DNA from: an uncultured Anaerolineales bacterium
Lineage (GTDB): Bacteria; Chloroflexota; Anaerolineae; Anaerolineales; UBA11858
Reading direction: 5' to 3'
Length of the DNA stretch: 64,000 nucleotides
NCBI GenBank assembly: GCA_964406305.1
Contig: CAYORF010000003.1
Coordinates: 1,583 to 65,582 of the forward strand
Positions 1 to 64,000 of this stretch are shown piece after piece. Under the pieces are notes generated by a model. That model saw only the letters and a program-made list of their open reading frames with translations. It did no database searches and was not told the origin of the DNA. Both the position numbers and the translations under genes were made by a program. Position 1 is the first letter of the stretch, and the number at the start of each line of letters is the position of its first letter.

Positions 1-826
1 ATCCGCCGATCAACCTGGCTCCCTCATTCCAAACCTTTACCGCATAATCTGCCATTATTTCTGGTGAACCATTGTAGACAACTTCTGTTCCTGCAATTTC
101 TGGGATACCGGCATTGGCTTTAGCTATTAGTGGGAGTTCAGGATTGGTTGATTTAAATTCCCGGATGGCTTCGATCAACTTATCTGAACCTGTGCCGCAA
201 TTTGCCCCCAATAACTGGATTTCCTCCAGATGGAGAACCTTTGCGGCCTGTTCAGGGCTCACACCCATCATGGTCCGTCCGTGGGAGTCGAATGACATCG
301 TTGCTGCAATAGGTAGATCACTCAATGACCGAATACCGGCGATAGCGGCCTTGACTTCTTCTAGATCGCTCATGGTTTCGATCCAGAACATATCCACACC
401 GCCAGCGGCCAACCCACCAGCTTGGGCTGCAAAAGACTTGCGGGCCTCTTCCTTGGTTAATGTTCCAAGAGGTTCGAGTAGTTGGCCAGTAGGGCCGATC
501 GATCCGGCCACAACCACCGTCTGTTCAACGGCATCAGCTTCAGCACGGGCATTCTTCGCGGCAGCTTCGTTCAGTTCGTGGACTCGTTCGGCCAACCCGT
601 GGCTCTCCAGACGAACAGCCGATCCTCCGAAAGTATTGGTCAGGATGACCTGGGAACCGGCTTCAATATAGGCGTGGTGGATAGCCCGTACTTTTTCCGG
701 ATGAAGGACATTCCATTCTTCAGGTGAATTGCCCGAATCCAATCCGGCAGCGAACAACATAGTGCCCATGGCGCCATCTAATAGGATCGGTTTTCCTGAT
801 TGAAGTAAAGCAGCGAGTTTATTCAT
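1..826 (-). CDS. Homocysteine S-methyltransferase domain protein (MetH N-terminal / MmuM-like), C-terminal end cut by the window edge
   Basis: My own reverse-strand translation starts at the ATG (rc of 824-826): MNKLAALLQSGKPILLDGAMGTMLFAAGLD...VILTNTFGGS...GANCGTGS. It stays open to position 1, and it is absent from the ORF track because it runs off the window. Plus-strand ORFs 114-671 and 482-727 are antisense artefacts. Confidence 0.8.
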   Translation of the reverse strand, partial: MNKLAALLQSGKPILLDGAMGTMLFAAGLDSGNSPEEWNVLHPEKVRAIHHAYIEAGSQVILTNTFGGSAVRLESHGLAERVHELNEAAAKNARAEADAVEQTVVVAGSIGPTGQLLEPLGTLTKEEARKSFAAQAGGLAAGGVDMFWIETMSDLEEVKAAIAGIRSLSDLPIAATMSFDSHGRTMMGVSPEQAAKVLHLEEIQLLGANCGTGSDKLIEAIREFKSTNPELPLIAKANAGIPEIAGTEVVYNGSPEIMADYAVKVWNEGARLIGG

Positions 827-868
827 GAGTTTTCCTGGTAATGATTTTTTTAAAGTAGTATAACGTAA

Positions 869-1278
869 TTCCCAGGTCAGCTTATAAGCCGCATTCTGTC
901 TGACGTATATCTGGTTTACACCCCGGAGGGCTTCTTCCCTTTAATACACTGAGGTGATCATCTGTCTGGGGCGCACTTCTCAGCGCGCCTCGGTGCAGCC
1001 TACCTGGAATTCAAAGGAGACGAGCAGCCTCCCCTCCCGAAGGAGATCATCCCTGTTTGGCCTTGCTCCTGATGGGGGTTGCCCGGCTGCAGGCATTACT
1101 GCCTGCACCGGTGGTCTCTTACACCACCATTTCACCCTTACTCCCGGAGGAGCGGTTTGTTTCTGTGGCCCGATCCGGCAGATCTCTCCGCCCCGGACGT
1201 TATCCGGCATCACGCTCGATGGAGTGCGGACTTTCCTCACCCCCCGAGGGGGGCGCAACCACCTGGCTGACCTGGGGA
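869..1278 (-). ncRNA. rnpB: RNase P RNA, bacterial type A
   Basis: The reverse strand carries the universal RNase P motifs GAGGAAAGUCCGCACUCC (rc of 1221-1238), ACAGAAACAAACCGC, AAGGGUGAAAUGGUGGUGUAAGAG (rc of 1116-1140) and ACAGAAUGCGGCUUAUAAG (rc of about 881-899). The 5' CCCAGGUCAGC (rc 1266-1276) pairs with the 3' GCUGACCUGGG (rc 871-881) to form P1. End coordinates are accurate to a few nt. Confidence 0.9.
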
Positions 1279-1306
1279 CTTCATCATAACATGTTTGAGA
1301 ATTTTC

Positions 1307-1334
1307 TTGAAGGGAAGGGCAGGTGGTATATTAA
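1307..1334 (+). promoter_or_regulatory. Candidate sigma-70-type promoter upstream of rpsT
   Basis: TTGAAG (1307-1312), a 16-nt spacer, then TATTAA (1329-1334), about 95-115 nt upstream of the rpsT start. Confidence 0.3.
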
Positions 1335-1429
1335 TACCAAGAATAAGGAGGAATCCATTTTCCAGAATCATCAATGGGGTGGACAAATTGCTCTCAATAT
1401 CTTAAAATGTCCCTTCGAAACAGTAAGAA

Positions 1430-1717
1430 ATGATTGGAGGAATACCCTTGGGATTAAAATCATCACAAAAACGAGAAAGACAGAACGAAAAGAACCGGTT
1501 ACGGAACCGTTCATATAAGAGCAAAGCTCGCACTATGATCAGAAAAGCCTTTCTGGCTATGGAGGAAGGCAATTTGGATACCGCTAAAGTTGCTACCGCA
1601 GAAGCGATTCAATCTCTGGACAAAGCCGCTGCCAAAGGCGTCATTCATAAAAATAACGCTTCACGCAGAAAGAGCCGCCTCATGGCCCGCTTGGCGGTCA
1701 TGGAAAAAGCTGCCTAA
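1430..1717 (+). CDS. rpsT: 30S ribosomal protein S20
   Basis: The product contains ...KSSQKRERQNEKNRLRNRSYKSKARTMIRKA...KAAAKGVIHKNNASRRKSRL, typical of S20. The true start is probably the in-frame TTG at 1448, 7 nt after GGAGG (1436-1440), rather than the ATG at 1430. Confidence 0.9.
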   Translation: MIGGIPLGLKSSQKRERQNEKNRLRNRSYKSKARTMIRKAFLAMEEGNLDTAKVATAEAIQSLDKAAAKGVIHKNNASRRKSRLMARLAVMEKAA

Positions 1718-1741
1718 ATTTCCTTTTGGAAACATCAATCA

Positions 1742-1775
1742 GGGCTGCCCCAGTAATTTTGGACAGCCCTTTTTT
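1742..1775 (+). terminator. Intrinsic terminator after rpsT
   Basis: GGGCUGCCC (1742-1750) pairs with GGACAGCCC (1761-1769) with one mismatch, followed by a T6 run (1770-1775). Confidence 0.7.
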
Positions 1776-1962
1776 GATATCTTATATCTTAATAAGGGTG
1801 CGTGATCCTGAGGCTATTGGATTGTATTCTATTCTGTTACCTGCACGGGCCAAATCCATATAGGATCACGTTTTCTAAAAATAGTTTGACATAATATGTG
1901 CATGTTATAATCTCGGTGCAATACTTTAAATTCATTCCCTAACCAGTTATTCAGAGATTTGT

Positions 1963-3723
1963 ATGTTCCAGAAAGAAAAACAAGACCTAGAAGGACAGAT
2001 TCAAAATATCCTCCAGGAAACTGGCATTCCTGTCCCAGAAGACCTCGGTTGGGCCCCAATCCCTTTTTCAGGTGAATGGGGTATAGCGACTTCCTTCTTT
2101 AAGGTCGCTGCCCTGGAAGCTAAAAGTGGGAAAATAAAAAATGTGCCGCAGCGAGCTGAAGAGATCGCTGCCCTGGTTGCAGAGAAGATCACTCCCCAGT
2201 CATATTTCCCCCGAATCGACAATAAAGGCGGATACCTGAATTTATATTTTGATTCAGGTGTATTCAGCGCCCGGGTGATCGATAGTGTCATCCAGTCTGG
2301 CAATTTTGGGCAGGGTGAGGACAAGGATCAAACCTTAATGGTGGAGTTCTCGAACCTCAATACCCATAAAGCCTTTCATGTGGGACACCTGCGGAGTACG
2401 ATCCTGGGAGATGTGGTCAGCCGGATCCTGGATTTTGCCGGGTATAAGGTTATTCGGGTCAATTATTATGGCGACATGGGCCTGCATGTCATCAGGTGGC
2501 TCTGGAATTACCAAAAATTCCATCAGGGAGAGAGCCCTCCGGAAGATGCCACACAATGGATGGGCGAAATCTATGCGGAGGCCAGTCGGCGATTGGAAGA
2601 GAATCCTGAGCTAGAAAGTGAGATCAGGGACCTGTACGCGCGCTGGGATCGGCAGGACCCTGAATTGGTGGAATTATGGAAAAAAACTCGGAGCTGGTCT
2701 CTGAAAGGTTTTGAAGATCTTTATGAGATCCTGGATATTCACTACGATCGCTATTATTCCAATAGCGAAGTCGAGTTCCAGGGCAAAGAGATGGTTGAAG
2801 ACCTGATCGAGCGCGGCATTGCCCAAGACTTACGACCTGATGATGCTGTTATTGTGCGTATCGACGATCTGTTGGGATTGGAAAAGGAAAAGTATCGCGT
2901 CCTTGTCGTTCTCAGATCTGATGGAACAGCTTTATATGCCACTGAGGATCTGGCTCTGGCAAAACTTAAGCAAGAAGAATATCAGCCGGATCGATCCATC
3001 TATGTGGTTGATGTAAGACAGTCGCTGCATTTCCAGCAGGTTTGGAAAACTTTGGAAATTGCCGGTTATGATTGGGCTAAAAAGTGTGAACACCTGGCGT
3101 ACGAAGTTGTGAACCTGCCGGGTAATGTGGTTATGGCATCCCGTGAGGGAACAGTAGTAAGGCTTGAGGAATTGATCCGTGAGGCACAATCACGGGCTTA
3201 CGATGTAGTTCAAGAGAAGAACCCAGATCTCTCAGAGGATCAGAAACGGGATATCGCCCGAGCGGTTGGGCTGGGAGCTATCAAGTTCCCGATGGTGGAT
3301 CGCGAATCTACCCGCATTGTGACCTTTGATTGGGAGACAGCCCTTGATTTTAATGGCCAGGCCGCTCCCTATATTCAATATGCCCATGTTCGAGCCAATA
3401 GCATCCTAAAGAAAGCTCCTACCACTCCGATCGAGGTCAGAGAGCCTTGTTATTCCCTGGACTCCAGTGAGGTGACGTTAATAGAAAACCTGTCCCGGTT
3501 CCCTGCTGCTGTCCAAAATGCCGCGAGGGACCTTAAACCGCTCCACATCAGTCAGGCCTTGTATGATGTAGCCAAATCTTTCAACGCCTTTTACCGGGAA
3601 GCTCCGGTTCTGAATGCAGAGCCCGAAGTACGTGATTTCCGCTTACAGCTGGTTGAGGCATCCAGGAAGGTTCTAAAAACCGGATTGGATTTATTAGGGA
3701 TAGAAGCTCCCCGTGTGATGTGA
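1963..3723 (+). CDS. argS: Arginine--tRNA ligase
   Basis: 586 aa. It has the class I HIGH-type motif in AFHVGHLRST, an ArgRS-type anticodon-binding C-terminus and the characteristic terminal Met (...EAPRVM). Confidence 0.95.
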   Translation: MFQKEKQDLEGQIQNILQETGIPVPEDLGWAPIPFSGEWGIATSFFKVAALEAKSGKIKNVPQRAEEIAALVAEKITPQSYFPRIDNKGGYLNLYFDSGVFSARVIDSVIQSGNFGQGEDKDQTLMVEFSNLNTHKAFHVGHLRSTILGDVVSRILDFAGYKVIRVNYYGDMGLHVIRWLWNYQKFHQGESPPEDATQWMGEIYAEASRRLEENPELESEIRDLYARWDRQDPELVELWKKTRSWSLKGFEDLYEILDIHYDRYYSNSEVEFQGKEMVEDLIERGIAQDLRPDDAVIVRIDDLLGLEKEKYRVLVVLRSDGTALYATEDLALAKLKQEEYQPDRSIYVVDVRQSLHFQQVWKTLEIAGYDWAKKCEHLAYEVVNLPGNVVMASREGTVVRLEELIREAQSRAYDVVQEKNPDLSEDQKRDIARAVGLGAIKFPMVDRESTRIVTFDWETALDFNGQAAPYIQYAHVRANSILKKAPTTPIEVREPCYSLDSSEVTLIENLSRFPAAVQNAARDLKPLHISQALYDVAKSFNAFYREAPVLNAEPEVRDFRLQLVEASRKVLKTGLDLLGIEAPRVM

Positions 3724-3813
3724 TTTATTTTCAATAATTTTTCCATGGAGGGGCTCGTCAGGAAAAATCCTCTAAAGGTTAAACAAGTCAGGTAAAATAA
3801 ATACAAAAATTAG

Positions 3814-3854
3814 TACCCTGCGCAGTACTGAATAGGTTTCTATACCGCAGGGTA
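3814..3854. repeat. Perfect 9-bp inverted repeat in the AT-rich spacer between argS and the methyltransferase gene
   Basis: TACCCTGCG (3814-3822) and CGCAGGGTA (3846-3854) are separated by 23 nt. This could be the argS terminator stem (weak T tail ATCCTTTT) or an operator. Confidence 0.5.
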
Positions 3855-3900
3855 ATCCTTTTAAGAATAATGAATTTTCACAATAGTTGGTCATATTCTC

Positions 3901-5187
3901 ATGCCGAAATTAGAGTGGTCTTCAAAATCCGAAAAGCTGAAATCTGGCGGCGGTCTGGTCACTGAGTCCATTTTATATCCTGGACCAGAGGGAAAAGTCC
4001 CAGCCAACGCAGAAAACAGGTTGATCCTGGGAGATAATCTGCGGGTGATGAACGCCTTAATGGGGGAGTATGAAGGTAAGCTAGATCTTATTTATGTAGA
4101 TCCCCCTTTCTTTACGAACAAAGGTTACACTGCCCGGGTTGGACGAGGTGAAGATTCACGCAAACCGGAAGAATGGCAGCTGGCTGAGGGTTATGCGGAC
4201 CGATGGAAAGACCTAGATTCCTATCTGGATATGCTTTATCCCAGGCTGAAATTAATGCACCGCTTGTTGGCGCCAACGGGATCGCTCTACTTGCATCTTG
4301 ATTGGCATGCTAATTCCTATGCCAGGGTTCTGCTGGACGAGATCTTCGGCTATGAAAATTTCCGCAATGAGATCATCTGGACCTACCACGGTCCCTCACC
4401 TATCCGGACCGCATTTAATCGCAAACATGACACAATCCTGTTTTATACCAAAACAGACGATTATGTCTTTAACGTTGATGACGTTCGGATTCCCTATGCC
4501 TCTAATACCATAGAGACATTTAAGTCATCCAAAAAAGCTGGATTTGGTAAGGTGCCTGATCTAGAAAGAGGTAAAGTCCCTGAGGATTGGTGGTATTTTC
4601 CAGTGGTCGCCAGGCTGCATCAGGAAAGGACAGGATACCCAACCCAGAAACCGGAACGGCTGCTGGAAAGGATCATCCTGGCTTCGACCAACCCCGGTGG
4701 ATTAGTGGCAGATTTCTTCGGGGGATCGGGAACTACTGGTACTGTTGCAAATAGGCTGAACCGCCGCTTTATATTATCTGACCTGCAAAGTAGAGCGGTA
4801 ATCACTTCCCGGTCCAGGCTGGCGCTGAAAAACCGGGAATTAGGTGAAAATAGGGCGGGGAAGGAAAATTTCCTTTTACCGGTTTTTCTGCAGCGGGAAG
4901 AGGAGCGGAAAGAAGTTCCGGTGAAAAATCTGGAAGAAATGGGTTTCCCTGGAATCTGTATAGAAGATGGGATCATTCAGCTCCCACCTGAATTGATTTC
5001 TAATGTGGAATATTGGGAAGTAGATCCAGATTGGCAGGGAGAGATCTTCCACAGCCGCTATCAGGCTGTCAGGCCCTTGCGCAAGGGTGATTTGCCGTCC
5101 TCATTGATCTTGCCTGAAACGGGGGGAAAGGTTTGTGTACGGATTGTTCTGGTCAGTGGTGAGCAGATACAACAGGTTATTAATTAA
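3901..5187 (+). CDS. Beta-class N6-adenine/N4-cytosine DNA methyltransferase (N4/N6 MTase family) with a C-terminal extension of about 130 aa
   Basis: Catalytic motif IV DPPF (IYVDPPFFTN) precedes the AdoMet motif I FFGGSGTTG. That is the circularly permuted beta-class order. No endonuclease-like neighbour is present. Confidence 0.85.
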   Translation: MPKLEWSSKSEKLKSGGGLVTESILYPGPEGKVPANAENRLILGDNLRVMNALMGEYEGKLDLIYVDPPFFTNKGYTARVGRGEDSRKPEEWQLAEGYADRWKDLDSYLDMLYPRLKLMHRLLAPTGSLYLHLDWHANSYARVLLDEIFGYENFRNEIIWTYHGPSPIRTAFNRKHDTILFYTKTDDYVFNVDDVRIPYASNTIETFKSSKKAGFGKVPDLERGKVPEDWWYFPVVARLHQERTGYPTQKPERLLERIILASTNPGGLVADFFGGSGTTGTVANRLNRRFILSDLQSRAVITSRSRLALKNRELGENRAGKENFLLPVFLQREEERKEVPVKNLEEMGFPGICIEDGIIQLPPELISNVEYWEVDPDWQGEIFHSRYQAVRPLRKGDLPSSLILPETGGKVCVRIVLVSGEQIQQVIN

Positions 5188-5192
5188 TAAGA

Positions 5193-5209
5193 CCCCACCT
5201 AAAGTGGGG
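5193..5209. terminator. Short GC hairpin between convergent genes (possible bidirectional terminator)
   Basis: CCCCAC (5193-5198) pairs with GTGGGG (5204-5209) around a 5-nt loop. The flanking T/A tracts are weak. Confidence 0.35.
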
Positions 5210-5237
5210 CCGCATAAAACCTCTACTTATAATTATC

Positions 5238-5912
5238 CTAAAGATCGAACTTATAACCCTTGCCGCGCACAGTTACCAGCGAGGTTGGTTTTTTGGGATC
5301 TTTTTCAATGATCTTCCTGAGCCAGTTGATATGAACATCGAGGGAGCGTGTATCTTCGGTATAGTCCGTTTTCCAGATCTTGCTGAATAGGACTTCCCGT
5401 TTCAAAACCTCTCCCTTGTGCTTGATGAGCATCTTCAACAGCTCAACCATTCGGGGAGTGACATGCTCTTCTTTTTTATTGCAGCGGATTACCTGTCTCT
5501 CCAAATCCAATTTGATAGGACCTTCCTGGATGATGTTATTTCCATCACCGGGGGAAAATGGGACGATACGGTTTTCCAGTTTTCGAATCGTAAAGGGGTG
5601 AATTAGCTGGACTTCGGCTACGATCTCATTGGTGGGCAGGTTATCGGGTGTGTTGATCAAGATAATCGGGACTGTAGGATATTTGGCCTGCACGGATTTG
5701 CAGATCCGGGATCCAGTAGTGCGCATGGACGCAGCATCGACTACCATGATATCAGGTTTTTGTTTGGTTAATCTCAGGAGGGCATCTTTCCCGGTGCTGA
5801 CAAAAGTGACCTTATATCCTTTCGATTCTAGCTCAGGCACAAAAGATGGAATATCCGCTCTTCTCTTTCCAGCCCAGAGTATTCTAGTCTTTTGGTTGGG
5901 TTTTTCTGTCAT
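5238..5912 (-). CDS. OmpR/PhoB-family response regulator with a degenerate receiver domain
   Basis: The C-terminal winged helix is present (...LDVHINWLRKIIE...LVTVRGKGYKF). The receiver keeps the acceptor Asp (IMVVDAAS) and Thr (ILINT). The N-terminal acidic pair is GK (RILWAGKRR) and the conserved Lys is His (IHPF). Confidence 0.85.
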   Translation of the reverse strand: MTEKPNQKTRILWAGKRRADIPSFVPELESKGYKVTFVSTGKDALLRLTKQKPDIMVVDAASMRTTGSRICKSVQAKYPTVPIILINTPDNLPTNEIVAEVQLIHPFTIRKLENRIVPFSPGDGNNIIQEGPIKLDLERQVIRCNKKEEHVTPRMVELLKMLIKHKGEVLKREVLFSKIWKTDYTEDTRSLDVHINWLRKIIEKDPKKPTSLVTVRGKGYKFDL

Positions 5913-6181
5913 GAAGGTTTACCTGCAAGGAAATCAGCCATTTTGGGCGGGATAGTTTTGCCATTATATCGTGAAAGGTCAATATTAGCAAATACCAATT
6001 TGTTAAGGTTACAGATAGCTGATCTCACAACTACTAGAACATCGATCTTCCCTCTTCGTTACTCTATTCTATAGAAAACGGACTAAAAAAGAACCCTTCT
6101 TTTGACTTTGTAAACCAAGTGAAAGGTTAACTTGATGGTAGTGATACAATTTGTGATATCAACTATCAGAGAGCGGAAAAT

Positions 6182-7438
6182 ATGTTAATTCACTCTGCTT
6201 CACAAGTTCTAACTTTAGCCGGGGGACCCCAACGTGGTGATCGATTGGGTGATCTGGGCCTGATCCCGGATGGCGCGGTCCTTTTCAAAGGTGCGGATAT
6301 CCTGGATGTTGGACCCTCGGATGAGTTACTGAATAAGTATCCCAACGAAGAAAAACGGAATGCCGGCGGTCGAGTAGTTATGCCTGGTTTTGTCGATCCT
6401 CATACTCATGTCATCTGGGCAGGAGATCGATCAGGTGAATTCGAAAAACGCTTGGCAGGGGCAACTTACCTGGAAATCCTTGAAGGTGGTGGTGGAATAA
6501 TCTCAACCGTCCGGGCTACCAGGGAAGCAAGCCTGGAAGATCTTAAAGATCAGACCCGGGAACGGATCCAACGAATGTTTAAGTATGGCACAACCACGTT
6601 GGAGGCAAAATCGGGTTATGGATTGGATCAAGAGACCGAACATACTATGCTGCAGGCTTTATTGGAGTTGGATCAGGAAGAAGTTCCAGACATCGTGATC
6701 ACCTACCTGGGCGCTCACGCTGTCCCTCCGGAATATGCTGGAAATCCCGGCGGGTATGCGGACTTCCTATCTCAAGAGTTGATCCCAATATTGTCTGAAT
6801 GGTGGCCAACCAGAACGGAAAAATCACTTCCTTATGTTGACGTATTTTGTGAGCGGGGAGCTTTTGATCTATCACAGAGCCGCCAGATTTTGGAAGCAGC
6901 CAGGGAGCATGGGTTTCCTACCAAGATCCATGCCGATGAGTTTGAAAATCTGGGTGGTGCCAGCCTGGCTGCGGAGCTGGGCTCAGCATCGGCGGATCAC
7001 CTGGTGGTCACTTCTAAGGCAGACATCCAGGCTCTGGGAAAATCCGACACGGTAGCAGTTGCCTTACCTTGCACGCCTTTTGGTTTGGCTGAGCCGGACT
7101 ATACACCAGCCAAGGAAATCTTAAAAGCAGGCGGTTTATTGGCGATTGCCACCGATATCAATCCCGGTACAGCCTGGTGTGAGAGTATGCAATTTGCAGC
7201 AGCGCTGGCTTGCCGATATATGAAATTAACACCGAACCAGGCCATCGCAGCGGCCACGATCAATGCTGCCGCAGCAATTGGAATGGATGGGATTGTAGGA
7301 TCCCTAGAACCTGGAAAACAAGCAGATCTGCTCATTATGGATATTCCTGATTACCGGCATATCGGATATCGTTTTGGCACAAATCTGGTGGGTTCCGTGG
7401 TAAAAAAGGGTCAGTTTTACCTAGGAGAGGAGGCATAG
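6182..7438 (+). CDS. hutI: Imidazolonepropionase-like amidohydrolase
   Basis: Metal-binding motif GFVDPHTHVIW, plus KSGYGL, IHADE and DHL, match the HutI signature from memory. No other hut genes are adjacent, so the physiological substrate is uncertain. Confidence 0.7.
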   Translation: MLIHSASQVLTLAGGPQRGDRLGDLGLIPDGAVLFKGADILDVGPSDELLNKYPNEEKRNAGGRVVMPGFVDPHTHVIWAGDRSGEFEKRLAGATYLEILEGGGGIISTVRATREASLEDLKDQTRERIQRMFKYGTTTLEAKSGYGLDQETEHTMLQALLELDQEEVPDIVITYLGAHAVPPEYAGNPGGYADFLSQELIPILSEWWPTRTEKSLPYVDVFCERGAFDLSQSRQILEAAREHGFPTKIHADEFENLGGASLAAELGSASADHLVVTSKADIQALGKSDTVAVALPCTPFGLAEPDYTPAKEILKAGGLLAIATDINPGTAWCESMQFAAALACRYMKLTPNQAIAAATINAAAAIGMDGIVGSLEPGKQADLLIMDIPDYRHIGYRFGTNLVGSVVKKGQFYLGEEA

Positions 7439-7617
7439 TGGATTTTTTGGACAATTCACTTTTTGTTTGGATAGCTATCGCGGCCGTGGGTTTATTTGTC
7501 CTGCGTTTTATTCTAAAGGTAACCAAAAAAATACTCACCCTGGCCATTATGATTGGCCTGGCGGTGGCTGTCTATCTATTTATTACTCAATATGTGATGC
7601 CTGGAATTGGACTGTAG
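7438..7617 (+). CDS. Small hydrophobic protein (59 aa, two predicted TM helices)
   Basis: The GTG start overlaps the hutI TAG by 1 nt (TAGTG) and lies 5 nt after GGAGAGGAGG (7423-7432). My translation is VDFLDNSLFVWIAIAAVGLFVLRFILKVTKKILTLAIMIGLAVAVYLFITQYVMPGIGL*. It falls below the ORF-track length cut-off. Confidence 0.45.
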   Translation: MDFLDNSLFVWIAIAAVGLFVLRFILKVTKKILTLAIMIGLAVAVYLFITQYVMPGIGL

Positions 7618-7664
7618 TAATCGAAAATACAGGCTTATCAACGATCCTGATCTGGAGAACATTC

Positions 7665-8294
7665 ATGCCAACAATTGAACAAGCCCGGGCATATTACCAG
7701 GATGATGATCCGGTGCATGGTTTTTCGCATGTGTTAAGGGTATACCGTTTATGTGAAAAGATTGGGAAAGGAGAAGATGCTGATCTGAAGATCCTTAGAG
7801 CGGCAGCGCTGCTCCATGATGTTGAAGGTGATGTGGATGTGCGAAAGAACCATCACCTGGCAGCGGCTGATTTCGCTGAAAAGATCCTTATTAAGGAAGG
7901 CTGGCAGGAGGGTGAGATCCAGGCTGTGCTGCATTGCATCAGAGCTCATCGTTTTCGTAACCGGGAAGAAGAACCCAATACTTTGGAAGCGAAAGTCTTA
8001 TTTGATGCGGACAAAATTGATGCCATCGGAGCTGTAGGAATTGCCAGGGCGGTATCCTACGCCGTTCGGGCTGGAATGGATGTGTACGCTCCTCCATCGG
8101 AGCACTATCTTTCGACAGGGGAACTGGCGCCGGGAGAATCCCAATCGGTATCCCATGAATACCTCTTTAAATTACGCCACCTCAAGGACCGGATGTTTAC
8201 AAAAACAGGCCGCTCTATAGCTGAGAAGCGGCATGATCTGATGGTGATTTTTTTTGATGATTGGCTGGATGAGATTGGTGAATATGGAAGTTAG
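7665..8294 (+). CDS. HD-domain phosphohydrolase
   Basis: HGFSHVLRV...AALLHDV supplies the H...HD metal motif. I prefer the ATG at 7665 (GGAGA 8 nt upstream) over the track start at 7467, because the upstream extension overlaps the small membrane ORF and is not HD-like. Confidence 0.8.
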   Translation: MPTIEQARAYYQDDDPVHGFSHVLRVYRLCEKIGKGEDADLKILRAAALLHDVEGDVDVRKNHHLAAADFAEKILIKEGWQEGEIQAVLHCIRAHRFRNREEEPNTLEAKVLFDADKIDAIGAVGIARAVSYAVRAGMDVYAPPSEHYLSTGELAPGESQSVSHEYLFKLRHLKDRMFTKTGRSIAEKRHDLMVIFFDDWLDEIGEYGS

Positions 8295-8306
8295 TTCCCG
8301 CCATAT

Positions 8307-9116
8307 CTAATCTTTTTTCAGGATATTTTCTAACTCTTTCAGATCGACCCGTGATGTGAGATCCAGGCTGAGAGGTGTTACAGATACGGCCTTTTTATTG
8401 ATCACAGTGTGGGAATCTGTTCCAGGGGGGGATTTATCAAAATCTGGAGCAATATCGTAGCCGATGCCATTTACACCTTCATCGGCATTTTCTTCCGGTG
8501 GAACCGGCTGGTAAAAACGTTTAGTGGATAAGCGAGTTGTTTGCCAGGGTGTTTCTGGAGTCGCGTCACTAGGGACTTCGATTTTCAGTACCTGAACATC
8601 CGGAGGCATTTCCTTTGACAATAAAGGCTCTGAAAAGAGTTTTGTGAAATACCCTGCAGTCTTAAAATCGATCTCTCTTGAATAGGATGCGTGATATTTC
8701 TTTTCAGTTTCCAGGGAGATTGCCAGGGAAGGAATACCTGCTGCGGCGCCTTCGAGGGTTGCTCCGACCGTTCCAGAGATTGTAACTCCAGTACCGACAT
8801 TCAAACCATAGTTGATACCTGATACGATCAGGTCTGGTTTGCCGGGGATCAAAGTGAAAATACCGTACAAAACTGCCATGGCGGGTGTGCCGTTCACGGC
8901 ATGGACTGTCCATTCTTTCCCATTCACTACCAGCTTTTCTTCTGTGATCTTGCCATCATAATAACTGGGAAAACTCCGGCCGGTACCTGATGATTGTTCA
9001 CGGGGCGCGATCACTGTCACAAATCCAAGTTCATCCAGGGCTTCAGCTGCAGCCCATAATCCGGGGCTTTGAATGCCGTCGTCATTGGTTAACAGAATCC
9101 GAGGTTCTTTTTTCAT
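8307..9116 (-). CDS. surE: 5'/3'-nucleotidase SurE
   Basis: It has the hallmark SurE N-terminus RILLTNDDGIQSPGL and SGINYGLN. Confidence 0.9.
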   Translation of the reverse strand: MKKEPRILLTNDDGIQSPGLWAAAEALDELGFVTVIAPREQSSGTGRSFPSYYDGKITEEKLVVNGKEWTVHAVNGTPAMAVLYGIFTLIPGKPDLIVSGINYGLNVGTGVTISGTVGATLEGAAAGIPSLAISLETEKKYHASYSREIDFKTAGYFTKLFSEPLLSKEMPPDVQVLKIEVPSDATPETPWQTTRLSTKRFYQPVPPEENADEGVNGIGYDIAPDFDKSPPGTDSHTVINKKAVSVTPLSLDLTSRVDLKELENILKKD

Positions 9117-9136
9117 GGGTTCTTTTTCTTACTTAA

Positions 9137-9160
9137 AAAGAGCGGGGTTATCCGCTCTTT
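9137..9160 (-). terminator. Intrinsic terminator downstream of the tRNA cluster
   Basis: On the minus strand, AAAGAGCGG-AUAACC-CCGCUCUUU is followed by UUAAG. It sits between tRNA-Arg and the surE start. Confidence 0.6.
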
Positions 9161-9166
9161 AATTTC

Positions 9167-9242
9167 TGGCACCCTCGGCGTGATTCGAACACGCGACCCC
9201 TTACTCCGCAAGCAAGTGCTCTATCCACTGAGCTACGAGGGC
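9167..9242 (-). tRNA. tRNA-Arg (anticodon GCG), CCA encoded
   Basis: Reverse strand: GCCCUCG-UA-GCUC-AGUGGAUA-GAGC-A-CUUGC-UUGCGGA-GUAAG-GGGUC-GCGUG-UUCGAAU-CACGC-CGAGGGU-G-CCA. The cloverleaf is complete and the anticodon loop is U33-GCG-G37. Confidence 0.85.
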
Positions 9243-9251
9243 ATATTTTTC

Positions 9252-9343
9252 TGGCGGGGAGGGTGGGATTCGAACCCACGATCGAGCTTTCACCCGACAA
9301 CCGCTTAGCAGGCGGCCCCAATCAACCACTCTGGCACCTCCCC
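9252..9343 (-). tRNA. tRNA-Ser (anticodon GCU), class II with long variable arm, CCA encoded
   Basis: Reverse strand: acceptor GGGGAGG/CCUCCCC, anticodon stem-loop GCCGC-CUGCUAA-GCGGU, long variable arm, T arm GUGGG-UUCGAAU-CCCAC. Confidence 0.9.
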
Positions 9344-9359
9344 GGAGTAGACTTGTGAA

Positions 9360-9447
<88 letters not shown>

Positions 9448-9474
9448 CTATTTAAAGGTTCTCCGAGCGGAGAG

Positions 9475-9503
9475 ATTTTACCATAGCTGATTAAGTGAGG
9501 CAA
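9475..9503 (-). promoter_or_regulatory. Candidate promoter for the tRNA-Ser/Ser/Arg cluster
   Basis: On the minus strand, TTGCCT (9503-9498), a 17-nt spacer, then TGgTAAAAT with -10 at 9480-9475. It lies about 30 nt upstream of tRNA-Ser(UGA). Confidence 0.5.
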
Positions 9504-9524
9504 TGCAAAAGCCCTTCATTCCCC

Positions 9525-9553
9525 TTGACTGAACCATTCCTGCACGCTACAAT
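9525..9553 (+). promoter_or_regulatory. Near-consensus sigma-70-type promoter upstream of ffh
   Basis: TTGACT (9525-9530), a 17-nt spacer, then TACAAT (9548-9553). Confidence 0.55.
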
Positions 9554-9561
9554 GCTTGTCC

Positions 9562-9604
9562 GCGGATGGCTCATTTATTGAGTCTATCATCCGCTGTTTT
9601 TTTT
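9562..9604 (+). terminator. Terminator-like hairpin plus U8 tract in the ffh leader
   Basis: GCGGAUG (9562-9568) pairs with CAUCCGC (9588-9594), with an inner CUCA/UGAG extension. T8 follows at 9597-9604 and a second T8 run follows that. The structure ends 25 nt before the ffh ATG. Confidence 0.55.
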
Positions 9605-9629
9605 GTATTTTTTTTAGTAACACACGTTT

Positions 9630-10949
9630 ATGTTTGAGCAGCTGACTAACCGCCTGGATGAAATATTCCATAACCTGCGTCGCCGAGGAAAACTCTCTGA
9701 AAAAGACGTAGATAGCGCAATGCGTGAGATCCGCCTGGCCTTGCTGGATGCGGATGTTCATTATGGCGTGGTCCGGGAATTCGTATCCCGGGTGAAAGAA
9801 AGAGCGGTTGGGCAGGAGGTTTCCAAAGCGCTCAATCCTGGACAGCAAGTTGTCAAGATTGTCCACGAGGAATTGATCGCGATCCTGGGAGAACCAGCAC
9901 CTCTCAATCAATCACCTACCTCCCCCCTGGTGATTTTACTGGCTGGTTTACAAGGATCTGGAAAAACCACTGCGGCCGGAAAACTCGGACGGTTGTTAAA
10001 AAAACGTGGAGAACAGGTATTGCTTGTTGCGGCCGATCCCTACCGGCCAGCAGCCGTTGATCAACTTCAGACCCTAGGAAAGGAATTATCCATTCCGGTT
10101 CTGTCAGATCTGAGCCTGCAGCCCGCTCAATTGGCGCAAAAAGCGCTCCAGGAGGCGGATAAAGCAAGAAGCACAGTGATCATCCTGGACACGGCTGGAC
10201 GATCCCAAATTGATAAAAGCTTGATGGATGAGCTCGAGTCAATTCAGGAGACAGCCAATCCGAATGAGATCCTGTTAGTTGTAGATGCTATGGTCGGACA
10301 GGAAGCGGTTAATATTGCCCAGGGATTCAGCGATGCAGTCCCTATCACCGGTTTGATCATGAGCAAAATGGATGGTGACGCCCGTGGCGGCTCTGCCATC
10401 TCGATCCGTTCAGTGACAGGTGTGCCAATTAAGTTTCTAGGAACCGGAGAGAGCCTGGATGCCCTGGAAAGCTACGACCCCTCTCGATTGGCATCCCGAA
10501 TTCTGGGTATGGGAGATGTGATCGGTCTAATTGAGCGAGCAGAGGAAAGTATCGATCTGGAAACTGCTCAACATCAGACCGAAAGATTATTATCCGGGGA
10601 ATTTACCCTGGAAGACTTTTCCAACCAGATATCCCAGGTTTTGAAGATGGGACCGATCGGAAAGATCTTGGGCATGCTGCCAGGTGAATTTGGTAAAATG
10701 TCCCAATCGATTGACCCCGGGGAGGCGGAGAAGCGGGTAAAAGCTACTCAGGCGATCATTTATTCTATGACACCTGCGGAAAGACAGAACCCGAAAATCC
10801 TGAATGCCCGCCGGAGAAAACGCATCGCAGCTGGATCTGGTACCCAGGTTTATGATGTAAATCAACTGGTTAAACAGTATCAGAATGCAAAAAGAATGTT
10901 CAAAGATCTTAAGAAATCCGGGTTAAAGAATCTACCTCGATTTTCTTAA
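9630..10949 (+). CDS. ffh: Signal recognition particle protein Ffh
   Basis: Canonical N-terminus MFEQLTNRLDEIF, SRP GTPase P-loop GLQGSGKTTAAGKL, DTAGR, and a Met-rich M domain. Confidence 0.95.
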   Translation: MFEQLTNRLDEIFHNLRRRGKLSEKDVDSAMREIRLALLDADVHYGVVREFVSRVKERAVGQEVSKALNPGQQVVKIVHEELIAILGEPAPLNQSPTSPLVILLAGLQGSGKTTAAGKLGRLLKKRGEQVLLVAADPYRPAAVDQLQTLGKELSIPVLSDLSLQPAQLAQKALQEADKARSTVIILDTAGRSQIDKSLMDELESIQETANPNEILLVVDAMVGQEAVNIAQGFSDAVPITGLIMSKMDGDARGGSAISIRSVTGVPIKFLGTGESLDALESYDPSRLASRILGMGDVIGLIERAEESIDLETAQHQTERLLSGEFTLEDFSNQISQVLKMGPIGKILGMLPGEFGKMSQSIDPGEAEKRVKATQAIIYSMTPAERQNPKILNARRRKRIAAGSGTQVYDVNQLVKQYQNAKRMFKDLKKSGLKNLPRFS

Positions 10950-11035
10950 CATTACGAGATTTTAATGTATAATAGTCTCCGCTGTGTCAAGTGCACAGTG
11001 GAATAAAGCTGGAGAAAATTTAAGGAGTACAAGTT

Positions 11036-11896
11036 ATGGTTCGAATTAGATTACGCCGTGCTGGTGGAAAAGGTCAGCCTACACATCGTCTTGTGGCCGC
11101 TGATAGAGAAAGCCCCCGGGATGGCCGATTCATAGAAATTCTGGGAGATTACAACCCCAGGACCGAGCCCGCTACTATTCGGGTTAAAGAAGATCGAATT
11201 TATCATTGGCTGAGTGTTGGTGCCCAGCCTTCAGATTCTGTGCTGCAGATCTTTCGCACTATCGGTTTACTGGAACGCTACGAGCGTTTCAAAGATGGCG
11301 AGGATGTTGAGACACTGATGGCTGAAGGCAAACAGATCGAAAGCGATCGTAATCAGGATACCCGCACACGCAGGGATGATCTGATCGCAGCCAGACAACC
11401 GAAGAAAAAAGAAGAACCGGTTGAAGAAAAACCAGAAGAGGTCCAGGCTGAAGAAACCACTGCTGAAGTAGAGGAAGTGGAAGAAGCCCCCGTGGAAGAA
11501 GCCGCTGCAGAAGAACCTGCTGCTGAAGTAGAGGTAGTGGAAGAAACCGTTGCAGAGGTCGTGGAAGCTGATCCTGAACCCGAGCTAGAACCGGAACCTG
11601 AGCCAGAGCCGGAACCCGAGCCAGAACCCGAGCCAGAACCAGAGCCAGAAACCGAGCCAGAGCCAGAGACGGAACCCGAGCCAGAGCAAGAACCTGAGCC
11701 GGAACCAGAGCCTGAGCCAGAGCCGGAACTGGAAACTGAGCCAGAACCAGAACCGGAATCAGCAAAAGAGATCAAGATCACTGACGCTGCCCGGAAAATC
11801 GCTGAAGACGCCGGAATTGATATTTCAACTGTCAAGGGAACCGGAAAAGACGGTGCAATCCTAAAGTCTGATATCACCAAGTTAATCAAGGATTAA
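11036..11896 (+). CDS. rpsP: 30S ribosomal protein S16 with a long acidic/(PE)n linker and a C-terminal peripheral-subunit-binding-like domain
   Basis: Residues 1 to about 86 are canonical S16 ([41 protein letters not shown]). About 150 aa of an E/A/V/P-rich segment follow, including PEPEPE repeats. The C-terminus [37 protein letters not shown] matches the E3_binding/PSBD consensus of 2-oxoacid dehydrogenase E2 subunits. Confidence 0.9.
11570..11758 (+). repeat. In-frame hexanucleotide (GAR-CCN)n repeat encoding (Glu-Pro)n inside rpsP
   Basis: GAACCNGAGCCA-type units are repeated about 30 times with occasional ACG/CTG/CAA interruptions. The mirrored antisense ORFs 11289-11765 and 11353-11889 (SGSGSG...) are artefacts of this repeat. 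Confidence 0.85.
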
Positions 11897-11945
11897 CTGG
11901 TGTACAGGAATAAGATTCCTTCAGATTTGTTTGCGGAGGAAAACA

Positions 11946-12182
11946 TTGATTGATCTAATCACCTATATTGCGCGTTCACTTGTTGAAGATCCTACACAGG
12001 TGAAGGTCTCACATCAACGGCATAGAGACAGCATTAATTTCCAGCTGGAAGTTGCTCGAGAAGACATGGGACGAGTCATTGGCAAAAATGGTAGAGTAGC
12101 TAACGCTATCAGAACATTGCTGAATGTGCCAGCCTCAGGAATTGGTAAAAAAGTGAATCTGGATATTGTAGAACCACAATGA
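11946..12182 (+). CDS. KH-domain RNA-binding protein (YlqC/UPF0109 family)
   Basis: LIDLITYIARSLVEDPTQVKV...VIGKNGRVANAIRTLL contains the GxxG KH motif. Its position between rpsP and rimM is conserved in many bacteria. I prefer the TTG at 11946 (GGAGG at 11935-11939) over the track start at 11931. Confidence 0.8.
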   Translation: MIDLITYIARSLVEDPTQVKVSHQRHRDSINFQLEVAREDMGRVIGKNGRVANAIRTLLNVPASGIGKKVNLDIVEPQ

Positions 12183-12736
12183 AATCAGATCAGAAGTCAA
12201 ATACTAGCACAGGTTCGTCCTCTTCGGATGAACCTGTGTTTGTCCTTATAGGGAAGTTTCGACGTCCGCATGGCATCAGGGGAGAGATCCGTATGACAGT
12301 GTTGACTGATTACCCGGAGTTGATCTCGCCAGGACAGGTTATCTATGCGGGGAAAAAATATAAGGCCTATACTGTCAGGGATATACGCTGGCATGGGGGA
12401 GATATGCTGGTATCCCTCAAGGAATTACCGGACCGGACAGCTGTTGAAATCTTCCGTAACATTATGGTATATATGAGAAGTGAGGATATGCCGGAATTGC
12501 CGGAAGGGGAGTATTTTATCCATCAGCTGGTTGGCATGGAAGTCATCACTGATCAAGGTGAAAAGCTGGGGATATTAAAAGAAATCCTCATTACCGGTGC
12601 GAATGATGTTTACCTGGTGGAATCGCCGGAGGGTAAGGATTTACTGCTCCCGGTAATTGAAGAAGTTGTTCTAGATATAAACCATGAAAGCTGTCAAATA
12701 CTGGTCCATATCATTCCGGGATTATTGGATTATTAG
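12179..12736 (+). CDS. rimM: 16S rRNA processing protein RimM
   Basis: GKFRRPHGIRGEIRMTVLTDYPE (RimM N-domain) followed by a PRC-barrel C-domain. It overlaps the KH gene stop by 4 nt. Confidence 0.9.
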   Translation: MKSDQKSNTSTGSSSSDEPVFVLIGKFRRPHGIRGEIRMTVLTDYPELISPGQVIYAGKKYKAYTVRDIRWHGGDMLVSLKELPDRTAVEIFRNIMVYMRSEDMPELPEGEYFIHQLVGMEVITDQGEKLGILKEILITGANDVYLVESPEGKDLLLPVIEEVVLDINHESCQILVHIIPGLLDY

Positions 12737-12838
12737 GTTGTGTTGCCAGGGGGGGGTTTGGAATATTTACTGATCTTATCTGGTGTTAATCCTGCTAGCC
12801 TGCTGTCAATGATTTTCTTTATCAGTGGGAATTCTCTC

Positions 12839-12868
12839 TTGACACATATTTAAATATTATGGTATTCT
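12839..12868 (+). promoter_or_regulatory. Candidate promoter upstream of dprA
   Basis: TTGACA (12839-12844), an 18-nt spacer, then TGgTATTCT (extended -10, TATTCT at 12863-12868). Confidence 0.45.
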
Positions 12869-12916
12869 GAGCGCGGCTCAGGATATGAAGTTATATCAGG
12901 CTGGATCTGGGGGACA

Positions 12917-14056
12917 ATGATGGAAGATCGAACCAAGTATTGGGTTGGGTTTAACCTTGTAAGAGGAATTGGCCCGGTCCGCCTGGAAAAACTTTTGCAA
13001 CATTTTGGAGATATTAGGTCCGCCTGGGAAGCCAGATCATACCAGTTTGCGGCAGCAAGTCTGAGTGAAAATCTGTCGCGGCAATTGATCCAGATCAGGA
13101 AGAGCACCTGTTTGGATGAACTCATGGAAACGATCCTGGAAGCCGGGATCAAGGTTTATTATTGGGACCACCCGCATTATCCAGAGCGGTTGCGCCACAT
13201 CCCTCAGTCTCCCTTTGTGATCTACTTGAAAGGTGACTTGACTGAGAATGATATCTGGGGAGTCGCAATTGTTGGAACTCGTCGTTATAGTGATTATGGA
13301 CGTCAGATCACTGCGGAAATAGTCAGGATGCTGGCAGGGTATGGGATTACCGTGATCAGCGGATTGGCTCGGGGCATTGATGGATTTGCCCATCAGAGTT
13401 CGCTTGAAGCCGGCGGCCGGACCATAGCTGTTCTGGGAAGTGGGATAGACCAAATCTACCCCCCGGAACACAAGAAACTAGCGGAGCGGATTGTTAACCA
13501 GGGAGCGTTGATCAGCGATTACCCGGTTGGGACTCCTCCTGATGGATCCAATTTTCCGCCCAGGAACAGGATCATATCAGGTTTATCGAAATTAATAATT
13601 GTGATTGAAGCAGGACAGAAAAGCGGAGCGCTAATAACAGCAGGGTATGCGGCAGATCAGGGAAAAGAGGTGTTCGCTGTTCCAGGAAAGATCACCTCAC
13701 CGGTGAGCAAAGGCACAAATTTACTGATTAAGCAGGGTGCACATCCATTGCTATCTGCTCAAGATGTTTTGGATTTGCTGAATATGAGTTTGATCACTGA
13801 ACAGAGAGCGGTGAAAAGGGTCTTGCCTGGTGACCCCAGAGAAGCATTATTATTCCAGGCAGTTGGAGATGAACCGCAGCACGTAGATGAAATATGCACT
13901 CTGGTAAACTTACCTATTGAGGAAGTGACCTCAACTCTGGCATTGATGGAACTCGAAGGTATGGTCCGAAAAACTTTTGGAATGAAATATGTTGCAGTCC
14001 GGGATATGATGGTAGACTATCGCAGCAAGATCAACCTGAACGAGGAAGGAAGTTAA
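12917..14056 (+). CDS. dprA: DNA-processing protein DprA (Smf)
   Basis: GLARGIDGFAHQSSLEAGGRTIAVLGSGIDQIYPPEH and FPPRNRIISGLS are hallmark DprA Rossmann-like motifs. Confidence 0.9.
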   Translation: MMEDRTKYWVGFNLVRGIGPVRLEKLLQHFGDIRSAWEARSYQFAAASLSENLSRQLIQIRKSTCLDELMETILEAGIKVYYWDHPHYPERLRHIPQSPFVIYLKGDLTENDIWGVAIVGTRRYSDYGRQITAEIVRMLAGYGITVISGLARGIDGFAHQSSLEAGGRTIAVLGSGIDQIYPPEHKKLAERIVNQGALISDYPVGTPPDGSNFPPRNRIISGLSKLIIVIEAGQKSGALITAGYAADQGKEVFAVPGKITSPVSKGTNLLIKQGAHPLLSAQDVLDLLNMSLITEQRAVKRVLPGDPREALLFQAVGDEPQHVDEICTLVNLPIEEVTSTLALMELEGMVRKTFGMKYVAVRDMMVDYRSKINLNEEGS

Positions 14057-14057
14057 C

Positions 14058-15149
14058 ATGATCGAGAATTTTTATGCTGTTATCATGGCTGGAGGCGGTG
14101 GGACGAGATTATGGCCTCTGTCGCGCCAGAGCCGTCCTAAGCAAATGTTGAAACTGGGTCAGGAAAGATCATTATTCCAGGTGGCCGTAGATCGACTGCA
14201 GGCCATCTTGCCGCCCGAAAGGATCCTGATAGTGACGGTTGAGGAACAGGCCCCGGGATTACAGGAACAATGCCCGGAGATTCCACCGGAGAATTTTTTA
14301 TTGGAAACCATGCCGCGGGGAACAGCTTCTGTTGTGGGGTACGCTGCGACAGTTTTGAATAAGAAAGACCCGGAATCCGTGATGGCGGTCTTGACAGCAG
14401 ACCATATCATTGGTAATTTAAAGCTTTTCCATCAGATCTTGCAGGCATCCAATCAGGTTGCAGGTGAGAAGTATCTGGTCACGCTGGGTATCACACCGAC
14501 ATTTCCTGCTACGGGATATGGATATACCCGCCGGGGTGATCCGATTGGCAAATACCAGGAGCTGGAAGTCTTCCATGTGCGAGAATTTACTGAGAAGCCA
14601 GCCTTGCCAGAAGCAGAGAAAATGTACAAGAGCGGAGAATATGCCTGGAACTCGGGAATGTTCATTTGGCGGACAGATGTGATCTTGCAGGAAATTGCCC
14701 GACAAATGCCGGAGCTTTCCTCACAATTATCCCTAATAAAGGAAGCCTGGGGAACATCAGAGCAAGAACCGACCATCCGCAAGGTCTGGTCAGTGATAAA
14801 ACCGCAAACGATCGATTTCGGCATTATGGAAAATGCAGAAAAGGTTGCTGTGATCCCGGCATTGGATTTGGAGTGGAATGATGTCGGAAGTTGGGAAGCG
14901 ATCTTCGACTTACTTCCGGAGGATGGACAGGGTAACATAAACAAGGGTATCGAGCATATTACCCTGGATACAAAGGGCACCCTGGTTTACGGAGAGAAGT
15001 CGCCCAGAGTAGTGGTTACTATTGGGGCGGAGGATTTGATTATTGTTGATACTGGAGATATCCTGTTGGTCTGCAAGCGAGACCGGGCTCAGGATGTGCG
15101 CCAAGTAGTGAAAATACTAAAGGAAGAAGGTCGAACAGACCTGATTTAA
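14058..15149 (+). CDS. Mannose-1-phosphate guanylyltransferase (NTP-transferase family, no PMI domain)
   Basis: AVIMAGGGGTRLWPLSRQSRPKQ is the nucleotidyltransferase signature. At 363 aa it fits a stand-alone GDP-mannose pyrophosphorylase. Confidence 0.8.
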   Translation: MIENFYAVIMAGGGGTRLWPLSRQSRPKQMLKLGQERSLFQVAVDRLQAILPPERILIVTVEEQAPGLQEQCPEIPPENFLLETMPRGTASVVGYAATVLNKKDPESVMAVLTADHIIGNLKLFHQILQASNQVAGEKYLVTLGITPTFPATGYGYTRRGDPIGKYQELEVFHVREFTEKPALPEAEKMYKSGEYAWNSGMFIWRTDVILQEIARQMPELSSQLSLIKEAWGTSEQEPTIRKVWSVIKPQTIDFGIMENAEKVAVIPALDLEWNDVGSWEAIFDLLPEDGQGNINKGIEHITLDTKGTLVYGEKSPRVVVTIGAEDLIIVDTGDILLVCKRDRAQDVRQVVKILKEEGRTDLI

Positions 15150-15170
15150 TTTTGATTTGGGTATTGGAGG

Positions 15171-17501
15171 TTGGTTTTGGAAGCTTATTGTGTGAAGTGT
15201 AAAGAAAAACGAGAGATGGATTCTGCTGAGGCAGTGTTCACAAAAACTGGAACACCTGCTACCAGTGGTGTCTGTTCAGTGTGTGGTACAAAAATGTTCC
15301 GGATGGGAAAAACAGAAGCCCATGAAGGCCTGACGCCTCCGGAAAATACCAAAAGAAAGGTTAAAGAACCCAAACCACGCAAAGGAAAATTGGTGATCGT
15401 AGAATCACCTGCCAAGGCCCGAACGATAGGACGTTATTTGGGAGATGACTATAAAGTTGTTGCTTCCTATGGGCATGTCAGGGATTTATTAAGATCCAAA
15501 CTATCGATTGACATCGAAAATAATTTTGAACCCTCCTATCGCGTTCCCAATGATAAACGCAAGGTAGTGAAGGAAATCAAAAAACTGGGTGCGGAAGCTG
15601 AAGAGATCTTCCTGGCCACAGACCTTGATCGGGAAGGTGAAGCTATTGCCTGGCATTTAATAGAAGCCGCAGAGCTGGAACCTGAACTCACCAAGAGGGT
15701 TGTTTTTACAGAAATTACTCGAGCTGCGATTGAAAAAGCATTTGAGAATCCAGAGATCCTGGATATGAAATTGGTTAATGCACAGCAGGGAAGGAGGATC
15801 GTGGATCGTCTGGTTGGATTCCAGATCAGCCCTATCCTGTGGGAAAAGGTGCGCGGCGGTTTAACGGCCGGTCGAGTACAGTCTGTTTCACTACGCCTGA
15901 TTGTAGACAGGGAAAGGGAAATTGAGGCTTTTGTTCCTGATGAGTACTGGTCAGTTGCTGCTGAGCTTCGTCCTGAAGAAGCAGCGAGTAATGAAACTTT
16001 CCAGGCAAACTTAACTCACATTGATGGTAAAAAACTACACGTTGGCTCCCAAACCGAATTGGATCCGATTATCAACGACCTGGAAAAGGCGCATTTTGAA
16101 GTACGAAAGATACGCCGGGGGACCCGGGTAAGAAACCCTTATCCGCCATTTATCACCACCACTATGCAGCAGGATGCAGCCCGCCAGCTCGGCTTTTCTG
16201 CTAAAAAGACCATGGCAGTAGCCCAGCAGCTTTACCAGGGCATTGATGTTGGCAATGGTGGCGAAACCGGTTTGATCACATATATGCGAACAGATTCCAC
16301 AAATGTATCAGAATCCGCTCAGCAAAGTGCCCGGACTTTCGTTCAATCCAATTATGGTGATGAATATATTCCTTCTGAGATTCCGCAATATACCACGAAA
16401 GCTAAGAGGGCACAGGAAGCGCATGAAGCTATCCGACCCACTTCGATTGGCCGGACTCCGAAGTCCATTAAAAGCTTCTTGAAGAATGACCAGTACAGAT
16501 TGTATACATTGATCTGGAAACGTTTTTTGGCATCTCAGATGTCTCCTGCGGTATATGACACTCTGAGTGTGATTGTTGGGGCTGATGGAAATGAACATGC
16601 CTATGTCTTCCGCGCCTCTGGCTCCAGGATTAAATTCCCTGGATTTTTGAAAGTTTTTGATCGCAGTAATGGTAATTCGTCCAAAGCGGAAAAAGATCTA
16701 GAAAGCATACCTGAAGGTTTAGCAGAAGGTCAAACTCAGCGATTGATCCAGCTGCTTCCGGAACAGCATTTTACAAAGCCGCCAGCCCGATATTCTGAGG
16801 CCTCTCTGGTCAGTACCTTGGAGGAAAACGGTATTGGACGCCCATCCACTTATGCGCCGATTATGGGAAAACTGGTGGATCGCGGATATATTGTTAAAGA
16901 TGGCAGGCGTCTGATTCCAACAGAAACCGGATTTATTGTTAATGACCTGGTTTCGGAGTATTTCTCATCAATAGTTGATGTAGGATTTACAGCAGAGATG
17001 GAAAGGGAATTAGACCGGGTTGCTTCTGGGGAGGAGCTGTGGCAGGACAGCGTGGGTGAGTTTTATTCTCCGTTTGCTGACCAGCTGGAATTTGCTAGAG
17101 AACAAATGCCCAAAATTGAGCCGAAATACATCCCGGTGGGGCGCCAGTGTCCCGAGTGCGATGGTGAGTTAGTTCAGCGGTTTGGACGTTATGGACTTTA
17201 TATTGGCTGCAGCAACAGACCGGATTGTAAGCATACAGAACGGTGGGTCGAGCGGATTGGAGTAACTTGTCCTAAGGACGGCGGTGAGATAATCGAAAGA
17301 AAGACAAAAAAGGGAAGAATGTTCTATGGCTGTGAGAACTACCCTGATTGTGATTTTTCCTCCTGGAAAAAACCGCTCCCAACACCTTGCCCCAGCTGTG
17401 GAGGATTGTTGGTTCAAGCAAATAAAAAACATGCTCAATGCACTGCCTGTTCCCTGGAATTTGATCGGAATGAGTTGAAAGAGAAATCCGAAGTAAGTTA
17501 A
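15171..17501 (+). CDS. topA: DNA topoisomerase I with an extra N-terminal CxxC...CxxC zinc ribbon and three C-terminal zinc fingers
   Basis: Toprim LVIVESPAKART, DLDREGEAIAWH and the type IA core are present. The C-terminal fingers are CPECDG...CSNRPDC, CPKDGG...CENYPDC and CPSCGG...CTAC. The probable start is the TTG at 15177, 6 nt after GGAGG (15166-15170). Confidence 0.95.
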   Translation: MVLEAYCVKCKEKREMDSAEAVFTKTGTPATSGVCSVCGTKMFRMGKTEAHEGLTPPENTKRKVKEPKPRKGKLVIVESPAKARTIGRYLGDDYKVVASYGHVRDLLRSKLSIDIENNFEPSYRVPNDKRKVVKEIKKLGAEAEEIFLATDLDREGEAIAWHLIEAAELEPELTKRVVFTEITRAAIEKAFENPEILDMKLVNAQQGRRIVDRLVGFQISPILWEKVRGGLTAGRVQSVSLRLIVDREREIEAFVPDEYWSVAAELRPEEAASNETFQANLTHIDGKKLHVGSQTELDPIINDLEKAHFEVRKIRRGTRVRNPYPPFITTTMQQDAARQLGFSAKKTMAVAQQLYQGIDVGNGGETGLITYMRTDSTNVSESAQQSARTFVQSNYGDEYIPSEIPQYTTKAKRAQEAHEAIRPTSIGRTPKSIKSFLKNDQYRLYTLIWKRFLASQMSPAVYDTLSVIVGADGNEHAYVFRASGSRIKFPGFLKVFDRSNGNSSKAEKDLESIPEGLAEGQTQRLIQLLPEQHFTKPPARYSEASLVSTLEENGIGRPSTYAPIMGKLVDRGYIVKDGRRLIPTETGFIVNDLVSEYFSSIVDVGFTAEMERELDRVASGEELWQDSVGEFYSPFADQLEFAREQMPKIEPKYIPVGRQCPECDGELVQRFGRYGLYIGCSNRPDCKHTERWVERIGVTCPKDGGEIIERKTKKGRMFYGCENYPDCDFSSWKKPLPTPCPSCGGLLVQANKKHAQCTACSLEFDRNELKEKSEVS

Positions 17502-17525
17502 TTCCATTGAAATGAAAATTAAATG

Positions 17526-17554
17526 AACGGCGGAAATATATTTCCGCCGTTTTT
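17526..17554 (+). terminator. Intrinsic terminator after topA
   Basis: AACGGCGGAAAU (17526-17537) pairs with AUUUCCGCCGUU (17540-17551), followed by a T run. Confidence 0.8.
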
Positions 17555-17660
17555 GATTCTGAATGACTAAAAAACAGGAAAATTGATTATTTATATATTG
17601 ATTCTAAACTGGCATGGACCTTGCATCTATAGGGGTGAGGCTTCAGAGGGTGAGGGAGCA

Positions 17661-17689
17661 TTGCAGGAAAATCATCTCTCGTCTACAAT
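17661..17689 (+). promoter_or_regulatory. Candidate promoter of the 350-aa hypothetical gene
   Basis: TTGCAG (17661-17666), a 17-nt spacer, then TACAAT (17684-17689). A direct repeat GGGTGAGG x2 lies just upstream (about 17633-17657). Confidence 0.5.
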
Positions 17690-17743
17690 AGGGTTATCTG
17701 GCCTCCAGTTGTTTCAACTTTCATTAACCAATGGAGATTGATT

Positions 17744-18793
17744 ATGGATACAGTACGAGACAGTTTTAACAAAGGAATCAACAGTCCTCCGATCATGACT
17801 GCAGTAGGTGTAGTAGTCGGAATCATCCTGGGATTGGTTTGGGCATATTTGATCAGCCCGGTCCAATTCGTCGATGGTAATATCGAACAGCTCCGTGATG
17901 ATCTAAAGGTTGAATATTTGCGGATGACGATCGATTCCTATGCCTTGAACCAGGATGCTTCACTGGCGGAATCACGATATAACCAGCTGGGAGAAAATGC
18001 TTCCACATACCTGTCGGATGTCGAGTTCAATCCCGCTGACCAATTGATCAGTGATATTGATTCATTCCGCGATGTGGCGGAAATGACTTCTCCATTGGAT
18101 GTACTGGAAGAAATCGTCCCTGTTGTTGAGGAAGAGTCTTCGGGGAATAATATCCTAAAATGGGCCTTGCTGGTCACAGTTGTGCTGGCAGGAGCCTTGG
18201 TAGCTCGTTATTTCCTAGCCAAACGCGCTGAAGGTGGAGGGATAGCACCAAAATCTGCTTCAAGTATGGCACAGGAAATTACCGCAAAGATCGACTCCCC
18301 TGAATACAACGGTAAAGGTGAATCACCACCCATGCACCAATTTGTCACGACCTATGTGCTGGGTGATAACCTGTTTGATGATTCCTTCAGTATTGAATCA
18401 GCAGCGGGTGAATTCCTGGGCGAATGCGGCGTGGGTATCTCAGAAGCCATTGGTGTAGGTGAGCCGAAACGCGTAACTGCTTTTGAGGTCTGGTTATTCG
18501 ACCAGAATGATATCAAGACTGTCACAAAGGTTTTGATGAGCGGTCATGCTTTTTATGACGATGCTACCCGGTTAGAACTGGAAAAGAAAGGCGAACCTGT
18601 GCTGGCAGATCCGGGAGTAGAATTTGTCCTCAATACTAATAACCTGCAGGTGATTGGGCGGGTTATGGACATGGGTTATGGAGAAGGTCCGCTTCCTGAA
18701 GAGAGTTTCTTCGAACGGCTTTCCATTGAGCTATCTGTCTGGCCTAATGATGGTGCCAGCGAAACAGAAGCTTTTGAATTTGATGAATTCTAA
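17744..18793 (+). CDS. Hypothetical two-TM membrane protein with an unrecognised C-terminal domain of about 185 aa
   Basis: ATG at 17744, 6 nt after GGAGA. TM1 is VGVVVGIILGLVWAYLI and TM2 is ILKWALLVTVVLAGALVARYFL, with an acidic loop between them. I recognise no family motif. Confidence 0.7.
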   Translation: MDTVRDSFNKGINSPPIMTAVGVVVGIILGLVWAYLISPVQFVDGNIEQLRDDLKVEYLRMTIDSYALNQDASLAESRYNQLGENASTYLSDVEFNPADQLISDIDSFRDVAEMTSPLDVLEEIVPVVEEESSGNNILKWALLVTVVLAGALVARYFLAKRAEGGGIAPKSASSMAQEITAKIDSPEYNGKGESPPMHQFVTTYVLGDNLFDDSFSIESAAGEFLGECGVGISEAIGVGEPKRVTAFEVWLFDQNDIKTVTKVLMSGHAFYDDATRLELEKKGEPVLADPGVEFVLNTNNLQVIGRVMDMGYGEGPLPEESFFERLSIELSVWPNDGASETEAFEFDEF

Positions 18794-18800
18794 TTAATAT

Positions 18801-18846
18801 AAAAACAGCTCCCGGAGTTTTCAAAATTCCGGGAGCTGTTTTATTT
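18801..18846. terminator. Bidirectional intrinsic terminator between the hypothetical gene and greA
   Basis: ACAGCUCCCGGA (18805-18816) pairs with UCCGGGAGCUGU (18828-18839). It is flanked by an A5 run upstream and a T-rich run downstream. Confidence 0.8.
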
Positions 18847-18866
18847 AACAGTCTTGCCAAGATCTA

Positions 18867-19346
18867 TTATTGGATATCCAGGATCTTCAGTGAGTATTCT
18901 CCCCCTGACCCTGGTGTTTTAACCTCAACTATATCCCCTATTTTTTTATCGATCAGCGCTTTTCCGATGGGGGATACATGGGAGATCTTATTCTCTGTTG
19001 GATCTGCTTCTCTGCTGCCAACCAGATAATAGGTCTCGGGAGGGAAATCCTCTTCTTGAACTGTGACATTGCAGCCTACAGTGACTTTATCCTGTCCATG
19101 ACCGTTTTCTTCCACGATAATGGCAAAGTCGAGCGTATATTTGATCTCCAGTATTTTCCCTTCCAAGAAACCCTGATCTTCTTTAGCTTTGTGATAATCC
19201 GCATTTTCTGATAAATCACCCATCTCAATGGCTGATTTTAGTCGGGCAGCGATCTCTATCCGCTGTGGTCCTTCCAGATCTTCCAGCTCAATCTGCAGCT
19301 TCTCTTTCCCTTCTTTTGTTAAGTAGATTTTCTCTCGATCCTGCAT
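18867..19346 (-). CDS. greA: Transcription elongation factor GreA
   Basis: 159 aa. It has an N-terminal coiled coil with ...AIEMGDLSENADYHKAKEDQ and a C-terminal FKBP-like domain. Confidence 0.95.
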   Translation of the reverse strand: MQDREKIYLTKEGKEKLQIELEDLEGPQRIEIAARLKSAIEMGDLSENADYHKAKEDQGFLEGKILEIKYTLDFAIIVEENGHGQDKVTVGCNVTVQEEDFPPETYYLVGSREADPTENKISHVSPIGKALIDKKIGDIVEVKTPGSGGEYSLKILDIQ

Positions 19347-19369
19347 ATTTCATTCCTTCAAGTTGATAA

Positions 19370-20521
19370 TTATGGCCTTCGGGTGGGGTCAAATAATTTT
19401 TGGTGTTCATCAATTGCAAACCGGTCTGTCATGCCTGCTATATAATCACATATCGATCGTTGAAGTCCTTTTTTCTCAATTCCGGCCTGGATATGTTCTG
19501 GCAGCATCAAAGGGTCCTTTTCATAAGCAGCGAACAGAGCGCTGATGATCCTTTCCGCCTTGACCTGCATACGAATGACCCGGTGATTCTTATACAGATT
19601 CTTAAACAGGAAATCCTTCAATTCCCGGTTGTTCTTTTTCATCTCATCGCTAAAACAGATCACATTATGGGGAAGCTTTTGCAGCCCTTCAACTGAAGTG
19701 ATGCCGCTCTTTTTGATTTTTTCGTCAGTACTCTCAATCACGTCCCTGACCTCAATGCCGATCATCCTGCGGATGATCCGTTTCCGATCCAGTTCATGCA
19801 GATCTTTACCTTTCCACCCCACACTTTTTATGAGAATTTCCCAAATTTCAAGATCTTTTAAATGGGCTGTTGAAATCAATCCCGACCGTAACCCATCGTC
19901 CAGGTCATGGGCTGAGTACGCCAGTTCATCTGCAGCATTGGCGATCTGGGCTTCGAGATGCCCCCGAAGTTCAGGATCGAAATCCTCGGCGTCTGAGATG
20001 TCATATTCTGTCTCGTGTTTTACAATGCCTTCCCGTGTTTCCCAGGTCAGGTTGAGGCCGGGAAAGTTCTCAAATCGGTTTTCCAGCTTAGTGACAATGC
20101 GCAATGATTGTTTATTATGATCAAATCCACCCTGGCCTTCCATAAGCTGATCCAGGATCCGCTCACCGGAATGACCGAAAGGGGAATGTCCCAGGTCGTG
20201 GGCCAGGCAGATAGCCTCTTCTAGATCTTCATTCGCACCCAGGGCCAGGGCAACAGTCCGACCAATTTGAGCAACTTCCAGGGTGTGAGTTAATCTAGTG
20301 CGGTAATAGTCCCCTTCAGTATTGAGGAAAACCTGGGTTTTATACTCCAAGCGGCGGAAAGCTGTGGTATGCAAAATTCTGTCCCGATCGCGTTGAAAGG
20401 CTGTCCGATAAATTGGTTTATCGTCTGGAAATTCCCGGCCTTTGCTGTCTTTGCTTCGGATCCCATAGGGCGCCAGACAATGATCTTCCAGCTCTTCGCG
20501 CTTTTCTCGTTTAATTGCCAT
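19370..20521 (-). CDS. dGTP triphosphohydrolase-like HD-domain protein
   Basis: FQRDRDRILHTTAFRRLEYKTQVF...RLTHTLEVAQIGR...HDLGHSPFGH matches the Dgt-family signature. Confidence 0.9.
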   Translation of the reverse strand: MAIKREKREELEDHCLAPYGIRSKDSKGREFPDDKPIYRTAFQRDRDRILHTTAFRRLEYKTQVFLNTEGDYYRTRLTHTLEVAQIGRTVALALGANEDLEEAICLAHDLGHSPFGHSGERILDQLMEGQGGFDHNKQSLRIVTKLENRFENFPGLNLTWETREGIVKHETEYDISDAEDFDPELRGHLEAQIANAADELAYSAHDLDDGLRSGLISTAHLKDLEIWEILIKSVGWKGKDLHELDRKRIIRRMIGIEVRDVIESTDEKIKKSGITSVEGLQKLPHNVICFSDEMKKNNRELKDFLFKNLYKNHRVIRMQVKAERIISALFAAYEKDPLMLPEHIQAGIEKKGLQRSICDYIAGMTDRFAIDEHQKLFDPTRRP

Positions 20522-20593
20522 AGTTTCCTCGCTTTCCCCGGATTGTTAAGCAGAACCAGTTTAATTCAGGCTTGTCCGGCTGTCAATATCCAC

Positions 20594-22318
20594 CTACTCG
20601 GAGCTTTCAATTTCATCACTGAGTTGGATGATTTCAGTCAGATAGCTCTTTAATTTCTGATGAGCCTCTTGATTCTTCTCGTTTTCTGACCTGACGAACC
20701 TTGTATAAGGCGTGATTGTGTCTCTGATCTCCTGCAGACTGCGGCTAATCTCATGACTGAAATGTTCTGTAAGGGACGCCGTAAGCTGGTCCCGCATTGA
20801 CTTAACTTTTTGGCGCATTTCTTTTTTAGCGTTTCTGCGTCGGGTGGGGATGATAAATAATCCCAGGGCAGCCATAATACCTGCCAATAGAATGCCAGTG
20901 ATATCAGTTGCCATTGTGGTCGCCAGGATTGTTACCAGGGTTCCCAGCCCGACAGCGCCTGCACTAATAGCTGCCGTGGCAGCAACAGCGTTCTGGGAGC
21001 GGCGAGCAATCTCATCTGCCTCGCGGGTCTTATCGTAGCTATCTATCACTCTGGTAGCTTCATCTCGAATGCTGGTAATCAATCGTTCGCGGTCGTAAAT
21101 GAAATTGCCGATATCCCCAACCATTCTGCCTTTGTGCTTTTGACGGCCTTCAGCGATATGGCTCGTGATCGCTTGCCACTGTCTTAAATTGGAGTCTACC
21201 AGCCAATCTATGATCGCTGTAACCTTGGCTTCTACAAGATCGGGAACGTTAGCAACAACCTGGTCCTCATATATTTGCTGGATCTTTTCCTTTTTCATCA
21301 GATCAACGATGCGTGCCAGCCTGATATATTCAGAGAAAAAGTCCTCTCCCCGCTGTTCCATTTCCAGCAAGACCTTGACGATATCTGATATTCTCAGATC
21401 AAAACTTTCCAGCATATCTTTCTGGAATACAGTCAATTGTTCTTCAACATCTTTGATCAGAGATAGATCATCTTTCAGTAATTTCAACCGATCTTCAAAG
21501 AATTCCGCGTACTGGCTGGCCAGACGCTTGCCAACACCAAGAGGGTTCATTAGTTTGAGTTTTAACCGGCTTTCTTGATCTAGTGTTTCCAGGATGTAAT
21601 TTTCCAGGGCTTCAAAACGGCTTTCAGCCCACAGGGCTGGTTCTCCGCTTTTTGCTTTAAGGGCCTGTTGGGCGCTGACTGGAAAGATTTCAGGATCGAC
21701 CTTGAGTATCTTTTTTGCATTTTCAGCCACAAAAGCATGGATCTCTTCCAATGATTCCGGGGTTTGTAGGATGTCGATCTTGTTGATGACCAGGACAACC
21801 TTCTTCCCCCAGGATTGGATCTGTTCCAGAAAAATTCGCTCACTTTCTGTATAGGGTCTATCAGCCGATGTGACGAACAGGATCAGGTCAGATCGCGGCA
21901 CAAAAAGGGAAGTGATCTCTTCATGTTCGCGAACGATGGCGTTGGTCCCGGGAGTGTCAACAATGCTGATCTCCTTCAAGAAATCTGCATCCAGAGTCAG
22001 ACTTTCTACGTTTTCAGACAGGGCCTTTTTGCCTGTCTCTTGCCCATAACGAAGGATATTTACTTTTGTCGTTGTGGGAGTTACCCCCTCTTCCAGGAGG
22101 CTTTCTCCCATCAGGGCATTGATAAACGCGCTTTTGCCGGCATTAAATTCGCCGACCACGACCAATAAGAAAAAATCATCCAATTGATGGATCGAATCCA
22201 TTAGGGCTTTTTGATCCTTCTCGGCCACGCCATACTCCACCAGGGTGATCTGGATATGGTTGAGCAGTTCACGCTCTCTGCTGAGGAGCTCTTTCTGTGT
22301 TTTAGTTAAAATATCCAT
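20594..22318 (-). CDS. Bacterial dynamin-like GTPase with a C-terminal hydrophobic hairpin
   Basis: P-loop GEFNAGKSAFINALMG, DTPGTNA, and NKID. A long helical stalk follows, then two adjacent hydrophobic helices (AVAATAAISAGAVGLGTLVTILATT / ITGILLAGIMAALGLFIIP). Confidence 0.85.
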   Translation of the reverse strand: MDILTKTQKELLSRERELLNHIQITLVEYGVAEKDQKALMDSIHQLDDFFLLVVVGEFNAGKSAFINALMGESLLEEGVTPTTTKVNILRYGQETGKKALSENVESLTLDADFLKEISIVDTPGTNAIVREHEEITSLFVPRSDLILFVTSADRPYTESERIFLEQIQSWGKKVVLVINKIDILQTPESLEEIHAFVAENAKKILKVDPEIFPVSAQQALKAKSGEPALWAESRFEALENYILETLDQESRLKLKLMNPLGVGKRLASQYAEFFEDRLKLLKDDLSLIKDVEEQLTVFQKDMLESFDLRISDIVKVLLEMEQRGEDFFSEYIRLARIVDLMKKEKIQQIYEDQVVANVPDLVEAKVTAIIDWLVDSNLRQWQAITSHIAEGRQKHKGRMVGDIGNFIYDRERLITSIRDEATRVIDSYDKTREADEIARRSQNAVAATAAISAGAVGLGTLVTILATTMATDITGILLAGIMAALGLFIIPTRRRNAKKEMRQKVKSMRDQLTASLTEHFSHEISRSLQEIRDTITPYTRFVRSENEKNQEAHQKLKSYLTEIIQLSDEIESSE

Positions 22319-22402
22319 TCATCCTCATTCTCTGAAGGTGTCTAACCATTATAACTGATAGGGTATTTGGATTTGTTTACTTACGGGGAATTAATAAAAT
22401 AA

Positions 22403-23227
22403 CTACAGGGAGAGGAGAGTTCCCTTATCCTGACCTAATAGTGCTTCTGATATGCTGCCAGGTTCCTCTCCGGAGAAGATTAGACACGCTAATTCAGGGA
22501 TATCCTCGATCAGGTTCAACATCTGTTCAACTTTATCTACCATTCCGCCAGTGACGTCCGGCGCTTGTGATTGGCTGACTGTCCCACCAAGAGTGCTTCG
22601 GTCTGCGGGCCGGATCTTATCATAGAGGCTGGTGCACTCGGGGAAATCCCGCCAGACGCCCGGGTACTGGCCGGCCAGTAAGATCCGAACTGGTTCAAGA
22701 TTTCTTGCTAAATGCACAAATAGATCTTCGGTTGATAGGATTGTGCCGCCAATGCTGGAATCAAAGACCACATCTCCAAATACAACTGGCAGAAGGCCTT
22801 TATCCAATGTGGACCGGATAGGTCTCAGATCCCAGGAAGTTATCTCCCTGTTGGAAGAGAATACTGTTGATGATGGTGGGAATGCCACAGGGGAGAGGCC
22901 GGCATCCTTTAAGGCCTTTATAACCAGCTGGTTGAGGGACGCTGCATCATACCAGACCTCTGCAAACCCCAACCAATCCTCCTGGCTGGATACACCACCT
23001 CTGGTTTCATATTTTTTACCAGAAAAATGCCCGAAAGAACCTGAACCGTGTCCGAGAAGAATCTGCAGGGATGAATCCTGCTCCAGGGCGGATTTGATCT
23101 CTACCCCAACCCGTTGAAGGACCTCCATCCGGGCAGTTCGGGGAGTATTTTTATCGGTGATCAGGGATCCGCCGAGTTTTAGAAATACCAGCTTCTTTCC
23201 CATATGTGACCTTTCGGGATTATCCAT
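22403..23227 (-). CDS. Isopentenyl phosphate kinase (amino-acid-kinase fold)
   Basis: VFLKLGGSLITDK and GHGSGSFGH match the IPK signatures recalled from archaeal and Chloroflexi enzymes. Confidence 0.8.
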   Translation of the reverse strand: MDNPERSHMGKKLVFLKLGGSLITDKNTPRTARMEVLQRVGVEIKSALEQDSSLQILLGHGSGSFGHFSGKKYETRGGVSSQEDWLGFAEVWYDAASLNQLVIKALKDAGLSPVAFPPSSTVFSSNREITSWDLRPIRSTLDKGLLPVVFGDVVFDSSIGGTILSTEDLFVHLARNLEPVRILLAGQYPGVWRDFPECTSLYDKIRPADRSTLGGTVSQSQAPDVTGGMVDKVEQMLNLIEDIPELACLIFSGEEPGSISEALLGQDKGTLLSL

Positions 23228-23271
23228 GGAAGTATTGTAGTCAGGGCTTGTTTTAGGGTCAAGAGAGAGAA

Positions 23272-23297
23272 ACAGGGCTGAGAATTCCCAGCCCTGT
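23272..23297. terminator. GC-rich hairpin between the UbiA-family gene and the IPK gene
   Basis: ACAGGGCUG (23272-23280) pairs with CAGCCCUGU (23289-23297). T/C-rich tracts lie on both sides, so orientation and function are uncertain. Confidence 0.4.
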
Positions 23298-23332
23298 CTT
23301 TTCCTTTGTTTTTGATCAGATCCAGATCTGGT

Positions 23333-24346
23333 TTAGATCCAGAATCCAGGCCAAATCAGTTTTACTATTGTATCCAGAATGACAGCGATGAGGAATAGAC
23401 CCCCAAAGCGCCGGGTGTGATGAAAGGCGGCAGCGACGTAATAATTTGGCCAGACATCCGGGAAATCTTCCGGTTTTTCGGCTGGTTTGGGATTGGAAAG
23501 AATAGGCCAGATCTCAACCAGGGTTGGGATTGCCAGCAGAGTGAGAAGCATGACCGGGGTAAAAAAGCGGGTCCATACTAGGTATATAACGATCACGTAA
23601 GCCAGGATCAAAAAAGCAGTCATAAACCAGCGGGCGAGTTTCTCGCCCAGAACAACTGGCAAGGTATAGATCTTGAGATCTTTATCCTGAGTGAGTTTAT
23701 CTATGTGTTTTCCGAACAACATCGATGTGACTCCGACCCCGTGCGGCAAACTGGCCAGAGCGATTGTCCAATCCCATGGCAAACCTGTGATCACGTAATA
23801 TCCGCCAGCTATCATCAGTGGGCCCCAGACCAGGAATACTGTCAGCTCACCCAGGGCGATATATTTCAGTGGGTAGGTATAAAAGAGCACAAAAAGTGCT
23901 CCCACACCCATCAGGATCCAGGTACCTTCACCTCGCATTATCCCTAGCGCGATCCCGCAAGCGGCAGCAATAGCTCCGGTCACCCCGGCATAGGTCAGGA
24001 GTTCTTTTTTGGTCATCAATCCATGTAATAGAGGTTGGGGACCATATTGGGCCCGGTAGTAGTTATCGACATCCACTCCCCTGACAAAATCTGTGTAGTC
24101 ATTCAGGAAGTTATTTGTTCCATGGGCCAGGTACAAACCAACGGTGACCAGAACCCAGCGCCAGAAATCAAAAGCCCCAACTCTAATTGCAAAAATACCT
24201 GCAAATGCAGCTGACAAGAACGTAGTCACTAGGACAGCTGCTCTGGTAGCAATCAGCCAGCGAGAGATCAGATCTAATTCATCCCATTCTTCTTTGGTGA
24301 TCTTGGGAATAATCTGCAATGCTTTTCGCCACATTGAAAAATTCAT
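23333..24346 (-). CDS. UbiA-family aromatic/polyprenyl prenyltransferase (MenA-like)
   Basis: Polytopic protein with the first Asp-rich motif NNFLNDYTDFVRGVD (NxxxDxxxD type). The substrate cannot be assigned from sequence. Confidence 0.65.
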   Translation of the reverse strand: MNFSMWRKALQIIPKITKEEWDELDLISRWLIATRAAVLVTTFLSAAFAGIFAIRVGAFDFWRWVLVTVGLYLAHGTNNFLNDYTDFVRGVDVDNYYRAQYGPQPLLHGLMTKKELLTYAGVTGAIAAACGIALGIMRGEGTWILMGVGALFVLFYTYPLKYIALGELTVFLVWGPLMIAGGYYVITGLPWDWTIALASLPHGVGVTSMLFGKHIDKLTQDKDLKIYTLPVVLGEKLARWFMTAFLILAYVIVIYLVWTRFFTPVMLLTLLAIPTLVEIWPILSNPKPAEKPEDFPDVWPNYYVAAAFHHTRRFGGLFLIAVILDTIVKLIWPGFWI

Positions 24347-24453
24347 ACTGATTTAATCTCCTTCTACTAATAATTTTCCCCCATATCATACCACAGGGCT
24401 TTTTGTCCAGATCAGTGCGGAAAATACCGGCAATGTAGGCCAGATCGGGAAAT

Positions 24454-25410
24454 TTATCTGTTAAAATCCCGGTTTGTAACCGGTGTGATCAGGGTGGAAA
24501 TTGCGCCCTTCTTTTCCAATTCCCCGCTGATATAGTCAATGTTTGAATTGACCAGTGCAATGATGTGGCCTCCAAGGCCTCCGCCGGACAGCTTGGCGCC
24601 CAAAGCACCAGCATCTCTTGCTTCTAGAACCAGCTGGTCCAATTCAGGGATTGAGACTCCAATTTCCTGCAGCAGCTCGTGGTTCTCGTTCATCAATGAC
24701 CCAAGATGATCCGGGTTTCCAGTTTCGATGATCACTTTGGCTTCTTGTGTGATCTCACCCATTCTTGAAAAGATCTGGTTATATCGATCTGGTTCTTTCT
24801 GCCATCTTTCCCGCACTCCCTCCACCGCCTCCCAGGTATTGCCTGGTATACCGGAGTAAGCTATCAGGACAGAAAATTCCTCACCGATCTCGAGGAATTC
24901 AACCGGGTTTCCCTTCCGATAATAGACTGGTTTCTGATAGGAGATAACCGTGTTATCAATACCTGATGGAGTGCCGTGGTGGATCTTTTCCACCTCATAA
25001 GCAAAGTCTGATACTTGTTCATCGTTCAGGCGTTTTCCTAAGAAGGCAGAAAAAGCCCGGATGATGGATATTGAAATGGCGGCGCTGGAACCCATACCAG
25101 AGGAAGGGGGTATCTCTGAAGTGACCTGAATATTGCAGGAGGGAACTTGATTGAGGTCAATATCACCGATAACTAATTGGATGGTCGATCTCAATGGGTG
25201 GTTTATTTCAAGCTGGTCTATTGAAGTAGAGAGAGAAATGTCTGGCGCCTCTATCCAAATCTCTCCAGGGTTACCCTGGATGCGCGCGCTGACAATTGCT
25301 TTGGCTTGAGTAGGAAAAACCGGGGTTGCTATTGCCGGTTCCCCATATACAACAGCGTGTTCGCCAAAGAGAATGATCTTTCCAGGTGATGTAGCAGAAA
25401 ATGCAGGCAT
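24454..25410 (-). CDS. mvk: Mevalonate kinase (GHMP kinase)
   Basis: SPGKIILFGEHAVVYG, PPSSGMGSSAA and KLSGGGLGG are the three GHMP/MVK motifs. Confidence 0.8.
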   Translation of the reverse strand: MPAFSATSPGKIILFGEHAVVYGEPAIATPVFPTQAKAIVSARIQGNPGEIWIEAPDISLSTSIDQLEINHPLRSTIQLVIGDIDLNQVPSCNIQVTSEIPPSSGMGSSAAISISIIRAFSAFLGKRLNDEQVSDFAYEVEKIHHGTPSGIDNTVISYQKPVYYRKGNPVEFLEIGEEFSVLIAYSGIPGNTWEAVEGVRERWQKEPDRYNQIFSRMGEITQEAKVIIETGNPDHLGSLMNENHELLQEIGVSIPELDQLVLEARDAGALGAKLSGGGLGGHIIALVNSNIDYISGELEKKGAISTLITPVTNRDFNR

Positions 25411-25413
25411 ATA

Positions 25414-26280
25414 TTAGAAGAAATAAAAAACCATCATTACAACCATTGACCAAAGCAAAATGGCTGCTTGCAGCGGTCGGTCATACAGGGCGATATCTTC
25501 CGGGGCGCCGCCTTTTCCGGCCTGGATCAGGTACAGATATCGAAAGATGCCGTATAAAACAAATGGAATTGTCAGCATCATGGAATGATTGTCGGGCAGA
25601 TTTGGCGCAGAAAATGTATAGAGGCTGTACGAGACAATTGTCGTTCCAGACACGATGACAATTAGCTGGTCGAGTAATTCAATCGTATAACCTTCAAGTA
25701 CTGGGCGGACTTTTCCCCCGTTATCATACTGCAATACCAGCTCAGCTCGTCGTTTTCCAAAGCCGATAAAGAGAGCAAATAATGAAGTGACCACGTATAA
25801 CCAGGGTGAAAAACGCCTTACTTCGATCAAGGTAGTTCCAGCGATGACACGCAGCAAATAGAAAGATGCCAGAACGAGCACATCGATCAGTGGAATGTGC
25901 TTTAGTTTGGCAGAATACAACATGTTGAGGATAAAATAAACCAGGCAGATCGCCATAAATGCGGGGTCCAGGAGAAATGCCAGAGGGAACGCAATTAATA
26001 ATAGAACGATAGCAGCTGCCCAGGCTGCTTTTAGAGGAAGCTTCCCGGATGCTATTGGGCGGTTCTTTTTTGTAGGGTGATGTTTGTCAGATTCACAGTC
26101 AGCGATATCATTAAAGATATATACTGCACTGGCGATCAGACTGAAAATGGCCGCTCCTGCCAGTGTGGTCAGGAAGGCGGGAATATCCGTCAGTTTTCGG
26201 TCAAAAACCAGAGCTGTAAAGATGAAGATATTTTTTGACCATTGTTTAGGGCGCATGGTTTTCAGTAAAGACATTATCAT
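25414..26280 (-). CDS. UbiA-family polyprenyl-phosphate phosphoribosyltransferase-like enzyme (decaprenyl-phosphate 5-phosphoribosyltransferase family)
   Basis: YIFNDIADCESDKHHPTKKNRPIASGKL matches the NDxxDxxxD...HPTKxxRPIAxG signature I recall for the Rv3806c/DPPR-synthase family. Its stop lies 3 nt from the mvk start. Confidence 0.7.
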   Translation of the reverse strand: MIMSLLKTMRPKQWSKNIFIFTALVFDRKLTDIPAFLTTLAGAAIFSLIASAVYIFNDIADCESDKHHPTKKNRPIASGKLPLKAAWAAAIVLLLIAFPLAFLLDPAFMAICLVYFILNMLYSAKLKHIPLIDVLVLASFYLLRVIAGTTLIEVRRFSPWLYVVTSLFALFIGFGKRRAELVLQYDNGGKVRPVLEGYTIELLDQLIVIVSGTTIVSYSLYTFSAPNLPDNHSMMLTIPFVLYGIFRYLYLIQAGKGGAPEDIALYDRPLQAAILLWSMVVMMVFYFF

Positions 26281-26356
26281 AAGGAAATAATAGCATGAAT
26301 CAATTGGATGGGGGAGGGATGGTTCCAGTACTGGGCAAGGGATGTTAAAATAGATT

Positions 26357-27142
26357 ATGGCAAAAAAACAGAGAATTGACCAATCGCTTGTCAGTGTGGG
26401 GTTGGCCGACGACCTAGATGAAGCTAACAGGTTAGTGATGGCCGGTAAGGTCCAATACCTGGGCCAGTTGGTATTCCAATCTTCTCAACAAATCAGCGAT
26501 CCTGAAGGGATCACCTTAATTCCTAAACAAAAATTCGTTTCTAGGGGCGGAGAAAAGCTTCAGGCAGCATTTGACCAGTTTTCCATTGATGTGAAAGGGA
26601 AGGTGTGTGCCGATATAGGAGCCTCGTCGGGAGGGTTTACAGATTGTTTGCTGCAGCACGGCGCTGACAAGGTATTCGCCATCGATGTGGGATACGGGAT
26701 CCTGGAATGGAAACTCCGCAACAATCCCAGGGTAGAGGTTTTGGAGCGCACCAATGCCAGGAATCTGGAGAAACTTCCTGAAACTGTTGATTTTATAACC
26801 GCGGATGTGTCCTTTATATCCTTGAAGAAGGTCCTGCTGCCGGCTTCTGGGTGGTTTCCAAAAAATGGAGGACAGGCTGTGGTTTTAATCAAACCTCAGT
26901 TTGAAGCTACCCGGGAGGAATCCGCCAGGGGAGCGGGGGTTATAGTGGACCCCGCTATTCATCAGAGGATCCTGGTGGAAATACTGGATTTTGCATCGGC
27001 TCACGGTTTTACCCCTACAGGTTTGATCCGATCACCTCTAAAGGGTCCAGCAGGGAATGTTGAGTTTTTAGCCTGGCTGCGCTTCCCGGGAGATGGTATT
27101 GAAAAGGGGAAGATCCCTGGGATGGTAACCAGCTTGTTTTGA
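26357..27142 (+). CDS. tlyA: TlyA-family rRNA 2'-O-methyltransferase (S4 domain + FtsJ-like MTase)
   Basis: R(I)DQSLV S4-like N-terminus, FVSRGGEKL, and the AdoMet motif DIGASSGGFTD. Confidence 0.85.
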   Translation: MAKKQRIDQSLVSVGLADDLDEANRLVMAGKVQYLGQLVFQSSQQISDPEGITLIPKQKFVSRGGEKLQAAFDQFSIDVKGKVCADIGASSGGFTDCLLQHGADKVFAIDVGYGILEWKLRNNPRVEVLERTNARNLEKLPETVDFITADVSFISLKKVLLPASGWFPKNGGQAVVLIKPQFEATREESARGAGVIVDPAIHQRILVEILDFASAHGFTPTGLIRSPLKGPAGNVEFLAWLRFPGDGIEKGKIPGMVTSLF

Positions 27143-27160
27143 TAAGGGTTCCTGCTTATT

Positions 27161-28432
27161 ATGAAAAAACATTCTCCTCAAATCATCAGAGACAGCATGT
27201 TCTACCGCTTTTCTCTATATGGATTTTTAAAGAACCTCAGATTCTTTGACCCATTTATCCTGTTGATATTTCGTTCCTACGGCCTGTCGTTTTTACAGAT
27301 AGGCATTCTGTACTCCATCCGAGATATTGCAACCAACTTATTAGAACTCCCTACCGGGCTGTTGGCGGATTCCTTTGGAAGAAGAAGAGCCATGGTTTCT
27401 GCTTTCATATCGTACATTGTGTCATTTGTGATCTTGTATTCCCAAAAGGGTTTTGGTTTTTTATCCTTGGCTATGATAATTTTTGCTTTTGGAGATGCTT
27501 TCCGGACTGGGACTCATAAAGCACTGATCCTGGAATATCTGAGGATCAATAACATCAGTGACCTAAAAGTTGCCTATTATGGATTAACACGCAGCGCTTC
27601 CCAGTTGGGTTCTGCCTTGAATTCATTGATTGCGGCCGGCCTGGTATTTTACACGGGCAGCTACAGGATCATGTTTCTGGCATCAACAGTTCCTTATACC
27701 CTGGATCTGATAAACCTGGCAACCTATCCAAAAGAACTGGATGGTGAGATCACTCGGGTCAAGGGAAAGGAGATCTGGTCCAGATTTGATTCAACTCTGA
27801 AAGGGTTCTTTAAAACAATGAAGGATGGGAACGCCCAAAAAGTGATCCTGAACAGCGCCAGTTTTACAGCAGCATTTAAATCAACAAAAGATTATTTGCA
27901 GCCCATGATATCTGGCATCGCATTATCCCTGATGCTCTTTACTGTCTTGGAAGAGACCCGCCGGGAAGCACTTCTGATCGGGTTGGTCTACTTTGTGATC
28001 TATTTATTGACGAGCTTGGCTTCCAGGCGGGCTTATTATTTCAGCAACCGGTTCAAAAATCTGCCCCGGGCAGTAAACATCACCTATCTTGTAGGTATTG
28101 GATTGTTGATCGCTGCCGGATGGATGGCGACAGTAGGCCTGGAGCTGATCGCGGTGATATGTTTTATCGGAATATTCTTGTTGAATAATATCCGGCGACC
28201 GATCAATATCGGCATCATCAGTGACCAGATCTCATCCAAGGTGATGGCTTCGGGTTTATCTACTGAAACCTTACTAACAACCATGTTCTCAGCCCTGTTT
28301 GCACCATTGTTGGGTTTTTTGGTAGACACTTTCGGTCTGGGATATGGTATTTCCGGGATGGGCCTGGTGATGGTGCTGTTGTTTTTTGTTGTCAGAGTGG
28401 GGGAAAATGATAATCAGCTACCAGCAAACTAA
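27161..28432 (+). CDS. MFS transporter
   Basis: About 12 hydrophobic segments and the MFS loop motif LADSFGRRRAM. Confidence 0.7.
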   Translation: MKKHSPQIIRDSMFYRFSLYGFLKNLRFFDPFILLIFRSYGLSFLQIGILYSIRDIATNLLELPTGLLADSFGRRRAMVSAFISYIVSFVILYSQKGFGFLSLAMIIFAFGDAFRTGTHKALILEYLRINNISDLKVAYYGLTRSASQLGSALNSLIAAGLVFYTGSYRIMFLASTVPYTLDLINLATYPKELDGEITRVKGKEIWSRFDSTLKGFFKTMKDGNAQKVILNSASFTAAFKSTKDYLQPMISGIALSLMLFTVLEETRREALLIGLVYFVIYLLTSLASRRAYYFSNRFKNLPRAVNITYLVGIGLLIAAGWMATVGLELIAVICFIGIFLLNNIRRPINIGIISDQISSKVMASGLSTETLLTTMFSALFAPLLGFLVDTFGLGYGISGMGLVMVLLFFVVRVGENDNQLPAN

Positions 28433-28473
28433 TTGCCCTCAAGGCGATCTCATCGGGTATACTAGCCCTGTTC

Positions 28474-30276
28474 ATGGATATTAATAAAATACGCAACTTT
28501 TCTATCATAGCCCATATTGACCACGGGAAATCCACTCTTGCAGATCGACTGCTGCAGATCACGGATACTGTCTCTGAGCGCGATATGGCGGACCAGGTTC
28601 TAGATAATATGGATCTGGAACGCGAAAAAGGTGTGACCATCAAAGCTTCCGCAGTTCAAATGCATTATGAATCTCTTGACGGTCAGGAATATGAATTGAA
28701 CCTGATCGATACTCCAGGCCATGTTGATTTTGGATATGAAGTATCGAGGGCTTTGGAAGCTTGTGAAGGCGCGCTGCTTGTGGTTGACGCGGCCCAGGGT
28801 ATGGAGGCTCAAACATTAGCCAATATGTATGCAGCCCTGGAAGCAGACTTGGAAATCATTCCCATTATCAATAAGATCGATCTGCCTGCCGCCAGGCCGG
28901 ATGAAATTGCCGAAGATATCAGCGCCTTATTGGGCACTCCCCCGGAGACAATTCTCCGCATCTCAGCCAAGGAAGGGGAAAATATCCAACCAGTTCTAGA
29001 GAAGATCATCCAGGAGGTACCTGCTCCGACCCACAACCCGGATGCGCCCTTACAAGCCCTGATATTTGACTCTCATTACAATTCCTTTAAAGGTGTGATC
29101 GCCTATATCCGGGTTTTCGATGGGACCATCACCGGCAAAGATATCCTGCGATTGATGGCCGCAGGCAAGGACCTTGAACCATTTGAGATTGGTGTATTCT
29201 CCCCAAAAATGACCCCAGTCGATGTGATTTATCCCGGGGAAGTTGGATATATAGCAACGGGTTTGAAATCTGTTCATGAATGCCGGGTAGGGGATACGAT
29301 CACATTTGCCAAAAATCCTGCCTCGGAACCCCTGCCTGGATATAAACAGGCCAAACCGATGGTTTTTGCCGGTTTTTTCCCGGTAGATAATGAGGCTTAT
29401 GCCAGCTTGAGGGACGCGCTGGAAAAATTACAATTGAATGATGCCGCCCTGGTCTTTGAACCCGAATCTTCCCAAGCTCTGAACCTGGGTTTCAGGTGTG
29501 GATTCCTGGGCATGTTCCATATGGAGATTATCCAGGAAAGGCTCGAACGGGAATATAATCTAGATATCATAGCGACTGCTCCTTCTGTCAAATATCGGAT
29601 AGTGATGAGAGATGGATCGGTCCTCGAGATCGATTCGCCGGCAGAATTACCAGATAAAAGTGAGTATGAAGAGATCCAGGAACCCTGGATGGACCTTCAG
29701 GTTTTCCTGCCGTTGGAATACTATGGCCCGGTAATGGAATTGGTCACCGTAAGGCGGGGAACATATGTCAGTCAGCAATATCCAAGCCCTCAACGGGTTC
29801 AACTGAATTTCCAAATTCCGCTTTCGGAGATGATCGTGGATTTCTTTGATTATCTGAAATCTGTATCGCGAGGTTACGCCTCAATGGATTATTCTTTTGC
29901 TGGATATCGGAGCGAGAAGCTGGTCAAGCTTGATATCCTGGTCAATAGTGAACCGGTAGATGGTATGGCCTCCATTGTCCATAAAGATAAGGCCCAACGT
30001 AAAGGGAAGATTCTGGTTGCGCGTTTGAAGGAATTGATCCCCCGCCAACACTTCGCAGTGCCCATTCAAGCTTCAGCGGGTGGGAAGATCATTGCAAGAG
30101 CTGATGTGAAAGCTCTCCGGAAAGATGTTACAGCTAAGCTCTATGGTGGTGACGTTACTCGAAAACGAAAATTGCTCGAAAATCAGAAAGATGGAAGGAA
30201 GCGGCTAAAGCGAGTTGGGAATGTAGATATTCCCCAAGATGCCTTTATGGCTGTCTTGAGGTTGGAAGATGACTGA
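28474..30276 (+). CDS. lepA: Translation elongation factor 4 (LepA)
   Basis: NFSIIAHIDHGKSTLADR, DTPGHVDF and NKIDL, plus a LepA-specific C-terminal domain. Confidence 0.95.
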   Translation: MDINKIRNFSIIAHIDHGKSTLADRLLQITDTVSERDMADQVLDNMDLEREKGVTIKASAVQMHYESLDGQEYELNLIDTPGHVDFGYEVSRALEACEGALLVVDAAQGMEAQTLANMYAALEADLEIIPIINKIDLPAARPDEIAEDISALLGTPPETILRISAKEGENIQPVLEKIIQEVPAPTHNPDAPLQALIFDSHYNSFKGVIAYIRVFDGTITGKDILRLMAAGKDLEPFEIGVFSPKMTPVDVIYPGEVGYIATGLKSVHECRVGDTITFAKNPASEPLPGYKQAKPMVFAGFFPVDNEAYASLRDALEKLQLNDAALVFEPESSQALNLGFRCGFLGMFHMEIIQERLEREYNLDIIATAPSVKYRIVMRDGSVLEIDSPAELPDKSEYEEIQEPWMDLQVFLPLEYYGPVMELVTVRRGTYVSQQYPSPQRVQLNFQIPLSEMIVDFFDYLKSVSRGYASMDYSFAGYRSEKLVKLDILVNSEPVDGMASIVHKDKAQRKGKILVARLKELIPRQHFAVPIQASAGGKIIARADVKALRKDVTAKLYGGDVTRKRKLLENQKDGRKRLKRVGNVDIPQDAFMAVLRLEDD

Positions 30277-31276
30277 TAATAACAAAACCGGGAAGCAGTT
30301 AAGATTTGTCATCGGAATAGTGTTAAGCCTTGTTGTCCTGGTCGTCATGATCTTGTTCATTGACGGGGAAGAGGTGGCAGCCGCTTTCAAGCAAGTCAAT
30401 ATTCTGATCGTAGCTCCGTTATCGTTTTTGTTAGTTTTTGCCCTGCTGTGCCGGGCCTACGCTTGGCGGATAATCCTGAATGAAAAAGTCTCCCTTTCTC
30501 AATCTTTCTTGATCATTAGTGCCGGCTATTTTGTGAATACCATCCTTCCTTTCAGGGTAGGAGAGCTCGCCAGAGTGTTTTTATTACTTCCATCGGGCTT
30601 TAGTTTTTGGAGTGCTATACCAACAATCCTGGTAGAACGGATCTTTGATCTTGGTTTTGCTCTCAGCCTGTTTTTTATTGGCTTACCATTTGCCCTGGAT
30701 TTCTCTCAGGATATATTTACCCTCTATCTTTTGGCAGGATTTGCCGTGTTGGGGATAGTCATTTTGATCCTGTTAGTCAAGAACAAGGAAAAAGTATATC
30801 GGTGGCTAGAAAATCTAAACCTTCTTGGAAGTCGGTTCAAATCCGGGTTGATTGACCTTGTGCGTTCGGTTCTCTCCAGTCTAGAGACTCTCTCTGATCC
30901 GCTAAAATTCGCCAAAGTATTCATTGGAATGGTCCTCAGTTGGGGGCTATCACTGATATTTCAATATCTTTTACTGAAGGCCTTTATCCCGGAAGCAAAC
31001 CTGATCATGGCCGTATTCGCCATTGGGGCTGTTGCAATTGGCATATCTATCCCCTCATCCCCTGGTAACATTGGTTTATATGAAGCAAGTATCACCCTTG
31101 CCTTAACAGCTTTCGGGGTAGATCGATCAATCGCGTTCAGCTATGCCTTGACCAGTCACGTATTAAACCTTGCTGTGACTACAATATTTGGATCATTTGG
31201 GCTGGTGAGGGAAGGATACAGTTTGCGTGATGTCTGGCAGTATAGCAAACAGCACAGAGAGGAAGGTGATTCATGA
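30269..31276 (+). CDS. Flippase-like UPF0104 membrane protein (lysyl-PG-synthase TM-domain family)
   Basis: Polytopic protein with the family-typical ILPFRVGELARV. Its start overlaps the lepA stop by 8 nt. Confidence 0.7.
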   Translation: MTDNNKTGKQLRFVIGIVLSLVVLVVMILFIDGEEVAAAFKQVNILIVAPLSFLLVFALLCRAYAWRIILNEKVSLSQSFLIISAGYFVNTILPFRVGELARVFLLLPSGFSFWSAIPTILVERIFDLGFALSLFFIGLPFALDFSQDIFTLYLLAGFAVLGIVILILLVKNKEKVYRWLENLNLLGSRFKSGLIDLVRSVLSSLETLSDPLKFAKVFIGMVLSWGLSLIFQYLLLKAFIPEANLIMAVFAIGAVAIGISIPSSPGNIGLYEASITLALTAFGVDRSIAFSYALTSHVLNLAVTTIFGSFGLVREGYSLRDVWQYSKQHREEGDS

Positions 31277-32298
31277 GTAAACCAATCCTTATCACGGGTG
31301 GCGCAGGTTTCATCGGGACCAACTATACTGCTCGTTTGATCGAGAGGGGCGAGCATCCCACTATCTTTGATAACCTATCCCGGACTGGTACGCCTGGCAA
31401 TGTTCAATGGCTTAGTGATACTTACGGTGCGGATTCGTTTGAAATGATCGAAGGAGATATCAGGGACCCTGATGCAGTATCCTCGGTCATCCAGGGAGCT
31501 GAATTGGTTTTTCATTTGGCTGCCCAGGTTGCGGTGACGACTTCAGTGATCGATCCCAGGACGGACTTTGAGATCAATGCTCTTGGTACTTTGAACGTCT
31601 TGGAAGCAGCCAGGCTTTCTTCTCTTAAACCGGCGGTAATTTATTCATCTACTAATAAGGTTTATGGAGACCTGGAAGGTGTAGAAGTGGTCGAAGGGGA
31701 AGATAGCTATTATTTTCCTGATCATCCTGATGGAATCGCTGAATTCCAACAAATGGATTTCCACTCACCTTATGGATGTTCCAAAGGGGCCGGTGATCAG
31801 TATGTCAGGGATTATCATCGAATATTTGGTTTACCAACCGTGGTTTTCCGCCAAAGCTGTATTTATGGACCCCACCAGTATGGAATTGAAGACCAGGGTT
31901 GGGTCGCCTGGTTTGTGATCGCGGCGGTGACAGGAAAACCTATTACTATTTATGGTGACGGTAAACAGGTCAGAGACCTTTTATTTGTGGATGATCTATT
32001 GGTAGCTTATGACCTGGCAGCCGAAAACATTGATAAGACCGCAGGACAAATATATAATATTGGAGGCGGCCAAGAGAATACGCTGTCCATTTGGAAGGAA
32101 TTTGGACCGTTGTTGGAAAAGGAGCTTGGTCAGGATATACCTGTCTCATGGGAGGGTTGGAGGCCGGGAGATCAGCGGGTTTTTGTTGCTGATATACAGA
32201 AAGCTGCCCGTGATTTTGGCTGGAAGCCGGAGATCGGTGTTGAATCGGGTATCCAAAAGCTATTTGAATGGGTAAGAGCTAACCGGGATCTGTTTTAG
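31273..32298 (+). CDS. NAD-dependent sugar epimerase/dehydratase (extended SDR)
   Basis: ILITGGAGFIGTN Rossmann motif and catalytic YGCSKGAGDQY (YxxxK). It shares a 4-nt ATGA overlap with the upstream gene. Confidence 0.85.
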   Translation: MSKPILITGGAGFIGTNYTARLIERGEHPTIFDNLSRTGTPGNVQWLSDTYGADSFEMIEGDIRDPDAVSSVIQGAELVFHLAAQVAVTTSVIDPRTDFEINALGTLNVLEAARLSSLKPAVIYSSTNKVYGDLEGVEVVEGEDSYYFPDHPDGIAEFQQMDFHSPYGCSKGAGDQYVRDYHRIFGLPTVVFRQSCIYGPHQYGIEDQGWVAWFVIAAVTGKPITIYGDGKQVRDLLFVDDLLVAYDLAAENIDKTAGQIYNIGGGQENTLSIWKEFGPLLEKELGQDIPVSWEGWRPGDQRVFVADIQKAARDFGWKPEIGVESGIQKLFEWVRANRDLF

Positions 32299-32339
32299 GA
32301 ATTCCACTTGGATAAGTTGCCAGCAGCGGATTTGTTGCC

Positions 32340-33503
32340 ATGAAGATACTTACTGTTCTCACATATTACCGGCCCCACACCAGTGGGCTAACGATATACG
32401 TGGAGCGATTGGCAAAATCTCTTGTTAAGCTGGGACATGAAGTTACGGTGCTGACTTCCCAGTATGATAAAAGCCTGCCCCAAGAAGAAATCCGGGATGG
32501 CGTCAAGATCATTCGAGCCCCGGTATTGTTCCGGATTAGCAAGGGTGTGATCATGCCTACTATTGGCTGGCTGGCCTGGAAACTTGTCTCAAGCCATGAC
32601 GTAGTTCATCTGCACCTTCCCCAATTTGATGCCGCCGGTATTGCTCTGCGGGGACGAATCCTCAAGAAACCAACTCTGATCACATATCATTGTGATCTGC
32701 TGCTCCCCAAGTCCTTCTTCAACAGGATTATCAATTCAGTAGTACTTTTTATGAATTATTTGGCCGGATTGCTGGCAGACAGGATTGGCGCTTATACGGA
32801 TGATTTTGCGGCCCATTCTCCATTCTTACAGCGCTTCAAAAGAAAAGTACGGGTGATACTTCCCCCTGTGGTTATGCCTGCAGCGGCTCCTGATGTTATC
32901 AAGGAATATATCAGTACGATCAATCCCAAGGGAAATTCACCAGTTATTGGGATGGCTACCCGGTTTGCATCAGAAAAAGGAGTGGGGATTTTAATCAGTG
33001 CCCTGCCAGATGTTATGGAATCTTTTCCCCGAGCCATGGTTTTGTACGCCGGTCAATACCAGGATGTGATGGGTGAAAATACTTATTATCAGAAACTATT
33101 GCCAAGCATCCAGTCATACCAGGAAAAAGGACAATGGAATTTCCTGGGAGTGTTAACACCGGAAGAGATGACCCTTTTTTATAACTGCCTTGATGTGCTG
33201 GTTGTCCCCAGCCTTAATTCCACAGAGACCTTCGGCCTAGTACAGATCGAAGCCATGCTTCAGGGCACTCCCACGATCGCATCTAACCTGCCTGGTGTGA
33301 GGGTTCCACCCCAGTTGACTGGGATGGGTGAGGTAGTTCCAATTGGAGATGCCGCCGCTTTAGCAAAGGCGATCATAAAAATAGTGTCACAACCAGAGAA
33401 ATACCAGGGATCACAGGAAGAAATAAAGAATACTTTTGATCCCATGGTTAACGCTGCTGCTTATGAAACGATTTACAAAGAATTATGTGGGGATCTGTCT
33501 TGA
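32340..33503 (+). CDS. Glycosyltransferase family 4 (GT-B, retaining type)
   Basis: N-terminal MKILTVLTYYRPHTSGL and C-terminal ...PSLNSTETFGLVQIEAM (E-x7-E region). Confidence 0.8.
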   Translation: MKILTVLTYYRPHTSGLTIYVERLAKSLVKLGHEVTVLTSQYDKSLPQEEIRDGVKIIRAPVLFRISKGVIMPTIGWLAWKLVSSHDVVHLHLPQFDAAGIALRGRILKKPTLITYHCDLLLPKSFFNRIINSVVLFMNYLAGLLADRIGAYTDDFAAHSPFLQRFKRKVRVILPPVVMPAAAPDVIKEYISTINPKGNSPVIGMATRFASEKGVGILISALPDVMESFPRAMVLYAGQYQDVMGENTYYQKLLPSIQSYQEKGQWNFLGVLTPEEMTLFYNCLDVLVVPSLNSTETFGLVQIEAMLQGTPTIASNLPGVRVPPQLTGMGEVVPIGDAAALAKAIIKIVSQPEKYQGSQEEIKNTFDPMVNAAAYETIYKELCGDLS

Positions 33504-34285
33504 ATGATTATCTAACACCTCATTTGCGAGACCTTCCTTATTTCCGGGCCTTACTGCGAGCGGTGGAGGCTCGTTTTTATGAGGATATCTCTCTGCCGGG
33601 GCCTGTCCTGGATTTAGGCTGTGGGGATGGTCATTTTGCGAGCCTGGCTTTTCAGGAACCGCTGGATATGGGTTTGGATCCCTGGTGGGGACCTATCCAG
33701 GAAGCAGGGACCAGATCATCCTACCAAGATTTGGTATGCGCAGAAGGTGACCATATGCCTTATCCTTCCGATTATTTTTCCAGCGCTGTCAGCAATTCTG
33801 TGTTGGAACATATCCCTGATCTGGATCCCGTCATCAAGGAAACTGCCCGGGTGCTGAAACCAGGAGCCCCTTTCATTTTTTGTGTACCAAATCACCGGTT
33901 CCTAAGTACTCTATCGATTAGCAATGGATTGGACAAGATCAAGTTAAGGGGATTAGCAGATCTATATCGGGGTTTTTTTAATCGCATCTCCCGGCATTAT
34001 AATTGTGATTCCTACGAAACATGGAAAGAAAGACTGAAAAAATTTGGCTTTATGATTGAGGACTCGTGGGATTATTTTCCTCCTGCTGCCTTGCATGTCC
34101 TGGAATGGGGCCATTATTTTGGTGTGCCATCCTGGGTTGCAAAACTTATCTTTGGCCGCTGGATCCTGACTCCCACACGCTGGAATTTGTACCTAACCGA
34201 TCGTCTTGTCAGACCGCACTATGAAAGTGACCCAAGAAGCCCGGATGGTGTATATTCATTTTATATAGCTAGACGGATTGAATGA
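33485..34285 (+). CDS. Class I SAM-dependent methyltransferase
   Basis: VLDLGCGDGH (motif I) and LKPGAPFIF (post-II). An alternative TTG start at 33500 overlaps the GT4 stop. Confidence 0.8.
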   Translation: MWGSVLNDYLTPHLRDLPYFRALLRAVEARFYEDISLPGPVLDLGCGDGHFASLAFQEPLDMGLDPWWGPIQEAGTRSSYQDLVCAEGDHMPYPSDYFSSAVSNSVLEHIPDLDPVIKETARVLKPGAPFIFCVPNHRFLSTLSISNGLDKIKLRGLADLYRGFFNRISRHYNCDSYETWKERLKKFGFMIEDSWDYFPPAALHVLEWGHYFGVPSWVAKLIFGRWILTPTRWNLYLTDRLVRPHYESDPRSPDGVYSFYIARRIE

Positions 34286-34312
34286 TCTGATTTACTCTGA
34301 GAGCAGGTATAT

Positions 34313-36403
34313 ATGGAAGAACCAAGTGTCCTTGATTACGTATTAGAGAAACTGACATTCTGGCGCAAAGGCAGCCTGGTGATTCCTCCTGCAGAACAGG
34401 GACCAGAACTGGTTAAGCCAACACAACCAAGAAGTGAGTACGATAGGGGTTCTTGGAAAAAATACCTGGTTTTTCTGCCAACATTATTTGCGATTATTGC
34501 CCAGATATTTGGCGAACCTGAAAATCGCTCCTCGGCCTTGATGATATTCTTTTATGCGGCAGCCGGGATAGGATTGCTGTTGCTGATCATATTTAAGAAC
34601 TGGGAGCTGGATACTCTTGTTCCTGATGAAGGAGAAGCGAGTGGTTTTTCAGTTCGCTGGATTCCGTTCCTGGTTGGCATTGGTTTTTCATCCCTGGCTT
34701 TTTTCTTTTTTACCGGTAATTTATTCAACTTCATAAATGTCACCCTCTGGATCGCAGGATTTGGATTGATCTGGTGGTCCCTCCGAATCCCTGAAGACTG
34801 GCAGGGAAAACTCAAATCTATCTGGCACAAATTCGTTACTGATGGGTTCAATGTCACTCCCTGGATGGTCTTGGTAGCTGCTGTGTTTTTGCTGGCGGGG
34901 TTTTATAGATTTTACTTACTGAACCAGGTACCACCAGAAATGTTCAGTGATCATGCGGAAAAACTGATTGATGTCACAGATGTGCTTCGAGGGAACACCT
35001 TTATATTCTTCCAGCGCAATACGGGACGGGAAGCGTTACAGATGTATCTGACCGCAGCCATGGCGAAGATCTTTGGCACTGGATTATCTTTTCTAAGTCT
35101 AAAATTGGGCACATGTTTGGCAGGTCTATTTTCCCTTCCATTTATTTATCTGCTTGGCAAGGAAATAAAGAATAAGGAAGTTGGCCTTTTGGCTATGTTC
35201 TTTGCCGGTATTGCATACTGGCCTAATGTGATTTCGAGGGTAGCCTTACGTTTTGCTCTTTATCCGGCGTTCTTAGCACCAACGATCTTTTTCCTGGTCC
35301 GCGGTATCAAAAGGAAAAAGTGGAATGATTTCCTTTATGCCGGTCTTTTTTTAGGGATCGGCCTCCATGGTTATAGTCCCTTCCGAATAGTTCCTTTTGC
35401 AGTGGTCCTGATCCTGCTGATCTATTTTTTGCATACAAAATCAAAGGATAATCGCCGCCTGGCTGTGATTGCCCTGCTGCTGGTGGGTTTGATTTCTTTG
35501 ATCGTGTTTCTACCTCTGGGGAGGTACGCTTCAATAAATTATTCATCGTTTGCTTACCGGATGCAATCCCGGATGACAGACTTGGAAACCGCTTTGCCAG
35601 GTTCTGTCCTGGCTATATTCTTTTCTAATCTTTGGAAAGCGTTGATTATGTTCCAATGGGATAATGGCCAGATCTGGGTTCATTCAGTTCCGGGTCGGCC
35701 GGCACTGGGTGTGATTTCAGCAGCGATGTTGAGTCTAGGTGTGATCTTGTTGGTGATTCGATATATAAAGAAACGGAATTGGATGGACCTGGTCTTGTTA
35801 TTGTTGATCCCATTGTTATTGTTGCCTTCTGTTCTCTCAATTGCCTTCCCTGATGAGAATCCTTCCCTGAATCGCTCAGGCGGAGCAATTATTCCGGTTT
35901 TTATCATCATTGCCATCGCCATAGAGAATCTTGTTATCAACCTTAGATCAAATATCACTGGTAGGGCAGGGAAGTGGATCTCAACGGGTATGGTTATGGT
36001 TCTAGCTGGATTTAGCATGCAAACTAATGCAAAGCTTGTATTTGTGGATTATTATCAGCAGTTCAAGTCCAGAGCCTGGAATACTTCTGAGATTGGGGCA
36101 GTGATCGAAGAGTTTGCTGACACGATCGGTGATGAAGACCATGCCTGGGTGGTTCCCTACCCTCATTGGGTAGACACACGCCTGGTGGGTATCCATGTTG
36201 TAGACCAGGTAAGAGATTTTGCCCTTTGGCAGAAAGATATCTTGGGCACAGAAATGGCAGCAGCTCCCAAACTTTACATATTCAAACCAGTCGATGAGGA
36301 AACTTACCAGATCCTGCGAGACTTATACCCTGATGGTATTATTGAGAAGTTTGAATCTGAGGTTGAAGGCCGTGATTTCATGCTTTATTATGTGCTGCAG
36401 TAA
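34313..36403 (+). CDS. Large polytopic membrane protein, ArnT/PMT (GT39/GT-C)-like
   Basis: 696 aa with more than 12 hydrophobic segments. The segment ...FYRFYLLNQVPPEMFSDHAEKLID...FGTGLSFLSLKLGTCLAGLFSLPFIYLLGKE... resembles PMT_2-type GT-C N-domains. The C-terminal 120 aa are soluble. Confidence 0.55.
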   Translation: MEEPSVLDYVLEKLTFWRKGSLVIPPAEQGPELVKPTQPRSEYDRGSWKKYLVFLPTLFAIIAQIFGEPENRSSALMIFFYAAAGIGLLLLIIFKNWELDTLVPDEGEASGFSVRWIPFLVGIGFSSLAFFFFTGNLFNFINVTLWIAGFGLIWWSLRIPEDWQGKLKSIWHKFVTDGFNVTPWMVLVAAVFLLAGFYRFYLLNQVPPEMFSDHAEKLIDVTDVLRGNTFIFFQRNTGREALQMYLTAAMAKIFGTGLSFLSLKLGTCLAGLFSLPFIYLLGKEIKNKEVGLLAMFFAGIAYWPNVISRVALRFALYPAFLAPTIFFLVRGIKRKKWNDFLYAGLFLGIGLHGYSPFRIVPFAVVLILLIYFLHTKSKDNRRLAVIALLLVGLISLIVFLPLGRYASINYSSFAYRMQSRMTDLETALPGSVLAIFFSNLWKALIMFQWDNGQIWVHSVPGRPALGVISAAMLSLGVILLVIRYIKKRNWMDLVLLLLIPLLLLPSVLSIAFPDENPSLNRSGGAIIPVFIIIAIAIENLVINLRSNITGRAGKWISTGMVMVLAGFSMQTNAKLVFVDYYQQFKSRAWNTSEIGAVIEEFADTIGDEDHAWVVPYPHWVDTRLVGIHVVDQVRDFALWQKDILGTEMAAAPKLYIFKPVDEETYQILRDLYPDGIIEKFESEVEGRDFMLYYVLQ

Positions 36404-36421
36404 ATCTGTGGCAGTTAATTT

Positions 36422-39400
36422 ATGGATATAAATACAAAATCTGACCTGAAGCGCTGGCTGACCGCAGTTCTGTTGATCCTTTTACTGTCAGCCGGGGCAT
36501 ACTTGCGTTTTGTTGGCCTCGACTGGGATGTTGAACAACATTTACATCCAGACGAACGGTTCTTAACCATGGTGGAATCCAGTTTAATTCCCGTGGACTC
36601 CGTATCTGGTTATTTTGATTCTTCCCAGTCAACCCTAAATCCAAATAACCAGGGACACAGTTTCTTTGTCTACGGCACACTGCCCATATTTATGGTCAGG
36701 TATATGGCGGAACTGGTAGGCTCGAGTGGATACGGCAGCGTATACCTGGTCGGCCGGGCAATGTCCGCGGTCATGGATTTATTGTCGGTAGTGCTGGTGT
36801 TTTTTATTGGTACCCGTCTTTATAACCGGCGAGTAGGGATCCTTGGAGCTGCTTTTTCCGCTTTTGCGGTCCTCCAAATACAACAATCCCATTTCTTTAC
36901 GGTCGATACATTTACGACTTTTTTCACCCTGCTGGCAGTATATTTTGCGGTTGAAGTGATCACCGGGAAAAAAGAGCGGGTTGATTTGATATTTTACCTG
37001 TTGTTTGGTGTAGCCTTGGGAATGGCGGTTGCCTCTAAGATCAATGCTGCCCCTGTTGCCATCACCCTGCCAATAGCAGCAGTGGTTTACTGGCTAGGGC
37101 TGGACGATGAGAAAAAAGAAAAGCAGGGTCCCAAGATCTTCTTTTTCCTTATTCTGGCAGCATTAACCAGTTTGGTTACATTCCGGATTTGTCAACCCTA
37201 TGCTTTTAATGGACCTGGCTTCTTTAATGTGGGTTTGAATGAAACTTGGGTTTCGGGGATGAGATCACTCCATGCTCAAACCTCTGGAGATGTTGATTAC
37301 CCGCCAGCACTGCAGTGGGCCAGGCGTCCGATCTGGTTCTCCCTCCAGAATATGGTGATCTGGGGTCTGGGTATTCCATTAGGCTTGTTGGGCTGGTCCG
37401 GATTTGCCTGGATGGGATGGAAGATCTTTACCAAGCGAGCCTGGAAACCCCACCTGGTATTGTGGACCTGGACAGGGTTGTATTTCGTTTGGCAATCCAG
37501 GCAGTGGAACAGCACCATGCGTTACCAGCTTCCTATCTACCCTTTGCTGGCAGTTTTTGCAGCCTGGATCCTGATAGAGGCCTGGGATACTCTCAAAGAA
37601 GGAAAGTTTAAGATAGGCGGCAAGGGCCTGTCACAAGGCTTGATGAAGTCACTTATCATAGCCATCGGGGTATTTTCCCTGTTATTCACTGCGGGTTGGG
37701 CGTTTGCCTTTTCCCGAATATACACTGATCCTCAGCCCCGAGTGGCTGCAACGCGCTGGATCTTTGAGAATATACCCGGCGCAGCCACATTGATAGTGGA
37801 GGATGAGGGTGAAAGCCATCAACAGTTACTTTCTTACCCTACAGGATTGATCATTCAGGGCGATTCCGGTTGGCTGGCCAGTTTCGATTCCAAGTTTGAT
37901 GGCCAAGTAACCTCCCTGTCTTTCCCGCATATCATAAACCAAAACCCTTCGGTCTCGCCGCTGACCATCAAGATCATGCTAAACGATTCATCCGGCCAGA
38001 CCCTGTCAGAAGAAACAGGTATATTCACCTCCGAGGAAGGTTCTTCTTCAGGATCAATAACCTTTACTGATCCAGTTTCGGTCATTGCCGGTGAAGTGTA
38101 TCAACTCTGGGTGACTGTCTTGGACCCGGCTGGAGCGATCAGTATCCAGGGAACCGGAATTGCTAATGAGAGTTCCTGGGATGACGGAATTCCCCTTCGG
38201 ATGGAAGGATATGATCCCTTTGGAGGAATCTATCGGGGAGGTCTGAATTTTGAATTGTACTGGGATGACAATCCAGAAAAACTGGATCGGTTTCTTTCCA
38301 CTCTGAACCAGTCGGACTACATAATGATCACTTCCAGCCGGCAGTGGGCTACAACCACCCGGGTTCCAGAAAGATATCCGCTGACATCCGAGTATTACCG
38401 CCAACTTATGGGGTGTCCGGTTGATATCAGTATTGAAAATTGTTATAACCAAGCCCGACCTGGTGATTTCGAGGGATTCCTGGGATTCGAGCTGATCGAA
38501 ACATTCCAAAATAACCCCACTATTGGGCTGATCGAGATCAATGACCAGCCCGCAGAGGAAGCCTTTACTGTATATGACCATCCGAAGGTTTTTATCTTCC
38601 AGAAAACTGATGATTTTTCACTAAGCAGTGCAGCCAAGATCCTGTCTGCAGTGGATTTGAGCAAAGTGATCCATATCACGCCAAAACAAGCTGATAACCA
38701 CCCGGGAAATTTACTGCTGCCGCTTGATCGCCTGGCTGAGCAGCGGGAAGGTGGAACCTGGAGCGATTTCTTTGATTTTGATTCCCTCCAGAATAAATAC
38801 CAGGTCGTAGGGGTGATTATTTGGTATGCAGCTGTATTCCTGATCGGTTTACTGGTATACCCTTTAATGCGGTTGGTTTTACCCGGATTAAGTGATAAAG
38901 GGTATCCCCTGGCCCGCACCTTTGGGCTATTGATCCTGTCTTATCTGGTCTGGCTGACTGGGTCTGCTGGCATTCCTTTCCTGAGAAGCACCATTCTGGG
39001 TGTGTTATTCCTGTTAGCCTGTGCTGGCCTGTATGCGGGTTACCGCCAAAGGGAAGAATTGCTGCAAGAATGGAAGGGAGCCAAGCGCTATTATCTGACC
39101 ATCGAGATCATAGCCCTGGCACTGTTTGTGATCGCAATCTTGATCCGGTACGGAAATCCTGACCTGTGGCATCCCTGGAAAGGCGGCGAAAGGCCGATGG
39201 ATTTCTCTTATTTCAATGCGGTATTAAAGAGTACGACCTTCCCCCCCTATGATCCCTGGTTTGCGGGTGGATATATCAATTATTACTACTACGGATTTGT
39301 GTTTGTTGGCGTTCTGACCAAGCTGCTGGGAATTGTGCCCTCATTTGCCTATAATCTGATCCTTCCTACGATATTTATGACCCTTGGCTTAGGAGCTTTT

Positions 39401-41236
39401 TCTCTGGCCTGGAACCTATTAGATGGAAACACCACTGAGCACAAACTCCATGACTCGCCTTATCTTGCCGGCGGCTCGGGTGTTTTAGGCCTGGCAATTT
39501 TTGGTAATCTGGGAGTGATCCAGATGGTGTTTAGAGGGTTGCAGCGGCTGGCATCCGCAGGAATGAATGTTGTTGATGGTAATATTTTCCAGCGGTTTAA
39601 ATGGACCCTGCTGGGGTTTGTCCAGCTTTTTTATACACCAACGCTACATTACAGGTTGGATGAATGGTATTGGAATCCCAGCCGGGTGATTGGTGGTGAA
39701 CATGGCGGACCGATCACAGAATTCCCCTTTTTCACCTTCCTTTACGGGGATCCCCACGCCCACTTTATATCTCTTCCACTGACTGTTTTAGCATTTGCCT
39801 GGATGTTGTCGATCATTAAATCAACCCGCCAAAAGGGAATTAACAAATATAGTTTTGGGAACTTGATCGGGGTAACTTTGTTTGGCGGATTAGCTGTTGG
39901 GGTTCTGCGCCCGACAAATACATGGGATTTTTATCCCTACCTGGCCCTGGGAGCTGCTGCACTGATCTATGCTTGGTGGCAGGAAAGTAAAGAGCAAGGA
40001 TATAACTGGGTCCAACCTGCGCTGCGATTGCTGCTGTTCCTTGGTTTTGCTTTTATCACTTTTCAGCCTTATGCAAACTGGTATGGAGAAGGATATACCA
40101 GTATCAAACCCTGGTTCGGGACCCATACACCGCTGGGTGAGTATTTCACTCATTGGGGATTCTTCCTATTGATCCTGGTCAGTTGGATGTTTGCGGAAAC
40201 TGTGGATTGGATGGCAAAAACGCCTGTATCAGCGTTAAGGGAATTAAAAAAATATAGGGAGCTGATCATAGCCGGCCTCCTGATAATGATAGTGATCATA
40301 GTCAGCTTTGGAGTCACACTCGAGAATGATTTTACTCTGGGTGGTTTCACTCTCGTCGGTGGTGGGGTTCATATCATATGGTTCGTCCTTCCAGTCATGG
40401 CTTGGGCACTGGTATTGATATTCCGGCCAGGGCAAACCCTCATGAAAGGAACTGTTTTATTCCTGATTGGTACCAGCTTGGCGATCACCCTCATGGTTGA
40501 ACTGGTGTATGTGGAAGGGGACATCGGCCGGATGAACACAGTGTTTAAGTTCTACCTGCAGGCCTGGACCTTTATGGCCGTCAGCGCCGCTGCAGCTCTC
40601 TGCTGGCTGATACCCATGGCAAAAGACTGGAAATCACCCTTCCGGATCACCTGGCGCGTTCTATTTTTGATCTTGCTGTCGGGTGCTGCACTCTATCCAA
40701 TTTTGGGAAGTGTGGCTAAAATCAAAGACCGGATGGTGATAGACGCCCCCCATACTTTGGACGGCATGGAGTTTATGAGGTATGCAACCTATCACGATCT
40801 GGATACGGCCATGGATCTATCCCAGGATTATGAAGCGATCCGTTGGGTTCAGGACAATATTCAGGGTTCCCCCGTTATTGTGGAAGCCAATCAGGTTGAA
40901 TACCACTGGGCCACAAGGTACACTGTATATACTGGGCTGCCGGGTGTTGTGGGGTGGAATTGGCACCAACGTCAACAGCGGACCCTAACACCCCATGACT
41001 GGATCTTTTCCAGGGTGGAGGACGTGAACATCTTTTATGATACAGCTGATTTGACAGCTGCCAGGGATTTCCTTGAGAAGTATCATGTCAGCTATATTAT
41101 TGTTGGCCAACTGGAGCGCGCCAAATATCTTCCAGAAGGTATAAATAAATTTGAACAAGGCCTTGGCACCCTCTGGCAGGTAGTTTATCAGAGCCAGGAC
41201 ACTACTATATATCAAACGATCTCAGTAGCTGATTAG
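36422..41236 (+). CDS. Giant (1604 aa) polytopic fusion protein: N-terminal PMT/ArnT-like GT-C module, soluble middle region, C-terminal DUF2298 ('Chlor_Arch_YYY') module
   Basis: The N-terminal first loop is RFVGLDWDVEQHLHPDERFLTMV (DE dipeptide). About 300 aa of non-hydrophobic sequence lie mid-protein. The C-terminal half carries DPWFAGGYINYYYYGFVF (nt 39281-39292 encode YYYY), EFPFFTFLYGDPHAH and FKFYLQAW. Confidence 0.7.
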   Translation: MDINTKSDLKRWLTAVLLILLLSAGAYLRFVGLDWDVEQHLHPDERFLTMVESSLIPVDSVSGYFDSSQSTLNPNNQGHSFFVYGTLPIFMVRYMAELVGSSGYGSVYLVGRAMSAVMDLLSVVLVFFIGTRLYNRRVGILGAAFSAFAVLQIQQSHFFTVDTFTTFFTLLAVYFAVEVITGKKERVDLIFYLLFGVALGMAVASKINAAPVAITLPIAAVVYWLGLDDEKKEKQGPKIFFFLILAALTSLVTFRICQPYAFNGPGFFNVGLNETWVSGMRSLHAQTSGDVDYPPALQWARRPIWFSLQNMVIWGLGIPLGLLGWSGFAWMGWKIFTKRAWKPHLVLWTWTGLYFVWQSRQWNSTMRYQLPIYPLLAVFAAWILIEAWDTLKEGKFKIGGKGLSQGLMKSLIIAIGVFSLLFTAGWAFAFSRIYTDPQPRVAATRWIFENIPGAATLIVEDEGESHQQLLSYPTGLIIQGDSGWLASFDSKFDGQVTSLSFPHIINQNPSVSPLTIKIMLNDSSGQTLSEETGIFTSEEGSSSGSITFTDPVSVIAGEVYQLWVTVLDPAGAISIQGTGIANESSWDDGIPLRMEGYDPFGGIYRGGLNFELYWDDNPEKLDRFLSTLNQSDYIMITSSRQWATTTRVPERYPLTSEYYRQLMGCPVDISIENCYNQARPGDFEGFLGFELIETFQNNPTIGLIEINDQPAEEAFTVYDHPKVFIFQKTDDFSLSSAAKILSAVDLSKVIHITPKQADNHPGNLLLPLDRLAEQREGGTWSDFFDFDSLQNKYQVVGVIIWYAAVFLIGLLVYPLMRLVLPGLSDKGYPLARTFGLLILSYLVWLTGSAGIPFLRSTILGVLFLLACAGLYAGYRQREELLQEWKGAKRYYLTIEIIALALFVIAILIRYGNPDLWHPWKGGERPMDFSYFNAVLKSTTFPPYDPWFAGGYINYYYYGFVFVGVLTKLLGIVPSFAYNLILPTIFMTLGLGAFSLAWNLLDGNTTEHKLHDSPYLAGGSGVLGLAIFGNLGVIQMVFRGLQRLASAGMNVVDGNIFQRFKWTLLGFVQLFYTPTLHYRLDEWYWNPSRVIGGEHGGPITEFPFFTFLYGDPHAHFISLPLTVLAFAWMLSIIKSTRQKGINKYSFGNLIGVTLFGGLAVGVLRPTNTWDFYPYLALGAAALIYAWWQESKEQGYNWVQPALRLLLFLGFAFITFQPYANWYGEGYTSIKPWFGTHTPLGEYFTHWGFFLLILVSWMFAETVDWMAKTPVSALRELKKYRELIIAGLLIMIVIIVSFGVTLENDFTLGGFTLVGGGVHIIWFVLPVMAWALVLIFRPGQTLMKGTVLFLIGTSLAITLMVELVYVEGDIGRMNTVFKFYLQAWTFMAVSAAAALCWLIPMAKDWKSPFRITWRVLFLILLSGAALYPILGSVAKIKDRMVIDAPHTLDGMEFMRYATYHDLDTAMDLSQDYEAIRWVQDNIQGSPVIVEANQVEYHWATRYTVYTGLPGVVGWNWHQRQQRTLTPHDWIFSRVEDVNIFYDTADLTAARDFLEKYHVSYIIVGQLERAKYLPEGINKFEQGLGTLWQVVYQSQDTTIYQTISVAD

Positions 41237-41244
41237 GAAATATT

Positions 41245-43719
41245 ATGCTTGATTTTATAGCCTGGTATGTGCTTGTCACTGCTCTGGGATGGATAGTTTT
41301 TCCCTTGTTATTTCACACGCTCTCTGACATCCCGGGTCGCGGTTTCACCTTCTCGAAAATTTTCGGTTTATTATTCTGGGGTTATTTATACTGGATCCTG
41401 GGACGGCTGGGATTTACAGCTAATAATTTAGCTGGCCTGGTCTTTACTTTACTCTTGGTTATCGGATCCTGCCTTCTGATTCTACGAAAGAATGGGATTT
41501 CAGATTTGCGAGATTGGATTCGATCCAGCTGGCGTTTGATCATAACCACTGAGCTCCTCTTCCTGGTGGCATTTGTGGGCTGGGCTTTAATCCGGTCATT
41601 GAACCCAGAGATTTTGGGGACTGAAAAGCCGATGGAACTGGCATTTATCAATGCTATCTTGCATTCAGACACGATGCCTCCCAATGATCCCTGGCTGTCT
41701 GGTTATGCTATATCTTATTATTACTTTGGCTATGTGCTGGTTGCCATGTTGGCCAAGTTTGCCGGCACGCTCGGAAGTGTTGCCTTCAACCTGGGAGTAT
41801 CACTAACTTTTGCGCTGGCTGCAGTGGGATCTTTCGGGGTTTTATATAACTTGCTGGCATTGAGGACAAGCCAAAAAACCTCTCAACTACTACCGGCTTT
41901 ATTAGGGCCATTTTTCACCCTGATCCTCAGCAACTGGGAAGGTTTTCTACACTATCTACACTCTACAGGTCTTTTCTGGCGAGGATTGCCTGACCAGGCC
42001 AGTTCGCCTTTTTGGAATTGGTTGGATATCCAGAACCTGGTAAATCCACCCAATGGAGACTCCTTCGGCCATTGGTGGTGGTGGCGTGCTTCCCGAGTGA
42101 TCCAGGATTATGATTTTTCTGGTTTTGGCAGAGAAGTGATCAGCGAATTCCCGCTGTTTTCATTCTTGCTTTCAGACCTTCACCCCCATGTATTATCGAT
42201 TCCTTATGTATTCCTGATCCTGGGTTTTGGCCTGGCCCTTTACCTGCGCCCCAAGGGTAAATCGTTCCGCTGGATCACATTAGTACCCATTGAAATTTCC
42301 CCGCTTTTCTTCCTGATCCTGGCCTGGTTGGCAGGGGGGATGGCTTTTCTGAATACTTGGAACTTTCCTGTGTATGTCGGTATACTAGCCGGAGTTTATG
42401 CCTTGCGCAATCAGCGAGAGCGGACTAATTGGCAGACTGCTGATATAGTCAAAGATTTCCTGTTCTTCGGTGCGACACTGGGTCTGACCGGTGGGTTATT
42501 GTACCTTCCCTGGTACTTTGGGTTTGCTTCCCAAGCTGGCGGTCTCATCCCCAATGTCTTATATATCACCAAGGGAAACCAATTCTGGGTCATGTTCGGG
42601 CCGTTATTGGTACCCATATTTGCCTGGTTGATCACAGCTTGGAAGAAAGCTGAACCCGCTGGCAATAAGGTTGCTGGTTTGGCGCTGACAGGATTACTGA
42701 TTCTGGGTCTATTATTACTTATGCTGTTGATGGTTGGGCTGCTGGCCTGGTTCCCGCTGCGGGCGGACGGTGCTGAATTGCTTTCTCTATTCCTGAATTC
42801 TGTCGGCGGTCTGGAAATCAACCAGGTCCTGATAGAAGGCTTGCGGCGTAGAGTTATGATCCCTGGGACTCTGATCACTCTTATAGCACTCTCAACTCTG
42901 GGATGGGGGTTGATCTTTTATAAAAGGACCGAGGAAAAGAACAAGATCCATCTACCCGAAAAATCCGCCAATAATTTTGTTTTGGTATTAATCATCGCTG
43001 GAATGGCGCTGGTGTTATTTCCTGAGTTCATATTCCTAAAAGATCTGTTTGGATACAGGATCAATACGATATTTAAGTTCTACTACCAAGCCTGGTTATT
43101 ATGGAGTATTGCGGCTGCCTATGGCACGGTTAGATTAATTCAATCCCTGAGAACACCCTGGCGGTATCTGATATATAGTGGATTAGTCCTATCGATGCTG
43201 ATGGGTCTGTTTTACACGATGCTTGGTTTACAAACCAAGACCAATAACTTCACCAGGGAGGCCGGATTATCTTTGGACGGGGCTTCTTTATATCCGGCTT
43301 CCGATTATGAGGCTGTCGAATGGCTCAGGAACGAGCCCAGTGGAGTGATAGCTGAAGCAGCAGGCGAAAGCTATTCAACTGCCCATTCCCGTTTGGCTAC
43401 CTATACCGGGAATACAACTATCCTGGGATGGGATTTCCATGAGGTCCAGTGGCGCGGAAATGCTGAACTGGTTAACCCCCGAAAAGAAGACCTGATCACA
43501 CTCTACTGCACCCATCAATGGGAGGCAGCAAAAAATTTACTGGAAAAGTATAACGTTCTTTACCTGGCGATTGGTGACGTGGAATATACAAAATATGCCG
43601 TCGGCAGTGAGAATTGCCCTAACGGATTGAACGCAGATAAGTTCATTATGCATCTCCAGCCTGTATTCCAAAATGAAAGGCTGACGATCTTCGAGGTACC
43701 ACCAGCTTCTTCTTATTAA
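41245..43719 (+). CDS. DUF2298 ('Chlor_Arch_YYY') polytopic membrane protein, paralogue of the C-terminal half of the preceding gene
   Basis: DPWLSGYAISYYYFGYVL (YYY encoded at 41716-41724), EFPLFSFLLSDLHPH, FKFYYQAW and the C-terminal YNVLYLAIGDVEYTKY align motif-for-motif with the upstream 1604-aa protein. Confidence 0.7.
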   Translation: MLDFIAWYVLVTALGWIVFPLLFHTLSDIPGRGFTFSKIFGLLFWGYLYWILGRLGFTANNLAGLVFTLLLVIGSCLLILRKNGISDLRDWIRSSWRLIITTELLFLVAFVGWALIRSLNPEILGTEKPMELAFINAILHSDTMPPNDPWLSGYAISYYYFGYVLVAMLAKFAGTLGSVAFNLGVSLTFALAAVGSFGVLYNLLALRTSQKTSQLLPALLGPFFTLILSNWEGFLHYLHSTGLFWRGLPDQASSPFWNWLDIQNLVNPPNGDSFGHWWWWRASRVIQDYDFSGFGREVISEFPLFSFLLSDLHPHVLSIPYVFLILGFGLALYLRPKGKSFRWITLVPIEISPLFFLILAWLAGGMAFLNTWNFPVYVGILAGVYALRNQRERTNWQTADIVKDFLFFGATLGLTGGLLYLPWYFGFASQAGGLIPNVLYITKGNQFWVMFGPLLVPIFAWLITAWKKAEPAGNKVAGLALTGLLILGLLLLMLLMVGLLAWFPLRADGAELLSLFLNSVGGLEINQVLIEGLRRRVMIPGTLITLIALSTLGWGLIFYKRTEEKNKIHLPEKSANNFVLVLIIAGMALVLFPEFIFLKDLFGYRINTIFKFYYQAWLLWSIAAAYGTVRLIQSLRTPWRYLIYSGLVLSMLMGLFYTMLGLQTKTNNFTREAGLSLDGASLYPASDYEAVEWLRNEPSGVIAEAAGESYSTAHSRLATYTGNTTILGWDFHEVQWRGNAELVNPRKEDLITLYCTHQWEAAKNLLEKYNVLYLAIGDVEYTKYAVGSENCPNGLNADKFIMHLQPVFQNERLTIFEVPPASSY

Positions 43720-43756
43720 ATACAAGTGCAGGAAACCAGAAAATAACTCGACTGGA

Positions 43757-45472
43757 TTGAACAGTATGAACAAAGAAATCAGGATAACAAGAGAAATAAT
43801 CGTTTACAGCTTGATCTTTATTACAGCCTTGCTGCTGCGTCTGACTCTGTTGGGAAGGTCGCCCCTGGTAGATTCTGAAGCAGCCTGGGCATTCCAGGCT
43901 TGGCAGATCCATCTGGGAGAGCAAATATCTGTAGGTTCCCAGGTTGGATACCTGTCCTTTACTGAGATCCTGTTCTCCTTATTTGGGGGGAGTGAATTCT
44001 TGGCCCGCTTATGGCCTGCCCTGGCTGGCAGCCTGATCGTCTGGGTCCCATACCTGTTGAGAAAGAAACTAGACCAGTTTCCTGCCCTACTGCTGGCGGT
44101 TGGGTTGGCTTTTGACCCGGCCCTAGCGTCAGTATCTCGGTTAGCGGCGGGTCCGATCCCGGCTCTCGTGTTCCTATTATTATCAGCAGCAGCTTTTTAT
44201 AGAGGAAAATGGAGTTGGCTGGCTATCAGCCTCGGATTGGGACTATTATCCGGTCCTGCCTTCTGGTTGGGAATCTTGCTTTTGATCCTAACTGGAATTG
44301 TAAGCAGCTTGCTGGGTATTTTCGATTTCCGTCAATATATTCAAAACCGACTGTCATTACTTCAGGATAAAAAAGGTCTGTTGCCAGAGCTTCTGAATAA
44401 TTTCCTGGTACCGCTGCTTGTTATTATTTTTATTAGTTCATTTTTCATGAGGAATCTTCAAGGATTAAGCGCCTGGGCTGGGGCGCTACCAGAATTTATG
44501 GCTAATTTGATACAATTTGATGGTTTTCAGGCCGTGAGCCTTTTGATCAACCTGGTTGTTAGCAATCCATTCATCTTGATATTCGGTATTTTGGGATTTA
44601 TCTCATCCTGGCGAAAAGGTGATCAGCTTGGAAAAGTCACCTCGATCTGGTTTGTATTATCCCTACTGTTATTGTTAATCATTCCAGGCCGGCAAGCGGT
44701 TGACTTGATCTGGTTGGTATTTCCTCTATGGGTCGCTACTGCCAGGGAATTGTTCCGAATTTATCAATTGGCGAAAGATTTTTGGGTGGTTTATGCTGTT
44801 GCCGGGCTAGTTGGTGTTTTGATCGTTCTTAATTGGTTGACATTTACCGGCATGGTTTTCCAGGGCGGGAATTCAAAAGCTGTTTTATTGCAGTGGGGAT
44901 TGATTGCGGCCTCACTGGCTTTGGTGATCTTGTCAATGACTATCGCGGCCTCTGAATGGGGTTGGCCAGTGTCCCTGAAAGGATTAGGCCTCGGTTCGGC
45001 TATGATGCTGACGATCTACATGCTTTCTGCATTGGTCCAGGGATGTTATCTTCGTCAAGGTGATCCCCGTTCTTTGTGGTCTGATGGGTCCGGTACGGGA
45101 CAGATCAGACTTCTGCGGGAATCTATTTACGATGCCAGCATTACACAAACCGGACGCGGAGATGCCATCCAGGGAGTAGTAGTCGGTTCCTGGGATGCGC
45201 TGCGGTGGGAGCTGCGTGATCTGGATGGGATTGAGTTTCAAGACTCGTTAGACGCGGAAGGATTACCCCCGGTGATCATCACCTCAGAAATCGACTATTT
45301 CCTAGTTAACCAGGAAATGTATCGCGGTCAGGATTTTGTTCTGGAAACACGCCCGGGATGGAATGGAATCATTCCCCCTGATTGGATAAGGTGGATTGCG
45401 TTCCGATCTGGACCGGTGGAAAAAGACGATATAATCCTCTGGATTCGAAACGATATATTTTCAGGCTATTAG
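43757..45472 (+). CDS. Polytopic membrane protein (571 aa) with a soluble C-terminal domain; possible GT-C-related companion of the YYY proteins
   Basis: About 12 hydrophobic segments. The N-terminal LLLRLTLLGRSPLVDSEAAWAFQAW resembles the first TM and loop of PMT/ArnT-like proteins. The last 130 aa or so are soluble. Confidence 0.5.
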   Translation: MNSMNKEIRITREIIVYSLIFITALLLRLTLLGRSPLVDSEAAWAFQAWQIHLGEQISVGSQVGYLSFTEILFSLFGGSEFLARLWPALAGSLIVWVPYLLRKKLDQFPALLLAVGLAFDPALASVSRLAAGPIPALVFLLLSAAAFYRGKWSWLAISLGLGLLSGPAFWLGILLLILTGIVSSLLGIFDFRQYIQNRLSLLQDKKGLLPELLNNFLVPLLVIIFISSFFMRNLQGLSAWAGALPEFMANLIQFDGFQAVSLLINLVVSNPFILIFGILGFISSWRKGDQLGKVTSIWFVLSLLLLLIIPGRQAVDLIWLVFPLWVATARELFRIYQLAKDFWVVYAVAGLVGVLIVLNWLTFTGMVFQGGNSKAVLLQWGLIAASLALVILSMTIAASEWGWPVSLKGLGLGSAMMLTIYMLSALVQGCYLRQGDPRSLWSDGSGTGQIRLLRESIYDASITQTGRGDAIQGVVVGSWDALRWELRDLDGIEFQDSLDAEGLPPVIITSEIDYFLVNQEMYRGQDFVLETRPGWNGIIPPDWIRWIAFRSGPVEKDDIILWIRNDIFSGY

Positions 45473-45522
45473 ATCTCAACCCGGAATTTTTAGTAAAGCA
45501 GATCAGCATAAATTTGAGGAAT

Positions 45523-46212
45523 ATGAAATATCCAAATATCATTGCCATCGATGGACCTGCCGCCTCAGGGAAAACCACTATTGCCAATCAACTGGCAGAA
45601 AAGTGGGGGTATTTGTTTTTTGATACTGGTGTGATGTACCGTGCTGTTACCTGGCTGGCTTTGCATAAAAATATATCTACCAAGGATGAGGACTCGGTAA
45701 CTGACCTGGCGGGCAAGATAAAAATCGATGTTGCCCCACCATCCCGGGATGATGGTAGGGAATATGACGTCATTGCTAACGGCATAGATGTCACCTGGAA
45801 GATCAGAAAGAAAAAAGTGGACTCGCGGGTATCTCGGGTGTCTGCTTACCCAGGAGTAAGAAAAGAGCTCACTAAACAACAGCGCCGCATCGGGCTGGAA
45901 GGAAAAGTGATCATGGTGGGCAGGGATATTGGTACAGTTGTCCTGCCAGAAGCCGATTTGAAGATCTACCTGGACGCATGTGTTGAAGAACGAGCCAACC
46001 GCAGGTATAAACAACGAGTGGATCGGGGGGAAGATGTCGATCTGGGCAAGGTCCTGAATAAGCTAGAAAAACGGGATAATATTGATTCTACAAGAGAAGT
46101 TGCCCCGTTACGAGCGGCCGAGGACGCTGTTTTAATTAATACAGACAACTTGAGTATTAGTGAGGTTGTTTCCAAAATCGAGAAAATTGCCCAGAATATG
46201 AAGAAGGAATAA
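45523..46212 (+). CDS. cmk: Cytidylate kinase
   Basis: MKYPNIIAIDGPAASGKTT P-loop and ...GRDIGTVV... I prefer the ATG at 45523 (GAGGA upstream). The track start at 45382 overlaps the preceding gene. Confidence 0.9.
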   Translation: MKYPNIIAIDGPAASGKTTIANQLAEKWGYLFFDTGVMYRAVTWLALHKNISTKDEDSVTDLAGKIKIDVAPPSRDDGREYDVIANGIDVTWKIRKKKVDSRVSRVSAYPGVRKELTKQQRRIGLEGKVIMVGRDIGTVVLPEADLKIYLDACVEERANRRYKQRVDRGEDVDLGKVLNKLEKRDNIDSTREVAPLRAAEDAVLINTDNLSISEVVSKIEKIAQNMKKE

Positions 46213-46213
46213 T

Positions 46214-46936
46214 ATGGAAGACCAATTCCGTGTACCGTTTCTGACAAAAATAAACCGCTATATTTTACGGGGTTTCTTCCGTACATTTTTCCACGTTTTG
46301 GGAAAAGTCGAAATCTCGGGTTTTGAAAATATCCCTAATCATAATAAATATGTTGCCATTTTCAACCATGTTTCCCTGATCGAAGTGCCGTTTATCGGCG
46401 CTTTTTGGCCAACGATTCTTGAAATCATTGGGGGAGCAGACGTTTGGTCGCGTCCCGGGGTGTCGATTGTTGTAAAAATGTGGTCAGGCGTCCAGGTGAA
46501 AAGGACACAGTTCGACAAAGATGTTTTCAAGCAGGTCAAACAAGTCTTTGAAGCGGACCGTCCCCTGATGATCTCTCCGGAAGGCACAAGATCACATACT
46601 CCTGGATTAGGACGCGGGAAACCAGGTGTCGCCTATATCATTGATCAGGCAGATGTGGAAGTTCTACCTGTGGCAGTGATCGGCAACACGATGGATTTCC
46701 TTAAAATGGGAATTAGGGGAAAAAGACCACCAATTCAGATGATCGTTGGGGAACCGTTTAAGTTGCCTCCCCTTGACGGAAAAGGAGAAGCGCGCCGGGT
46801 GATGCGCCAGAATAATACCGACATAATTATGGCCAGGCTGGCTTCCCTGCTGCCCGAAAATTATCGGGGTGTGTATGCTGAATACGAAAAAATCTTGGCC
46901 GGAGAGCAAGTGGTTTTCCCAGAACCAGAGGATTGA
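46214..46936 (+). CDS. 1-acyl-sn-glycerol-3-phosphate acyltransferase-like (LPLAT/PlsC family)
   Basis: Motif I is present as FNHVSLIE (H-x4-E instead of H-x4-D) and motif III as SPEGTRS. The start lies 1 nt after the cmk stop. Confidence 0.8.
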   Translation: MEDQFRVPFLTKINRYILRGFFRTFFHVLGKVEISGFENIPNHNKYVAIFNHVSLIEVPFIGAFWPTILEIIGGADVWSRPGVSIVVKMWSGVQVKRTQFDKDVFKQVKQVFEADRPLMISPEGTRSHTPGLGRGKPGVAYIIDQADVEVLPVAVIGNTMDFLKMGIRGKRPPIQMIVGEPFKLPPLDGKGEARRVMRQNNTDIIMARLASLLPENYRGVYAEYEKILAGEQVVFPEPED

Positions 46937-46976
46937 TTTTTACACCTTCCAGAAAACTTAGGGGGAAAATTGAAGG

Positions 46977-49900
46977 ATGAACCATGCTATAATCGAGTAT
47001 GGATTTCAACTAGCTTCGATCGATACAATCCGGGAAATAATGCCCTTCATTCTTACCCTATTTAATGCCCCTGCATATATGATCTGGCCCTCAAACAGGC
47101 TGGGTATTTTAGCATTGATAGTGATGGTGGCAGGACTAGTGTACGGAAATTGGCATTGGCGCGGCTACCAACGGGAAATGAAAGAACAGCAGTGGTTCCT
47201 GTTCGGTATATTATTGACCCTGGCTCCAATCACAGCTCTTATACTGGGAGTCCGCTTGCCGGAATGGGGGTCAATACCACTGCCAAATATGTCTCTGGAA
47301 CCAACTGGCGGCGCCATGATGATCCTGGCTGCAGTCCCAGTGCTGATTGCCGGCTGGGTCCTGGGTCCAACCAGCGCCTCGGTGGTTGGATTGATTTCTG
47401 GAATTTGCCTGGCTTATTGGGATACCCATTCGCCTTTTACAGTCATTGAGTTTACTTTTTTTGCAATGCTGGTATCTGTTGCCATCCGCCAGCGTTATCG
47501 TACCGCTATATTCAGCATCTTAAGACGGCCGTTTCTGGCCAGCTTGTTAATTGCTGTCGTTCATTCCCTCGTCAATATAACGGGAGCTTTTTTCTGGGCA
47601 TCTGGGTCTATTGTCGAAAATCTTGACTTTGCAATCTCAAATGCTCAAACAGGGGTGGTGGCCGTGGCGGCCAGTTTTGCCATAGCAGGTTTGGTCATGG
47701 AATTTGTCTTAGTGGCTTTTCCCCGTGCGGATGGGATCAAATCAAAATTAAAACCTTCTCCATCTGAAAGCAGTATAAAAATCCGCTTCCTCCAGTATGT
47801 GATCTCATTAACTCTAGTATTGGTCCTGGTCCTTTTGCTTGTTAACTGGTTTGTGGCCGGGAAATCAGCGGAGAAGATGGTCCAATCCCAACTGGAGAAT
47901 ATCGCCAGGACAACCACAAATAAGATTCCATTTTTTTTCAATACAGGACAGAGTCTGATCAGTCAGTATGCCTCGGATCTCTCCGGAGATTTTGCCGCCC
48001 CAGAGGATCTAGACGAAGTACTTCGCAAAAGCTTCCGGGCCATTCCTTTTTTCTCCCAATTTTTTATTTTTGATGTCAACACTGAATTGGTAAGTGCTTA
48101 TCCTGATCAGTCGATCGAGAACCAGACCTTCCCTCCTGAATTCCAGGTTGGACTGGGATCGGCATTGAATGGTGTGCCCGTTCAGGTTTATGTCTCACCT
48201 CCTTCTGATATCGGGAATAAAACAATAATAACCTTTATGGGGAGCATTTCTGAACCTGAGGGAGAGACCTCCGGCGTGCTGGTGGGATTGGTTGACCTGG
48301 AATCGAATCCATTCACGCAGCCCATTCTTAGTGATCTAAAAGGTATAAACGAGCTGGGTGGAGTAGGGTATTTACTGGATGAACAGGGCCGGGTATTGTA
48401 CTCGTCAGAGGAAAATCTTTTTGGGGTCTTCTTCCCGAGTTTTGATCTGCGCTATGAAGAAGTGTTTTCAAAACAGACTACTGCGAACGGCATTCGCCAA
48501 CTGGTGTATATCAGATCGGCGCTTGGGCGGCCTTGGACGGTGATGCTCACCATACCGGCAGTTAATGCCCAACAGTTGGCCCTTGATCTAGCAGCGCCTT
48601 TGTCTGGCGTTGTGCTTTTGATAGCTTTGATCACAATGGCTGTGATGTATTTTGGGTTGAGCTCAGTGGCTGGATCGCTCCATGTATTGACAGAAGAAGC
48701 TGACCGGATAACAAAAGGTGAATTGGACCATCCCTTGCGGATGACACCGCGCGTGGATGAGGTTGGACAACTGAGGCGGGCATTTGAAAAGATGCGCCGG
48801 AGTCTAAAGAACCGTATGGTTGAGCTCAATCGTTTGCTTACGGTCAGCCAGGGAGTGGCATCTTCTCTGGAGATGGGAGATGCTGTAGAAACGATTCTGT
48901 CCTCGGCTCTCGAAATTGGGGCTAGTTCAGCCCGGATCGTACTGGATGCGGATGTCCTTCCGGAAGGATTATTAGAAGGCGCTGAAATGACCAGCATCGG
49001 ACAAGGAGAAGATACCGAGGCTTTTGCATATCTCGATCCCCAGATCCTGGAATTAGCCCGGAATAGATCCCCAGTGATGTTATCCAATCCCGCCCGCATG
49101 CCGCTTTTAGACCTTGAGGACGATGATCCTGTTCCGGGAGCGATCCTGATCGTTGCCCTTCAACACGAACAGGGATATTATGGCGCCATTTGGTTGGCGT
49201 ATCTTGAGCCACACACATTTATTGACAGCGAAGTTCGCTATATCGTTACCTTGGCCGGACAGGCTGCTCTGGCAGCTACGAATGCATCTCTGTTTGGAAG
49301 AGCCGAGATTGGCAGAAAACGGATGGCTGCAATTATTGCGTCCACCCCTGACCCAATTATGGTACTTGACCATCAGGATAAACTGCTTCTGACGAACCCG
49401 GTTGCTGCTGAGCTGCTCGGGATCGAACATGATTTTGGGATAGGGGAATCCATTGAAAGGATTACGGACCAGCAGGAACTGATTGAGCTGCTGAATGGCG
49501 CTCCGGGCGGAAAATCATCCAAAGAGGTTAAACTGAAAGATGGCCGAATATTCCTGGCGACTGCCTCTCCTGTAATTGCCGGGGAATATCAATTGGGTCG
49601 AGTTTGTGTGCTGAGGGATATTTCCCAGCTGAAGGAAATGGACGAACTGAAATCCGATTTTGTTGCCACTGTCAGCCATGACCTGCGCTCCCCACTGACA
49701 TTGATGCGGGGATACGCCACAATGTTAGAAATGGTGGGTGAACTGAATGACCAGCAGCAGAACTATGTCCATAAGATTATTACCGGCGTAGAGAGCATGT
49801 CTCACCTTGTTCAAAACCTGCTTGATCTGGGAAGGATTGAGGCTGAAGTGGGATTGAAGCTTGATATGATCTCGGCTCCGGATATTGTCTCCGAGGTAGC

Positions 49901-50345
49901 GGATTCATTCAATATCAGAGCTTCCCAGAAGAAGATCAAATTACATGTTTCACCGCCTAGCCAGACCATACCATTTATTTCTGCCGATAAAGCTTTGCTC
50001 CAGCAAGCATTGAGGAACCTGGTAGATAACGCGATCAATTTCAATCAACAGGGCGGCAACGTTTGGATCCGCTATAAAATGGAAGAAGGAAAGATCATTT
50101 TCGAAGTTGAGGACAACGGGATCGGCATTTCCCCTGTGGACCAACAGCGTCTGTTTGAGAAATTCTACCGGGTCGAAAGCCGGGAAAAGGATAAACAAGG
50201 CGGAACCGGGTTAGGGTTGGCTATTGTCAAGTCCATTGCCGAGAGGCACGGGGGTGACGCCTGGATAAAAAGTGAGTTAGGAGCTGGTAGTACTTTTTCT
50301 CTGGCAATTCCAATTCGCCAACCAGATAAGACACACAAACCATAA
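46977..50345 (+). CDS. Multidomain sensor histidine kinase (polytopic N-terminus, extracytoplasmic domain, HAMP, GAF, PAS, HisKA, HATPase_c)
   Basis: H-box SDFVATVSHDLRSPLT, N-box LVDNAINF, G1 DNGIGI and G2 GGTGLGLAIVKS. No response regulator is adjacent. Confidence 0.9.
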   Translation: MNHAIIEYGFQLASIDTIREIMPFILTLFNAPAYMIWPSNRLGILALIVMVAGLVYGNWHWRGYQREMKEQQWFLFGILLTLAPITALILGVRLPEWGSIPLPNMSLEPTGGAMMILAAVPVLIAGWVLGPTSASVVGLISGICLAYWDTHSPFTVIEFTFFAMLVSVAIRQRYRTAIFSILRRPFLASLLIAVVHSLVNITGAFFWASGSIVENLDFAISNAQTGVVAVAASFAIAGLVMEFVLVAFPRADGIKSKLKPSPSESSIKIRFLQYVISLTLVLVLVLLLVNWFVAGKSAEKMVQSQLENIARTTTNKIPFFFNTGQSLISQYASDLSGDFAAPEDLDEVLRKSFRAIPFFSQFFIFDVNTELVSAYPDQSIENQTFPPEFQVGLGSALNGVPVQVYVSPPSDIGNKTIITFMGSISEPEGETSGVLVGLVDLESNPFTQPILSDLKGINELGGVGYLLDEQGRVLYSSEENLFGVFFPSFDLRYEEVFSKQTTANGIRQLVYIRSALGRPWTVMLTIPAVNAQQLALDLAAPLSGVVLLIALITMAVMYFGLSSVAGSLHVLTEEADRITKGELDHPLRMTPRVDEVGQLRRAFEKMRRSLKNRMVELNRLLTVSQGVASSLEMGDAVETILSSALEIGASSARIVLDADVLPEGLLEGAEMTSIGQGEDTEAFAYLDPQILELARNRSPVMLSNPARMPLLDLEDDDPVPGAILIVALQHEQGYYGAIWLAYLEPHTFIDSEVRYIVTLAGQAALAATNASLFGRAEIGRKRMAAIIASTPDPIMVLDHQDKLLLTNPVAAELLGIEHDFGIGESIERITDQQELIELLNGAPGGKSSKEVKLKDGRIFLATASPVIAGEYQLGRVCVLRDISQLKEMDELKSDFVATVSHDLRSPLTLMRGYATMLEMVGELNDQQQNYVHKIITGVESMSHLVQNLLDLGRIEAEVGLKLDMISAPDIVSEVADSFNIRASQKKIKLHVSPPSQTIPFISADKALLQQALRNLVDNAINFNQQGGNVWIRYKMEEGKIIFEVEDNGIGISPVDQQRLFEKFYRVESREKDKQGGTGLGLAIVKSIAERHGGDAWIKSELGAGSTFSLAIPIRQPDKTHKP

Positions 50346-50458
50346 TATTTATGGAAAGAAGCCCTGTATTGTGGTAGACTGAACCTGCAGTGATCGAATG
50401 GGGGATTTTAAAGGAGATTGGGGTAGGAGGAAAAACCCCAGAATGCAAGCAAGTCCTC

Positions 50459-50487
50459 TTGACTGAGCCCCCTTCAACCTGTATAAT
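50459..50487 (+). promoter_or_regulatory. Near-consensus sigma-70-type promoter about 300 nt upstream of rpoC
   Basis: TTGACT (50459-50464), a 17-nt spacer, then TATAAT (50482-50487). Confidence 0.6.
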
Positions 50488-50529
50488 AGCTAGTTGCATG
50501 TTAAATATCAATCCCCTCACATGATGCGA

Positions 50530-50564
50530 GCGCTAAAGAGCGTACTCTTTTGCGCTTGTTTTTG
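50530..50564 (+). terminator. Terminator/attenuator-like hairpin in the rpoC leader
   Basis: GCGC-U-AAAGAG (50530-50540), loop CGUA, then CUCUUU-U-GCGC (50545-50555), followed by UUGUUUUUG (50556-64). Confidence 0.45.
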
Positions 50565-50785
50565 TGCGTGCTGGTACTAAAACATCTGTTCTTACTGGCG
50601 GTGCCGTTTTTTGGACACAAACAGAGCTCACAATTGATTATCTTGAAGGTTTCATCTGACTGATCGCTCAGTGGAGTTATCAGCCAGGGAAAAGTGTGAT
50701 TGTTGAGTGAAACAGATAACAGATTTGGTTAGTGAGGGTTGTAGCGTTAAGCGGTTGAGAGCGTGATCATACAGGAGGTTTCCGA

Positions 50786-53700
50786 GTGAAAACTAAGGGG
50801 ATACAAAAACTTCGAATTGGAATAGCTTCACCAGAAATCATCCGCAGTTGGTCATACGGGGAAGTCCTGGAACCAGAAACCATCAACTACCGGCGTTTAC
50901 GCCCGGAAAAAGATGGTCTGTTCTGTGAAGCGATCTTTGGTCCTACCAGGGATTACCAATGTCATTGTGGAAAATACAAGAATATTCGTTATAAAGGCAT
51001 CGTTTGCGACAAATGCGGTGTTGAAGTAACCCGTTCTGCGGTACGCCGAGAGCGCATGGGGCATATCGAACTAGCAGCCCCGGTAGCGCATCTTTGGTTC
51101 TCCCGCAGGATCCCTTCAATCCTTGGGCGATTGCTTGATATGTCGCGTCGTGATTTGGATCGGGTCTTGTATTTTGCCCAGTATATTGTCACTTATGTAG
51201 ATGAAGAAGCTCGGAAACGAGCGCTGGAACAGCTTGATACCCGCTTTACCTCTGGAGAAGGAGAGGTAGGGAAAGACTTCAGCGTAGGAATTAAATCTAA
51301 GGAAATTGAACGGGAAGATCGCCTTAAAGAGCTGGAAGACCAGCAACATGATGTTGAAACCCGTTATGATGAACAAATTGCGGCTGACTTAGAACCTGTT
51401 ATTAAACAAGGCCAGCGATTGGAAAAGACACTTCAGGATAGTGTTGATGATGCTGCAAAAGATGACCTGATATTCCCTGAGACGGATGTTGTGATCGTCA
51501 AGAAGGGAAAAAAGATCAGCACCGCTCATATTGCCAATATTCAAGACGTTGTAAAACAGCGCTTGACAGATATTGAAGAAAGCCTGAAAGAAGCCAAGGA
51601 AAATGAACTGGAACACATCAAATTGGATGTGGCCAGGGTCCGAGCAGAAACCACCCAGGAGATCACTCAGCTTCGGGATAATTTGGATTTGGCGATCGAT
51701 TCCGCCCAATCTGAATATAAACGCCTGAGAGATGAACTGCTGAACATGCAACCTTTGATCTTCCTTGGCGAAGCGGAGTATCGCGAACTCAGATCACGCT
51801 GGGGTCAGGTTTTCCAGGCTGAAATGGGAGCCGAAGCATTTTACGATATCCTCAAACGCCTTGACCTGGACGCTCTTTCCAAGGAACTCTGGAACGAGAT
51901 CAAGACAACTGGAAGCAAACAGAAACGGAAAAAAGCTATCAAGCGATTGAAGGTTGTGGATGCTTTCCAGAAGACAGAAAATCAACCCGAATGGATGATC
52001 CTGACCGTACTTCCTGTGATCCCTCCTGATCTGCGCCCCATGGTGCAGCTGGATGGCGGCCGTTTTGCCACCTCGGATCTGAATGACCTTTACCGTAGAG
52101 TGATCAACCGTAATAATCGGCTGAAACGCCTTCTGGAATTAGGCGCTCCGGACGTAATCGTCCGTAATGAAAAACGCATGCTCCAGGAAGCAGTAGACTC
52201 ACTGATAGACAACTCCCAGCGAGGGAAAGCCCTTTCCCGCCGGGGACGCAGGGAATTAAAATCCCTCAGTGATATGTTGAAGGGTAAGAAGGGTCGCTTC
52301 CGCAGGAACTTGCTTGGTAAACGAGTGGATTATTCCGGTCGTTCTGTGATAGTGTCCGGTCCCAGGTTGAAGATGTCTCAGTGTGGTCTCCCGAAGAAAA
52401 TGGCTTTGGAGTTGTTCCGGCCCTTTGTGATTTCTATTCTTGAAAAACGAGGTTTTGCAACAAACGTCAAAGGCGCCAAGCGACTAATTGAACGAAATCG
52501 CCCTGAGGTATGGGAAGCATTGGAAGAGGCAGTTAAAAGCCGTCCCGTTCTTCTCAACCGTGCTCCGACTTTGCACCGCCTCGGTATTCAGGCCTTTGAG
52601 GTCCAGTTGATCGAAGGCAGCGCAATTCAGCTTCACCCTCTGGTATGCCCCGCATTCAATGCAGACTTTGACGGCGACCAGATGGCTGTCCATGTACCAC
52701 TTTCACAGAAAGCTGTGACGGAAGCCCGGGAGCTGATGCTTTCCACCAAGAACCTGCTCAAACCAGCCAATGGCGAACCGATTATCGCTCCTTCCAAAGA
52801 TATGGTTTTGGGTGTGTTCTTCCTGACTAGGGAAGATGAACGTCCATATCCTGGTGATGGCCGAATATTTTCAACCATGATCGAAGTTGAAACAGCGTAC
52901 CTCCTCGATCAGGTGAAGATTCCGACCAAGATCAAGATCCTGGCTGAAACCTGGTACGACGAAGATGGTGAACGAATGAATGCCCCGGAAGAAAGGGTTA
53001 TCGATACCACAGTTGGCCGGACTATTTTTAACTTAGCCCTCCCATATCAAGTCCAGTTCATGAACTGGCCGTTGGTTAAGGGTGATGTAAAAGACCTGAT
53101 CACTGAAATTTACGAATATTGTGATAATGAAACAACAACCTGGGCAGCTGACAGTATCAAAGACCTGGGATTTGAATTTGCAACGAAATCCGGTTACTCG
53201 ATTGCAGTGGCCGATTTGCAAATTCCACCTGAGAAAGAAGCGATTGTAGCAGATGCATTTGAAAAGGTCGGTGCAGTGGAACGCAGTTTCCGGCGCGGTT
53301 TGCTGACAGCCCAAGAACAGGATGATCGACTAATCGATATCTGGCAGAAAACCACCGCAATTGTTGGTGATGCGGTTAAAGCCAACATGAATCCCCACGG
53401 CAACATGGCTGTGATGGCCCTTTCCGGAGCGACCAAAGGTGGTTTCGGACCGGTTTCCCAGCTGGCGGGTATGCGTGGTTTGATGGCTGACCCATCCGGT
53501 CAGATCATCCCGGTTCCGATTCGTTCCAGCTTCCGTGAAGGACTGACTGCGCTGGAATATTTCATTTCCAGTCACGGTGCCCGGAAAGGTCTGGCTGATA
53601 CTGCCTTGAGAACTGCTGATGCTGGTTATTTGACCAGGCGCCTGGTGGATGTATCCCAGGATGCAATCATTAACAATGAAGACTGCGGTACCGACAATTG

Positions 53701-55096
53701 CATCGTATTGGAACGGTCAGAAGATGTGGCTGGCCAGACCTTGCAAGACCGGGTCTTCAGCCGGGTTCTGGCCGACCATGTAGTTGACCAGGAAACTGGC
53801 GAGGTCCTTGTTGAAAAGAATACTTTAGTATCTCGAGAAATCGCGCGCAGGATCCAGAAATCCAATGTTGACCGAGTCAAGGTATTTTCTCCATTGACTT
53901 GTGCCCTGGAATATGGCTTATGCGCTAAATGTTATGGTCTTGACTTGGGACGTGGTCAACCGGTGGAGAAAGGTGCTACGGTTGGTATTGTTGCCGCCCA
54001 ATCCATCGGTGAGCCTGGCACCCAGCTGACGCTGAGGACCTTCCATACTGGTGGTGTGGCTGCAGCTAGTGACATCACAACAGGTTTGCCCAGGGTTGAA
54101 GAGCTATTTGAAGCTCGTAAAGCTCCAAAAGGTGAAGCTGTATTGACGGAGATCGCCGGCAGGGTCAGCATCGAGAAATCTGACCGCTACAGCGATATGC
54201 GTGTGGTGCGGGTCGCTCACAGTGAAATGATCAGCGATGCTTATGATCTAGAGAAAAGTTGGCGAAAACGAGTCAAAGACGAAGATAAGGTTGAAGAAGG
54301 CGATGTGATCGCTTCCCTCGATGCAGATAATAAACTCCTGGCTAGAAATTCTGGCCGGGTTCGCATTGAAGGTAGAACGATCATCGTTTCATATGAAGTG
54401 AAAGATGAAAAGTATTATGATATTCCAAGCAATGCCCGTCTTGCAGTAGAAGATGGCGAAATGGTCGAACCGGCCCAGCGCCTGACAGAAGGGTCATTGA
54501 ATACACATGATATCCTGCGCATCAGCGGACGTGACGCTTGTCAGAAATATATGCTCTCTGAAGTCCAGAGAGTTTATCGCTCCCAAGGGCAGAATATCCA
54601 CGACAAACACTTTGAGATCGTTATTGCCAAGATGATGTCCCGAGTGAATGTGACGGACTCTGGTGGCTCAGATACACTACCAAGGGAACTGGCCAACCGT
54701 ATGGGAGTGATCCAAGAGAATGAAGACTTGCTCCAGGAAGGGAAACAACCACTGAAATACGACGATGTTCTCCTGGGCATTACTAAGGCGGCATTAAATA
54801 CAGATTCATTCCTGTCCGCTGCTTCCTTCCAGCATACGATCAAGATCCTCACCCAGGCTGCTGTCAATAGGGATGAAGATCCTCTCTTCGGTCTGAAAGA
54901 AAACGTGATCATCGGTAAACTGATTCCCGCCGGAACTGGTTTCAGGGGAGGGCCTTTTGCACCTGAAGACGAAATTATAGCAGTTGAGGATGATGGTGCT
55001 GAAATGGAAGCTGTAGAAGGGGAAACCGATCTTGGTGAAATCAGCGAAGATACTGTTGTAGAAGATCTCGAAACTGAGGTTGAAGAAGAAAAATAA
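50786..55096 (+). CDS. rpoC: DNA-directed RNA polymerase subunit beta-prime
   Basis: GTG start 8 nt after GGAGG. It has the zinc motif CHCGKY...CDKCG, catalytic NADFDGDQM, the trigger loop and bridge helix regions. An insertion of about 160 aa of charged coiled-coil-like sequence sits between YFAQYIV and MGAEAFYD. Confidence 0.97.
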
Positions 55097-55118
55097 TTCT
55101 TCACCAAAATTGTGATCA

Positions 55119-55159
55119 AGGATACGGTTTCCACTATAGAAATCGTATCCTTTTTGTTT
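55119..55159 (+). terminator. Intrinsic terminator after rpoC
   Basis: AGGAUACG (55119-55126) pairs with CGUAUCCU (55144-55151), followed by UUUUGUUU. Confidence 0.8.
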
Positions 55160-55207
55160 AAAATGCATCCCCTATCGGAGTAAGTTAAAAAACAGCCGGT
55201 CTTTTAA

Positions 55208-55216
55208 TGTTATAAT
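55208..55216 (+). promoter_or_regulatory. Extended -10 promoter element upstream of gyrA
   Basis: TGtTATAAT (55208-55216). I found no good -35 element. Confidence 0.4.
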
Positions 55217-55260
55217 GCTCATCGGCTAAATTCCCTGGATATTTTGAATGTGGAAAAATT

Positions 55261-55306
55261 ACGGAATACGAAACGTGGAGAGTGCACCGGGTTCATCGTA
55301 TTCCGT
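55261..55306 (+). promoter_or_regulatory. 11-bp perfect inverted repeat (hairpin) in the gyrA leader
   Basis: ACGGAATACGA (55261-55271) and TCGTATTCCGT (55296-55306), followed by a GU-rich tract and the GGAGG SD at 55321. Confidence 0.4.
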
Positions 55307-55329
55307 GTTGTGTTGTTGCTGGAGGAAAA

Positions 55330-57777
55330 ATGGATTTTGGTTTGATCCGACCGATAGATATTAACGACGAAATGCGGCAGGCTTATTTAGATTACGCCAT
55401 GAGCGTGATCATCTCTCGGGCTTTGCCGGATGCCCGTGATGGTTTAAAGCCTGTCCATCGCCGGATTCTGTATGCCATGCATGATATGAACATGGGTCCC
55501 GATTCCGCTTATAAAAAATCAGCTCGTATTGTTGGTGAGGTGCTGGGCAAGTACCACCCGCATGGCGATATGGCGGTCTATGAATCGATGGCCCGCATGG
55601 CTCAAGATTTTTCCATGCGTTATCCTCTGATCGATGGTCAAGGGAACTACGGCTCTATTGATGGGGATTCCCCGGCAGCAATGAGGTATACAGAAGCGCG
55701 TATGGCTCAGACAGCTACATTGATGCTGGATGATCTAGAAAAGAATACGGTTGAGTTCCGTCAAAATTTTGATGGAACTCTTAAAGAGCCTGGCGTTCTG
55801 CCAGCCTCTTTCCCGAACCTACTGGTAAATGGGGTTACAGGAATTGCAGTTGGTATGTCTACCAGCATTCCACCACATAATCTTGGCGAGGTGGTCGATG
55901 CCCTCGACTATATGCTGCAGAACTGGAAGTCAATGGAAAAGATCACCGTTGAAGAATTGACGAAATTTATCCAGGGACCTGACTTTCCAACCGGTGGAGT
56001 CATTATTGAAGACAAACGACGAAGCGGTTTAAAAAGCGCTTACGGATCTGGCAGGGGTAAGATCCGCGTCCGAGCGAAAGCTACCGTGGAAGAGATGTCC
56101 CGCGGCAAACACCGAATCGTAATCACTGAGATCCCGTATATGACTAAGAAAGTCACTATCCTGGAACGGATCGCCAAGCTTGTCCGGGATGAGGAGTTGG
56201 AGGGCATTGCTGATCTGAGGGATGAATCCGACCGTCAGGGTATGCGGATTGTGATCGAATTGGTTAAATCGGCCCAGCCGGAAGAGGTTCTTGAAGCGTT
56301 ATTTAAGCGCTCTTCACTGGAAAATACTTTCAGTATTATCATCCTGGCATTGGTGGACGATGAGCCAAAACTGTTGAACTTGAAGGAAGCACTGCTGGTA
56401 TATCTGGAACATAGACTGGATATCATAAAACGGCGCAGCCAGTTTGACCTTGAAAAAGCTCAAGCTCGGGAACACGTACTGGCAGGTTTAACAAAAGCGT
56501 TGGACAATCTGGACGCTGTGATAGATACGATCCGTAATTCTCGTTCTGCTCAGACTGCAAAAAATAACCTGATGAGGGACTTCTCATTGACCGATATTCA
56601 AGCCCAGGCGATACTGGATATGCCGCTGCGCCGTTTGGCCGGACTAGAGCGGAAGAAGATCGAGGATGAATATAAAGGTGTTCAGAAGCAAATAAAGGAA
56701 CTCTCTACGTTGTTAAAATCTCCTAAAAAGATGCGGGAAGTTATTGCCACATCACTCCAGGAGATCAAAGAAGAGTTCAACGATTCCCGAAGAACACAGA
56801 TCGCCCTGGTGGAAGGAGGCTTGGAAGCAGCCCCGATGCAGCTTACCCATCTGACACCATCTGAAAATGTGTGGGTGATGATCAATCGAGATGGGTTGGT
56901 TGCGCGCTCACAGGGAGATGACCCTCCCCGTCCAAGTGGTTGGGATGTGCCTAACTGGTTGGTACGGGTCAATACTCGAGATACTCTGTTCCTGGTATCC
57001 GAACAGGGGGATGCGGCAGCTATTCCTGCCCATTCAGTACCTGAGGCATCCAAACCCAGCCAAGGCACCCATTTTTCGAATCTGACGCCGTTTGGCAAGG
57101 ATGTTAAATTGGGCTCCGTGTTCGGATTACCTCCCAAAAAGGATCGAGGCGAAAATTGGCATGTGATTACTGTCACTGAGCAAAGTATGCTGAAAAAGAG
57201 CGAGATCAGTGAATTGCCGGGGCCTTCTGCTCAGTTGTTCACTCTCGTGAAGGTAAATGACAAAGATCGTTTAGTCTCCATCAGGCTGAGTGATGGCACC
57301 AAGGATTTCTTTCTGGCTACCAACCAGGGGATGGCGATTCGATTCCAGGATGAAGATGTTCGAGTTATGGGATTGATGGCTGCCGGAGTGAACGGTATGA
57401 AACTATCGCAGGGAGACCGGATCATTGGTATGGAAACGCTCTCGAAGAAAGGAGAGCTGTACTTCTTGACATCTTCCGGCAGAGCAAAACGAGTCAAAGT
57501 GGATGATTTCCCAATCCAGGGAAGGTATGGAAAGGGAGTTATTGCCTGGAAGCTTCCGGAAAAGGATACCCTGGCCGGCATGACTGCTGGAAAAGGGACC
57601 ATGCGCGTGACTGTCCACCTTGAAAACTTCGCACCAAAATCAACCAGGCTGGATGACGCTCCCCTGCAAACCAGGGTAGCTCAAAAAGGTAAAGAGGTTG
57701 TGGAAATGCGGGATGATGACCGGGTAACCCTGTTAACAATTCCCTGGGAAATGGTCCGCCCGGTATCTAAAGATTAA
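55330..57777 (+). CDS. gyrA: DNA gyrase subunit A
   Basis: [26 protein letters not shown], the active-site AAMRYTE, and C-terminal beta-pinwheel repeats. I prefer the ATG at 55330 (GGAGG at 55321-55325) to the track start at 55282. Confidence 0.95.
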
Positions 57778-57793
57778 ATGAATTGGCAGTAGA

Positions 57794-58954
57794 TTATTTA
57801 CTGACGGTAAACTCTGAGAAATGGTAGGCAATTTTACCGTCAATTAGACCTATGGTATCGCTGCCATTTTGAACATTCCCTGCGGAGGAACTGGCAGTCC
57901 AGCTGATCTGCCTCGTACTTCCTTCCCCACTATATCCAGCTAGGATAAAGCTCGCATTCGGTAAAATCTCACTGAACATAGTGTTAAACCAACTTTTAAC
58001 AGCCTCTTGGCCTTGCACGGTCCTTTCACTGGTTATGTGAACTGCATTTCCTCTATAGAGAGCCTGGACTTGGTCTGCTTTGTGGGAATTTAGTGCATCG
58101 ATTAATTGTTCTGCAATATCTTTGGGTGGAGCAGAACCGCTGTCCCATTCAAAGTCACGGATCAATCTATAGTAATCCACCGGTAAGGCATTGTGAAGAC
58201 TGCTCCATTCCCACATATTGAAACCAGGTAAATTTAATTCTTTGGATTTGCGCATGAACTCACTTACTTCAGAGAGAGTAGGTGTCCAGCCAAGATCCGT
58301 GCAAGCAGCGCCTGTGGGGAAAATCGGTGGTGTATACTTCATGTTCTTGAATTCGGAAACGCATGCTTTTAACTGGGCGCCCGGATTGTTGGCCCACATC
58401 CAGTAGACCTGTGGCATATTCAAGTCGACTTTCTGGAGGAATTCGTTCCAGGGGAGCTGGGGATGATATGAAGGATAACGATAGGAGCTGAGTGCGATCG
58501 GAATGTCTTTGATGGAAGCTGTCAGCTGGTTCATAAAAATTGTTGCTGAAGCGAACTTCCCTTTGTAATGGCCTTCTGCGTCTATGGCATACCCATCTAA
58601 CCCTAATTGCCGGATACGACTGATCGCTTTCTGAGCCTCCTGACCAGGTTGGTCACCAAATACATAATGCCATCCCCAAACCTGGATACCCTTGCTTTTT
58701 AGAGCTGCAACCAAGGGGGGGACTAAATCAATATTCTTTTCCCAATCGTAATTGTAGCTATAAATACCATTGGCGATTTTAATTAGCACATGGCTGTAAT
58801 TTGCTTCGACGGCTGTTCTGGTAATTTCACTCACACTGCCGTTATGGCATTCCTGGATTCTCCAGATGAACATTCCTTTTCCAGTTAACATAGCACGTCC
58901 TCGCTCAGTAAGTCTATTTTTTGAAACCGACAAGTATTTTTTACTTAATTCCAA
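57794..58954 (-). CDS. Hypothetical two-domain protein: N-terminal glycoside-hydrolase-like TIM-barrel region, C-terminal NTF2/SnoaL-like domain
   Basis: The N-terminal alternating beta/alpha pattern (GMFIWRI...SHVLIKIANG...GIQVWGWHYVFG...GLDGYAIDAEG...MPQVYW) resembles GH25-like or GHL-type hydrolases. The C-terminal 120 aa or so (AEQLIDALNSHKADQVQALY...IAYHFSEFTV) look NTF2-like. Both assignments are tentative. Confidence 0.45.
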   Translation of the reverse strand: MELSKKYLSVSKNRLTERGRAMLTGKGMFIWRIQECHNGSVSEITRTAVEANYSHVLIKIANGIYSYNYDWEKNIDLVPPLVAALKSKGIQVWGWHYVFGDQPGQEAQKAISRIRQLGLDGYAIDAEGHYKGKFASATIFMNQLTASIKDIPIALSSYRYPSYHPQLPWNEFLQKVDLNMPQVYWMWANNPGAQLKACVSEFKNMKYTPPIFPTGAACTDLGWTPTLSEVSEFMRKSKELNLPGFNMWEWSSLHNALPVDYYRLIRDFEWDSGSAPPKDIAEQLIDALNSHKADQVQALYRGNAVHITSERTVQGQEAVKSWFNTMFSEILPNASFILAGYSGEGSTRQISWTASSSAGNVQNGSDTIGLIDGKIAYHFSEFTVSK

Positions 58955-58982
58955 GCTCCTAAACAGTATCCCAAAGGCCTAT

Positions 58983-60023
58983 CTAAGGAGTATTCAAGGC
59001 TTCGTTCAACATATTTCGGATCAGTTGGTAGTTTGGCAGCAGTACCTGGGCTCCGGTAGGGGAGATCCAATGGGTTATCATAGACTCTTTTATGAAGTAC
59101 TGATTGATCAATGACCTGTCAGTCAGTCTCACAGCTGTTGGTGCCAGGGAGAGGATGGTTGGCAGGTCAAGGTTTGTGGTGACGTTTCTCACATAGGTGT
59201 CATACATCTGAGGAATTTTGGTCAAAGATTCCAATGAGATCAACCGATCCATCATGGCACCTAATATGAGTTGCTGTCGATAATTTCTGTCAAAATCATT
59301 GGTTGTGACCCTGGAACGAGCGTACCAGAGGGCCTCTTTGGCATAAAAATGCTGTCTTCCGGGATAAACACAGTGCGATAACCCGTGGCCCCATTTATCA
59401 TCACAAACGGTTTGTGGGACATCGACAAATATCCCACCCAGGTCATTCACAAAATATTCAAAGGCATACAGATTGACCAAGACAAAATAATCCGGTCTAA
59501 AACCGAAATTATGGAGCATTGTGTTCTGCATAAGCTGGAAACCGCCATGTGCAAAAGCTGTATTGATGCGTTGATTTGTCCAGCTGGGGATGTAGACATA
59601 TAAATCCCGCGGGAAGGAAGTGACATTCACTGTTCCATCTTCTGTGTTAACGGTCACCAGCATGATAGTATCTGTCCGTCCAATTGACCCTTTATATTTC
59701 TGGTCCGATCCCAGAACCATAATATTAATCTGATGATCAGGTTGAACTATCGGGTCAACACCTAAAGTATTAATGACAGGTACAATAATGGCCGGAGTGG
59801 GTGTAAGAGTTGGTGTAGGAATTGGATAGTCCGTTGGATAATAAGTGGGGGTCGAATCCAGTGGTTTGAAGGCGGTTGGTGTTGGCGTTCCTACCAGAGA
59901 TAAAATATTCTTGTTTGAAGGCCTGGAAAATGGCAATCGACCTCCCAGCTGGAGTCCTAGGATTATCAGTCCCAGCAGAATAAAGCCTATTATGAAGATC
60001 AAATAACGTTTATTCTTTAACAT
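58983..60023 (-). CDS. LytR-CpsA-Psr (LCP) family cell-envelope glycopolymer phosphotransferase
   Basis: N-terminal TM anchor, a Pro/Thr-rich linker, then LCP core motifs VLGSDQ...GRTDTIMLVTVN...SFPRDLYV...INTAFAHGG. Confidence 0.85.
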   Translation of the reverse strand: MLKNKRYLIFIIGFILLGLIILGLQLGGRLPFSRPSNKNILSLVGTPTPTAFKPLDSTPTYYPTDYPIPTPTLTPTPAIIVPVINTLGVDPIVQPDHQINIMVLGSDQKYKGSIGRTDTIMLVTVNTEDGTVNVTSFPRDLYVYIPSWTNQRINTAFAHGGFQLMQNTMLHNFGFRPDYFVLVNLYAFEYFVNDLGGIFVDVPQTVCDDKWGHGLSHCVYPGRQHFYAKEALWYARSRVTTNDFDRNYRQQLILGAMMDRLISLESLTKIPQMYDTYVRNVTTNLDLPTILSLAPTAVRLTDRSLINQYFIKESMITHWISPTGAQVLLPNYQLIRNMLNEALNTP

Positions 60024-60213
60024 AATCTCTACTCTCGGGTTTCTTTCGTTCCTGGACTAATTTTCCTTATCGATAACTTCTTAAATGACCATTCTGCCCT
60101 ATTATTGAGTCTGATTTAATTCTCTCAGACAAGGGCAGAGGATTCTTGCCCGATTCAACTAACATCTTAGGTAGCAAGATTTGTACCATATTGATCATTT
60201 TCTAAGGGAATTC

Positions 60214-62271
60214 CTAAAGGAATGCTAGTAACAAGCTGACTGTTGTTCCTGTGCCGGGTTTGCTCTCCACCCACATACGTCCCCCTTCATTTTCAACCAG
60301 ATTCTTGGTGACATATAGGTTGGTCATCACCTGGCTGAGTTTTTCCTGCTGTTGAGTTGTCAGGTGATCGTTCAGAACATCTGCAACATCGTCCGGGTGG
60401 TAGCCTTCACCTTGATCACTGATCTTGATATGAGCAAAGTGCTGGGTGCTATCTTCTTTATAGATCTGTGTTCGGATCTGGATCTCCCCACCGGGTTTAT
60501 TATCTTCAATTGCATTGGCAACCAGGAATGAAAAGATTTCTTTGAACAAGGCATGGCTCATCTTCAGGAGGGGAGGATTATCAGGCATATCCAGAGATTT
60601 AACTAGATTCTTCTCATCTATCTCGGCCTGGGCATCGTCGAGGCAATCCTGGATTGCTGTGTTCAAGATCGCAGGCTTAATTGTATCTGGATCCTCTTCT
60701 TGCTTTTCCTTATCATCTTTCTCCACGGAGATGGAGGCTTCTGGTGCTATGGGCTGACTGTCCTGCTCCTTCAGCTGCTTGACTTCTTTTTCGATCACGC
60801 CAATATATTTTTTAAGAGCTTCTGTCGAATCCTTCTCGGATAAATCTACCAGCATGGAGAGATGTCTCTGGAGGGTATTGCCCCATCCCAAGACCTGGTC
60901 ATATTTTGCACTTAAGTTATCAAAATCCAGCAGCATGTTCTGGTGCTCTTTATTTAATAAGGCCAGATCATCCTTGAGAGAGCCTTTGTCTTGAGAGAGC
61001 AATGTGAGTTTTGAGGACAGTTCCCGGATCGTGTTCTTTACACTGTCAGATTCGCCATTCTGTGAAACCAGGTGATGGCTGAAAGCAGACTCGAATAACT
61101 TGCACAGCAAAGTGATATATTCTTGATCGTCCTTGGTCCAGGGTCGGTTGGAAAAAGGTGAAAAGAGCACGACACCTATGGTCTTGTTGGCGCCTGCCAC
61201 GTAAACTGGAGATGCCAATAAGTGCCCCGGCCGGCTCAATTGCAGCATTTTGGATAGGTGAGATAGATCTCTTGAGGTGCTGCTGGCAGGAATATGGAGC
61301 ATTTTTCCGCGCTGGATGTAATTCGACAGCAGGGGAATGCTTTTACTTTCGAGGGTAATGGCTTGCAACGGTTCTTCCCGGATCAAGTCGTATCCGGCGA
61401 TTATGCGGATCTTACCGTGTTCATCCGGGGTGTCTATAACCAATGCCAGATCCGCCAGGATCAGGTAAGCGGTAGTCTGGGCAATTTTATAGAGGATCCC
61501 GATCGAGTCATTCTCGTTAAATAGACGTTCAACCAGATCCAGGATGTTGTACTCTATACTGAACTGCTTGTGCCCCATATCATCCTCTTCAGAGCTTTGC
61601 TTCAGTGTTAGATCTCCGATTGAGAACCGGTCAGACAGCAGGAGCAGAAGTGGATAGGCCACCAACTGAGTCAAATGCATGGATTCCAGGTTTTCGCTCA
61701 ACAAGCTCAGAATAGTACCTATAAAGAGGATCATGGCCATGAAGAAACCATAGTGCCACAGATTTGGTTTCCGGATCAAGATCAACCCGGATCCAATTAC
61801 CAAGGCCATAATAGATAGGCCCTGCCAGAAAGACATGGAACCAGTGAATCCTTCCATCAAGGAAGGCATGATGAATATTTGTCCGGCAACGAGCAGGATG
61901 ATCAGGCTGATCGATAACAGGGCTACCAAATCGACCTCTTTGCTGGGTTCTGGAAAATTCCAGAGCCAAACGATCAGGATAATACCTACCAGAGAGGCTG
62001 CTTGATCCAGTATTAAGAGAGTATTAGTAAATTGGGGAGTAGCTTTCCAGGAGAAATAGGTGATTACAAAAAGAATCAATCGCAGAAGAACCAAACCAAG
62101 GACAATTTGGATCATGCGTAGACCTTGGGTAAATCTGCCTTTTTGCCAAACGCGGAATACCTTCACCAGGGTTGTGGCGCAGACCAGAATAACCAGTAAT
62201 GAATAACCCAGGAATGCTAGGGGTAAGTTGGCGGGATTGGTTCCTGTTTGAAATAGAGTCATAAGGCGCAC
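60214..62271 (-). CDS. Membrane sensor protein with GAF domain, coiled coil and a degenerate GHKL ATPase domain (histidine-kinase-like)
   Basis: About 6 N-terminal TM helices and a GAF-like middle region. The C-terminal N-box is VANAIE and G1 is SDQGEG, ending in KPGTGTTVSL. I could find no canonical H-box (HExxxP) or G2 box (GxGLGL). Confidence 0.7.
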   Translation of the reverse strand: MRLMTLFQTGTNPANLPLAFLGYSLLVILVCATTLVKVFRVWQKGRFTQGLRMIQIVLGLVLLRLILFVITYFSWKATPQFTNTLLILDQAASLVGIILIVWLWNFPEPSKEVDLVALLSISLIILLVAGQIFIMPSLMEGFTGSMSFWQGLSIMALVIGSGLILIRKPNLWHYGFFMAMILFIGTILSLLSENLESMHLTQLVAYPLLLLLSDRFSIGDLTLKQSSEEDDMGHKQFSIEYNILDLVERLFNENDSIGILYKIAQTTAYLILADLALVIDTPDEHGKIRIIAGYDLIREEPLQAITLESKSIPLLSNYIQRGKMLHIPASSTSRDLSHLSKMLQLSRPGHLLASPVYVAGANKTIGVVLFSPFSNRPWTKDDQEYITLLCKLFESAFSHHLVSQNGESDSVKNTIRELSSKLTLLSQDKGSLKDDLALLNKEHQNMLLDFDNLSAKYDQVLGWGNTLQRHLSMLVDLSEKDSTEALKKYIGVIEKEVKQLKEQDSQPIAPEASISVEKDDKEKQEEDPDTIKPAILNTAIQDCLDDAQAEIDEKNLVKSLDMPDNPPLLKMSHALFKEIFSFLVANAIEDNKPGGEIQIRTQIYKEDSTQHFAHIKISDQGEGYHPDDVADVLNDHLTTQQQEKLSQVMTNLYVTKNLVENEGGRMWVESKPGTGTTVSLLLAFL

Positions 62272-62367
62272 CTGACTGAATTATAGCATGTGTTCTAGGT
62301 TGGGAGTACATCCCTCTCTTGAAGAAATCATAAAATTTTTTTGTTTCGAGCAACAGAACCTGGAAGG

Positions 62368-62395
62368 TTGACAAACTGACAAGTCGGGGTAAAAT
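62368..62395 (+). promoter_or_regulatory. Candidate promoter of tRNA-Leu
   Basis: TTGACA (62368-62373), a 16-nt spacer, then TAAAAT (62390-62395), about 20 nt upstream of the tRNA. Confidence 0.55.
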
Positions 62396-62416
62396 TGCCC
62401 CTGAAAGAGAAAAATT

Positions 62417-62500
62417 GCCGAAGTGGCGGAACAGGCAGACGCGCTACGTTCAGAGCGTAGTGGGATTACTCCCATGTGGGTTCGACTCCCACCTTCGGCA
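62417..62500 (+). tRNA. tRNA-Leu (anticodon CAG), class II, CCA not encoded
   Basis: GCCGAAG-UG-GCGGAACAGGCAGACGC-G-CUACG-UUCAGAG-CGUAG, a long variable arm, then GUGGG-UUCGACU-CCCAC-CUUCGGC-A. ORF 62281-62511 (minus) on this locus is rejected. Confidence 0.9.
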
Positions 62501-62511
62501 CACATAGCCAT

Positions 62512-62545
62512 AAAACCGATCCTGCGATGATGGATCGGTTTTTTC
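62512..62545 (+). terminator. Intrinsic terminator after tRNA-Leu
   Basis: AAAACCGAUCC (62512-62522) pairs with GGAUCGGUUUU (62532-62542), and the T run continues to 62544. Confidence 0.8.
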
Positions 62546-62608
62546 TGTTAGTACGACGGGATTACTTACTGCTAACAGAAGGAAAATGATTATTGGAAAG
62601 AGAAAAAA

Positions 62609-64000
62609 ATGAATAATAAATTTGAGAAATTTTACAGTACTTCGAATGTTGGCAGCATCCTTATTGCCCTCCTGGTAGGTTTAGGCACAGGAATTGGAGC
62701 TGTTATTTTTAGGTATTTGATAACTTTTTTTGAGTTTGTAGGATATTCGTGGATCCCGGAGACTTTCCCGTCCCTTGGTAATCTTACAGTGGTTCTCGTG
62801 CCAGCTTTTGGCGGACTGATCGTAGGACTGCTGATATACAATTTTGCCCCGGAGGCCAAAGGCCATGGTGTCCCGGAGGTGATGGAAGCAGTTGCGCTAC
62901 ACGGTGGAAAGATCCGCCCGGTTGTCGCCCTCGTAAAATCACTTGCCTCTGCTATATCCATTGGAAGCGGTGGTTCAGTTGGGCGTGAAGGTCCTATTGT
63001 TCAAATTGGCAGTTCAATAGGATCAACCCTCGGCCAAAAATTACATCTATCCGATGAAAAGATCCGCATCCTGGTGGCTTGTGGCGCGGCAGGAGGTATT
63101 GCGGCAACATTTAATGCTCCCATCGCTGGTGTTATCTTTGCCCTTGAAATAATTATAGGTGAATTCAGTGTTAGGCACTTCAGCCTGGTCGTGATCTCGT
63201 CTGTGGCTTCCAGTATTGTCGGGCAGGCCGTTTTTGGTGATATTCCAGCCTTTTTTATCCCCGTGGAATACGGGATTACCTCATTATGGGAATTTGCATT
63301 TTACCCAGTCTTAAGTATTTTGGCAGCTTTTCTGGGAGTGATATTCGTAAAGTCGCTGTACTGGGCCGAGGACCTTTTCGGAGATTGGAAGGGTGTTCCA
63401 GAATGGCTGAAACCGATGATAGGGGGCGTTCTATTGGGAGGCTTGGCTTTATTATATCCGACCCTGACAGGTGTCCATTGGGAAGGCCTGCCGCAGATAT
63501 TCAACGTTGGCTATGAAATGATTGAGGAAGCCCTGGCTGGAAACCTGGTCTTGGGTGTAGCCTTCGCCCTTTTATTCCTGAAACTTTTAGCAACTATCCT
63601 GACCCTGGGTTCTGGAGGATCAGGTGGTGTATTTGCCCCCTCTTTATTTATGGGAGCGATGCTGGGAACTGTCTTTGAGTTGGGAGTTCGGAAAATTTTC
63701 CCTGCAGTAATAGCTCCTCCCGGGGCTTATGCGCTGATCGGTATGGCCGCGACATTCACAGCAGCAGCCCATGCGCCTATTACCGCCGTGATCATCCTTT
63801 TTGAACTTACTGGCGATTACCGGATCATTCTACCTCTCATGTTAACTGTTGTTATCACCACAATCGTATCCCAACAGCTCTTGAAGGGAGAGTCTATTTA
63901 TACCTTGAAACTTTCCCGACGAGGAGTCCACCTCAGCAGGGGCAGGGATGTGGATATCCTGGAAGGTGTTCTGGTCAAGGAAGTGATGTCACATGACTTT
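62609..64000 (+). CDS. ClC-family chloride channel / H+-Cl- exchanger with the start of a C-terminal CBS domain (3' end beyond window)
   Basis: My own translation from the ATG at 62609 stays open to the window end. It shows the selectivity motifs GSGGSVGREGP and GSGGSGGVFAPS, plus ELTGDY. It is absent from the ORF track because no stop lies within the window. Confidence 0.85.
   Translation, partial: MNNKFEKFYSTSNVGSILIALLVGLGTGIGAVIFRYLITFFEFVGYSWIPETFPSLGNLTVVLVPAFGGLIVGLLIYNFAPEAKGHGVPEVMEAVALHGGKIRPVVALVKSLASAISIGSGGSVGREGPIVQIGSSIGSTLGQKLHLSDEKIRILVACGAAGGIAATFNAPIAGVIFALEIIIGEFSVRHFSLVVISSVASSIVGQAVFGDIPAFFIPVEYGITSLWEFAFYPVLSILAAFLGVIFVKSLYWAEDLFGDWKGVPEWLKPMIGGVLLGGLALLYPTLTGVHWEGLPQIFNVGYEMIEEALAGNLVLGVAFALLFLKLLATILTLGSGGSGGVFAPSLFMGAMLGTVFELGVRKIFPAVIAPPGAYALIGMAATFTAAAHAPITAVIILFELTGDYRIILPLMLTVVITTIVSQQLLKGESIYTLKLSRRGVHLSRGRDVDILEGVLVKEVMSHDF

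Follow-up and report, generated by a model that had tools for sequence, protein, structure and literature searches.

The window (the whole 64-kb stretch of DNA that was analysed) contains an rpsP gene whose product joins the small-subunit ribosomal protein bS16 to a peripheral-subunit-binding domain (PSBD). The features of the locus are collected in Table 1. The fusion gene lies in the conserved context surE...ffh-rpsP-khpA-rimM-dprA, within which the canonical bS16 gene order ffh-rpsP-khpA/ylqC-rimM is present, and khpA is also the next gene downstream of the S16-PSBD fragment P0173. The fusion gene is the housekeeping rpsP of an Anaerolineales bacterium. A sigma-70-type site between ffh and rpsP is suggestive of a promoter for the latter; it is a consensus match only, with one such site found against 1.6 expected from shuffled sequences.

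Table 1. Features of the rpsP locus, in positions of the window.
Feature	Position	Strand	Basis and remarks
ffh (SRP54), upstream neighbour of rpsP	9630..10949	+	ORF; SRP54 family Pfam matches on the syntenic genes of locus L043
Sigma-70-type promoter-like site TTAACA-16-TATAAT	10946..10973	+	11/12 consensus matches; after the ffh stop codon, upstream of rpsP
Shine-Dalgarno sequence AAGGAG	11022..11027	+	8 nt 5' of the rpsP ATG; read from the sequence
rpsP CDS, 286-aa bS16-PSBD fusion	11036..11896 (including stop codon)	+	ATG start; same architecture in at least 64 clusters
Canonical bS16 core, aa 1-88	11036..11299	+	Pfam Ribosomal_S16, TIGR00002, full-length alignment with B. subtilis bS16
Anaerolineae-specific helical extension, aa 89-125	11300..11410	+	AlphaFold2, conservation
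Disordered polyanionic spacer, aa 126-246	11411..11773	+	AlphaFold2 pLDDT <50; composition
(X-Glu)31 repeat, aa 180-241	11573..11758	+	26/31 dipeptides Pro-Glu; imperfect 18/24-nt tandem array
PSBD-fold domain, aa 247-286	11774..11893	+	Pfam E3_binding, PDB sequence matches, Foldseek
khpA-like KH-domain gene, downstream neighbour of rpsP	11931..12182	+	ORF; Pfam KH_KhpA-B on the syntenic L043 gene
rimM, downstream neighbour of rpsP	12179..12736	+	ORF; Pfam RimM on the syntenic L043 gene

Domain architecture of the fusion protein

The protein consists of four parts, namely an S16 core, a helical extension, an acidic spacer and a C-terminal PSBD, and this architecture was confirmed by the analyses described below. 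The core matched the Pfam HMM Ribosomal_S16 (PF00886) with 74.1 bits (cutoff 27) and TIGR00002 with 88.7 bits (cutoff 45.3), and its residues 2-88 pair with the same residue numbers in full-length bS16 of B. subtilis (E = 4e-24). The first-pass annotation of this DNA had described the first 86 residues or so as a normal S16, and this was borne out. When compared by Foldseek with bS16 of solved ribosomes, the core gave target-normalised TM scores of 0.85-0.88 at an rmsd of about 1.7 Å, and its pN/pS across 12 species is 0.11. The Foldseek search with the full-length model returned matches to bS16 only, and a separate AlphaFold2 model of the tail was therefore needed for the PSBD.

Between the core and the acidic region sits the helical extension, a segment that had been overlooked in the first-pass annotation. 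AlphaFold2 places helices at residues 91-106 and 109-120 (pLDDT 80-96), and G88, E89, L94, E97, D108, T111 and R113 are invariant in this region. The same extension is present in the 108-119-aa S16 proteins of Anaerolinea, Flexilinea and Pelolinea, and it has no sequence counterpart in the solved bS16 structures.

The spacer that follows contains 55 Glu, 1 Asp and 2 Lys residues and has a net charge of -54. It begins with the acidic Glu/Ala/Val-rich segment that had already been recognised from the sequence (aa 126-178, net charge -22) and continues into the repeat, for which "about 30 PE dipeptides" had been counted; this number is roughly right for X-Glu dipeptides, of which there are 31, but just 26 of them are Pro-Glu. 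The imperfect tandem array underlying the repeat was placed by TRF at 11576-11758, and the match of the repeat to the EP-repeat family Trypan_PARP in Pfam is weak (21.6 bits against a cutoff of 100). Across the 12 species, the spacer varies between 84 and 134 aa in length and between -40 and -60 in net charge, its sequence identity is 0.52 as compared to 0.50 in shuffled controls, and its Pro content ranges from 2 to 32%. The comparison shows charge and length, and not sequence, to be what selection apparently keeps in the spacer. Given this range of Pro content and an identity equal to that of the shuffled controls, the (PE)n repeat is just a local variant of the spacer.

The terminal 40-aa block is present exactly as quoted in the first-pass annotation, and its proposed fit to the E3_binding consensus was upheld by HMM search. 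The Pfam E3_binding model (PF02817, gathering cutoff 23.7) matched the whole protein with 43.1 bits and the isolated tail with 47.7 bits (E = 1.8e-12), and the tail matched solved PSBDs in sequence at E values of about 3e-6. The tail-only AlphaFold2 model (pLDDT 83) was used to search the PDB with Foldseek, and the top 35 matches were all PSBDs (TM 0.7-0.85, rmsd 1.0-1.3 Å); the predicted model has the two helices, the loop with a 3-10 turn and the length of about 35-40 residues that define the PSBD fold. Profile, sequence and fold thus agree on a genuine PSBD fold for the domain that the acidic, partly (Pro-Glu)n spacer links to bS16, as had been proposed.

The conservation of this domain was then compared among 66 tails and across the 12 species. 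In the GTGxxGxI...D motif of the loop and helix 2, all 66 tails have G, G, K, G, I, L, K, S, D and I without exception, and 64 of them have T. Surface positions occupied by K, K, E, D, K, D, K, S, D and K are also invariant across the 66 members, a pattern that fits a specific binding surface. The tail has an amino acid identity of 78% and a pN/pS of 0.20 across the 12 species, as compared to a pN/pS of 0.33 for the helical extension, and by these measures it is under purifying selection; a domain of 40 residues may also be kept for its folding stability alone. Identities and pN/pS were used instead of classical dN/dS because synonymous sites are near saturation (pS 0.6-0.76), and the tail alignment for pN/pS was anchored on the GTG motif. 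The net charge of the PSBD is +1, directly after a spacer of -54.

Distribution and apparent origin of the fusion

PF00886 and PF02817 were found together in at least 64 protein clusters (90% identity), with PF02817 precomputed on all 64 family members, and the in-frame fusion was found in 12 complete GTDB species representatives. The carriers are all uncultured MAGs, and no cultured carrier of S16-PSBD was found in the cluster look-ups. These data bear directly on the possibility, raised in the first-pass annotation, that a frameshift or an assembly error in the repeat has created the fusion, and on the further possibility of a mis-called ORF joining rpsP to an unrelated downstream gene. The repeat does upset assemblies elsewhere, as seen from an N-gap with a frame break in locus L011 and a frameshift in locus L009, but in both cases the artefact breaks the fusion and an intact PSBD is still encoded downstream. 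The rpsP sequence in the window is continuous and in frame, and S16 and PSBD share one frame in 12 species representatives as well as in at least 64 independent clusters; these come from different assemblers and samples, and their spacers differ in both length and sequence. Since the repeat breaks the fusion in L009 and L011 rather than making it, and at least 64 clusters are in frame, the fusion withstood this check and the artefact reading was rejected, with a remaining probability that is close to negligible.

A survey of S16 lengths and domains across Chloroflexota, which had also been suggested, resulted in three forms of the protein: core plus extension (108-119 aa), the same with an acidic tail (170-230 aa), and the same with a PSBD in addition (235-319 aa). 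The fusion appears to have arisen stepwise in this order, with the extension on the core followed by the acidic tail and then by the PSBD. In the tree, one clade has 75 tips, of which 64 are proteins with a PSBD, and interspersed among them are L014 (221 aa) and P0068-P0075, which are Chloroflexota S16 proteins with the helical extension and a long acidic tail but without a PSBD. It follows from these related proteins that the spacer belongs to S16 itself and predates the PSBD, and from their position in the same clade that some lineages can do without the PSBD. The main function may rest on the acidic tail alone.

A non-E2 PSBD subfamily shared with bL21

The fusion protein does not qualify as an E2 component of a 2-oxoacid dehydrogenase, as no Biotin_lipoyl or 2-oxoacid_dh Pfam match was obtained and the E2 equivalog models scored 16-43 bits against cutoffs of 378-722. 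Within the 64-kb window, no E1, E2 or E3 gene was found, nor was a second PSBD, an E2 catalytic domain (DHRxxDG) or an E3 redox motif. The S16 tails also depart from the Ser/Thr-Pro helix-1 N-cap that is typical of E2-embedded PSBDs: the cap residue is D in 41 tails, A in 17, N in 3, P in 3 and E in 2, whereas in the E2 PSBD units it is Pro in 76 of 84 and Asp in 0 of 84, this Pro-versus-Asp difference being an empirical discriminator from the present analysis and not a curated family definition. Net charge was also tried as a discriminator and was rejected, since the averages are +0.4 for the S16 tails and +0.5 for similar E2 units.

The closest relatives of the S16 tail are non-E2 tails of the "ITDAA...GTGKDGxILKSD" type, above all those on bL21 of Gemmatimonadota. 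The mean identity of the S16 tails is 0.61 to bL21 tails and 0.42 to E2-embedded PSBDs, and the consensus sequences of the bL21 and S16 tails are about 73% identical. The first-pass annotation had regarded the architecture as a transplanted E2 linker plus PSBD; this view is supported neither by these identities nor by the acidic spacer, which predates the PSBD and hence was not taken over from E2. The best 120 matches to a bL21-PSBD query all combine L21 with E3_binding and are named Gemmatimonadota or Palauibacterales, and the resulting count of at least 120 clusters is a lower bound. The bL21-PSBD gene lies in the rng-rplU-rpmA operon. The two fusions therefore have in common a housekeeping ribosomal protein, a flexible linker, a terminal PSBD of the same type and a canonical operon, and they differ in that the bL21 fusion has a large-subunit host, an Ala/Pro-rich and near-neutral linker (median net charge -2), one to three PSBD units, and a retained R156 (142 of 143 tail units). 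The PSBD subtype appears to have been recruited onto S16 and bL21 independently in two unrelated phyla.

The same subtype also occurs in tandem arrays and, outside the ribosome, on phasin-like proteins, OsmC, an HNH nuclease and a kinase as hosts. A profile search of a word-indexed database with the non-S16 tails returned only eight stand-alone PSBD mini-proteins of 41-69 aa and was uninformative on hosts. The PSBD is thus a more promiscuous adaptor than its name implies, with a non-E2 subfamily that can be recognised by its "TDAA" cap. No description of S16-PSBD or L21-PSBD was found in the searchable literature, in line with the earlier remark that no description of the S16 fusion was known to its author, and a 2012 phylogenomics paper on ribosomal proteins makes no mention of fusions.

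Comparison with known systems

Where ribosomal proteins have lineage-specific extensions, these are usually short, basic and packed onto rRNA. Here, a universally conserved ribosomal protein bears a polyanionic tether of about 120 residues and the folded docking domain of a metabolic multienzyme family. The bL12 (L7/L12) stalk and the eukaryotic/archaeal P-stalk consist of a ribosome anchor, a flexible hinge and a distal factor-recruiting domain or tail, and they are analogous to the fusion in their working, as anchor, tether and terminal element raise the local concentration of a partner, without being homologous to it. They differ in location and cargo, since bL12 is found at the GTPase-associated centre and recruits translational GTPases, whereas bS16 lies at the solvent side of the 30S body, carrying a docking domain of metabolic complexes. 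The (Glu-Pro)n/(Lys-Pro)n spacer of TonB and the EP repeats of trypanosome procyclin are Glu-Pro repeat rods, and the alternating Pro-Glu run is likewise expected to be extended, stiff and polyproline-II-like; this likeness is compositional only, and the PE repeat is not kept among the S16-PSBD orthologues.

The PSBD of E2 itself, as in B. stearothermophilus E2p (PDB 1w85, 1ebd, 2pdd), shares with the S16 tail the helix/3-10-turn loop/helix fold, the GTGxxGxI...D motif, about 40% identity, a position at the end of a flexible linker and probably the role of a small docking module. In contrast to the E2 domain, which lies between other domains, the S16 PSBD is found at the extreme C-terminus of a ribosomal host that has neither a lipoyl domain nor an acyltransferase core; its helix-1 cap is Thr-Asp rather than Ser-Pro, and it keeps just one of the three classical Arg contacts. 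Elongation of bS16 past its core of about 82-90 aa is also seen in Actinobacteria (C. acnes, Mycobacterium) and Bacteroidota (F. johnsoniae, P. gingivalis), and solved ribosomes contain long bS16 chains of 147-192 aa. The extension of C. acnes bS16 binds uS4 and bridges body and shoulder, with a distal part that is flexible and invisible (PMC10085706). The sequence comparison revealed no similarity to the long bS16 proteins of solved ribosomes past aa 88-90 of the fusion, and the NCBIfam models for long S16 (PRK14520, PRK14521) scored far below their cutoffs. In the examples compared, the actinobacterial and Bacteroidota extensions are not acidic and have no recognisable globular domain, whereas the fusion described here has both an acidic segment and such a domain. 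MRPS36/KGD4, formerly listed as a mitochondrial ribosomal protein, recruits E3 to the E2 core of eukaryotic OGDH (PMC9974300). It combines a "ribosomal protein" label with E3 recruitment and stands in for a missing PSBD, but it does not have the PSBD fold, is no true component of the ribosome and is not homologous to the fusion, and the likeness is a curiosity only.

Proposed function and alternative explanations

The best explanation of these data, to which we assign a probability of roughly 0.55, is a predicted protein-docking module tethered at the surface of the ribosome. The S16 core would anchor the protein in the 30S body, and the helical extension of about 35 residues would lie on the 30S surface in the manner of the actinobacterial bS16 extension that binds uS4. 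The acidic spacer of about 120 residues would be repelled by rRNA and extend into the cytoplasm as a tether of some tens of nanometres, with the Pro-Glu run as a stiff segment of it, and the PSBD at its end would serve for protein-protein docking, capturing a partner and keeping it near the ribosome. To our knowledge, every known PSBD client is a dimer, and the partner of the ribosomal PSBD would probably be a dimer as well; it is probably also widely conserved. The presence of the same PSBD subtype on the 50S protein bL21 suggests that the attachment point on the ribosome does not matter, and with the attachment point seemingly irrelevant the function would probably be to "tether X to ribosomes" rather than to change a specific ribosomal site. 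The recurrence on bS16 and bL21 argues for a selected function of hooking something to ribosomes. The 40-residue tail could serve as bait for finding ribosome-associated partners in poorly studied but environmentally abundant bacteria.

The identity of this partner is the subject of the first alternative, in which the tail recruits E3 (dihydrolipoamide dehydrogenase) and/or E1 and thereby links ribosomes to components of central metabolism or sequesters these components. No PSBD clients other than E1 and E3 are known from experiments, the best fold matches of the tail include PDB entries 1w85, 1ebd, 3rnm and 2eq7, and the tail resembles the Firmicutes E2p (compared stretch GTGKNGRVLKEDI). The residues R135, R139 and R156 of B. 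stearothermophilus are those which we take to be the basic PSBD residues contacting E1/E3, and they are reportedly the three-Arg "electrozipper" described by Mande in 1996 and by Jung in 2002. The equivalent of R135 is K or R in 65 of 66 S16 tails, but the other two Arg are absent, all 66 tails having E or D at position 139 and A, T, N or G at position 156. We had considered the argument that this loss of the Arg triad means no binding of E1/E3, and it was dropped because genuine E2 PSBD units show the same substitutions, with Glu at 139 in 25 of 84, Ala at 156 in 11 of 84 and the two combined in 7 of 84. E1/E3 binding by the S16 tails is therefore not decisively contradicted by the substitutions. 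The bL21 tails keep R156 almost without exception. The helix-1 N-cap is a further point against it, being Asp, Ala or Asn in S16 tails where E2 units mostly have Pro. E3 or E1 is a possible partner of the S16 tail, and should the tail bind either of them, its residues imply contacts that depart from the canonical pattern; as a whole, we consider this alternative unlikely. Somewhat more doubtful is the broader proposal that the PSBD hooks on bS16 of the Anaerolineales clade and on bL21 of Gemmatimonadota capture E3, E1 or whole 2-oxoacid dehydrogenase complexes. If true, such a hook would tie translation physically to central carbon and redox metabolism or bring the two to one place, or it would store the enzymes on ribosomes as a regulatory reserve.

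In another alternative, the polyanionic tail is itself the functional element. It would be an electrostatic or entropic bristle with which ribosomes are held at a distance from one another, aggregation is prevented or contacts on the solvent side of the 30S subunit are tuned, and the PSBD would be just a compact cap, for instance against proteolysis, that has no specific partner. This would agree with the PSBD-less acidic tails that are widespread and older in Chloroflexota S16, with the PSBD-less members interspersed in the PSBD clade, and with a net charge that is tightly held at -40 to -60 while the sequence drifts freely. Against it, the tail is more constrained than the helical extension (pN/pS 0.20 versus 0.33), with many exposed charged residues invariant, and the same subtype is found in tandem arrays and on other hosts. 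On bL21 it follows near-neutral Ala/Pro linkers, so that selection for the module does not depend on an acidic bristle; we regard the bristle as rather improbable. It is very unlikely that the PSBD docks back on the ribosome, either in cis as a regulatory or assembly latch or in trans as a bridge to dimers, polysome arrays or hibernating assemblies. Judging from its length of about 120 residues, the spacer would allow the PSBD to reach all parts of its own ribosome or of one next to it, the gene neighbours are the 30S assembly factor rimM and khpA, and tails on 30S and 50S proteins could share one ribosomal target, but PSBDs are not known to bind rRNA or ribosomal proteins, the domain is neutral and follows a polyanion, which is expected to be repelled from rRNA, and the subtype also occurs on the non-ribosomal hosts listed above. 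The first-pass annotation had left room for a nucleic acid in place of a protein partner, and a SAP/HeH/Rho_N-like domain tethering mRNA or DNA to the 30S subunit would likewise be a small two-helix domain terminating a flexible tail. The profile check that it had suggested gave no SAP, HeH, LEM or Rho_N Pfam match even at E ≤ 10, HeH/SAP structures are absent from the fold matches, all 35 meaningful ones being PSBDs, and the domain carries a net charge of only +1 after a spacer of -54. Lacking both a profile match and a fold match, the SAP/HeH reading was rejected as extremely improbable; a tethering role, as originally envisaged, is the most sensible interpretation, whereas the tethering of a nucleic acid is unlikely.

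In addition to the PSBD fusions, the Chloroflexota S16 protein P0100 was observed to carry a long charged linker followed by a helix-hairpin-helix domain resembling the C-terminal domain of the RNA polymerase alpha subunit (alpha-CTD). Small adaptor domains may recurrently use the S16 C-terminus as their platform. Automated annotation sometimes gives fragments of the ribosomal PSBD fusion genes the label of E2 components, an example being P0062.

Domain architecture of the S16 fusion

The first-pass annotation had described an ORF in which ribosomal protein S16 continues through an acidic, Pro-Glu-rich segment into a terminal peripheral-subunit-binding domain (PSBD). This ORF is present as described, within the classical cluster order ffh, rpsP, khpA-like, rimM, dprA, and an identical order with Pfam-annotated genes was identified in one relative (L043) on a 1.05-Mb contig. 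In the encoded protein a housekeeping bS16 is followed first by an ordered extension and then by a polyanionic spacer that is disordered; a folded PSBD, itself under constraint, forms the extreme C-terminus. Residues 1–88 matched the Pfam HMM Ribosomal_S16 (PF00886; 74 bits, cutoff 27) and TIGR00002 (88.7 bits, cutoff 45.3), aligned end to end with the 89–90-residue bS16 of B. subtilis, and resembled bS16 in solved ribosomes in fold (TM 0.85–0.88), making this core a complete bS16. The conserved extension (residues 89–125), which the earlier layout had overlooked, was modeled by AlphaFold2 as two confident helices (91–106 and 109–120; pLDDT 80–96). The spacer (residues 126–246) contains 55 Glu, 1 Asp, and 2 Lys for a net charge of −54 and includes a stretch of 62 residues built from X-Glu dipeptides (26 are Pro-Glu), for which the coding DNA is an imperfect tandem array of 18/24 nt.

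Features of the window, with positions in nucleotides unless marked aa
Feature	Position	Strand	Remark
RNase P RNA, bacterial class A	869-1274	-	Rfam RF00010, 255 bits
ORFs, spurious	9148-9398	-	overlap tRNA cluster
Three tRNA genes	9170-9447	-	between surE and ffh
ffh	9630-10949	+	5' of rpsP in cluster
Promoter-like site TTAACA-16-TATAAT	10946-10973	+	near-consensus; just 3' of ffh stop codon
Shine-Dalgarno AAGGAG	8 nt upstream of rpsP ATG	+	seen in sequence
rpsP (bS16-PSBD)	11036..11896	+	ATG start, 286 codons plus stop
Terminal block (PSBD)	aa 247-286	+	very C-terminus; quoted in first-pass annotation
khpA-like KH gene	11931-12182	+	3' of rpsP
rimM	12179-12736	+	after khpA-like gene, then dprA
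Very large ORF	36422-41236	+	1604 aa
Very large ORF	46977-50345	+	1122 aa
Very large ORF	50786-55096	+	1436 aa
Fourth tRNA gene	62417-62500	+	near window end

The last 46 residues alone matched the Pfam HMM E3_binding (PF02817; 47.7 bits, E = 1.8e-12, cutoff 23.7) and no second Pfam family, even at E ≤ 10. The tail also matched solved PSBDs from the E2 chains of Bacillus, Pyrobaculum, and human (E ~3e-6 to 1e-4), and the best 35 PDB fold matches of its AlphaFold2 model (pLDDT 83, run with an alignment of tails) were all PSBDs (1w85_I: TM 0.79/0.85, rmsd 1.3 Å). Profile and fold thus agree in identifying the terminal domain as a PSBD, as had been called from the sequence. Pfam profile search of the protein identified neither the lipoyl nor the catalytic domain of an E2, E2 equivalog models scored more than tenfold below their cutoffs, and the PSBD in the window is not part of an E2.

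Recurrence and evolution of the fusion

Searching 5.8 billion proteins resulted in at least 64 clusters (90% identity; 235–319 aa) containing both PF00886 and PF02817, the named ones being S16 from "Anaerolineales bacterium". Among GTDB species representatives, 12 genes are complete; of three others, one is cut off by a contig end (L007), one is broken by a run of Ns inside the acidic repeat (L011, 6001–7019), and one by a frameshift inside the repeat of a long-read assembly (L009, 6001–6797). Since the PSBD is still encoded downstream in L011 and, intact, in L009, repeat-associated errors break the fusion and do not create it. Between species the spacers are wholly different in sequence, and the reading frame always continues into the PSBD. 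A frameshift or assembly artefact, named in the first-pass annotation as what might undo the fusion, was looked for and is given almost no credence, given this direction of the errors and the number of clusters and complete representatives. Gene callers report the broken genes (L009, L011) as truncated S16, and the label "E2 component" is given to orphaned pieces of the tail, P0062 among them. On the long-read contig of L043, the ffh gene is split into three ORF calls (8592–9917; SRP54_N, SRP54, SRP_SPB), probably owing to assembly frameshifts; the adjoining S16-PSBD gene is intact.

Three forms of S16 were found across Chloroflexota: core plus helical extension in Anaerolineaceae (Anaerolinea, Flexilinea, Pelolinea, Desulfolinea; 108–119 aa), an added acidic disordered tail in many other Anaerolineales and Chloroflexota (160–240 aa in total), and, in one clade, a PSBD on top of the acidic tail. 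In a neighbour-joining tree of residues 1–118, 64 PSBD-bearing proteins fall in one 75-tip clade. The 11 exceptions all carry acidic tails and include the frameshifted L009 (P0066) and a protein annotated as partial (P0065); L014, within the clade, genuinely lacks a PSBD. This pattern fits one PSBD gain and a few losses, which a 118-residue tree cannot prove.

Across 12 species, amino-acid identity and pN/pS were 0.88 and 0.11 for the core, 0.67 and 0.33 for the extension, and 0.78 and 0.20 for the PSBD. Spacer identity was 0.52, versus 0.50 for shuffled spacers; length (84–134 aa) and net charge (−40 to −60) were held while proline ranged from 2% to 32%. What selection maintains in the spacer is great length and strong acidity, and the window's (PE)n run is one local solution. 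Because acidic-tailed S16 without a PSBD is widespread, the spacer belongs to S16 itself and predates the PSBD; it did not arrive together with the PSBD from an E2, contrary to the transplant proposal. Not every S16-PSBD spacer is purely acidic, as a fragment from another lineage (P0173; L044, 37–333, followed by khpA) has a linker in which a Lys-rich, strongly basic segment (KPKVKEAKPKKPTAKKEVKKKK) directly precedes the PSBD.

Relatives of the tail and a parallel on bL21

An exhaustive phmmer search of the tail against 1.84 billion representatives resulted in 995 matches. Among the best 149 representatives other than S16, lipoyl domains are present in 56 and E2 catalytic domains in 53; other hosts include two bL21, two OsmC-like proteins, a Ser/Thr kinase (P0128, three PSBD units), an HNH endonuclease, phasin-like proteins, and many small proteins. 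Leaving aside the S16-PSBD fragments P0140 and P0173 (74–76%), the closest single-unit matches are non-E2 tails (56–64% identity), with the best E2-embedded units at ~45–51%. In these non-E2 units helix 1 is capped by Thr/Ser-Asp/Glu/Asn-Ala-Ala; the cap position is occupied in E2 units by Pro in 76 of 84 and by Asp in none of the 84. Outside E2 complexes the PSBD is a promiscuous adaptor. One family with a conserved helical, weakly phasin-like N-terminal domain (P0121–P0126, P0129–P0131, P0134, P0136, P0160, P0161, P0166, P0179) carries two to four "TDAAR"-type units separated by long (AGQA)n-like Gln/Ala/Gly repeats, and stand-alone mini-proteins of 41–69 aa also occur (P0271–P0278).

A search seeded with one bL21 fusion yielded 120 best clusters (P0147, P0215, P0279–P0396), all of which combine Ribosomal_L21p with E3_binding (185–298 aa); named clusters are from Gemmatimonadota or "Candidatus Palauibacterales". 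The genes sit in a normal rng-rplU-rpmA operon (L041, L042, L046; gene at 4001–4600), and the proteins contain one to three PSBD units, with two or three in 21 of 120. The tail consensus, ITDAARELAEEHGIDLATIEGTGKDGRILKSDVQKAI, belongs to proteins with a large-subunit host and a near-neutral Ala/Pro-rich linker, in contrast to the polyanionic S16 spacer. Mean pairwise identity between bL21 and bS16 tails is 0.61, versus 0.42–0.43 to E2 units, a conservative comparison as the E2 sample was pre-selected for similarity to S16 tails. One PSBD subtype has thus come to sit at the end of flexible linkers on two ribosomal hosts, from the small subunit in one phylum and from the large subunit in the other.

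S16 and the PSBD are each long-established families, and both Pfam accessions are already assigned to S16-PSBD proteins by public pipelines. Full-text search of the open-access literature found no description of S16-PSBD or L21-PSBD fusions, in line with the first-pass annotation, and a 2012 survey of prokaryotic ribosomal proteins makes no mention of fusions. Lineage-specific extensions of ribosomal proteins are a known kind, and what is unusual here is the folded adaptor. That it recurs in two phyla, each time on a different ribosomal protein, points to a function under selection and accessible to experiment.

Possible function of the tail

We favor, at a probability of roughly 55%, a tethered docking module for a candidate partner protein. 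The extension would lie on the 30S surface, similar to the 65-residue extension of C. acnes bS16, which binds uS4 and ties body to shoulder, its distal part being invisible (PMC10085706). The polyanionic spacer would be repelled by rRNA and project outward. Its ~120 residues could span tens of nanometers, with the Pro-Glu run as a stiff part, and the PSBD would dock the partner. Since this PSBD subtype also works when attached to bL21, it seems to matter little where on the ribosome the tether is anchored, and a conserved protein of the cell is the probable partner.

That this partner is E3 or E1 we consider unlikely. Positions in 66 S16 tails were mapped by alignment to R135, R139, and R156 of the B. 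stearothermophilus PSBD, which we take to be the "electrozipper" arginines for E1/E3. R135 is replaced by K or retained as R in 65 tails (Q in one), whereas R139 is E or D and R156 is A, T, N, or G in all 66. In the sample of 84 genuine E2 units, however, Glu occupies 139 in 25 and Ala occupies 156 in 11, with both deviations combined in seven, so the substitutions were dropped as evidence against E1/E3 binding; R156 is kept almost invariably in bL21 tails. Net charge did not separate S16 tails from E2 units, and no E1, E2, or E3 genes were identified within the 64-kb window. Somewhat less probable still is that the acidic bristle does the actual work, with the PSBD as its cap, and docking of the PSBD back onto ribosomes is quite improbable. 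A nucleic-acid-binding tail is more improbable again, as SAP, HeH, and Rho_N matches were absent both from Pfam (E ≤ 10) and from the 35 best folds.

Another Chloroflexota S16 of 305 aa (P0100; L045, 205–1122) has a mixed Lys/Glu/Ala/Pro linker and ends in a helix-hairpin-helix domain resembling the RNA polymerase alpha-CTD (Pfam RNA_pol_A_CTD, 27.7 bits, cutoff 23.8). This single cluster, on a ~1.1-kb contig (1.15 kb), hints that the S16 C-terminus may be a platform for small adaptor domains.

What the first reader, a model, noticed from the sequence alone, without database searches (positions are those of the whole stretch)
25414..26280. DPPR-synthase-like UbiA enzyme: a possible source of a polyprenyl-phospho-pentose donor for the GT-C cluster
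**What the sequence shows.** The 288-aa UbiA-family protein carries NDIADCESDKHHPTKKNRPIASG.

**Established knowledge (from memory).** This matches the signature I recall for decaprenyl-phosphate 5-phosphoribosyltransferase (M. tuberculosis Rv3806c). That enzyme makes the lipid-linked ribose precursor of decaprenyl-phospho-arabinose, and only GT-C arabinosyltransferases use that donor.

**Inference.** The gene lies 4 kb from a cluster of GT-C-like proteins, in a window that also encodes a GDP-mannose pyrophosphorylase (14058-15149) and an LCP ligase (58983-60023). This hints that the organism uses polyprenyl-phospho-sugar donors for an extracytoplasmic polymer, analogous to but distinct from the actinobacterial arabinan pathway. 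No DprE1/DprE2 homologues are visible in this window.
Basis: partly seen in the sequence, partly recalled or inferred. Interest (0 to 1): 0.55.

Follow-up and report, generated by a model that had tools for sequence, protein, structure and literature searches.

The report
Lipid-linked phosphoribose synthase in an Anaerolineae genome
This gene encodes a membrane enzyme of the well-known mycobacterial Rv3806c type, which loads phosphoribose from PRPP onto a polyprenyl-phosphate carrier; it is a routine member of a very large family, though in this bacterial group it is fused into an operon with mevalonate kinase and sits near a cluster of GT-C glycosyltransferases that may use its product.

Summary
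**Observation:** confirmed. The 288-aa ORF at 25414-26280 (minus strand) carries the quoted motif.

**Enzyme identity:** a polyprenyl-phosphate 5-phosphoribosyltransferase (PPPRS, the DPPR-synthase family).
- It passes two curated NCBIfam equivalog cut-offs.
- It aligns end to end with solved M. tuberculosis Rv3806c (E 5e-45).
- It keeps 12 of 13 substrate-contact residues.
- NCBI already gives this name to 76-90%-identical Anaerolineales proteins.

the gene ends 3 nt before mevalonate kinase. This pairing holds in 53 of 55 relatives at ≥55% identity.

**Link to the GT-C cluster:** plausible but unproven.
- For:
  - The glycan module is nearby in 8/8 close relatives.
  - It stays next to PPPRS through four rearrangements.
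  - PPPRS co-clusters with PMT/GT39-type GT-C enzymes and LPG_synthase_TM proteins in haloarchaea, Bacteroidota and other bacteria.
  - A confident model shows the DUF2298/YYY proteins have a GT-C fold.
- Against:
  - The module lies on the opposite strand, beyond TlyA, MFS and LepA.
  - It is missing near PPPRS in about half of more distant Anaerolineae.
  - The window holds no phosphatase and no DprE1/E2.

**Verdict:** new member of a known kind; modest interest.

The parts
25414..26280 (-). Polyprenyl-phosphate 5-phosphoribosyltransferase (PPPRS, DPPR-synthase family, UbiA superfamily), 288 aa
   Evidence: - NCBIfam NF008977 259 bits (cut-off 234) and NF008978 244 bits (cut-off 207).
- Rv3806c (PDB 8j8j) E 4.7e-45, full length, 35% identity.
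- 12 of 13 substrate-contact residues kept, and these are near-invariant across 154 family members.
24454..25410 (-). Mevalonate kinase; starts 3 nt after the PPPRS stop
   Evidence: - TIGR00549 274 bits (cut-off 163).
- Directly downstream of PPPRS in 53/55 loci at >=55% identity, median gap 3 nt.
23333..24346 (-). Second UbiA-family prenyltransferase, MenA/UBIAD1-like; present only in the closest relatives
   Evidence: - Pfam UbiA 1.3e-28.
- MenA-type NCBIfam models all below cut-off.
- Best solved relative is human UBIAD1, E 2.7e-10.
- Found only in L001-L007, L055 and L056.
23270..23299 (.). Palindromic terminator-like hairpin (13-bp stem) between UbiA2 and IPK; a promoter-like site lies at 23262-23234 (minus strand)
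   Evidence: Consensus scan only. It suggests two transcription units, PPPRS-MVK-UbiA2 and IPK onward. This is inferred, not shown.
22403..23227 (-). Isopentenyl phosphate kinase (alternative mevalonate pathway)
   Evidence: - NF040647 175 bits (cut-off 120).
- Follows MVK in 36 of the 134 loci scanned.
26281..26356 (.). 76-nt divergent intergenic region between PPPRS and TlyA, the first gene of the plus-strand array
   Evidence: - Coordinates.
- The divergent TlyA|PPPRS arrangement is conserved in Anaerolineae.
- Promoter-like matches in the scanned region are no more frequent than in shuffled sequence.
30269..31276 (+). LPG_synthase_TM 'flippase-like' membrane protein; first gene of the glycan module and a candidate lipid-linked sugar flippase
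   Evidence: - PF03706 4e-44; TIGR00374 68 bits (cut-off 43).
- The same Pfam family sits directly after PPPRS in L049 and in three haloarchaea.
- The window protein is only 22-26% identical to those.
31273..32298 (+). TyvE-like SDR (sugar-nucleotide C2-epimerase type)
   Evidence: - PDB 9rl0 CDP-tyvelose 2-epimerase E 4.5e-103; 48% identity.
- T124/N125/K126, Y164, K168, Q205 and W207 equivalents are kept.
32340..33503 (+). GT4 (GT-B, nucleotide-sugar dependent) glycosyltransferase
   Evidence: Pfam Glycos_transf_1 and Glyco_transf_4.
33485..34285 (+). SAM-dependent methyltransferase
   Evidence: Pfam Methyltransf_23/11.
34313..36403 (+). PMT_2-family GT-C glycosyltransferase, 696 aa
   Evidence: - PF13231 49.7 bits (cut-off 26.1).
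- About 12 hydrophobic segments.
- No PDB sequence hit.
36422..41236 (+). 1604-aa fusion of an N-terminal PMT_2 GT-C module and a C-terminal DUF2298/YYY module
   Evidence: PF13231 40.6 bits and PF10060 357 bits; TIGR03662 504 bits.
41245..43719 (+). DUF2298/YYY protein, 824 aa, predicted GT-C fold
   Evidence: - PF10060 358 bits.
- AF2 model pLDDT 87.4, pTM 0.92.
- Foldseek top hits are DPY19, STT3 and AftA, probability 1.00, E 2.6e-6 to 1e-3, TM 0.3-0.47.
43757..45472 (+). Polytopic membrane protein, distantly Agl23-like
   Evidence: - TIGR03663 E 2.5e-12, but 46.6 bits is below the 126 cut-off.
- No Pfam hit.
- About 10 hydrophobic segments.

Best explanation
The gene encodes a polyprenyl-phosphate 5-phosphoribosyltransferase.

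**Reaction (inferred from homology).** On the cytoplasmic face of the membrane it takes PRPP and a polyprenyl monophosphate. One Mg2+ is held by N57 and D61, and a Lys/Arg cluster (R10, K71, R74, K127) holds the pyrophosphate. The enzyme transfers 5-phosphoribose to the lipid phosphate, giving polyprenyl-P-5-phosphoribose.

**Downstream steps (inferred by analogy with characterised systems).** A phosphatase not encoded in the window would remove the 5-phosphate. The polyprenyl-P-ribofuranose, possibly epimerised, would be flipped outward. GT-C glycosyltransferases would then use it to add pentofuranose to an envelope glycan.

**Local context.** The gene is co-transcribed with mevalonate kinase, which ties donor synthesis to the supply of isoprenoid carrier. 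The most likely consumers are the PMT_2 and DUF2298/YYY GT-C proteins at 34313-43719, with the LPG_synthase_TM protein at 30269 as candidate flippase.

**My probabilities.** Enzyme chemistry about 0.85. Product serves as an extracytoplasmic GT-C donor about 0.7. This particular GT-C cluster is the consumer about 0.45. No DprE1/E2 is present and the protein falls in a non-DprE clade, so ribofuranose (or another non-DprE pentose) is more likely than arabinofuranose.
For: **Identity**
- Two NCBIfam equivalog models pass their cut-offs.
- Rv3806c matches at E 4.7e-45 over residues 2-281, against 1e-6 for the next UbiA subfamily.
- The residues shown by mutagenesis and cryo-EM to bind Mg2+, ribose, 5-phosphate, pyrophosphate and decaprenyl-P (PMC10994848) map to identical residues, except Q135>N119 and K208>P193. 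Both of those positions vary across the family, and N is the commonest residue at the first.
- The basic GKRRAEL segment stands where prenyltransferases have a second Asp-rich motif.

**MVK operon**
- The gap to MVK is 3 nt, and MVK is directly downstream in 53/55 loci at >=55% identity.

**GT-C link**
- The glycan module is nearby in 8/8 loci at >=70% identity and 11/23 at 55-70%.
- Four different arrangements keep it beside PPPRS: L022/L027, L094 and L105.
- PPPRS co-clusters with GT39/PMT-type GT-C enzymes and LPG_synthase_TM proteins in three haloarchaea. It co-clusters with GT39 enzymes in Chondrinema, and with an LPG_synthase_TM protein in L049.
- No other lipid-linked sugar synthase (GT2 Dpm1/GtrB type) is in the window.
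- The YYY protein has a GT-C fold.

**Precedent**
- Three-component pentofuranose systems (PMC11127046).
Against: - No enzyme assay exists for any Chloroflexota member.
- The window has no phosphoribose phosphatase (HAD, PAP2 or PHP), no DprE1/E2, and no MATE, GtrA or SMR flippase.
- The GT-C genes are 8 kb away on the other strand, beyond TlyA, MFS and LepA.
- The whole region is a long conserved block of housekeeping genes (RimM-DprA-ManC-TopA...GreA-HD-IPK-MVK-PPPRS|TlyA-LepA...). Proximity may therefore be inherited gene order rather than functional linkage.
- The module is absent within 6.5-10 kb in 12/23 loci at 55-70% identity and in 14/16 below 48%.
- The window's LPG_synthase_TM and SDR are only 22-27% identical to the PPPRS-linked subfamilies seen elsewhere.
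- The SDR looks like an ordinary CDP-hexose 2-epimerase.
- Dehalococcoidia relatives show no glycan partners at all.
Confidence: 0.7

Rival explanations
1. The enzyme is a genuine PPPRS, but its product is used by glycosyltransferases encoded elsewhere in the genome, or for another lipid-linked purpose. On this view the nearby GT-C cluster uses a different donor (for example polyprenyl-P-hexose made by a GT2 elsewhere, or a lipid-PP-oligosaccharide, as STT3/AglB-like enzymes do), and the proximity is inherited synteny.
For: - The region is a long housekeeping synteny block.
- The module is absent near PPPRS in about half of the 55-70% identity loci and in nearly all more distant ones.
- The YYY fold is closest to DPY19 and STT3, which use Dol-P-Man or lipid-linked oligosaccharide.
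- The window's LPG_synthase_TM and SDR are not orthologues of the tightly PPPRS-linked partners.
- The only universal partners are MVK and TlyA.
Against: - Four independent rearrangements keep the module within two genes of PPPRS.
- PPPRS recurrently co-clusters with GT39/PMT_2 enzymes in other phyla and in archaea.
- No alternative lipid-sugar synthase is encoded in the 64 kb.
Confidence: 0.3
2. The organism runs a full mycobacterial-type pathway to polyprenyl-P-arabinofuranose, with DprE1/DprE2-like epimerase genes and a phosphatase located outside the window.
For: - Relatives at 39-40% identity sit beside DprE1-like FAD oxidases and DprE2-like SDRs: L049, Flammeovirgaceae and Chondrinema plasmids.
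- The whole genome could not be searched.
Against: - No DprE1/E2-like gene is in the 64-kb window.
- A DprE1-like profile found none in the flanks of any Chloroflexota locus; its only hit was L049 itself.
- The rough tree places the MVK-linked Chloroflexota clade away from the DprE-linked members (no support values).
- The GT-Cs here are PMT_2/DUF2298, not Emb/Aft-type families.
Confidence: 0.12
3. The protein is an ordinary UbiA-type prenyltransferase working in isoprenoid, quinone or lipid synthesis, as its operon with MVK, a MenA-like UbiA and IPK, and JGI's label '4-hydroxybenzoate polyprenyltransferase', might suggest.
For: - The operon context with mevalonate-pathway genes and a second UbiA enzyme.
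- JGI names for close homologues.
Against: - All other UbiA subfamily models score 63 bits or less and far below their cut-offs, against 259 bits for the PPPRS model.
- The second Asp-rich motif needed to bind a prenyl diphosphate through a second Mg2+ is replaced by the basic cluster typical of Rv3806c.
- PRPP-contact residues are invariant.
- Solved prenyltransferases match only at E 1e-6 or worse.
Confidence: 0.04

Closest known systems
M. tuberculosis Rv3806c (UbiA), decaprenyl-phosphate 5-phosphoribosyltransferase, EC 2.4.2.45; cryo-EM structures 8J8J/8J8K (Gao et al. 2024, PMC10994848)
   Same: - Full-length collinear homology (E 4.7e-45, 35% identity).
- The NDxxDxxxD Mg2+ motif.
- The Lys/Arg pyrophosphate cluster.
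- The 5-phosphate, ribose and lipid-phosphate contacts.
- Similar length (288 vs 302 aa), polytopic membrane protein.
   Different: - Not flanked by a PAP2 phosphatase (Rv3807c), DprE1/DprE2, or Emb/Aft arabinosyltransferases.
- Instead translationally coupled to mevalonate kinase.
- Q135 is N and K208 is P (both positions vary across the family).
- The lipid acceptor and the final sugar are unknown.
- Fails the strictest model NF008976 (186 bits against a 474 cut-off).
Three-component pentofuranose glycosylation systems: Citrobacter youngae ORF15 (PPPRS-PRP), ORF14 (MATE), ORF12 (GT136 GT-C), optional SDR epimerase ORF13 (Kelly et al. 2024, PMC11127046)
   Same: - The same logic: PRPP-derived polyprenyl-P-ribofuranose, a flippase, and an extracytoplasmic GT-C enzyme.
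- No DprE1/E2 is needed when ribofuranose is the sugar.
- An SDR and GT-C proteins are present in the neighbourhood.
   Different: - No fused or adjacent HAD phosphatase, and no MATE protein.
- The genes are not one contiguous cluster.
- The GT-Cs are PMT_2/DUF2298, and no relation to GT136 has been shown.
- The SDR here is TyvE-like (C2, sugar-nucleotide type), not the GalE-like ORF13.
- The gene looks like a core, vertically inherited gene in a housekeeping block, not an accessory serotype-modifying locus.
Haloarchaeal (Natrialbaceae) PPPRS-PHP-LPG_synthase_TM modules with a 363-aa SDR and GT39/'DolP-mannose mannosyltransferase' genes (annotated records NZ_CP149788.1, NZ_CP007056.1, NZ_CP099392.1; apparently uncharacterised)
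   Same: - PPPRS is 40-44% identical to the target, closer than Rv3806c.
- The same set of protein families as in the window: PPPRS, LPG_synthase_TM, NAD-dependent SDR, PMT-type GT-C.
   Different: - Tight clusters that include a PHP phosphoesterase, which the window lacks.
- Their SDR and LPG_synthase_TM belong to different subfamilies (23-27% and 22-26% identity to the window proteins).
- No MVK linkage.
From memory, not checked here: P. aeruginosa PA7 pilin arabinosylation genes and Azorhizobium NoeC
   Same: - The same enzyme family (39-40% identity).
- Co-occurrence with GT39-type GT-C enzymes (Chondrinema) or an LPG_synthase_TM protein (L049).
   Different: Those loci carry the FAD oxidase and SDR reductase pair needed for the ribose-to-arabinose 2-epimerisation. 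Neither the window nor any Chloroflexota locus examined does.

Membership tests
PPPRS / DPPR synthase (EC 2.4.2.45; NCBIfam NF008977, NF008978; within UbiA PF01040) | Scores above the curated equivalog cut-off of the family model | tested here: met
   - NF008977 259 bits vs 234; NF008978 244.3 vs 207.
- NF008976 (186 vs 474) and the HAD-fusion model NF006088 (185 vs 351) are not passed.
PPPRS / DPPR synthase | Full-length collinear homology to the experimentally characterised, structurally solved enzyme Rv3806c | tested here: met
   phmmer vs PDB: 8j8j E 4.7e-45, query residues 2-281 against chain residues 14-295; 35% identity.
PPPRS / DPPR synthase | Mg2+ and ribose site: N73 and D77 of the NDxxDxxxD motif | tested here: met
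   N57, D58, D61 and D65 are present. They are invariant in 153-154 of 154 family members.
PPPRS / DPPR synthase | Basic pyrophosphate-binding cluster (R22, K87, R90, K143, Y138) in place of the second Asp-rich motif of prenyltransferases | tested here: met
   - R10, K71, R74, K127 and Y122 are all present.
- The segment GKRRAEL aligns with Rv3806c GKRYAEL.
- The distinction is described in PMC10994848.
PPPRS / DPPR synthase | 5-phosphate/ribose contacts (K28, Y70, Y157, Q135) and polyprenyl-phosphate contacts (K28, Y157, K191) | tested here: met
   - K16, Y54, Y141 and K176 are identical.
- Q135 is N119, the commonest residue at that position in the family.
PPPRS / DPPR synthase | PRPP-dependent transfer of 5-phosphoribose to a polyprenyl phosphate | not testable with these tools
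   Needs a membrane assay with PRPP and farnesyl-, undecaprenyl- or decaprenyl-P.
Mycobacterial-type decaprenyl-P-arabinose (arabinan) pathway | DprE1 (FAD oxidase) and DprE2 (SDR reductase) for the 2-epimerisation | tested here: not met
   - None in the 64-kb window.
- A DprE1-like profile hit only L049 among the 134 loci scanned.
- The whole genome was not searchable.
Mycobacterial-type decaprenyl-P-arabinose (arabinan) pathway | Emb/Aft-family GT-C arabinosyltransferases and a PAP2 phosphatase (Rv3807c-like) | tested here: not met
   - The GT-Cs are PMT_2 and DUF2298.
- AftA is matched only at fold-class level (E 1e-3, TM 0.36-0.47).
- There is no PAP2 protein in the window.
Three-component pentofuranose systems (Kelly et al. 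2024) | PPPRS with a fused or adjacent phosphoribose phosphatase | tested here: not met
   - PPPRS is present, but no HAD, PAP2 or PHP protein is in the window.
- Such partners do occur beside homologues elsewhere: HAD in L049, PAP2 in L137, PHP in L120, L135, L138 and L139.
Three-component pentofuranose systems (Kelly et al. 2024) | Dedicated flippase in the cluster (MATE in the prototype) | tested here: inconclusive
   - No MATE, GtrA or SMR protein is present.
- An LPG_synthase_TM 'flippase-like' protein (TIGR00374 passes) heads the glycan module, but it is a distant relative of the PPPRS-adjacent ones.
- The MFS gene occurs only in the closest relatives.
Three-component pentofuranose systems (Kelly et al. 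2024) | GT-C glycosyltransferase of family GT136 that uses polyprenyl-P-pentofuranose | not tested
   - GT-C-type proteins are present (Pfam PMT_2; YYY fold).
- No GT136 sequence was available for comparison, and donor specificity cannot be read from sequence.
Canonical UbiA aromatic/lipid prenyltransferases (UbiA, MenA, heme O synthase, ChlG, DGGGP synthase) | Passes a subfamily model, and has a second Asp-rich motif for the prenyl-diphosphate Mg2+ | tested here: not met
   - The best such model scores 63 bits against a cut-off of 269.
- The second motif is replaced by a basic cluster.

The most novel reading that the evidence does not exclude
Anaerolineae, and perhaps Chloroflexota more widely, build a core, housekeeping-linked envelope glycan from polyprenyl-P-pentofuranose (probably ribofuranose, since no DprE1/E2 is seen). 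On this reading:
- donor synthesis is transcriptionally welded to the mevalonate pathway through the PPPRS-MVK operon;
- an LPG_synthase_TM protein acts as the flippase;
- the uncharacterised DUF2298/'YYY' proteins are a new GT-C family that uses this donor.

That would make it a monoderm-Chloroflexota counterpart of the mycobacterial arabinan logic, and the first function for DUF2298.
Probability: 0.3. Interest if true: 0.6.

Novelty: new member of a known kind. Interest (0 to 1): 0.35.

Why it matters
**If the enzyme does what its sequence says,** Anaerolineae make a lipid-linked pentofuranose donor. These are abundant but little-studied filamentous bacteria of sludge, sediments and hot springs. 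A pentofuranose donor would point to a pentofuranose-containing envelope polymer that nobody has described chemically.

**Two by-products may be more useful than the finding itself.**
1. The PPPRS-mevalonate kinase operon is near-universal in the class. It is a clean marker and hints at coupling between carrier-lipid supply and glycan-donor synthesis.
2. The fold evidence that DUF2298/YYY proteins are GT-C glycosyltransferases, together with the recurrent PPPRS + LPG_synthase_TM + SDR + GT39 modules in haloarchaea and bacteria, extends the 'three-component' pentofuranose concept. It adds new flippase (LPG_synthase_TM) and phosphatase (PHP) partners, and extends the concept to archaea.

**The core annotation itself is routine.** NCBI's pipeline already assigns this name to close homologues.

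Tried and rejected
1. **TyvE-like SDR as a substitute for DprE1/E2.** I asked whether the SDR at 31273-32298 might perform the C2 epimerisation of lipid-linked ribose to arabinose.
   - It is 48% identical to the CDP-glucose/CDP-tyvelose 2-epimerase TaTyvE and keeps its catalytic and sugar-pocket residues.
   - The SDRs that sit tightly with PPPRS elsewhere (L110, haloarchaea) belong to a different subfamily.
   - It is therefore most simply a sugar-nucleotide epimerase feeding the GT4. Rejected as the main reading, though not excluded.
2. **MFS gene (27161-28432) as flippase.** It is present only in the closest relatives, so it is unlikely to be a conserved pathway part.
3. **Source contig.** The exact protein is not on record.
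4. **PDB sequence searches** for the four GT-C-type proteins and the LPG_synthase_TM protein gave nothing. Structure prediction was needed for YYY.
5. **First family alignment (A1)** was too diverse to give search patterns. A narrower one (A2) worked.
6. **Promoter consensus scan.** Matches were no more frequent than in shuffled sequence, so operon boundaries rest on gene spacing and synteny.
7. **Dehalococcoidia relatives.** PPPRS is followed by a Fer4/CCG protein, Uma2 and a CoA-transferase, with no pathway clue.
8. **Literature.** Nothing on Chloroflexi plus DprE1 or on Anaerolineae plus MVK/IPK, and nothing useful on DUF2298. The Ubi-297 paper only lists DPPRS as a separate UbiA group.
9. 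**Whole-genome search for DprE1/E2 or a phosphatase** in the source organism was not possible. Only one genome-collection scan is allowed, and loci are limited to 10-kb flanks.
Full report
**1. The observation**

The ORF is real. The ORF listing gives 25414..26280 on the minus strand, ATG start, 288 aa, and the quoted motif NDIADCESDKHHPTKKNRPIASG is at residues 57-79. Pfam places it in UbiA (E 1.3e-23).

- 14058-15149 is a ManC-type guanylyltransferase.
- 58983-60023 (minus strand) is an LCP protein.
- After scanning every ORF of at least 150 aa, I found no DprE1/DprE2-like protein in the window.

One imprecision: the glycan module begins 4.0 kb away, but the first GT-C gene is 8.0 kb away, on the opposite strand.

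**2. What the protein is**

Three independent lines place it in the DPPR-synthase (PPPRS) subfamily.

- **Curated models.** It clears the cut-offs of two NCBIfam equivalog models named 'decaprenyl-phosphate phosphoribosyltransferase' (259 vs 234 bits; 244 vs 207). Every other UbiA subfamily model scores 63 bits or less, far below cut-off.
- **Solved structure.** Against all PDB sequences, the best match is M. tuberculosis Rv3806c (8J8J) at E 4.7e-45. It is collinear over residues 2-281, at 35% identity. The next UbiA enzyme scores 1e-6.
- **Functional residues.** The Rv3806c paper (PMC10994848) identifies by structure and mutagenesis the residues that bind each ligand:

| Ligand | Rv3806c residues |
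|---|---|
| Mg2+ | N73, D77 |
| Ribose | N73, Q135 |
| 5-phosphate | K28, Y70, Y157 |
| Pyrophosphate | R22, K87, R90, K143, Y138, K208 |
| Decaprenyl phosphate | K28, Y157, K191 |

Twelve of the 13 are identical in the target. Q135 is N119 and K208 is P193. In an alignment of 154 diverse family members, the conserved positions are near-invariant. The two differing positions vary across the family, and N is the commonest residue at the first.

The basic segment GKRRAEL stands where true prenyltransferases carry a second Asp-rich motif. The paper singles out exactly this feature as separating the phosphoribosyltransferase from UbiA prenyltransferases.

It is also not new. The family has 2,326 clusters at 50% identity with E of 1e-30 or better. 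NCBI already names 76-90%-identical Anaerolineales MAG proteins 'decaprenyl-phosphate phosphoribosyltransferase'.

**3.

The PPPRS stop is 3 nt from the start of a mevalonate kinase gene (TIGR00549 passes). After that come:
- a MenA/UBIAD1-like second UbiA gene;
- a terminator-like hairpin;
- an isopentenyl phosphate kinase gene (NF040647 passes).

I fetched 54 loci from species-representative genomes and 80 from metagenomes.

| Identity to target | MVK directly downstream | Glycan-module gene within the flank |
|---|---|---|
| ≥70% | 11/11 | 8/8 |
| 55-70% | 42/44 | 11/23 |
| 48-55% | 4/11 | 1/2 |
| <48% | 2/26 | 2/16 |

The median stop-to-start gap between PPPRS and MVK is 3 nt (n = 64). TlyA is the conserved divergent neighbour. 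The second UbiA gene occurs only in the closest relatives.

So in Anaerolineae the tightest partner of this enzyme is the isoprenoid-precursor pathway. I read this as coupling between carrier-lipid supply and donor synthesis. That is an inference.

**4. The GT-C cluster premise**

On the plus strand, starting 76 nt from the PPPRS start, runs a tightly packed array (gaps of -91 to 41 nt):

TlyA, MFS, LepA, LPG_synthase_TM 'flippase-like' protein, an SDR, GT4, methyltransferase, PMT_2 GT-C, a 1604-aa PMT_2+DUF2298 fusion, a DUF2298/YYY protein, an Agl23-like membrane protein, Cmk, PlsC.

- Two proteins pass Pfam PMT_2.
- DUF2298 had no known fold and no PDB sequence match. I modelled the 824-aa YYY protein with a 58-sequence alignment (pLDDT 87.4, pTM 0.92).
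- Its best Foldseek matches are all GT-C enzymes: DPY19, STT3 and AftA at probability 1.00 (E 2.6e-6 to 1e-3), and the AglB C-terminal domain. TM-scores are modest (0.3-0.47), so this is fold-class evidence only.

The 'GT-C cluster' premise is therefore sound.

**5. Is PPPRS functionally tied to that cluster?**

*For:*
- The module is nearby in all close relatives (table above).
- Four different arrangements keep it within two genes of PPPRS:
  - L022 and L027: GT4 abuts TlyA.
  - L094: LPG_synthase_TM abuts TlyA.
  - L105: the order is PPPRS, radical-SAM, G5/3D, LPG_synthase_TM, TyvE-like SDR, GT4, MT, all co-directional and without MVK.
- The window encodes no other lipid-linked sugar synthase.
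- Family-wide, the same kinds of partners recur in unrelated lineages:
  - L049: DprE1-like, DprE2-like, HAD, PPPRS, LPG_synthase_TM in one run.
  - Three haloarchaeal megaplasmids: PPPRS-PHP-LPG_synthase_TM with a 363-aa SDR and GT39/'DolP-mannose mannosyltransferase' genes. The order is rearranged in Natronococcus.
  - Chondrinema: PPPRS-DprE1-like-DprE2-like with GT39 and DUF2723 genes.
  - Marivivens: EamA-GT4-PPPRS-PAP2.
  - Metagenome contigs: a small EamA/SMR transporter, a PHP protein, a GT2 or GT4 genes next to PPPRS.

*Against:*
- The Anaerolineae synteny is part of a long housekeeping block (RimM-DprA-ManC-TopA...GreA-HD-IPK-MVK-PPPRS|TlyA-LepA...). Proximity may simply be inherited.
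- About half of the 55-70% identity loci have unrelated genes upstream: a P-type ATPase, an MFS transporter, regulators.
- Dehalococcoidia show no glycan partners.
- The window's LPG_synthase_TM and SDR are only 22-27% identical to the subfamilies that sit tightly with PPPRS elsewhere.
- No phosphoribose phosphatase is in the window.

I put the specific link at about 0.45.

**6. Which sugar?**

- No DprE1/E2 is present in the window, and none lies near any Chloroflexota homologue.
- In a rough NJ tree without support values, the MVK-linked Chloroflexota clade lies away from the DprE-linked members.
- The window's SDR turned out to be TyvE-like, a C2-epimerase type (E 4.5e-103 to 9RL0, 48% identity). 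That briefly suggested a one-enzyme ribose-to-arabinose route.
- However, it keeps the sugar-nucleotide enzyme's signature residues (PMC13098431), and it is not the SDR subfamily linked to PPPRS elsewhere. It is most simply a CDP-hexose 2-epimerase serving the GT4.

Ribofuranose, used directly as in Citrobacter O1 (PMC11127046), is the simplest expectation. This is inference.

**7. Comparison with what is known**

- It works like Rv3806c and like the PPPRS of three-component pentofuranose systems, and it meets every sequence-testable membership criterion for that enzyme family.
- It is not a member of the mycobacterial arabinan pathway as a system. DprE1/E2, a PAP2 phosphatase and Emb/Aft enzymes were tested for and not found in the window.
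- It is not a contiguous three-component cluster: there is no phosphatase and no MATE protein, and the genes are split by housekeeping genes.

**8. Verdict**

- A correct identification of an ordinary, already auto-annotated enzyme: a new member of a known kind.
- The proposed link to the GT-C cluster is reasonable and somewhat strengthened, but unproven.
- Three side results carry more interest than the enzyme call itself:
  - the class-wide PPPRS-MVK operon;
  - the GT-C fold of DUF2298/YYY;
  - the cross-domain PPPRS + PHP/HAD/PAP2 + LPG_synthase_TM/EamA + SDR + GT39 modules.
- Interest 0.35.

Noticed in passing
window 22403-26280 (minus strand); loci L001-L036, L055-L108: A PPPRS-mevalonate kinase(-isopentenyl phosphate kinase) operon is near-universal in Anaerolineae: 53/55 loci at >=55% identity, median gap 3 nt. 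It persists to about 45% identity (L107, L108). I found no paper describing it.
   Followed up: yes
window 41245-43719 and 36422-41236: DUF2298 / TIGR03662 'Chlor_Arch_YYY' proteins, of unknown function, give a confident AF2 model whose best PDB fold matches are all GT-C glycosyltransferases (DPY19, STT3, AftA, AglB C-terminal domain). One copy is fused to a PMT_2 module in a 1604-aa protein.
   Followed up: yes
window 31273-32298: The SDR in the glycan module is a CDP-tyvelose 2-epimerase-like enzyme (48% identical to TaTyvE, catalytic and sugar-pocket residues kept). It is conserved in the Anaerolineae module at 46-52% identity to TaTyvE. Its natural substrate here is unknown.
   Followed up: partly
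L135 (NZ_CP149788.1), L138 (NZ_CP007056.1), L139 (NZ_CP099392.1); L110 5744-7855: Natrialbaceae haloarchaea carry PPPRS-PHP-LPG_synthase_TM modules with a 363-aa SDR and GT39-type GT-C genes. The SDR is 48-53% identical to one lying 22 nt upstream of PPPRS on bacterial contig L110. This is a cross-domain PPPRS-associated SDR subfamily and a candidate lipid-linked pentose epimerase.
   Followed up: partly
L049 7270-11859: An unclassified bacterium has a complete co-directional donor module: DprE1-like FAD oxidase, DprE2-like SDR, HAD phosphatase, PPPRS, LPG_synthase_TM. Its LPG_synthase_TM is 32-34% identical (E about 1e-40) to the haloarchaeal ones, which suggests a flippase type not among those described for these systems.
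   Followed up: partly
window 23333-24346 and 23234-23299: A MenA/UBIAD1-like second UbiA gene is inserted between MVK and IPK only in the closest relatives. It is followed by a 13-bp-stem palindromic terminator-like hairpin and a 10/12 promoter-like site just before IPK.
   Followed up: partly
L040-L048 (for example L040 11070-13166): In eight Dehalococcoidia genomes the PPPRS homologue is followed on the same strand by a roughly 700-aa protein with 4Fe-4S and CCG cysteine-rich domains, and no glycan genes are nearby. The role of PPPRS there is unexplained.
   Followed up: no
window 11036-11896: The ribosomal protein S16 ORF is 286 aa, about three times the usual length. Its C-terminal extension matches an E3-binding domain and a proline/acidic repeat region.
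   Followed up: no
window 15171-17501: Topoisomerase I carries an N-terminal DUF5679 domain ahead of the Toprim domain.
   Followed up: no
phage collection record MT837543.1 (6.6 kb, human faecal sample), 4874-5749: A short, unannotated phage-collection record encodes a 36%-identical PPPRS homologue. This fits the phage-borne pentofuranose systems mentioned by Kelly et al. 2024.
   Followed up: no
L001 3978-4929 and 13056-13863: In the closest genome locus (94% identity), the SDR and IPK genes each appear split into two ORFs. These are probably frameshift errors in that long-read MAG assembly rather than real pseudogenes.
   Followed up: no
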